36,605 nt of DNA, taken from contig JBBQTJ010000002.1 in assembly GCA_038213315.1 (NCBI GenBank), positions 1-36,605 of the forward strand. The letters are read 5' to 3'. Positions 1 through 36,605 of the stretch are shown here, one piece after another (position 1 is the first letter of the stretch; the number at the start of each line of letters is the position of its first letter). Position numbers and translations under genes: made by a program. The notes below the pieces were generated by a model. That model did not search any database. It saw only the letters and a list, made by a program, of their open reading frames with translations, and was not told the DNA's origin. The DNA is from Planctomycetota bacterium. Lineage in GTDB: Bacteria > Planctomycetota > UBA11346.

Positions 1-1500
1 ATGCCAGCTCGGAATCCCGTTGCCGCCGTCCGTACAGCGCAGAATGGTGGACCTAGTGTAGGTCATCAGCACGCGATAGGGATTGTTCCAATCCACCACG
101 CAGGCACCTGCATCGCCTTCCGTGGTCAGCGACCAGGCCTCATCGCCCACCGTGCGCTGGCCGCCATTGTCCTGGGTGGCGGCGAACAGCACCGCTGGTT
201 GGGTGGGATGCTGGGCCAAACGGCCGACCAGAGTGGTGGCCAGGCCGCTGTTGAGGCTGCGGAACACCGGCAGGGGGCCCTGGGCGGTGTCAGTGACGAA
301 GACGCCACCGTCGCAGCCGACCCAAAGCTGGTTGGGCACGCCGCGCGGGAACACCAGGGTGTGCACGTCGGCATGCACATTGTGACCGATGAAGGTCGGC
401 TGCGCGCGGAAGGCGTTGCCCTGCGGCCGCACCCGTAGCCGCCAGATCGAAGATGACCACACCGAGGTCGCGGTCTCGCCGATCCTGACCACATTGCCCA
501 CGTCCACCGAAACCGTTGAGCCGCCGCAGTAGAGGGTGTCCACATCGCCGGGATCAACGACCATAGCAAGGTCGTACCAGCCCTGGTCGCCGACGAATGC
601 GCCCAGGCCAGCGGGCACCGGTGTCCACGCCACCTGCCGCCAGCGGCCAGTGCCGGCGGCGTTAATGCGGATACGCCAGATGTCGCCATTGGCGCGCACC
701 GCATACACCACGTCGATGCGTTCGGGGTGGACCGCCAGGGTGATCCGACCATTTCCGGCGGGAAATGCGGCGGCGGCGATCTGACCCACCACCGTCCAAG
801 TGATGCCGGTATCGTTCGAACGGAGGATGCTCGCCGGCAGGCCAGGACCCCCATTGCGCACCGCCGCGAAGAACACGCCACGCACGCACACGACGCTGCT
901 GACATCCCGGTTGTCCCGATTGGGCCCGGCGGCAAACGGCAGGGCGCACTGCTGCCAGGTCTGCACTACGCCCACCAGGCCACGCCGGTAGAGCCCGATG
1001 CTGGTGGCGCCGATGGCCCGTTCCGGGTCCGTGGGATCGACGGCGATGGCATAGAAGCCCTGGCTACGCAGCGCCGTGCCGGCGACGGCCTCAGTGGTCC
1101 AAGTGCGTCCGCCGTCGCTTGAGACGATCGGGCCGACACCGAAGGCCACGGCGGTCCCGTTAAAGCCCTCGCCGGTACCCACGAAGACCTGGTCGGGTTG
1201 GTCGGGATGAATCGCGACGGCACCGATCGCCAAGCTGTCGGCCCGGCCACTGAGGCGCAGAGGATCGCCATCAGGTGGGTCCATGAGCGGTCGCCACGAC
1301 ACTCCGGCGTCGTCGCTACGCCACACGCCGCCAGTATTGGTACCGGCGTAAATCACCTCGCCGTACCGGGACAAAGCGATGGACGGCACGCGCCCTGAGA
1401 CCGGCGGACGAAGGACGGCCTGGCCGTTACGCATCACCGAAGGACCGATGGCGGTCCAGGCGGCGGGGACAGGGGCGGGCAGAAGCGGGTCGGCGGGCAT
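1..1500 (-). CDS. BNR/Asp-box repeat beta-propeller protein (VPS10/GH74/sialidase-like fold); 3'-partial
   Basis: Not in the ORF track. Hand translation from ATG 1500 stays open to base 1: MPADPLLPAPVPAAWTAIGPSVMRNGQAVLRPPVSGRVPSIALSRYGEVIYAGTNTGGVWRSDDAGVSW...VSSDGGRTW...LRSNDTGITW...QGWYDLAMVVDP...VHADVHTLVF...GCDGGV...TQDNG. Three clear SxDxGxxW Asp-boxes; no signal peptide. Confidence 0.85.
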   Translation of the reverse strand, partial: MPADPLLPAPVPAAWTAIGPSVMRNGQAVLRPPVSGRVPSIALSRYGEVIYAGTNTGGVWRSDDAGVSWRPLMDPPDGDPLRLSGRADSLAIGAVAIHPDQPDQVFVGTGEGFNGTAVAFGVGPIVSSDGGRTWTTEAVAGTALRSQGFYAIAVDPTDPERAIGATSIGLYRRGLVGVVQTWQQCALPFAAGPNRDNRDVSSVVCVRGVFFAAVRNGGPGLPASILRSNDTGITWTVVGQIAAAAFPAGNGRITLAVHPERIDVVYAVRANGDIWRIRINAAGTGRWRQVAWTPVPAGLGAFVGDQGWYDLAMVVDPGDVDTLYCGGSTVSVDVGNVVRIGETATSVWSSSIWRLRVRPQGNAFRAQPTFIGHNVHADVHTLVFPRGVPNQLWVGCDGGVFVTDTAQGPLPVFRSLNSGLATTLVGRLAQHPTQPAVLFAATQDNGGQRTVGDEAWSLTTEGDAGACVVDWNNPYRVLMTYTRSTILRCTDGGNGIPSWH

Positions 1501-1506
1501 GGGAAC

Positions 1507-1743
1507 TCAGCCGCCGTCGGCGGCGTCTTGCAGACGCTGACGGTATTCGCGCATCAGGTCGGAGAGGGGCGGCGGAGCATCGGTGGGCAGCGCCCCGGGA
1601 TCGACGGGAACCTCGGGCGGCAATTCGTCCTCGACGTCCTTGTTGGGATCTTTGACCGTGGTGACCCGGTTACGCTGGTTCATGAACCATAACAGGCGCT
1701 GCTCCGCCCCGCTGGCTTCGCTATCATTGAGATCATCAGGCAT
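1507..1743 (-). CDS. small acidic/Pro-rich hypothetical protein (78 aa), in frame with the downstream propeller gene
   Basis: Fills the gap between the collagen gene (2-nt gap) and the propeller gene (6-nt gap); TGA-GTT-CCC-ATG junction. Confidence 0.7.
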   Translation of the reverse strand: MPDDLNDSEASGAEQRLLWFMNQRNRVTTVKDPNKDVEDELPPEVPVDPGALPTDAPPPLSDLMREYRQRLQDAADGG

Positions 1744-1745
1744 GG

Positions 1746-3344
1746 CTAACCTCCCACGGGGAATTGAAGATGGAGCTGGCCGCCCGGCGGCAGGACCAGC
1801 GTGGGGAAGGCCAGGGCCAGCAGCACGCAGCAGACCGGGCGCTGGTCCACATCCCGCAGACGCTCGCCATCAACCCGGATCAGCAGGGCGCCGATGCCCT
1901 GGCTCAAGGTCGCTTTCAGGACCGCAGCCCCGGCCGCATCACAGCGCCAGCGCAGGGTGCGTTGCTGGACCACATCGGCCATGCCGGTGACCATCCGACC
2001 AACCCCATCCCGACCGACCGCCCAGGCCTCGACCAGCGCCGTGCCCTCCGCCTTGACTGCAGCTGGATCGAGAGGCGCCGAGAAAGAGGCCAGCAAACCG
2101 CCCTGCTGGAAGGTGGCGATGATCGCCGCGCCAGCGATGGGGCTTTCTGCCGGCGCCAGCTTCACCAGTCGGGTCAGTTTAGCCTCGAAGCCCGGGCCGG
2201 CCGGACCTTGGGCCCCGGAGGCACCATCGGCGCCCTTGGCTCCTGGCTGTCCAGCGGCACCGGCATCGCCTTTGTCGCCTTTGGCTCCCGGCTGTCCGGT
2301 AGTACCGGTATTGCCCTGGTCACCCTTGGGACCCGCCTGGCCGTTGGGCCCGGCCGCACCGACATCGCCTTTGTCGCCCTTGGCACCTGGCTGGCCAACG
2401 GCCCCGGCATCGCCGGTGTCACCCTTGTCTCCTTTCGCGCCTGGCTGGCCGTCAGCACCGATTGCACCGGGCATGCCTGGGGACCCAGACTGCCCCGGTG
2501 GACCAGCAACACCATTTGCTCCGACTGGCCCTAGTGGTCCCGCAGCGCCATCGGCACCGGCCGGGCCTTGCAGTCCGGCGGCGCCATCAGCGCCTGCGAG
2601 ACCTTGCGGGCCGGCGACACCGTCAGGGCCAACGGGGCCCGGTGCTCCCGCAGCGCCATCGGCACCGGCCGGGCCTTGGGGTCCGGCGGCGCCATCAGCG
2701 CCTGCGGGACCCTGCGGGCCGGCAGCACCGTCAACGCCGTCAGCGCCAGCTGGGCCCGGTGCTCCCGCAGCGCCATCGGCACCGGCCGGACCCGCCGGCC
2801 CCATGGCGCCACCGGCTCCATCGAAACGCCAGCGTCCGGCGCTGTCCTGATAAAAATTGCCGCTGTGTCCGTGGGCGGCGGGCACCAGCCACAAGGCCGG
2901 GTCCTGGGCGACCGTGATGGTGGCACCAGTGCGCGTCACCGTGCCGACGCCCAAGGCATCATCCAACACCGCCATGTCCATGGCCTGCACCACCACGACG
3001 GTCTGCGTGCGCACCAGGGTGGGTTGATCATCAATGCGCAGGGTCGGCTCGTCGGTATTGCTGCCCGCCACCACCACGCGCCAGGTGCCATCACCAGCAG
3101 GCAGGACCAGGGGCACCGCCGTCGTGACCCCGAGGCGGACGCCGGTGGCCGCAAAAATGACGCCAGGTGCAAGGGTCGCCGTGCCCGCCACCACGCTCAG
3201 CCGTAGTCCCCAGGCAATGCGGCCCAGCCCCAAGGCGGTGCGCAGGTCGACTACTGCCTCTGCCAGAGTTTGCTGGAGGTGGGTAAGGTGGGCCGGCGTC
3301 ACACGCAGGCCGTCACGGAAATTGGTGCGGGCGTCGGTGATCAT
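1746..3344 (-). CDS. collagen-like tail fibre / appendage protein
   Basis: N-terminus RTNFRDGLRVTPAHLTHLQ...LGLGRIAWGLRL resembles baseplate-anchoring N-termini of CIS fibre proteins. It is followed by 70 uninterrupted Gly-X-Y triplets and a ~145-aa globular C-terminal domain. ATGA overlap with the upstream gene. Confidence 0.85.
   Translation of the reverse strand: MITDARTNFRDGLRVTPAHLTHLQQTLAEAVVDLRTALGLGRIAWGLRLSVVAGTATLAPGVIFAATGVRLGVTTAVPLVLPAGDGTWRVVVAGSNTDEPTLRIDDQPTLVRTQTVVVVQAMDMAVLDDALGVGTVTRTGATITVAQDPALWLVPAAHGHSGNFYQDSAGRWRFDGAGGAMGPAGPAGADGAAGAPGPAGADGVDGAAGPQGPAGADGAAGPQGPAGADGAAGAPGPVGPDGVAGPQGLAGADGAAGLQGPAGADGAAGPLGPVGANGVAGPPGQSGSPGMPGAIGADGQPGAKGDKGDTGDAGAVGQPGAKGDKGDVGAAGPNGQAGPKGDQGNTGTTGQPGAKGDKGDAGAAGQPGAKGADGASGAQGPAGPGFEAKLTRLVKLAPAESPIAGAAIIATFQQGGLLASFSAPLDPAAVKAEGTALVEAWAVGRDGVGRMVTGMADVVQQRTLRWRCDAAGAAVLKATLSQGIGALLIRVDGERLRDVDQRPVCCVLLALAFPTLVLPPGGQLHLQFPVGG
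2190..2819 (-). repeat. Gly-X-Y collagen repeat tract (70 triplets) with DNA-level duplications
   Basis: 630 nt of G-X-Y codons. The block cccgcagcgccatcggcaccggccgg recurs near 2539, 2647 and 2764. Confidence 0.95.
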
Positions 3345-4951
3345 GGGGTGCGGTAGTAGACGGTGGCAGCGGAAATGGTGACTTGGCCGGCGCTGTGCAG
3401 GCGCAGTCGCAGACGCAGGGCGCCGCCTGCGATCTCGCCCCGGGCCGCAGTGGCAGATATGGCGGGGGTCAGGGTCACCACACCGCTGGCTGGTGCGGGG
3501 GTGAATCCGGGCGCCACCTGGGGCGCGCTTGATCCATGCAGCAGGGGCACCACGGCGGGGCGCAGATCATCGCTGCGCGGAGTTCCCAGGATGCGCAGCC
3601 GTCCGGCGGGGACGATGGCGTCGGGACCAAGCCGGGCGGCGACGTGCAGGGGCCGGAAGGGCGGACCAGGCAAGCTGCGCCGCAGGCGGATCGCGTCGGG
3701 CAACGCATCGCTGGTGACCTGGCTCATGGGCCAATCGCAGGCGCCGCGGGTGGCGGTGATCTCGACCCACCAGGTCGCACCCGGGGGGATCTTCACGGGT
3801 TTGGCGAGTTGCAGTTCGACCCAGCGTTCGCCGCCGACCGGATCCGCCGCGATGGGGGTGGGTTTGAAGCGGGCGGACGGGACCGGTGCGATGGGTAGAT
3901 CCAAAGTGCCCTGATGCAACACCGCGGCGAGTTCGGCTCCCAAGAAGCCCGGGGGAAGAACCAGGGGCAGACGGATGGCGAGCAATTCGCCCAGTGGAGC
4001 CAGCCAGGACGCCGGCAGGCGGGCCGCATAACTATGAGCAGGATCGATGACCAGTCGGGCCGCGCCGTTCACCAGCGGGTCCGGCAAGGGCCACGCGCGC
4101 CAGGCGGGCATGCGCCCCGCCACGGTCAGTTCAATGCGGACCACTTCCCACGTCGAGGACGCGGCTGGCAGCGGCAGGCTCGCCTCGACCTCAGCTTCGC
4201 TTTCCCCACCGACCACCAGCCCGGCCGGGGGCAGCGCCACCGCATGAACACGGATGTACGCAATGCTCAGGCTCAGACCCTGGCTGCACGGCGTACCGGT
4301 GCGCAGCGTCACGGCGGGGTTGGCGCCCCGGGCCAGCGCCGCCTGTAGTTCGGCGATCACCGGCACGGTAAAGGTAGCTTCAGGTGTGGCGGCGCTGCTC
4401 AGCTTCACTGGGCCGGGCCGGGACCAAGCACGCACCCCGGCGATCTCAAGGCTCAGGTCGGTCGGGACCCCCGGCATGGTCACGTCCAGAGCGGTACTGG
4501 CCACGGCGGCCGCGACCGCCGTGCTGAAGGTCAGCTCCAGCCGCTCTGACTGTACTTCGGCGAAGGAGATGGAACTGCCAGCCAACTGGGCGGCCGTCAG
4601 ATACACAGAGGTGAAGCCGGTACCGGCCCAGCGCCGCAGCGAGACCAGCGTCTTGCCACTGGGCAGGCTGAGCGACGAGACCGTGCGCAAGGCGCCGAAA
4701 TCCAAAACCACCACCGTGGAGTTCTCGCCATTGCGAACCTGGGCCACCTTGCCGGCGGCGATGACCCCGGCTTCCTTCACCGTGATCGTGGCGGTGGCCT
4801 CGGTGATGATCGCATCGGCAGGGATGGTGGTGACCTTGGTGGTCTCCACATCGCCCTCGAAGGTCATCAACGTCATGAAGAATGTCATGGGGTAGCTCGT
4901 GGTCTGCACCACGCCCCAGCCCATGTCCATCCCTGGCACCTCGGCGGGCAT
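3341..4951 (-). CDS. beta-rich hypothetical CIS accessory protein, possible jelly-roll/discoidin-like binding domains
   Basis: Start moved to ATG 4951 (TGAcATG coupling). Segments VVLDFGALRTVSSLSL...ISFAEVQSERLELTF and WVELQLAKPVKIPPGATWWVEI resemble galactose-binding-like sandwiches. Confidence 0.65.
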   Translation of the reverse strand: MPAEVPGMDMGWGVVQTTSYPMTFFMTLMTFEGDVETTKVTTIPADAIITEATATITVKEAGVIAAGKVAQVRNGENSTVVVLDFGALRTVSSLSLPSGKTLVSLRRWAGTGFTSVYLTAAQLAGSSISFAEVQSERLELTFSTAVAAAVASTALDVTMPGVPTDLSLEIAGVRAWSRPGPVKLSSAATPEATFTVPVIAELQAALARGANPAVTLRTGTPCSQGLSLSIAYIRVHAVALPPAGLVVGGESEAEVEASLPLPAASSTWEVVRIELTVAGRMPAWRAWPLPDPLVNGAARLVIDPAHSYAARLPASWLAPLGELLAIRLPLVLPPGFLGAELAAVLHQGTLDLPIAPVPSARFKPTPIAADPVGGERWVELQLAKPVKIPPGATWWVEITATRGACDWPMSQVTSDALPDAIRLRRSLPGPPFRPLHVAARLGPDAIVPAGRLRILGTPRSDDLRPAVVPLLHGSSAPQVAPGFTPAPASGVVTLTPAISATAARGEIAGGALRLRLRLHSAGQVTISAATVYYRTP

Positions 4952-4952
4952 G

Positions 4953-5444
4953 TCAGCCCGCCAGGCCGTTGAAGGCCTTGGCGGCACCCAACGCGACCAT
5001 CACGCTGTCCAGGTCGTCACCGGGGGTGGCGCCGATCGTAACGTTTTTGCTGCCCAGCTTTTGCAGGGCCTGGGTCCGCTCCGCGTCGGAGAGCGTCATA
5101 TTCTCTGCGTACTTGGCCACCAGATTGCTCATCACCTCGTCATCCTTGACGTAATCGTCATAGACTTTGCCCAGATTGTCGGCCTGCCACTTATTGTAGC
5201 CGCCAGTCACCGCGCCCGAGGGGATGGTCCGGCCATTGGCCAGGACGAGGTTCACGGTGGCGCCGCGGGCCAACTGAGTGCCCGCCTTGGGCGTCTGCGA
5301 CAGTACGCGTGGCGAGCTGTAGATCGTCTCGATGGTGCCGACGCTGCCCTCTTTGATGTTCACCTCGGCGACGGGACCATCGTTCCGGACGACGCGCTTG
5401 GCATCGAAGCGATTAGGCTCGTAGAAGGCAGTGAAGTTTGGCAT
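4953..5444 (-). CDS. hypothetical protein with the C-terminal half of a PASTA domain
   Basis: RVLSQTPKAGTQLARGATVNLVLANG matches the PASTA beta-strand signature. AAGGA RBS 8 nt before ATG 5444. Confidence 0.75.
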   Translation of the reverse strand: MPNFTAFYEPNRFDAKRVVRNDGPVAEVNIKEGSVGTIETIYSSPRVLSQTPKAGTQLARGATVNLVLANGRTIPSGAVTGGYNKWQADNLGKVYDDYVKDDEVMSNLVAKYAENMTLSDAERTQALQKLGSKNVTIGATPGDDLDSVMVALGAAKAFNGLAG

Positions 5445-5477
5445 GGTCAAAATCCTTGGTTCAGGCGACGCTCAGCG

Positions 5478-6191
5478 TCACTTGGTGATGGTGGTGGTGC
5501 CAATTTTCAGGCCAGCCTTGGTCAGGGCGGCCGTCGCTTCGGCCAAGGTCAAACCGGTCAGGTTGGGCACCGTGACCGCCGCTGGCTGCAACTCGGCGCT
5601 GACCACCAGACGGACCTGGGCGGTATTGGCCAAGGCGTAGGCCGCGGGCGCAGGATGCTGCCACAACACCACGGCGTTCTGGAACTGGGCCGGGGGGTTG
5701 AGCTTGGGTACCGCCTCGCCGCTGGCGTCAAAGATGCTGTCGATAGTCAGGGTCTTGGCGCCCAAAGCGGCCAGGGCCTGGGTCAGGGTGCGGCCAAAGA
5801 GGTCCGGCATGACCTGCTGATTCACGGTCAGCGAAACGGTGGCCTGGGTCGCCGCCGGCACGGTGATGTCGACGCTGGCATCGGCACAGCCGGGCGCACT
5901 GACCTTCAGCGACCAGGTGCCGTCGGTCAGGCCCGACAGTTGGTGCTTCACTTGGCCAGGGAACGGCGCGATGGCAGGGATCGGACGGCCACCTGCTGCG
6001 GGCACGGCGACCACGCGGGCGTCGGCACGGGCCGCGCCGCCGGCGGTGACCTCCACCGCCACGGCGTTGCCGCCCAGGGCGTTGACGGCGTCATAGAGCC
6101 CATTGATGGCGGCCGTGATGGCGTTCCACGCCTGGGCGGTGATGGGGCGTCCGGGATCGGCGGTGGCGAGGGCCGGCTTGGTCAAAGGCAT
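5478..6191 (-). CDS. PASTA-domain protein with a carboxypeptidase-regulatory/prealbumin-like beta-sandwich
   Basis: N-terminal PGRPITAQAWNAI plus helix; LSGLTDGTWSLKVSAPG sandwich; PASTA1 VMPDLFGRTLTQALAAL...VVLWQHPAP...VRLVVS; truncated PASTA2 VTVPNLTGLTLAEATAALTKAGLKIG. Confidence 0.8.
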   Translation of the reverse strand: MPLTKPALATADPGRPITAQAWNAITAAINGLYDAVNALGGNAVAVEVTAGGAARADARVVAVPAAGGRPIPAIAPFPGQVKHQLSGLTDGTWSLKVSAPGCADASVDITVPAATQATVSLTVNQQVMPDLFGRTLTQALAALGAKTLTIDSIFDASGEAVPKLNPPAQFQNAVVLWQHPAPAAYALANTAQVRLVVSAELQPAAVTVPNLTGLTLAEATAALTKAGLKIGTTTITK

Positions 6192-6213
6192 GGGGGCGGT
6201 CCTGAGAAGGAGT

Positions 6214-7761
6214 TCAGACGGGAACGGGTTCGGGGAGGGAGAGGCGGGTGCCGTGGATGATCAGACCATCTGGTTCGGCGCTGTCGGCGTCGCGCAGCAC
6301 GCCATCACCCAGGGTCCAGCGATCATCGGCATACTCGACGGCAAGGTACACGCCGGCTGGCCGCACACGGTCGAGGGCGAGGCGGACTCGCTCGCGGATC
6401 TCGATCTGGCCATCCCCATCCAGGTGGGAAAAGCGCATGGGCAGCCATAGGGTGCAGCGATAAGGCTGGCGCTCGCGCCAGGCGAAGCCCACGTCGGCGG
6501 CCGGGGCGTCGGCCGCATCAGCGGCCAGGGAGCCATTGAAGATGCCGGCCGCGAAAAGAGGAATCGCCGCAACGTCGACACCAGCTGATTCGGTACCGAA
6601 GCAGGCTTCGCGGACGAAGAATCTGAAGTTGGTGGTGCCGACGCGCAGCGAGATCGGCGGGGTCAAACCACCGGCGTGGGGCAGGGAACCATCGAGGGCC
6701 GAGGCCACCGGGCGGCATACGCCAAAGAGCGCGGCCCGGTCCGCGTAGGCAGTGGGATCCGCCGCATCGGCGAAGACGAAATCGATTCCGGTGGCGTCAT
6801 AGTCGACATCGGCGAACACGCCACCGTCGATGGCGAAGGCCAGATTACCGGCCTCGACACCGTCCAGTTCGACGATGCCGGACGAGCGGAACAGCACCTC
6901 TTGGCCGGCGGTCAGGACCTTGGCGTAGACCAGGGCCCGGCCCGCATTCACATCCACCACCATCGGCCACATGCAGCGGTCCTCTTTGGCCTTCACCAGG
7001 ATGTCGACCGGCACAGGGCCGAACCCCAAGCGCGCGATGGTGAAGTGCTGCCGGTGCGAACGGGGCACGGGTTCGAGGACCACATCCTTTTCAGGATTCT
7101 CTTCCAGGGCAAGCAGGTCGGTGCGCGGCGTGGGCGCGCCTACCGGTCGCAGGCGATCCTCGGTGTCGAGTACATGCCAGTAGTCATCGCGAGAGCGCCG
7201 CTGGCGGCCCGGTTTCAGGGCCAGCAAGGCTGCGGCGCCGCGCAACAGAGCGCCGGGACTTCCATTTCCAGAGCGGTGGACCGCGATCAGGTCGACCACC
7301 ACGCCCCGTTGCCGCTCAATAGTCCCGGCATTGCGGCCCAGCGCCGTGATGGCCTCGGCCATGCGCGCGACCACCTGTTCAGCGGTCTCGCTGCCGATGG
7401 CGGCCCAGACTCCGGCAGCTTGCCCGAGAATATCTGGCAGAGCCGCGACAGCAGCATCCCGTGCGTCCGCATCGCCCAGCAGGCCGTGCGCCAGGGCAGA
7501 GGCCGCCGCGAGGCGACGCATGCAGGGTTCAAGCAACACCGGACGGATGCCGTGCAGGGCCGCCAACATCAGCAGATCAGCCTGTTCTGCGACCTGACCC
7601 AGGCGATGGGCCGACCGTACCCGGCCCAGGTCGCCGGTGACGTGATCAAGATGCCCGGCCAGGCCCTCTACCACCGCACTGAACAGCGTGCCCGGCGCGT
7701 CCAACGCCAGATGGCGCGGGAAGCGTGACAGTACAGTGCGGGCGCGGGCGCTCAGGCTCAT
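6214..7761 (-). CDS. baseplate wedge protein, P2 gpI / T4 gp7-like, with large insertion
   Basis: Follows baseplate J with ATGA overlap (start 7761). Motifs DLLMLAALHGI, RQRGVVVDLIAVHRSGNGSPGAL and C-terminal LALDRVRPAGVYLAVEY. Confidence 0.7.
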   Translation of the reverse strand: MSLSARARTVLSRFPRHLALDAPGTLFSAVVEGLAGHLDHVTGDLGRVRSAHRLGQVAEQADLLMLAALHGIRPVLLEPCMRRLAAASALAHGLLGDADARDAAVAALPDILGQAAGVWAAIGSETAEQVVARMAEAITALGRNAGTIERQRGVVVDLIAVHRSGNGSPGALLRGAAALLALKPGRQRRSRDDYWHVLDTEDRLRPVGAPTPRTDLLALEENPEKDVVLEPVPRSHRQHFTIARLGFGPVPVDILVKAKEDRCMWPMVVDVNAGRALVYAKVLTAGQEVLFRSSGIVELDGVEAGNLAFAIDGGVFADVDYDATGIDFVFADAADPTAYADRAALFGVCRPVASALDGSLPHAGGLTPPISLRVGTTNFRFFVREACFGTESAGVDVAAIPLFAAGIFNGSLAADAADAPAADVGFAWRERQPYRCTLWLPMRFSHLDGDGQIEIRERVRLALDRVRPAGVYLAVEYADDRWTLGDGVLRDADSAEPDGLIIHGTRLSLPEPVPV

Positions 7762-9581
7762 GCGCTCACCGTGTCCTCGGTGGTGCCCAGACTGCGGATC
7801 CACGGCTGCTGGCTCGCATCCAGCGTGATGGTCAGGTCCTGGGCGATGGTCTTGAGGCCTTCATCCATGAACTCGGCGCGATAGCCGATGGTCGCGACCT
7901 CGTAATCTTCCTGCGGTGGCAGCAGACCCTTCAGCGAGGCCGGCGTGATGTCGGCAGCCATGCCGGCCAGCGCGGTGCCCAGGCGCGACAGCAGATCCAC
8001 GCGGATACGACCCAGTTCTGCGCCGGCTTCCCGGGCAGCGTAGAGGCCCTTGCGCGTGACCTTTATTTCCAGGTCCAGGGCCACCAGCGCCCCACGCATC
8101 AGCAATTCGATCCCGTCAGCCGCCAGCCGTGGTCGCCGCGTCCCCGGCGTCATCAGGTTGGTGCGTCCCCGACGCAGGAGATCGGCCATGCCGGCGCTCC
8201 ACGGGAAGAGCTCAAACGAGACGTCCTGTACGCCGTCCACCGCCATCACTGCCGCGACCAGGCGATTGTAGACCACCACCTCGCCGATTCCGAGTTCATC
8301 CACTGCCGCATCCAGCGCAGTTCGCACCACGGTGTCCAAGACCTGCTTTTGCGCCGCATCAAGATTGGCGCCAGCCGGCGTGACTACGATCTTCATCCCC
8401 AGGTCGTACCAGACGTCCTCGCCGACGGTCGAGGGCGCGGGACTGATTTCGCTCGGATCCATGCCCGCACCGGGCCCGACGCCAATAGCCGCCGCTTCCG
8501 GGACTACGAGATTGTGCACCACCCGCACGCCCGCCGGCCGCACCCGATGGATGGCTTCAAGGGCCGCACGCGCGTGATCCACATCCAGGTCGGCCGCGAT
8601 GGTGATGGTGATGGTGCCAGGGGCGGCGACGTGGTCCTCATCCACCAGCACATCCTGGGCTCTGATGCCGGCGATGCTGGTGAGCGCCCCGACGATGGCC
8701 CCAGTGGTGGCGGCTCCGCCGGTCTCAAGCGCGCGGGAGACGCGTCGCCGCAGCGCCTCGTCCTCTTCGACGGCGCCAGCAAAGCCCAGGTCCTGGGGAT
8801 TGATTGCCGCAGCGATGCCAAGGATGGGCCGATGGATGACCGACAGGGTACCGGACCGGGCCGCGCCCTTGGGCCCGTCGACCAACGCACTCACCGGCAC
8901 CGCCACCGACAGGGATCCGGCGCGCAGGGTACGCTCGGCAGTGGTCTCGACGGTGACGGGCGGCACGTCGGACGAACTGATACGCGCACCTGCCGGGATG
9001 ATGATGTCTGCCGGTGCGGGCGTGCTGCGGCTGAACACCACGTCGCCGCTGGCAGCGGCACGGGTGCGGCGGGGCATGCCCACCAAGGCCGCCACCTGAT
9101 CCAGATCACGACCGCTCGCAGTGTCGAGGAACGCGGCCTCATAGACCGCTTCCAGCTGACGCGACAGCACGGCGTATTCGCGGGCGAAGGATTCCGCCAG
9201 GGTGCGCACCACCGAACCCGGATTGCGATCGGTCAGGCGCGGCGCCGCGACCACCCCGGGGCGACGTTCGTAGCTGACCCAGAAGCGGCTGCCCAGATCG
9301 GGGATGGTGGCGCCGGGCAGGGGCAGGCCCTCGCCATTCAGACGCCAGCTCAGCACGCCTTCGGCCGAGACCTCCACGTCGGTTCCGGGCATGAAGCGCT
9401 GGTAGTCGCCGTCATGCAGGCCGTGCAGGCGCACCGTCGCCGGCAGCACGTCGACGCCCAGTCCGAGTCGGAAGGGTGCATGCTCAGGCAGATAGTTGAA
9501 CTCCTCGCGCACCACCCCGCCGGTCAAGGCGCTGAGCAGGTCGTCGACGAAGACGCCATAGGGCTCGGCGGCGTAGGTCAT
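7758..9581 (-). CDS. baseplate J / gp47 family protein
   Basis: GSVVRTLAESFARE...FLDTASGRDLDQVAALVGMPRR...ASGDVVFSR...IIPAGARI...EEDEALRRR...RVRPAGVRV. Confidence 0.92.
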   Translation of the reverse strand: MTYAAEPYGVFVDDLLSALTGGVVREEFNYLPEHAPFRLGLGVDVLPATVRLHGLHDGDYQRFMPGTDVEVSAEGVLSWRLNGEGLPLPGATIPDLGSRFWVSYERRPGVVAAPRLTDRNPGSVVRTLAESFAREYAVLSRQLEAVYEAAFLDTASGRDLDQVAALVGMPRRTRAAASGDVVFSRSTPAPADIIIPAGARISSSDVPPVTVETTAERTLRAGSLSVAVPVSALVDGPKGAARSGTLSVIHRPILGIAAAINPQDLGFAGAVEEDEALRRRVSRALETGGAATTGAIVGALTSIAGIRAQDVLVDEDHVAAPGTITITIAADLDVDHARAALEAIHRVRPAGVRVVHNLVVPEAAAIGVGPGAGMDPSEISPAPSTVGEDVWYDLGMKIVVTPAGANLDAAQKQVLDTVVRTALDAAVDELGIGEVVVYNRLVAAVMAVDGVQDVSFELFPWSAGMADLLRRGRTNLMTPGTRRPRLAADGIELLMRGALVALDLEIKVTRKGLYAAREAGAELGRIRVDLLSRLGTALAGMAADITPASLKGLLPPQEDYEVATIGYRAEFMDEGLKTIAQDLTITLDASQQPWIRSLGTTEDTVSA

Positions 9582-10048
9582 GCTCCGGACTCCAGACTGA
9601 AGGGGACCACCAGATTGCGCGGGTCGTCGTGATCGATGAGGCGGACAGTGACCACGATACGCACCATGTCGCGGCGGCTGGCATCCTGCGTCACCGTGCA
9701 GGATTCAATTTTGTCGATGCGCGGCTCGTAGCCCAGGCATTCCAAGACATGGCGCTTGATCATGGAGCGGGTGCGTTCGGTGTTGGGTTCACCGAGCAGC
9801 TCGTGGTGGCGCGAGCCGTAGTTGTCGTGTCCCAGGGCGCTCAGTTCGCCGCGCCGGGTTTTGAGCCGGTTGACCAGCAACTGGTCCGCGGCCGCCAAGT
9901 CCTCGACCACGGCCACATCGCGCAGGCCGGGCCGGCGGAACACCGCCAGGTCGGCTTCTTCCCACCAGCCCGAGGCGCCGCCAAACTCCAGGCCCAGATC
10001 ACGACCCAGGCGCTTCATCAGAATATCAAGATCGGCCCGCGGTTTCAT
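9578..10048 (-). CDS. gp25 / GPW-like baseplate (sheath initiator) protein
   Basis: Start moved to ATG 10048 (ATGA overlap). RLKTRRGEL...HDNYGSRHHELLGEPN...ECLGYEPRIDKI is the gp25 signature. Confidence 0.9.
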   Translation of the reverse strand: MKPRADLDILMKRLGRDLGLEFGGASGWWEEADLAVFRRPGLRDVAVVEDLAAADQLLVNRLKTRRGELSALGHDNYGSRHHELLGEPNTERTRSMIKRHVLECLGYEPRIDKIESCTVTQDASRRDMVRIVVTVRLIDHDDPRNLVVPFSLESGA

Positions 10049-10386
10049 GGCGCGTTCCCATCGGTGATCCACGGCGCCGCAGGCGGCCCAAGGATGGTAA
10101 GGATGCCGCTGCCCGAGGGGATCTTGTCGCCCAGCCGCACCAGTCCGTTGCCGGCCACGGTTACCCCGCTGCTCATGCCCACGCTGCCAATAGTCAGGGG
10201 GTAGGGCACCCCGGTGACCGAATTGATCATCTGGCAGATGCTGCCGGCGGTGGCGACGGGCATGCCGCCGGCCAGGGCAGCGGTCTGCGTCACCGCCAAG
10301 ATCACGCCGCTGTCCGGCGCGCCGGCGGCACCGGGCGAAAGCATCACCGCACAGCCGATTGATACGGGATTTCCGGGCATGGTCAT
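10045..10386 (-). CDS. PAAR-like spike tip protein (divergent)
   Basis: ~113 aa, Gly/Pro-rich, directly after the spike gene. Repeats GNPVSIG, GGMPVATAGS and GNGLVRLGD. GTG 10389 or ATG 10380 are alternative starts. Confidence 0.65.
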   Translation of the reverse strand: MTMPGNPVSIGCAVMLSPGAAGAPDSGVILAVTQTAALAGGMPVATAGSICQMINSVTGVPYPLTIGSVGMSSGVTVAGNGLVRLGDKIPSGSGILTILGPPAAPWITDGNAP

Positions 10387-11036
10387 CACGCGGGGTTGAA
10401 GGAGGTGGTACCGTTGATCGACACGCTGCCGCCCTTGAGCGTCGCCGAGCCATCGCCCTGGACGGTGACGTTGGGCGCCTTCAAGGTGGCGCCACTGCCA
10501 CCTTCAAGATTCAGCGCGCCTGCCGCCTTCAGGGTCAGATCACCGCCCGCTTCGATGGTGACCGCACCATCGGCTTCGATGGTCACGGTGCTGCTCCCCA
10601 GGATGATGCTCAGCTTGCCATCCTGCAGGGTCAGGCTGTTGCCGCTGGGCATTTCCAGGTGAAAGCGTCGGGCGGCCTCATCGGCCTCATCGGGGACGTG
10701 ATAGACCAGCTCGCCCGGCTTCGCGTCCGGCGGCGCATGATCGGCATCATGCAACACGCCCATGACCACGGCTTGATCCAAGTCGCCGCTCAGAAAGCCG
10801 ATCACCACCAGGTTGCCCACCAGGGGTAAGGCTGACAGGCCCAGACGGCCGACCGCCACGGGGACCTGCTGCAATTCCAGGCCAGACGAGTTCAGCCGCA
10901 CATTGACCGACAAGTGGTGCTCGCCGCTGCCGCCATCATTGCTGAAGGCCTGGGTGATCACGCCCAGCTCCAGCCCGCGATGGGCGTCAAGTTCATCGCG
11001 TACCACGGCGCGGATGGCGGGGACGATGCGGCTCAT
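10386..11036 (-). CDS. baseplate spike protein (gpV / gp5 OB-fold plus beta-helix)
   Basis: LELGVIT...VNVRL...VPVAVGRLGLSALPLVGNLVVIGFLSGDLDQAVVMGVLH, then short beta repeats (VTIEADGAVTIEAGGDLTLKAAGALNLEG). Confidence 0.9.
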   Translation of the reverse strand: MSRIVPAIRAVVRDELDAHRGLELGVITQAFSNDGGSGEHHLSVNVRLNSSGLELQQVPVAVGRLGLSALPLVGNLVVIGFLSGDLDQAVVMGVLHDADHAPPDAKPGELVYHVPDEADEAARRFHLEMPSGNSLTLQDGKLSIILGSSTVTIEADGAVTIEAGGDLTLKAAGALNLEGGSGATLKAPNVTVQGDGSATLKGGSVSINGTTSFNPA

Positions 11037-11989
11037 GCCACGCCCTCGAAATCCAACCAGGTGGCGAAGCCGTTGGCATCCAGGACGTGAGTCACCCCGA
11101 GCAGACGGGCATCGACGTCACCATCCAGCAGGTCACCAAGAGTCACTAAATCTCCCGGGCGCAGGGCGGCCTGTCCCCAGCACAGGGCGTCGCCGCTGAC
11201 GGTGCTGCGGACCGCCGCATCGGCGGCGGCCTTGGCCACGCTGCGGGCGGCATTGCGATCACGGATCGCCCCCGGAACCCACGCATCACGCTCGGGCGTC
11301 TCGCCAGCGGGTGAGGCCAAGGGCAGGAACCAGTGATCCGCCCCGGCTTCGCTGCCGGCCCCGGCCGGACCGACCGGCGCCGCCGTTGGCGCATCTTCGC
11401 TCTGCGCGGCGCGCCAGCTGATCAGTTCGGCGCCCCGCCGCAGCGTAGTGGCGGCCGGTCCGCTGGCCGGCGGGCGGACATGCAGCGAACCATCAGCGGC
11501 GCTGGCCACTTCGCAGCCGGACAGCCGGGCGAGGCGTAGCAGGTGGGCCCACCGCGAGCGCCGGTCGTCGGCATGAAAAATGCCCAGGTCCAAGTCAGGA
11601 CCAACCGTGCCCGCGGTGACGCCGGCATCGCTGAGCAGGTCATTGACGATCTGCGCCGCGCCCTGACCCACCCACGCCTGGGCAGCACGCCTACGGCTCA
11701 GCTGCCAGGATGGGGCAAAACATTCCACCACCGCGCCCGTCGGGCGGCGAGCCACCGTCACCACGGTACCGGTGAAGACGTCTTGGGCGTCATCGTCAAA
11801 ACCCAAGGCCACCGCCACCGTGCCACCGGCCGCAGGCACGGTGGGCGCCAGCGCATGCAGTTCCAACACGCAGCGGTCATGGGCCGGGCCCAGGCCCAGG
11901 GTGACCTCGACGCGCAGCAGGGCCGCTTCCGGAGCGGTCAGGCTCTGGCCATCGATAGTGATGGTGGCGATGGGCGTGAAGCGGCTCAT
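11033..11989 (-). CDS. baseplate hub protein (gpD / gp27-like; VgrG N-terminal equivalent)
   Basis: VAVALGFDDDAQDVFTGTV, SRWAHLLRLARLSG, GQAALRPGDLVTL...VTHVLDANGFATWL. Confidence 0.85.
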   Translation of the reverse strand: MSRFTPIATITIDGQSLTAPEAALLRVEVTLGLGPAHDRCVLELHALAPTVPAAGGTVAVALGFDDDAQDVFTGTVVTVARRPTGAVVECFAPSWQLSRRRAAQAWVGQGAAQIVNDLLSDAGVTAGTVGPDLDLGIFHADDRRSRWAHLLRLARLSGCEVASAADGSLHVRPPASGPAATTLRRGAELISWRAAQSEDAPTAAPVGPAGAGSEAGADHWFLPLASPAGETPERDAWVPGAIRDRNAARSVAKAAADAAVRSTVSGDALCWGQAALRPGDLVTLGDLLDGDVDARLLGVTHVLDANGFATWLDFEGVA

Positions 11990-13059
11990 GGGCTGTCCAC
12001 GTTCAGGCCCTGACGGCGCACCTCGGCCAACAGGACCCGCTCAAGCGTGCGGCCGAATTGCAGATCATTGGTCGGAGTTACGGGCCGGGGCAAGTCGCCC
12101 ACTGGCACCGTCGGGGGCGCGCTCCCGACCTGCACAGCAAAGCCACCGACAGCGGGCACGGTGCCCGGCATGGTGAGCGGACCAGGCAAGCTTGTCGCAA
12201 CACGTCCACGTTCTGCGGCAATGGGGTCCGAGGCGGTCTCGGCAGAGTTCGTACCGTGATCGCCAGTCGTCGGCCAGCGGCGCAGTAGATCGCTCAGGGC
12301 CGACCCGCGTTGCCCGGTGGCGCGCACGGGACGTTCCTCGATCGGGGCGAATGACGGTGCAGTGGGGCTTGGTTTGGCGCTCGTCGCTGGCGTCGCCCGG
12401 GCACTGGCCAACTCGACGGAGGGGGGGCGATTGATCGGCGGGGCGGTGGCTGCGCTGCGGACCTGATCCTTCCGGCTGGCCAGCCGCACTGCCGCTGGTT
12501 CGGCCATGGCCCGCAAACGCTGGGCATCCACCGTCACCCGGGCCGCGGGCGAGGCTAGACGCCGCGCCAAGTCGGCGGTCGCCATCAACACGTGGGCGGT
12601 CAGGTGTGCAGAGCTCACAGGCAGTGCAGGAATGATCACCGCTGGCCGCGAGTCAGGAGGCACCGGCGGAACCGCACTCATGGGCAGCACTGGCGTGGTT
12701 GCCTGCGCCACGCGGAAACGTGGCTGGGCCGGCAAAGGAACTGGTGCAGTGACTTCTGCGGTAGGGGTGTCGATAGTGGCACTGGAAAGACGCCGCACGG
12801 CCTGGGGGAACTTTCCCTGGCGCGGCGGCACTGCCGCCAGTCGACGCGTTGCAGTGGATATCGGCTCGGCCTGCGCGGTCGCAGGCGCACTGTACTCGCG
12901 GTCTAAGGCCGCGAGCGGATCCGGGGCCAGGCCCGCCAGCCGGTCGGCCGCACGATGCACCAGTTCCGCAGTCTCGACGCCGCCGGCCAACGGAGCCCAG
13001 CGGGCCCCATCGGTAGCTAAGCGGTCAAGCATGCGTCGCAGGCGGCGATCGGGGGACAT
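11986..13059 (-). CDS. Pro/Ala-rich low-complexity hypothetical protein at the usual tape-measure position
   Basis: Coupled to both neighbours; disordered-looking centre; helical C-terminus DLQFGRTLERVLLAEVRRQGL. Confidence 0.7.
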   Translation of the reverse strand: MSPDRRLRRMLDRLATDGARWAPLAGGVETAELVHRAADRLAGLAPDPLAALDREYSAPATAQAEPISTATRRLAAVPPRQGKFPQAVRRLSSATIDTPTAEVTAPVPLPAQPRFRVAQATTPVLPMSAVPPVPPDSRPAVIIPALPVSSAHLTAHVLMATADLARRLASPAARVTVDAQRLRAMAEPAAVRLASRKDQVRSAATAPPINRPPSVELASARATPATSAKPSPTAPSFAPIEERPVRATGQRGSALSDLLRRWPTTGDHGTNSAETASDPIAAERGRVATSLPGPLTMPGTVPAVGGFAVQVGSAPPTVPVGDLPRPVTPTNDLQFGRTLERVLLAEVRRQGLNVDSP

Positions 13060-13061
13060 GG

Positions 13062-13547
13062 TCAGCCCTTGGCCCCGACGGTGGCGCGGTCACGAGCCGC
13101 CATTTCCAGGTACAACAGCACCTGGCCGACGCTTAGATTGGCGCATTGCTCTGGACTCCACCCGAACTCCCGTGCGAGGGTGAAGCAGGCTTTGGCCAAG
13201 GGCGCCTGCACCGCCTGCTCAAGCTCATCGGCGGACATGCCCAGACCACTGATGCGGTTCACCTCCTGTAAGAGGTGCTGCACCAGTCCGGCATGCAGGC
13301 GGTTGGCCTGATCCAGCGTCAGTGCAGGCTCGACCAGAGCCTGCTGCACCATCAGCACCCCGGTGAGATGGCCGTCATCCTTGGCCGCCTTGGCGATGCG
13401 CGCCAAGTCGGCCAGCCGCAAGGGGCGCAGCACCACCTCGCCCGCCGCTGCATCATCGCCGGCAGCGGGATCGAGGACGCGTCCCGGTACTGCCACCCGA
13501 TGGGTGGCAGTACCGGCCAACAGCAGATCATCGGCGCTCAGGCTCAC
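13062..13547 (-). CDS. tail assembly chaperone (XkdN/gpG-like fused to a gpT/gpE'-like tail)
   Basis: GTG start 13547 (GTGA overlap with the tube stop). EVVLRPLRLADL...ALVEPAL...EVNRISGL, then LAREFGWSPEQCANLSVGQVLLYL. Confidence 0.7.
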   Translation of the reverse strand: MSLSADDLLLAGTATHRVAVPGRVLDPAAGDDAAAGEVVLRPLRLADLARIAKAAKDDGHLTGVLMVQQALVEPALTLDQANRLHAGLVQHLLQEVNRISGLGMSADELEQAVQAPLAKACFTLAREFGWSPEQCANLSVGQVLLYLEMAARDRATVGAKG

Positions 13548-14044
13548 GCGCTCGCATCCTCGGCCGCGATCCACAGGCCCTTGAAGGTGACTTCTTCCAT
13601 CACGAAGTCGTCTTCGGGCATGGTGAAGGCCCAACCGTCGAGCTTCACGCCATGCACGGTGACGGTGGCGCTGTTGCCAGAGAAGGCGCCGTTTTCCATG
13701 CGCAGGCTCAGATTGAAGGTCGGGCTGACGAAGCTGCCGGCGGGACGGGTGCCGCTGCCGCCTTCACCCAGCATCAAGCGCAGCAGGGCGCCATTGACGT
13801 GCGCCCGGCCGATGGTGCCGGTGATGTTGACGTTACCGGCGCGCAGTTCGGTGGCGTAGCGCTGGCCGACCTCGTGGAAGGGCCGGATGTCGCTGCTGAC
13901 GCGCACCGACACGCCGGTGGCGCGGCCGATGGGGGTCAGTTGGTAGGTTTCGGCGATGGCCTTGGCGGCGTCGCCCTCGGGGCCCGCCTCGACAGCGACC
14001 GAGATCGAGCCGTCGAGACCGGTGAAGATGTGATTATTGGGCAT
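13544..14044 (-). CDS. tail tube protein
   Basis: 166 aa directly after the sheath; IGRATGVSVRV...HEVGQRYATELRAGNVNITGTI...VTVHGVKLDGWAFTMPEDDFVMEEVTF. Confidence 0.85.
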   Translation of the reverse strand: MPNNHIFTGLDGSISVAVEAGPEGDAAKAIAETYQLTPIGRATGVSVRVSSDIRPFHEVGQRYATELRAGNVNITGTIGRAHVNGALLRLMLGEGGSGTRPAGSFVSPTFNLSLRMENGAFSGNSATVTVHGVKLDGWAFTMPEDDFVMEEVTFKGLWIAAEDASA

Positions 14045-14082
14045 GGGTGACCTTGGAAGTGAAGGTTGGTGCGTTCAGGTTA

Positions 14083-15483
14083 TTATTGGAGGTTCATGGT
14101 TACGCGGATGAAATCGATGCTGAAGGTCGGCATCAAGGTCATCACCACTTGGCAGATGCCGCGGATCTCGTCCGCGCGGCTGGCCTTCACCTCAAGCTGG
14201 TAGCTGACCAGCATTTCATCGACCACCATCTGCGACAGGAAGCCATCAAGCGTGGCCTTGAGCGCCGCCCGGATGCGGGCGTTGTTGAGCCGGCCGATAT
14301 AGGGATCAGACCCCATGCGCACGCCCGTCTTGGCATAGTCCACGGTACGGCGGATCGAGATCTGGCTGAAGGCTGCGTTCTCGGTGGTGATCCCTTTGAC
14401 CACCTGGAAACCGAACTTCTGCCGCACCAGCAGGACGCGCTGCTGCAGCAGCTTCTTGTAGATGGTGGTGTTGTAGGCCCCCGAGAGACCATCGATGGGC
14501 AAGGTCTTATTGGTCAGGCTGATGTGCGGGGCCAGCGTGGCGATCTTGCCCGCCACCACGGCGGCAAGGTAGCTGGGCGGCAGATTGACAACCTTGCCGT
14601 CAGCGGCATCGGTCGTCAGCAGGCCGGGTCCGACCAGGATGATGCGGTCATCGTTGATGGTGCCCGCATCGGTCTCTACATCGGCCAGGGCGGCGCTCTT
14701 GGCCCCGAGCACGGCGATGCGCTCGCGGCCTTCATTTTCCGTCGCCTCAAGGTGGGCGGCCACGGCGCCCTTGGCCTGGTCGGCGCCGAAGCCGGCCACC
14801 ACCACGATGTTCACCGGCTGGTCGGTCAACTTGGCCAGGCCGGCGGCCAGATCGGCGGCGCTGACATTGGCGCCATCGCTGCCGCCGGCGAAGGGTGTAG
14901 CCGCGGGCTTGGACACCAGTGCCGCCGCGCCATTCTGCACGGCTCCGATAGTGACCAGGGTGCTGGTGGCCAGGGCGGTCGCCAAGGCCTGGGTGGTGGC
15001 ACCCGAGAACTCCTCCTTCACCGCACCCATGGTCAGCGCGAGGATCCAGGGATCCGCCACGGTCGCCTGGGTCAGCGTCCAGCGGATGCCATGGGCCCAG
15101 GTGCCGGCCGCCTTGGCGGTCATGGTGAAGCCGGCGGCATCACCGACCGTCTTGACCTCGGCACTGGCGGCCACCGGCGCGCCGTTGGCGATCCGCACCG
15201 CGTACACCGCGCGGGCACCGCCGGCGAAGACCTGCTCCAAGGTGCGGACCAGGCTCAGCGGGTTGCTGGTCAGGCGCGGTTCGGCCAGGGCATCATAAGC
15301 GCCGAAGGCATCCAAGGCATCACTGTAGCCGCCCAGGGCGACCACTTCGTTCAACGGACCGCGGGCGGCGGTGCCGACGATGCCGACATTGCCGGTGGCG
15401 ATGGACCCGACACCGATCAGGCCTTCGGCCCGCACCTCGATGTAGGTGGATGGGAGGATCATCTCAGCGATGGCTTCGCTCAT
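14083..15483 (-). CDS. contractile tail sheath protein
   Basis: LPSTYIE...GIVGTAARGPLNE...VFAGGARAVYAVRI...AAVVAGKIA...SLTNK...ISIRRTVDY...YIGRLNNARIR...PTFSIDFIRVTMNL. Confidence 0.95.
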   Translation of the reverse strand: MSEAIAEMILPSTYIEVRAEGLIGVGSIATGNVGIVGTAARGPLNEVVALGGYSDALDAFGAYDALAEPRLTSNPLSLVRTLEQVFAGGARAVYAVRIANGAPVAASAEVKTVGDAAGFTMTAKAAGTWAHGIRWTLTQATVADPWILALTMGAVKEEFSGATTQALATALATSTLVTIGAVQNGAAALVSKPAATPFAGGSDGANVSAADLAAGLAKLTDQPVNIVVVAGFGADQAKGAVAAHLEATENEGRERIAVLGAKSAALADVETDAGTINDDRIILVGPGLLTTDAADGKVVNLPPSYLAAVVAGKIATLAPHISLTNKTLPIDGLSGAYNTTIYKKLLQQRVLLVRQKFGFQVVKGITTENAAFSQISIRRTVDYAKTGVRMGSDPYIGRLNNARIRAALKATLDGFLSQMVVDEMLVSYQLEVKASRADEIRGICQVVMTLMPTFSIDFIRVTMNLQ

Positions 15484-15507
15484 GGGGTTTCCTTGGTGGT
15501 CGGGTGA

Positions 15508-16347
15508 TCAGGGATGAGTGATGGTGAAAGCCGTGGGCAGCGCGCCCGGGCGGGGCGTGAGGGCGACTTGAACGCCGCGGATGGGGCCGCCGCCAGTGAT
15601 GACGCGCGGATCCGAATATTCGAAGCGGCAGCGCCAGCTCTGCCGCCGCAGTAGGGTGGCCCCGCCCGGGGTGCCGGGTGGGGCCATCGCACCCCAGGCG
15701 AGGGGAGCCACCTGGCTCAGTCCGCTGACTCGCTGGCCCGCCAGCGCGGCGGCCACCTGACGGCTGAGGGTATCCAGGGCGGCGGCACCGTTGGCGAACA
15801 CCTCGGCTTGCAGGGTGGCGGTGAAGCGCGCCGTGTCGGCTTCCCACTGGCCCAGGAAATAGGTGACGTTCAACGTTCCGACGTTCGGCAAGGCAGTGCC
15901 AAAGCGGGCGATGCCCGTCACCCGGTCGACCTGCACCTGGTTCGCCGCCGGTGCCCCGGCCACCACGGTGATCACCGTCGGTCCGATGGACATCGTCACT
16001 GCGCCCGGGGCCAAGGGGCCCACGTCGCCGCCATCGGCATCCACCAGCGGACTGTGCGGCAATTGCAAGGTCCGGCGATCCGCCGACAGCAGCGTGACGG
16101 TCTCGGCCCCGAAGCGCAGGACCGGATCATTCAGGGCAATGGCCACCGACAGAGGAAGGGCTCCCGTGGTGAGGCCAGCGGGCTGGCCACCGACGCCGGC
16201 GCCAAGGGGCGAGGCCTCGATCACTGACAACACCACCGCTGGCAGGTCGGCTACCACCCGCGGCATGGTCGCCGTGACCTTGGTGGCCGCCGGCAGGACC
16301 GCAGTCAGGTGCGCAGCGACCGCATCGATGAGGCGATGGAGCAGCAT
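15508..16347 (-). CDS. putative tail terminator / cap protein (gp15/Afp16-like position) with inserted beta domain
   Basis: Directly upstream of the sheath. N-terminal helix plus DLPAVVLSV, LQAEVFA...LDTLSRQVAAAL and RFEYSDP...GPIRGV; insertion VDRVTGIARFG...GTLNVTY. Confidence 0.55.
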   Translation of the reverse strand: MLLHRLIDAVAAHLTAVLPAATKVTATMPRVVADLPAVVLSVIEASPLGAGVGGQPAGLTTGALPLSVAIALNDPVLRFGAETVTLLSADRRTLQLPHSPLVDADGGDVGPLAPGAVTMSIGPTVITVVAGAPAANQVQVDRVTGIARFGTALPNVGTLNVTYFLGQWEADTARFTATLQAEVFANGAAALDTLSRQVAAALAGQRVSGLSQVAPLAWGAMAPPGTPGGATLLRRQSWRCRFEYSDPRVITGGGPIRGVQVALTPRPGALPTAFTITHP

Positions 16348-16349
16348 GG

Positions 16350-25710: not shown

Positions 25711-26127
25711 TCATGGCAATCTGATCGGTGTGGCGTACCCGGCCCGGTCCACCACCGCGCCCCGTGCTTGCGCCCAGCGATAGATCACCGGGGCATGGGT
25801 CACCAGGACCAGGATGGCGCCCGCGGGAAGATCGGCGGGCAGCGCCGCATTCTCGCTCAGCCACGGGACCACGGTCGGCGCGGGCCGACCAAGGGTTTTG
25901 GCCACGATCTCGGCGGTTTGCCGGCACCGTGCCACCGGCGATGATAGCACCACCACCTGGGCCGCGCTGGCGCTCCAAGTGGCGGCGGCCGCGGTGGCCT
26001 GCGCCCGGCCCGCGTCGGTAAGGCTGCCGTCTGTGCCAGGTTCGCCATGCCGCAAGAGCCAGCATTCCTGAGCGCAGGCGACCCCGGAGACCATCACCAT
26101 GGCCGCTGCCACCTGCGCCAGTTTCAT
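25711..26127 (-). CDS. histidine phosphatase family (SixA-like) protein with predicted signal peptide
   Basis: LLRHGE, LTDAGRAQA, SSPVARCRQTA, LVTHAP; N-terminus MKLAQVAAAMVMVSGVACA. Confidence 0.85.
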   Translation of the reverse strand: MKLAQVAAAMVMVSGVACAQECWLLRHGEPGTDGSLTDAGRAQATAAAATWSASAAQVVVLSSPVARCRQTAEIVAKTLGRPAPTVVPWLSENAALPADLPAGAILVLVTHAPVIYRWAQARGAVVDRAGYATPIRLP

Positions 26128-27449
26128 GCCAGGATCAGCTTCTTAACTTCAGCCACCTTGGCCTCCATCTGCGCCTTGGTGTCGGCTTCCAGGTTCAGGC
26201 GCACCACCGGTTCGGTGTTGGAGGCGCGGACATTGCACCACCAATCGGCGAAGCGCACGGTGACGCCATCCAGTTCGGTGACCTGGGCGCCGGGCATGGC
26301 CTTGATGCGCTGCATCACCACGTTGGCGTCAGCGACTTTGAAGTTCATCTCGCCGCAGTGGTAATACTTCATCAGTGGCTTGATCAGGGAGGACAGGTTG
26401 GGCGCCTCGCTGATGATGTTGGCCAGTAGGATGAAGGCGTAGAGGCCCGAGTCGGCGTTCCAGAAGTCGCGGAAGTAGTAGTGCCCCGACAGTTCCCCAG
26501 CCAGGACCGCGTGCTCGGCTTTCAGGGTCTGCTTGATGTAGCTGTGGCCGACCCGGGTCTCGACCGCGCGGCCGCCCAGGGATTGGATGTATTCCGCCAC
26601 CACCTTGGACGAGCGCAGGTCATAGGCCACCGTCGCGCCCGGTTCCTTGGCGAGGTAGTACTTGGCCAGCAACGCGGTGGTGAAATCGCAGGTGATGATC
26701 GCGCCGGTCTCGTCCACCAGGGCGCAGCGATCGCCGTCGCCGTCGAATCCAGCGCCGAAATCAGCCTTTTCGGCCTTTACGCAGGCGATCAGGTCCTTGA
26801 GATTCTCGGCCTTGAGGGGGTTGGCCTCGTGCACCGGAAAGCGACCATCAGGATCGAAGTAGAGAGGGATCAACTCGACATCGTGTAGCTTGGGCAGCAG
26901 GTGCTGGAATAACGTGCCGATGATGCCATTGCCGCCATCGACCACGATCTTGAGCTTCCGCTTGGGTGCCCACAGTTTCTGCAGGTAGGTGGCGTAGGCG
27001 TCCAGGGTCACGGTCTCGGTGACGGTACCGCCGGGCACTTTGACGATCTTGCAGGCGCGGGCGAGGACTTCGATCTCTTCCATGCCGCTGCCGCCACCGA
27101 TGGGCTTGAAGCCGGGGCCGGTGATCTTGATGCCGCCATAGGCCGCCGGATTGTGGCTGGCGGTGACCTGGATGCCGCCTTCGGTCGACAGGTGGTGCAT
27201 GCTGAACGTAACCGTGGGCGTCGACACCATGCCCACATCGATGACGTGCACGCCGGCGTCCTTCAGGCCCTGGATCACCGCCACCTTGAGCGCGGGGCCG
27301 CTGACGCGCATATCCCGCCCGACGACGTACTTCTTGCCAGCCAGGCCCAGGACCTGCGCCGTGGCATTGCCAATCTGGTAGGCCAGAGACTCGTTCAACT
27401 CCTGGGGGTAGAGGCCACGGATGTCATAGGCTTTGAAGGGATCGGGCAT
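26124..27449 (-). CDS. manB: phosphomannomutase / phosphoglucomutase
   Basis: FKAYDIRG, TASHNP, FDGDGDR, GELSGHYYF, VRASNTEP; start moved to ATG 27449. Confidence 0.92.
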   Translation of the reverse strand: MPDPFKAYDIRGLYPQELNESLAYQIGNATAQVLGLAGKKYVVGRDMRVSGPALKVAVIQGLKDAGVHVIDVGMVSTPTVTFSMHHLSTEGGIQVTASHNPAAYGGIKITGPGFKPIGGGSGMEEIEVLARACKIVKVPGGTVTETVTLDAYATYLQKLWAPKRKLKIVVDGGNGIIGTLFQHLLPKLHDVELIPLYFDPDGRFPVHEANPLKAENLKDLIACVKAEKADFGAGFDGDGDRCALVDETGAIITCDFTTALLAKYYLAKEPGATVAYDLRSSKVVAEYIQSLGGRAVETRVGHSYIKQTLKAEHAVLAGELSGHYYFRDFWNADSGLYAFILLANIISEAPNLSSLIKPLMKYYHCGEMNFKVADANVVMQRIKAMPGAQVTELDGVTVRFADWWCNVRASNTEPVVRLNLEADTKAQMEAKVAEVKKLILA

Positions 27450-27540
27450 GGGGGGCTCGGCAGGGGTTCGTGGTGCGGGCCGCACCCTAAGCGGCGCCCT
27501 GGCCGCCTCCAGAGCGCGGTCCCGCCCAGCGGCCTTGCCT

Positions 27541-27625
27541 CCCGCCCCGCCACCTGATCATCCGCCCCTCCACCAGATCGCCGTCCCCGGTCGACCATCG
27601 ATCGCCGACCGTCGACCGTCGACCC
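27541..27625. repeat. 20-bp direct repeat pair plus five tandem heptamers (TCGACCG-like)
   Basis: cccgccccgccacctgatca / tccgcccctccaccagatcg (27541-27580), then TCGACCA TCGATCG CCGACCG TCGACCG TCGACCC (27591-27625). Confidence 0.8.
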
Positions 27626-27634
27626 CCATCCGCC

Positions 27635-30496
27635 ATGCCCACCTTTCGCCTCGATGTCCTGCCCCTGGTTCCCGGCCCTGATCAGCACTTGGCGCATGAA
27701 GCGGCCTTGTTGGGCCTGCGCTTCGGCGAACTGCGGCGCAGCCGCTACTATCTGCTGCAAGGTGCCACGCTGGACCTGGCCCAGGCCCGGCTGGTCGGGA
27801 CGCGGCTGCTCTCCGATCCGTTGATCGAACAGGCCGAGCAGACCCCGCCACCGAGCAATGGCCGGCGGGTGATCGAGGTGCAGCGCAAGACTGGGGTCAT
27901 GGACCCGGTCGAGGCCTCGGTGATCAAGGGTGCGGTAGATCTTGGTGTTAAGCTGGACATGGTGCGCATCGGCCTGCGCGTCGAGGTCACCGGGGGCAGC
28001 GCCGACGATGCGGCGAAGCTGGCGTGGAAGGCCTTGGCGAATCAGGCCATCGAAGAGGTCGCCATCGACCCGGTAGAGCCGGTGCGCATGAAAGTGCCCG
28101 GCGGCACGCCCCATCACGTGCGCACCGAGGTGCCGCTGCTGACCCTGGACGACGCCGGCCTGATGCGCGTCAGCAAAGACGGCACGCTGTCGCTGACCCT
28201 GGAGGAGATGCAGACCATCCAGGCGCATTTCCGCGCCCTGGGCCGCAATCCCACCGACATTGAACTGGAATCCCTGGCCCAGACCTGGTCCGAGCACTGT
28301 GTGCACAAGACCCTCAAGGGGCTGGTGGAATACCGCGGCCCCGATGGCCAGGTGAAGATCTACGACAACTTGCTGAAGCAGACCATCGCCAAGGCGACCA
28401 AGGATCTGGACCGGCCCTGGTGCCTGTCGGTCTTCGTCGATAACAGCGGCGTGATCGAGTTCGACGAGGCCAACGGCGTCTGCATCAAGGTGGAGACCCA
28501 TAACCGTCCGTCCGCCATCGAGCCCTACGGCGGTGCCAACACCGGCCTGGGCGGGGTGATCCGCGACGTCATCGGCACCGGCAATGGCGCCAAGCCGATC
28601 TTCAACACCGATGTCTTCTGCTTCGGCGAACTTGATGCCGACCCCGCCACCCTGCCGCCCGGCACCATCCACCCCCGCCGCCTGATGAAGGGCGTGGTCT
28701 CGGGTGTGCGCGACTACGGCAACCGTATGGGCATTCCCACGGTCAACGGGGCCATCCGCTTTGATCCGCGTTTCGTCGGCAATCCCCTGGTGTTCTGCGG
28801 CACCGCCGGCCTGATCCCCAAGCAGCACATCGCCAAGGCCGCCCGGCCCGGCGACCATCTGCTGTGCCTGGGTGGCCGCACTGGCCGCGACGGCATCCAC
28901 GGCGCGACCTTCAGCTCGGTGGAGTTGTCCGACAAAAGCGAAGTGGTGTCCTCGGGCGCGGTGCAAATCGGCAATGCCATCGAAGAGAAACGGGTGATGG
29001 ACTGCCTGCTGCAAGCCCGTGACGAGCATCTGTTCACCGCCGTCACCGACTGCGGTGCCGGCGGCCTGTCGTCGGCCTGCGGCGAAATGGCCGCCGAGCA
29101 TGGCGCGCGCATCCACCTTGACCGCATCCCGGTGAAGTACGCGGGTCTCAGCTGCACCGAAGTATGGATCAGCGAAAGCCAGGAGCGCATGGTGGTGGCG
29201 GTCGCGCCCAAGGATGTGCCTCGGGTCAACGCGATCTTCGCGGCCGAGGACGTGGACTGCACCGATCTGGGCGAGGTCACCGACACCGGCCGGCTGGAGT
29301 TGCTGTGGCACGGCACCCTGATGGGCGACCTGGCCATGGCCTTCCTGCACGATGGCGTGCCCCGCTCGAAGCGGCCAGCCGTCTTCACCGCACCCGTGCA
29401 GAGCGACGCCGTCCTGCCCGCGGTGAGCGACTGCACCGACTTGCTCACGCGCATGTTGGCCCGGCCCAACATCTCCAGCAAGGAATGGGTCATCCGCCAG
29501 TACGACCACGAGGTCCAGGCCGGCTCGATCATCAAGCCGCTGGTGGGCGTGACGCACGACGGCCCCAGCGACGCAGCGGTGGTCGCCCCGATCCCCGGCA
29601 ACGACCGGGGCGTAGCGATCAGTTGCGGCCTCAACAACCGGGTCAGCGATGTGGATGCCTATTGGGCCACCGCGATGAACATCGAAGAGGCGCTGCGCAA
29701 TCTGGTCTGCGTGGGCGCACCGATCAGCCAGGTTGCCATCCTGGACAACTTCAGCTGGGCGAAGTGCACCGATCCTGCCGTCTTCGGCGCCTTGGTACGG
29801 GCCTGCGAGGCCTGCTACGATTTCGCCATGTACTACGGGACGCCTTTCGTCTCGGGCAAGGACTCGCTGTCCAATGAGTTCACCTTTGAGGGCAAGGTCA
29901 TCAAGATCCCCCACACCCTGCTGATCACCGCCATGACGGTGGTGCCGGATGTGAAGCAGTCATTGACCATGGACCTCAAGCGCGTTGGCGATGTGGTCAT
30001 CATGGTGGGTCTGACCCGCAATGAATTGGGGTGCAGCGAATACTTGGATCTGTTGGGCGTCAGCGGTGGGCTGATCCCCACGGTGGATCGTGCCCTGTCG
30101 AAGCCGGTCCTGGACGCCGTGGCGGCCTGTACCGCGGCGGGCTTGGTCAACGCGGCCCACGATGTCAGCGAGGGCGGCCTGGGCGTGAGCCTGGCCGAGA
30201 TGGCCTTCGCGGGCGGGCTTGGCCTGGTGGTGGATGCCAGCCTGGTTCCCCGTCAGGATATCAGCACCCTTGATCGGTTGCTGTTCAGTGAAAGCGCCAG
30301 CCGCATCGTCATCACCGTGCCGCCGGGCAAGGTGGCGGCCGCACAGGCCCTGTTGGCCAAGGTCCCTCATGCGGTGATCGGCGACGTCGTCGCCAGTCCG
30401 ACGGTCACCATCAGCGGACTGGGCGGCACGGTCGTGGCGGACAACGCAGTGCTCAAGGCCTCGTGGCAGCGTTATCTTGCGGTGATGGCGGGCTAA
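27635..30496 (+). CDS. purL: phosphoribosylformylglycinamidine synthase PurL with N-terminal PurS-like extension and no glutaminase domain
   Basis: QTWSEHCVHK, KVETHNRPSAIEPYGGA, TGRDGIHGA, DCGAGGL, SESQERM, QYDHEVQ, SGKDSL, HDVSEGGL; N-terminal LLSDPLIE and GVMDPVE. Confidence 0.96.
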   Translation: MPTFRLDVLPLVPGPDQHLAHEAALLGLRFGELRRSRYYLLQGATLDLAQARLVGTRLLSDPLIEQAEQTPPPSNGRRVIEVQRKTGVMDPVEASVIKGAVDLGVKLDMVRIGLRVEVTGGSADDAAKLAWKALANQAIEEVAIDPVEPVRMKVPGGTPHHVRTEVPLLTLDDAGLMRVSKDGTLSLTLEEMQTIQAHFRALGRNPTDIELESLAQTWSEHCVHKTLKGLVEYRGPDGQVKIYDNLLKQTIAKATKDLDRPWCLSVFVDNSGVIEFDEANGVCIKVETHNRPSAIEPYGGANTGLGGVIRDVIGTGNGAKPIFNTDVFCFGELDADPATLPPGTIHPRRLMKGVVSGVRDYGNRMGIPTVNGAIRFDPRFVGNPLVFCGTAGLIPKQHIAKAARPGDHLLCLGGRTGRDGIHGATFSSVELSDKSEVVSSGAVQIGNAIEEKRVMDCLLQARDEHLFTAVTDCGAGGLSSACGEMAAEHGARIHLDRIPVKYAGLSCTEVWISESQERMVVAVAPKDVPRVNAIFAAEDVDCTDLGEVTDTGRLELLWHGTLMGDLAMAFLHDGVPRSKRPAVFTAPVQSDAVLPAVSDCTDLLTRMLARPNISSKEWVIRQYDHEVQAGSIIKPLVGVTHDGPSDAAVVAPIPGNDRGVAISCGLNNRVSDVDAYWATAMNIEEALRNLVCVGAPISQVAILDNFSWAKCTDPAVFGALVRACEACYDFAMYYGTPFVSGKDSLSNEFTFEGKVIKIPHTLLITAMTVVPDVKQSLTMDLKRVGDVVIMVGLTRNELGCSEYLDLLGVSGGLIPTVDRALSKPVLDAVAACTAAGLVNAAHDVSEGGLGVSLAEMAFAGGLGLVVDASLVPRQDISTLDRLLFSESASRIVITVPPGKVAAAQALLAKVPHAVIGDVVASPTVTISGLGGTVVADNAVLKASWQRYLAVMAG

Positions 30497-30544
30497 AGCC
30501 GCAGCATTGCGGTGGCGGGTGGTCTGATAGGCTCCCGCTCCCGC

Positions 30545-32041
30545 ATGCATCCCGCTCTCAGCTTCGCTCTCGGCCTCGGCCTCCTCGGCGTCAATTTCTT
30601 TTTCGTCCTGGCCGAATTCGCCCTGGTCCGCCTGCGCGCGAGCCGCGTCAGCGAATTGATCGATGCCGGCGATCGCCGGGCCATCATCATCCAACGCATC
30701 CAGGCCCACATGGATGTGTACCTCTCGGTAGTCCAGGTGGGCATCACCGGGGCCACGCTCGGCATCGGCGTGCTGATCGAGGACAGCATCGCCACGCCGA
30801 TCGCCAACCTGTTCGGTGTCGCTGGTTCCATGGGCGAGGTGATGGGGCACATCATCGGGTTCCTGGTCGCCACCTACCTGGTGGTCACCACCAGCGAGCT
30901 GCTGCCCAAGGCGTTGGCCCTCCGCTATCCCGAGCAGGTCTCTCTGTGGTGCGCCCGCCCGATGGTGTGGTGTCGCAATGCCCTCTACCCGTTGCTGTGG
31001 CTGCTGACCCGGTCAGCCATGGTCTTGCTCTCGATGCTCCGCTTGCAGCGCAGCACCGATGACGCGGCGCACAGCGAAGACGAGTTGCGCATCATCCTGA
31101 ACGAGAGCCAGACCACCGGGGTGATGTCGTTCCGCCGCCTGCTGTTCATGGAGAACATCTTTGAACTGGGCGAACTGAAGGTGCGGGACGCGATGCGCGT
31201 CAAGGCCAGCGTGAAGGTACTGGTGACCGACCAGCCGTGGGACGATTCCTTGCAGATCATGCGCACGGCGCGCTATTCCCGCTATCCGGTGCTACGCCAC
31301 GCCGACGACCTTCTGCCCCTGGGCGTGGTCCACATCAAGGATGTGCTGCTGGCCGGCCATGAGCGCAATGATCTGGCTGGCTTGGTCCGTCCCTACCTGA
31401 CCACCACCGAGCAGTCTCCGCTGGAGTCCCTGCTGTCCGAGATGCAGCGTCGACGCATCCACGTCGCCATCGTGACCAATGCCGCGGGTACCTGGACCGG
31501 CTTCATCACTATGGAGGACATCATCGAGGAGATCATCGGCACGGTCGAAGACGAGTTCGCCGGCGAGCCGCCGATCACGCTGGCGGACGTGCTGACCCCC
31601 GGACGCATCCAGTTGGGAATTGAAGCCGATCATCTGCGCGTGGCTCTGGATCTGGCCTTGCAGCGCCTCCCCAGCGATGACCTGCCCATCGACAAGGCCA
31701 GCACCATCCGCGCCGTGCTCGACCGCGAAAAGCTGGCCGGCACCTACATGGGCAAGGGCTTGGCCCTGCCTCACGCGCGTCTTCCTGGCCTGCCCAACCC
31801 CGTCCTGGTGGTGATCCGCAGCGAATTCGGCATCCCCGTCGAGGGCACCACGGACAAGGCGTATCTGCTGTTCCTGCTGCTGACCCCGGCGGGTATGCCG
31901 CGCATGCACCAACGCCTGCAGGCCCGCATTGCCGGCCTGATCGAAAACAGCAGCTTCGTGGTTGATCGCATCCGCGAGGCGCCCACCGCCCTGGAAGTCT
32001 TGGAGGTCATCCGCACCGGCGAACAGGCGGCACTGGATTAG
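30545..32041 (+). CDS. CNNM/DUF21 plus CBS-pair (hemolysin-family/CorB-like) membrane protein fused to a PTS EIIA-2 domain
   Basis: NFFFVLAEFALV, QVGIT, ELLPK, YSRYPV, GFITMEDIIEEIIG; C-terminal VLDREKLAGTYMGKGLALPHAR. Confidence 0.9.
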   Translation: MHPALSFALGLGLLGVNFFFVLAEFALVRLRASRVSELIDAGDRRAIIIQRIQAHMDVYLSVVQVGITGATLGIGVLIEDSIATPIANLFGVAGSMGEVMGHIIGFLVATYLVVTTSELLPKALALRYPEQVSLWCARPMVWCRNALYPLLWLLTRSAMVLLSMLRLQRSTDDAAHSEDELRIILNESQTTGVMSFRRLLFMENIFELGELKVRDAMRVKASVKVLVTDQPWDDSLQIMRTARYSRYPVLRHADDLLPLGVVHIKDVLLAGHERNDLAGLVRPYLTTTEQSPLESLLSEMQRRRIHVAIVTNAAGTWTGFITMEDIIEEIIGTVEDEFAGEPPITLADVLTPGRIQLGIEADHLRVALDLALQRLPSDDLPIDKASTIRAVLDREKLAGTYMGKGLALPHARLPGLPNPVLVVIRSEFGIPVEGTTDKAYLLFLLLTPAGMPRMHQRLQARIAGLIENSSFVVDRIREAPTALEVLEVIRTGEQAALD

Positions 32042-32117
32042 GCCTGAACCGCTCGCATGGCAACGGTCACCCTGTCCCCTTGGTGCACCAGGGGATGTTG
32101 CCATGATCTGTTCGCCG

Positions 32118-32771
32118 ATGACCGACCTTCCGATCCAGCCGCCGCTCACCCGTTTCGTCCAGGCCTTCGGGTCGTTCATCCTGCATGCTTGGCTCGGCTG
32201 GGGCTTCCGCATCCGCATCCGGCGGCAGCGGGCGATCACCGACGATCCGGTGGTCTACGCCTGCAACCATCGCAGCTTCGCCGATCCGCCGGTGGTCGGG
32301 ATGTGTTCTCGTCGACCGATCAGCTATTTCGCCCGGGAATCCCTGTGGCGCGTACCCATCATCCGGGAAGCCCTGCTGATCATGCAGGGCATCCCGGTGG
32401 ATCGGGTCAATCCTGGCATGTCCAGCATGAAAGGGGCGATCGCGCGCCTACGTGGTGGCACCAGTGTGTTGATCTTCCCCGAAGGGACGCGCACCCGCAG
32501 TGGCCGCCTGGGTCCCTTGCTGACCGGGCCGGCGATGATCGCCAGGCGTGCCGGCGTGCCCGTGGTCCCGATCTATGTCCATCGCACCGAAGCGTGCTGG
32601 CCGATCGGTTCCCTGGTGCCACGCCTGTGCGGACCGCGGGTGCAGGTCCGCTTCGGCCCGGCCTTGCGGCCCGAGCCCGGCCTGGATCCACGCCAGCAGG
32701 ACGAACTCACCACCCGACGTCTGTCGGTGTGGATGCACCAACAGGAACGTGAGCTGCAGCCAAGGCGCTGA
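32118..32771 (+). CDS. plsC: 1-acyl-sn-glycerol-3-phosphate acyltransferase
   Basis: NHRSFADP, IPVDR, IFPEGTR, VPVVP; start could be 32103. Confidence 0.88.
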   Translation: MTDLPIQPPLTRFVQAFGSFILHAWLGWGFRIRIRRQRAITDDPVVYACNHRSFADPPVVGMCSRRPISYFARESLWRVPIIREALLIMQGIPVDRVNPGMSSMKGAIARLRGGTSVLIFPEGTRTRSGRLGPLLTGPAMIARRAGVPVVPIYVHRTEACWPIGSLVPRLCGPRVQVRFGPALRPEPGLDPRQQDELTTRRLSVWMHQQERELQPRR

Positions 32772-32822
32772 GCGCACGTGCTGCCTCTGGCACCGGCGGC
32801 GCGGCCCTGACACTTCCGCCCC

Positions 32823-34412
32823 ATGCCGAAACCTTGGGAACCAGCCGACCCTGACGCCTCGCACGCCAAGGCCATCAACTGGCTGCACACCTTTTGCGAG
32901 AACTGGCTGTTCGCTTTCATCGTCGCGATGGGCATCCGGCATTTCTGCCTTGAAGCCTTCCAGATCCCCACCGCCTCGATGGAGCCGATGCTGTACGGCG
33001 ATCCGGGTTGGATGAAGCGGGACAATGTGGTGGTGGACAAGCTTTTTTCGCGGTTTTCCGGGGTTGATCGCTGGGACGTCACGGTGTTCCAGTTCCCGCT
33101 GCCCGAGGTGGAATCGTCGAAGGGCGAGCGGGCACGACCAGCGATCGCTTCCAATGGCGATCGCCTTGACCGCCTCTTCACCCGGCCCCTGCTGTACGCC
33201 AATTTTGTCAAACGGGCCGTGGGTCTGCCGGGCGACACGTTCTACGTCGCCGGCGGTGACATCTTCCTGAAGGGCGTGGACGGTGGTTTCGCCCCGGCAC
33301 AGAAACCGGTCAAGGTGCAAGCGGCGCTATGGATGCCCATCTACCGGGCCGGCGCCCAGGCCGGTTACCTGCCCTGGGAAGGCAGCAGCGGGGCCGGCGT
33401 CCAGGCCAAGGCCGAGACCCTGTCATTCGCCATGAACAGTGGCGAGGTGCGCTTCACCCAACCCCTGCGCAACCTGTACCTGAAACCCGGCCCCGTGCGC
33501 GTCGCGGTGCTGGGCGACCGGGGTGCCGGTGAGATCGTCGAAGCCGGCATGCTCACCCCGCAATTCAGCTATGATGGCCGCACCGGTAGCATCTGGGACC
33601 TGGACCAGTGGCAACTACGCCGCCACACCAGCGCCGATCTCGACAGCGCGAGCCACGGGCGCGACATGAATGCGGTCATGGATGAGTGGGTCGCTGATGT
33701 GCGCATCACCGCCACGGTGACGGCCCTGACCGGCAGCGTATCCGGCATGCTGCGGCTGGGCTCGGCCCTCGAACTGGCCCTGGTGCTGGAACCGACGGGT
33801 TGGCGGCTTGAGGGCCCAAATGGCCGCCTCGCTGGCGGCACCCAAGCCATCGTCGGCAGCACCGTCAGCCTGGCCCACCTGGATGGGATGGCCCTGGTCA
33901 CCATCGCTGGCATCGAGGTCTTCCGCGGCAGTCTCCCCTGGGCTGATCCCAACAGCAACCGTCCGACCGTCCTGTGGCGAGGTCCCGGAACGGCCACCTT
34001 GTCAGGCCTGACCATAGACCGGGACGTGCATTACACCGCCCGCGGCTTCCTGAAGGATGAGGGCGCGGAGACGAAAAGGGCTCAGGCCGAGGTCAGTGCA
34101 GCCCTGAGTAATCCTGCCGTGGCTGCCGAGGACCTGGATGGCGTCCAACGCCAGTTTGACCTCTATGCCAAGGTCCGCGCCCAACTGCTGGGCAAGGCCC
34201 CAGCCGAACTGCGCAATACGCAGCGTACCGGCGCCCTGGCCTCCAGCGCCACCACCGCCGTCACCATCCCCCAAGGCAACTACCTGCTGATGGGCGACAA
34301 CAGCCCCTTCAGTTGGGATGGACGGAATTGGGGTTTGGTGCCGGCCGAAAACATCCGCGGCGAAGCCCTGGCGGTATTCTTCCCGCCGTGGCGCTGGCGG
34401 GTGGTCAGATAG
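32823..34412 (+). CDS. lepB: signal peptidase I with large beta-rich insertion
   Basis: IPTASMEPML (Ser), FVKRAVGLPGD (Lys), MGDNSPFSWDGRNWGLVP. Confidence 0.93.
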   Translation: MPKPWEPADPDASHAKAINWLHTFCENWLFAFIVAMGIRHFCLEAFQIPTASMEPMLYGDPGWMKRDNVVVDKLFSRFSGVDRWDVTVFQFPLPEVESSKGERARPAIASNGDRLDRLFTRPLLYANFVKRAVGLPGDTFYVAGGDIFLKGVDGGFAPAQKPVKVQAALWMPIYRAGAQAGYLPWEGSSGAGVQAKAETLSFAMNSGEVRFTQPLRNLYLKPGPVRVAVLGDRGAGEIVEAGMLTPQFSYDGRTGSIWDLDQWQLRRHTSADLDSASHGRDMNAVMDEWVADVRITATVTALTGSVSGMLRLGSALELALVLEPTGWRLEGPNGRLAGGTQAIVGSTVSLAHLDGMALVTIAGIEVFRGSLPWADPNSNRPTVLWRGPGTATLSGLTIDRDVHYTARGFLKDEGAETKRAQAEVSAALSNPAVAAEDLDGVQRQFDLYAKVRAQLLGKAPAELRNTQRTGALASSATTAVTIPQGNYLLMGDNSPFSWDGRNWGLVPAENIRGEALAVFFPPWRWRVVR

Positions 34413-34657
34413 GGGTTTCCGATGGTGGTCAAGCTCCAGTCAGACCGGCCTTTTCCCCAGGTTTTCCACCTTGGCCTTGCTGACGTCACAGGCCGGCACC
34501 GCCCTGCGGCAGCGCTAAGCAGTGGCCATTCCAGGCTTGCTTTTCTTCTTAAAACGACGCTATTTCCCGCATCTTTACCTTCCAGCGATGTGTCAAGATG
34601 CGATCAAGACGGGATGAAGCAGATGCAAATGCCCGTTCAGCCCCGGAGTTTTCCACA

Positions 34658-35395
34658 GTGACCCTCTTCCGCGTCGATCGACTCACCAAGACGTTCGGCA
34701 GCCGCACGGTGGTGGCCGGGGTTTCCCTCGAAGTCGCCCCCGGCGAGATCGTCGGACTGCTGGGGGCGAACGGCGCCGGAAAAAGCACCACCTTCCGCAT
34801 GGTGGTGGGCTTGCTGGCGGCGGATGCCGGACGCATCGAATTTCGTGGCCAGGATATCACCCACCTGCCGATGTATGCCCGCGCCCGCCTGGGGATGGGC
34901 TATCTGGCCCAAGAACCGACCGTCTTCACCCAGTTGAGTGTGGCCGACAATATCCGCATCATTCTGGAGCAGCACCACCCGCGCAGCGAGCACGACCAGC
35001 GCCTGAGCGCCCTGTTGGGTGAGCTCAATCTCACTCATCTGCGCGACAGCCTCGCCGCGGGTCTGTCTGGCGGCGAGCGCCGTCGCCTTGAAATCACCCG
35101 CGCCCTGGTGGTCGAACCCAGGCTGCTGTTCTTCGACGAGCCCTTCGCTGGTGTCGACCCCAAAAGCCGCGGCGACATCATTTCGATCGTGCGCACCCTG
35201 CGCGAGCGCGGCGTTTCCGTGCTGATCACCGATCACAACGCCGAAGCCATCCTGGGTCTGGTCGACCGCCTGTATGTGATCCAGTCGGGCAGCAATCTGG
35301 CCGCCGGCACCCCGGCAGAGGTCATCGCCAATCCGGCGGTGCGGCAAGCCTATCTGGGTGAGGACTTCGTCATGCCGACCGCCTTCCCGTCATGA
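34658..35395 (+). CDS. lptB: LPS export ABC transporter ATP-binding protein
   Basis: GANGAGKST, LPMYARARLGMGYLAQEPTVF, LSGGERRRLEI, DEPFAGVDP, ITDHN, VRQAYLGEDF; GTG start 34658. Confidence 0.93.
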   Translation: MTLFRVDRLTKTFGSRTVVAGVSLEVAPGEIVGLLGANGAGKSTTFRMVVGLLAADAGRIEFRGQDITHLPMYARARLGMGYLAQEPTVFTQLSVADNIRIILEQHHPRSEHDQRLSALLGELNLTHLRDSLAAGLSGGERRRLEITRALVVEPRLLFFDEPFAGVDPKSRGDIISIVRTLRERGVSVLITDHNAEAILGLVDRLYVIQSGSNLAAGTPAEVIANPAVRQAYLGEDFVMPTAFPS

Positions 35396-36327
35396 TGCAG
35401 GCCCGGCTTTATGTGGTGGTCGGCGACAGCGTGCGCCTGCGGGACGAGGCCCAGCGTGGCCTGCTGTCCGGCTGGACCGGACCGGTGAAGCGCGTCCTGG
35501 ACCCGGACCTTGATCGCATCCTGATGGACCTGGACACACCCAGCTTCCTCGATCAGCCGGCAACCTGGGTGGTTCGCCTGGAAGACCGGATGCTGACCAA
35601 GCACCGTGCCGCCCTGGTGGCCGCCTGCACCATGCCGGCGGTGGCCGGCCATCTGCTGCTGATGGCTGATGAGCTGGATGCCCGCGATGCCCTGCGCAAG
35701 GCGGCCACCGCAGCCAAGGTGCTGGTCGACGCGGGATCACCCGACCCCAAGGAGATTGTCCCCTGGCTGGCCGGACGCATCACCAGCCTACCCGACCTGT
35801 GCAATGAGCCGGGCCGGGTCGCCACCACCCTCGTCGAACTGGTGGGCACCGAACCTGACGCCCTGCTATCGGCCCTGGAGACTGTCTTGGCCTGGTGCGG
35901 TACCGAGGCCCTCGCCGCCGCCGCCGTGCATACCGTGGTGGCCAGCACCGCCGAAAAGCCCATCTGGGAGCTGACCGGCGCCATTCTCGACGGACAAGTG
36001 AACAAGGCCCTGGCCCTTTTGGGTGGCCCGGCCGGCGACAAACCAGAGCAGGTCTTGTCCGCCTTGCTGGCTGAGATCCGCAAGCTGCTGGCCTGCTGCG
36101 AGACCCCGGATGATGCCCAGGCGGCCGCGTGGGCCGGTGCCAAGGGCAGGCCAAATCTGTTTCATGCCCGCAAGCGGGCCCGCCAACTGGGCAAGCAGAT
36201 CCTGGGTCGTTTGCTGGCCCTAGGGTCCCACACCCAGCGCCAATTGCGCACCAGTGGGGTTGATTCGGCCCTGGCCCTGGAACTGATGGTGCTTCACGCA
36301 CAGCGACTGGTGGCCAGCCGTTCTTGA
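35392..36327 (+). CDS. holA: DNA polymerase III delta subunit (divergent)
   Basis: YVVVGD..LRD, LDTPSFL, IWELTGAIL, QLRTSGVDSALALELMV; size fits. Confidence 0.75.
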   Translation: MMQARLYVVVGDSVRLRDEAQRGLLSGWTGPVKRVLDPDLDRILMDLDTPSFLDQPATWVVRLEDRMLTKHRAALVAACTMPAVAGHLLLMADELDARDALRKAATAAKVLVDAGSPDPKEIVPWLAGRITSLPDLCNEPGRVATTLVELVGTEPDALLSALETVLAWCGTEALAAAAVHTVVASTAEKPIWELTGAILDGQVNKALALLGGPAGDKPEQVLSALLAEIRKLLACCETPDDAQAAAWAGAKGRPNLFHARKRARQLGKQILGRLLALGSHTQRQLRTSGVDSALALELMVLHAQRLVASRS

Positions 36328-36384
36328 CGGAAAGCGGCTGGCGCCAGGACGCTTGCACCTATTTTCGACAGCCGGAAGTCGGCC

Positions 36385-36605
36385 ATGCATATCTTCTTCT
36401 GTGACATCTGCGGGGTGCGGGTGACGGATGTCGACCTGCGTGGCGGTCATGGCCTACGCCGCCGCCACCACGTCATCTGTCCAACCTGCCTGGATCTGGG
36501 CCACGGCAAAGAGTGGCTTGAGCGCCATCGCCAACGTCACCATGCCGTTGCCGCGTTCGACGGAACGCCCAGCGGCGCCGTCGCCCTGGCCGAGCCCGAA
36601 ATTCC
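36385..36605 (+). CDS. N-terminal Zn-finger (CxxC...CxxC) protein, 3'-partial
   Basis: Hand translation MHIFFCDICGVRVTDVDLRGGHGLRRRHHVICPTCLDLG..., open to the window edge. Confidence 0.75.
   Translation, partial: MHIFFCDICGVRVTDVDLRGGHGLRRRHHVICPTCLDLGHGKEWLERHRQRHHAVAAFDGTPSGAVALAEPEI

Follow-up and report, generated by a model that had tools for sequence, protein, structure and literature searches.

The long tail fibre of phage T4 (gp34-gp35-gp36-gp37) is a multi-subunit fibre with small connector proteins, and in the donor-strand complementation of chaperone-usher pili a subunit lends a strand to the adjacent one, whose fold is otherwise incomplete. For eCIS, the catalogue of Nachmias et al. 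(Nat Commun 2026, PMC12923769) describes tail fibres with N-terminal baseplate anchors, eBAP1-5, and lists eBAP2 fibres for Roseateles and related Burkholderiales genera. In its supplementary Pfam table, some long DUF6519 (eBAP5) fibres, of about 1000 aa, have a PASTA domain distally, at about residues 880-1050. PASTA domains are also found in the PknB/PrkC/StkP kinases and in class B PBPs, where they form an extracytoplasmic array behind a TM helix, joined to a kinase or transpeptidase domain; for PknB and PrkC, muropeptides and lipid II are the reported ligands (PMC6428115, PMC5786024). Literature searches returned no link of a PASTA domain to a contractile injection system or contractile baseplate, nothing relevant by title or abstract on PASTA domains and tail fibers, and no joining of tail parts by a split domain. 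The words PASTA and "split" are absent from the main text of PMC12923769, and a domain split over two genes was not found in the passages of that paper that were searched.

Here we describe two adjacent genes, referred to as A and B, that each carry part of one PASTA domain within a contractile-tail operon. From sequence comparison and structure prediction, we consider it probable that A and B pair up as the subunits of a single short contractile-system appendage, with trans-complementation of the PASTA fold as the joint between them. The pair would resemble the T4 fibre and the chaperone-usher pili in that separate products are joined end to end; unlike these, it shares a PASTA fold with half in each chain, has no homology to either, and comes with no evident usher or chaperone. 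It also departs from the PASTA kinases and PBPs in its place in a contractile-tail operon, in a host with LPS export, and in the spread of one domain over two polypeptides.

The window, meaning the whole stretch of 36,605 nucleotides that was analysed, contains sheath, tube, spike, gp25-like and Baseplate_J-like genes in one minus-strand operon, which by these Pfam assignments is a phage-tail-like contractile injection system. The gp25-like (Sheath_initiator), spike, hub-like, tube and sheath genes that make up the remaining contractile core lie at 9578..15483 (PF10934, E 1e-8; PF04717, E 2e-5; Phage_sheath_1, E 1e-9), with the tube gene matching Phage_tube_2 below the cut-off (E 0.0016). A Baseplate_J-like wedge protein (7758..9581; PF04865, E 3.2e-14) and a 529-aa gene (6214..7803) follow on the same strand, the latter directly upstream of A and, by synteny in related loci, in the second baseplate-wedge position. 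The placement of the PASTA genes right after the wedge genes, proposed in an earlier sequence-only reading of this DNA, is thereby borne out. The 529-aa gene has no Pfam, PHROG or NCBIfam family, and 0/14 homologues matched a wedge family, Tail_P2_I or any other. A sub-threshold match to DUF7214 was seen in one of the 14.

On the other side of B, also on the minus strand, lie a 548-aa ORF (3341..4951; likely ATG at 4951, one base past the B stop) and a gene for a 532-aa collagen-repeat fibre-like protein (1746..3344; Pfam Collagen, E 5e-32). The 548-aa ORF is syntenic in 34/34 of the genome loci listed; for its function an Atlas search gave only weak leads, to F5/8-type-C or CBM-like clusters. 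The collagen-like protein matches PHROG tail-fibre families (E 2e-41), and its N-terminal domain of ~175 aa is conserved across loci. The order of the module (hub, spike, gp25, Baseplate_J, 529-aa gene, A, B, 548-aa gene, collagen-like gene) is kept across related loci. Three ORFs upstream, of 279, 1076 and 217 aa, are without a family match, and the ORFs scanned in the 36.6-kb contig gave no match to a capsid, terminase, DUF4255 (cap, Pvc16_N) or AAA+ (Afp15-type) protein. An lptB gene at 34598-35395 (TIGR04406, 306.8 bits; cut-off 240) indicates LPS export in the host, in agreement with the diderm host envisaged earlier.

Gene A (5478..6191, minus strand) encodes a protein of 237 aa, within the 213-243 aa seen among its homologues (n=34), and its AF2 model has a pLDDT of 84.8. 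It is composed of an N-terminal anchor, a beta-sandwich, a whole PASTA domain and the first half of a second one. Residues 1-40 (6072..6191) carry the motif G-x-P-[IV]-T-A-Q-A-W-N, here PGRPITAQAWN at residues 13-23, together with a predicted helix at 18-39, and seven positions (G14, P16, T18, A19, Q20, W22 and N23) are invariant across 46 aligned homologues. This segment had been likened to a fibre anchor, and its position and conservation do suggest a putative baseplate anchor. In the eBAP fibres of PMC12923769 too, the gene stands directly after Baseplate_J or the second wedge gene, and a short conserved N-terminal helical anchor is followed by modular domains; the PASTA fibres among the catalogue rows examined measure about 1000 aa, against 237 aa for A. 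An anchor common to A and the collagen-like fibre was considered and dropped, the motifs being in register in hhalign but not significant (E 0.026, probability 1.9%).

The anchor is followed by a transthyretin-like, CarboxypepD_reg-type beta-sandwich (residues 41-123; 5823..6071), which VIA-align superposes on 3e8v_A (Z 10.1, rmsd 2.1, 78 residues) and on carboxypeptidase D domain II (Z 9.5); the corresponding Pfam match to CarboxypepD_reg is below the cut-off (E 0.0016). Against the Pfam PASTA profile (PF03793, curated cut-off 23.2 bits), A scores 43 bits (E 4.4e-11) in two stretches. The first, with the VIA-align result, defines a whole PASTA domain at residues 124-200 (5592..5822), in which the beta2-beta3 loop is long. 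In the AF2 model this region aligns with the PknB PASTA 5e12_B (Z 8.9, rmsd 3.0, 65 residues) and PrkC 3py9_A (Z 8.8), and it shares profile and fold with the PASTA domains of the kinases and class B PBPs at Z 8.2-8.9 (PknB, PrkC, StkP, PBP1). Foldseek with the A model also returned PknB PASTA entries (2kuf, E 2.2e-3). A search of A against the sequences of solved structures gave no match, and the NCBIfam model PknB_PASTA_kin matched with 31 bits against a cut-off of 450. Unlike the PASTA kinases and PBPs, neither A nor B has a signal peptide, a TM helix, or a kinase or transpeptidase domain: Pfam found neither enzymatic domain, and the maximal Kyte-Doolittle mean over 19 residues is 1.09 in A and 1.08 in B, with no TM helix or signal-like stretch in either, as the earlier reading had noted.

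Gene B (4953..5444, minus strand) encodes 163 aa, made up of a variable N-terminus, a C-terminal PASTA half and a four-helix domain; its ORF was listed as 4953-5450, and the likely start is the ATG at 5444. B matches Pfam PASTA with 26-27 bits (E 4e-6 to 9e-6) over profile positions 25-63, at residues 35-71, a numbering that depends on the start codon chosen, and 37/38 members of the B family match the same profile at E<=0.01. Taking hhalign and Pfam together, the PASTA half comprises residues 39-71 (5232..5330), two strands with the sequence ...RVLSQTPKAGTQLARGATVNLVLA.... The AF2 model of B has a pLDDT of 75.5, with residues 1-17 below 50, and pLDDT is 36-66 over the first 50 residues when B is modelled alone. 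Helices at 91-98, 103-115, 120-132 and 145-159 form the four-helix domain of the AF2 model (residues 88-160; 4965..5183). Comparison of the B fold with solved structures yielded nothing informative (top Foldseek hit in pdb at E 1.4, top VIA-align hit at Z 4.3), and comparison with their sequences gave weak rows only, the PASTA kinase 3py9 (E 0.06) and SMC3 (E 0.015), which is probably chance. An Atlas search with B returned PASTA clusters only, at 0.90.

The second PASTA stretch of A ends the protein. It covers positions 1-28 of the 64 in the profile and lies at residues 206-233, the extreme C-terminus, and the half-domain of strand, helix and strand, residues 203-237 (5481..5585), is followed directly by the protein end. 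The halves are thus complementary, A closing with positions 1-28 and B carrying 25-63, matching to within 4 positions and jointly spanning the whole profile. A's own whole PASTA domain provides a second standard: in hhalign the A tail aligns with its columns 3-30 (probability 94.6, E 7e-8) and B with its second half, columns 44-76 (probability 88.6, E 2.7e-6). Whereas a PF03793 domain is ordinarily contiguous in a single chain, the second copy is divided between A and B. The sequence-only reading had reported PASTA signatures in two adjacent genes, and both matches are real; they are not two independent sensors, as one domain is divided between A and B. The half-domain nature of the A tail and of B had been missed in that reading. 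Since a single domain is shared out in this way, a structural joint is suggested rather than a ligand sensor, and since the complementary halves sit in two adjacent genes, their products probably click into each other to make a single short appendage.

A domain interrupted by a stop codon could also come from a single gene that a nonsense mutation or sequencing error has disrupted, or be restored by programmed read-through or frameshifting. A and B do share a frame in the source sequence, and two long chains, P0084 and P0135, occur among the homologues. Against this, the junction (5445..5480, minus strand) holds two in-frame TGAs, the stop of A at 5478-5480 and a second at 5472-5474, and then a Shine-Dalgarno-like AAGGA (5453-5457) placed 8 nt before the ATG of B. 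In the 34 genome loci found by a profile of A, which span several phyla, A ends after the half-domain and B follows with the other half in every case (34/34). Across these 34 pairs B starts with ATG in all, an SD-like site precedes it in 33, the gap between the genes is 1-108 nt, frame offsets 0/1/2 are represented by 15/14/5 pairs, and all three stop codons are used. The end point is common as well: of 77 proteins with the N-terminal motif, 63 stop no more than 14 residues from the half-domain, and another 3 no more than 40. On these comparative data (34/34 loci, 63/77 proteins) a broken gene or read-through is rejected as extremely improbable. B is a separate gene, and the split is not a broken gene. 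One of the 34 loci (L035) has frameshifts in both A and B.

Of the two long chains, P0084 (400 aa) has A fused to a part resembling B (hhalign probability 96.8, E 3e-10); it is a singleton from one 1617-base contig, and the fusion could be an assembly or gene-calling artefact. The middle of P0135 looks out of frame. Another family member, P0169, has about 8 PASTA repeats strung on the same N-terminal anchor as A. A word search for longer forms gave only a generic 877-aa PASTA-repeat protein.

The association of A and B extends to metagenomes. Of 11 metagenome loci, the 8 typical ones all have a B gene (in 2 of these 8 it is cut by the contig end and was matched by tblastn), and co-occurrence is therefore strict in 42/42 typical loci. 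The other 3 loci (2 distinct) have an A without the half-domain; there B is absent (3/3), a gene for a RimK-like ATP-grasp enzyme stands in its place, and the tail of A is rich in K/D/E/T. The related loci are labelled as at least five phyla and belong, by record labels, mostly to diderm lineages. The closest relatives of A occur in Roseateles and related Burkholderiales genera, for which eBAP2 fibres are listed, and cultured carriers are Sorangium cellulosum So0157-2 (locus L007) and Neoroseomonas lacus CGMCC 1.3617 (locus L025). Among 48 genomes of the source's own order, A was found in G000 and as one weak match (E 7e-4, inside a 1315-aa ORF) only. No match to A was found in 50,697 phage records or in a pattern scan of IMG/VR, and PHROGs has no family for A or B; BFVD gave domain-level matches to phage tail proteins and to one phage protein labelled "PASTA_pknB domain".

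Whether the halves meet was addressed by structure prediction. In the AF2 model of A without B, the tail forms a helix only, with no strands beyond residue 197. In the ESMFold2 complex of A residues 122-237 with B, the score is 0.63, against 0.00 for the best control; this mark is reached by 116/157 solved complexes and 2/215 mismatched pairs, a calibration that is approximate given the unpaired custom alignments. At least 93% of contacts recur between runs, with a partner pLDDT of 70 or more. The predicted interface joins A 202-219, 223 and 227-236 with B 44-50, 52-69, 71 and 154-162, and in the model it is exactly the two PASTA halves. The PASTA fold of the split copy is predicted from this interface, and that of A 124-200 comes from fold alignment. 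It might be that the halves never meet and are degenerate remnants, A and B acting independently or with other partners. Proteins encoded side by side frequently do not bind each other, the complex score expresses a model's confidence only and may stem from PASTA folds that the model has memorised, and covariation between the halves is not significant (MI with APC over 30 distinct pairs; the 25 best contacts are not enriched, Mann-Whitney p 0.20), with most contact columns invariant and the residue pair 231-65 ranking 3rd of 1056. We nevertheless regard separate halves as decidedly improbable in view of their fit to within 4 profile positions, the strict co-occurrence together with the absence of B wherever the half-domain is missing, and the contrast of the complex score with its controls.

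A further possibility is that B is an assembly chaperone which transiently completes the unfinished domain of A while A folds or oligomerises and has no place in the finished particle. In phages, a small gene just after a fibre gene often codes for a fibre assembly factor, and the helical part of B is without a known fold. However, B matches no Pfam, PHROG or NCBIfam family except PASTA, and thus no chaperone family there, and one domain of A would stay incomplete for good. The interface of the complex model is also large, with 105-110 confident contacts that would form the core of a domain rather than a cap, and the A-B chain of P0084, though a singleton, is a fused form. A chaperone role for B is distinctly unlikely on this evidence.

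Permanent joining of A and B suggests the following arrangement. A would dock on the baseplate via its invariant N-terminal motif and helix, with the beta-sandwich and then the whole PASTA domain extending outward from this anchor. It would terminate in an incomplete PASTA of strand, helix and strand, to which B would add the two missing strands, making one complete PASTA fold from two chains. Such fragment complementation is predicted to place the four-helix domain of B at the distal end of A, where, speculatively, it may hold the next gene product of the module. The PASTA fold would then serve as both building block and joint, and not necessarily as a wall sensor. A short baseplate-attached appendage, the kind of structure that the sequence-only reading had foreseen, is the most economical reading of an A-B pair kept in the same place in 34/34 related genome loci.

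That reading also had the appendage recognise target peptidoglycan or tether the particle to a cell wall, drawing on the binding of peptidoglycan, muropeptides or lipid II by PASTA domains, and such a function is compatible with a split joint. A has one whole, well-modelled PASTA domain in addition to the ligand-binding precedents of PknB and PrkC, and some long DUF6519-type eCIS fibres of PMC12923769 carry PASTA distally, where binding modules sit. Several features weigh on the other side. The second PASTA appears to serve as an inter-subunit joint, the most distal part of A-B would be the helical domain of B rather than a PASTA domain, and the repeats of P0169 look like a shaft made of beads. 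As carriers are mostly diderm by record labels, a tether to the producer's own cell wall is not particularly to be expected; putative binding of the appendage to the exposed wall of a Gram-positive target is possible. Altogether we hold wall recognition to be rather unlikely. Peptidoglycan binding is putative only and is not needed to explain the data, and the wider caution is that a PASTA match need not mean a peptidoglycan sensor, since the fold here appears as bead and clasp.

The variation at the A terminus allows a more tentative extension of the joint between A and B, one that we think could well be wrong but deserves attention. The split PASTA may act as a plug-and-socket connector on a conserved stalk, A, that receives exchangeable tips, with at least two modes of finishing: B, or a K/D/E/T-rich tail, which the neighbouring ATP-grasp enzyme may modify or cross-link. 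If true, it would give the first natural example of a PASTA fold put together from two chains and a new principle for building and re-tipping contractile-system appendages, one that could serve as an engineering handle. The cultured carriers So0157-2 and CGMCC 1.3617 make the idea of a split joint directly testable. The target bound by a contractile injection system depends on its appendages, and fibre parts are being swapped to re-target engineered eCIS; a conserved two-chain joint would be a new assembly principle for these systems and possibly a natural tag pair for new tips.

The adjacent minus-strand genes A (237 aa, 5478-6191) and B (163 aa, 4953-5444) both carry PASTA sequence and lack signal peptides and transmembrane helices, as the sequence-only reading had held: Pfam PASTA scored 43 bits (E 4.4e-11) in A and 26-27 bits in B, against a cut-off of 23.2, and no hydrophobic stretch occurs in either protein (maximum 19-residue hydropathy about 1.1). 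An AlphaFold2 model of A, made with a 46-row alignment (pLDDT 84.8), comprises a helix (residues 18-39), a transthyretin-like beta-sandwich (41-123; Z 10.1 to 3e8v_A) and a PASTA domain (124-200; Z 8.9, rmsd 3.0 over 65 residues to PknB 5e12_B, with the PASTA domains of PrkC, StkP and PBP1 as close runners-up). Foldseek likewise listed the PknB PASTA entry 2kuf (E 2.2e-3). The motif PGRPITAQAWN, to which the same reading had drawn attention, is A residues 13-23, and G14, P16, T18, A19, Q20, W22 and N23 are invariant among 46 A homologues. Of the 64 profile positions, the second PASTA match of A, at its extreme C-terminus (residues 206-233), spans just 1-28, and the match in B just 25-63. By hhalign against A's own whole PASTA domain, the A tail corresponds to the N-terminal half (columns 3-30; probability 94.6, E 7e-8) and B residues 39-70 to the C-terminal half (columns 44-76; probability 88.6, E 2.7e-6). 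The halves are complementary, and therefore a single PASTA domain is divided across the two genes.

At the junction in the window, a TGA is followed by one codon, a second in-frame TGA, AAGGA and 8 nt before the ATG of B. A word-based search found 34 A homologues (213-243 aa, 39-100% identity), and all 15 that were aligned stop just past the conserved 'GL-x-[LVI]-G' of the half-domain, the incomplete second PASTA copy. Scanning one genome per species yielded 34 loci, labelled as Burkholderiales, other Beta-, Gamma- and Alphaproteobacteria, Sorangium cellulosum, Desulfococcaceae, Pyrinomonadaceae and Gemmatimonadaceae, with some in MAGs binned as Actinobacteria, perhaps wrongly. In every one, A breaks off past the half-domain and the gene that follows encodes the other half, with the motif '...RVVSQSI-x-x-GT-x-V-x-x-GT-x-VDLVLA'; at one of these loci, L035, A and B each carry frameshifts. 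In the 34 clean pairs, taken from 33 loci and the window, B has its own translation signals, an ATG start in all 34 and a Shine-Dalgarno-like site in 33. B follows A after 1 to 108 nt, at a frame offset of 0 (15 pairs), 1 (14) or 2 (5), and A ends in TGA (26), TAG (4) or TAA (4). Conservation across the 34 loci, together with these start signals and the varied gaps, frames and stops, excludes a recent nonsense mutation as the origin of the split, and the same pairwise comparison excludes programmed read-through or frameshifting.

A search by profile through 1.84 billion representative proteins of any length (E<=0.001) gave 30,065 matches, most of them generic PASTA or Ig-repeat proteins; the N-terminal motif was carried by 77 of all proteins fetched. 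Of these, 63 stop within 14 residues of the half-domain, three within 15-40 residues, and six have a K/D/E/T-rich tail in its place. The others are single cases: a fused A-B protein (P0084, 400 aa), a long chain with its middle apparently out of frame (P0135), a borderline protein (P0124), a chain of about eight whole PASTA repeats (P0169, 717 aa) and one garbled tail. P0084 resembles B in its C-terminal part (hhalign probability 96.8, E 3e-10), and a proline-rich linker separates its two PASTA halves; this singleton cluster, from one 1617-base contig, reflects either natural fusion or faulty gene calling. P0169 sets its repeats on an A-type anchor and sandwich, resembling a beaded shaft, and P0099 (286 aa), with the same anchor and sandwich, ends in two tandem half-PASTA segments.

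The half-domain and gene B also occur together. A metagenome scan seeded with A-variants without the half-domain recovered 11 loci. Each of the eight with a typical A has a B gene downstream; the half-domain motif is visible in six of these, and the remaining two are cut by the contig end, yet were matched by B-family queries. Neither the motif nor tblastn with ten queries of the B family (E<=1e-3) revealed B in any of the three variant loci (two distinct sequences). Thus, in what are few independent variant loci, the half-domain and B are both present or both absent. The A-variants (L037:4001-6737, also L038 and L039; proteins P0126, P0131, P0132, P0138 and P0146) retain the anchor, sandwich and whole PASTA domain and bear, in place of the half-domain, a K/D/E/T-rich tail of 100-140 residues that ends in 'RVF[IV]P..RP.VG....EP'. 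In all three loci, two other genes separate the variant from the homologue of the 548-aa gene that follows B in the window. In L037, the one scanned, these encode a RimK-like ATP-grasp enzyme (PF08443, E 1.4e-7) and a 263-aa protein with no Pfam match; as an idea only, the enzyme may modify or cross-link the variant tail.

Modelled without its partner, the A tail forms only a helix, and B forms two strands of middling confidence (45-51, 65-70) behind a disordered N-terminus. ESMFold2 prediction of the complex of A residues 122-237 and B (alignment depths of 46 and 38 rows) scored 0.63 (0.64, 0.62, 0.63) against 0.00 for the best control, with contact agreement between runs of at least 93% and partner pLDDT of at least 70. 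In a calibration made with other kinds of alignment, 116 of 157 solved complexes and 2 of 215 mismatched pairs attained this mark. The confident predicted interface (A 202-219, 223 and 227-236 with B 44-50, 52-69, 71 and 154-162) consists of both half-domains and the last helix of B. This prediction supports A-B binding, although the model may merely recognise the PASTA fold, the very likeness claimed. Covariation between the halves (p 0.20) adds nothing because the contact columns are nearly invariant. The two chains are predicted to build one PASTA fold together. A would dock on the baseplate through its invariant N-terminus, the four-helix domain of B would sit at the far end of the stalk, and, more speculatively, that helical domain might hold the 548-aa protein.

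The window is one entire contig (G000:C2) of a metagenome-assembled genome of 81% completeness. Pfam places a contractile-tail operon on the minus strand of its left half: sheath (14083-15483), tube (13544-14044), a hub-like gene listed between tube and spike, spike (10386-11036), a gp25-like gene (within 9578-10453), a Baseplate_J-like gene (7758-9581) and a 529-aa gene without a family (6214-7803), behind which lie A and then B. On the same strand, the 548-aa gene (3341-4951), also without a family and conserved in every related locus, starts one base past the stop of B and is followed by a collagen-repeat fibre-like gene (1746-3344). Further downstream are a 78-aa gene and a BNR/sortilin-like gene truncated by the contig end. 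Related loci share the order hub, spike, gp25, Baseplate_J, 529-aa gene, A, B, 548-aa gene, collagen-like gene; because this whole module order is kept, A and B are core parts of this lineage, not cargo.

Atlas leads from the 548-aa protein to F5/8-type-C or CBM-like clusters were weak (scores 0.86 and lower; TM below 0.3). The collagen-like protein has a conserved N-terminal domain of about 175 aa starting 'F-x-DGLRVT-x-x-HL-x-HLQ', which aligns in register with the 'G-x-PVTAQAWN' of A, but the profile comparison fell short of significance (E 0.026, probability 1.9%). As listed, the gp25-like ORF (9578-10453) has 291 aa, of which the first 145 or so are Arg-rich and overlap the spike gene; its start probably lies near an internal Met ('MKPRADLD...'), since the family match and cross-locus similarity begin there. 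Upstream of the sheath, three minus-strand ORFs (279, 1076 and 217 aa) matched nothing in Pfam, PHROG or NCBIfam; they and an adjoining, possibly regulatory FHA plus HATPase_c_2 protein occupy 15508-20230 and 20852-21703. Neither a cap (DUF4255) nor an AAA+ ATPase was recognised in the contig by the same three scans.

The lptB gene proposed earlier is confirmed by TIGR04406 (306.8 bits; cut-off 240), and the host is therefore diderm. No A relative was found among 50,697 phage records, or in IMG/VR by pattern scan, and within the order the other 47 genomes (48 with this one) lack the family, save for one weak sandwich-only match. The closest relatives (up to 72% identity) come from Rubrivivax/Roseateles-type Burkholderiales, and this distribution suggests horizontal transfer of the whole locus.

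The sequence-only reading had pictured a short fibre that recognises the peptidoglycan of a target or ties the particle to a cell wall. A fibre-like appendage remains plausible; the two PASTA signatures are not two independent sensors, as one of the PASTA copies is divided between A and B. Peptidoglycan binding, a putative function of the folds, is not required to explain the data. The PASTA arrays of PknB/PrkC and PBPs share the fold of A's PASTA domain but differ in context. Phage fibres built from several subunits, and pili joined by donor-strand complementation, are alike in their way of working. Searches of a literature that leaves out most subscription journals found nothing relevant on PASTA in contractile systems. 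Among the closest known things are eCIS fibres with the N-terminal baseplate anchors eBAP1-5 (PMC12923769). In that catalogue, the word PASTA is absent from the main text and the supplementary Pfam table has 14 PASTA rows, at least six of them near residues 880-1050 of long DUF6519 fibres, where binding modules typically sit. Its supplement lists the eBAP2 class for Roseateles and neighbouring genera, and A may belong to that class. The main interest of the locus is a conserved PASTA domain split across two adjacent genes, and on balance we lean towards the view that it joins two subunits of an appendage on the baseplate.
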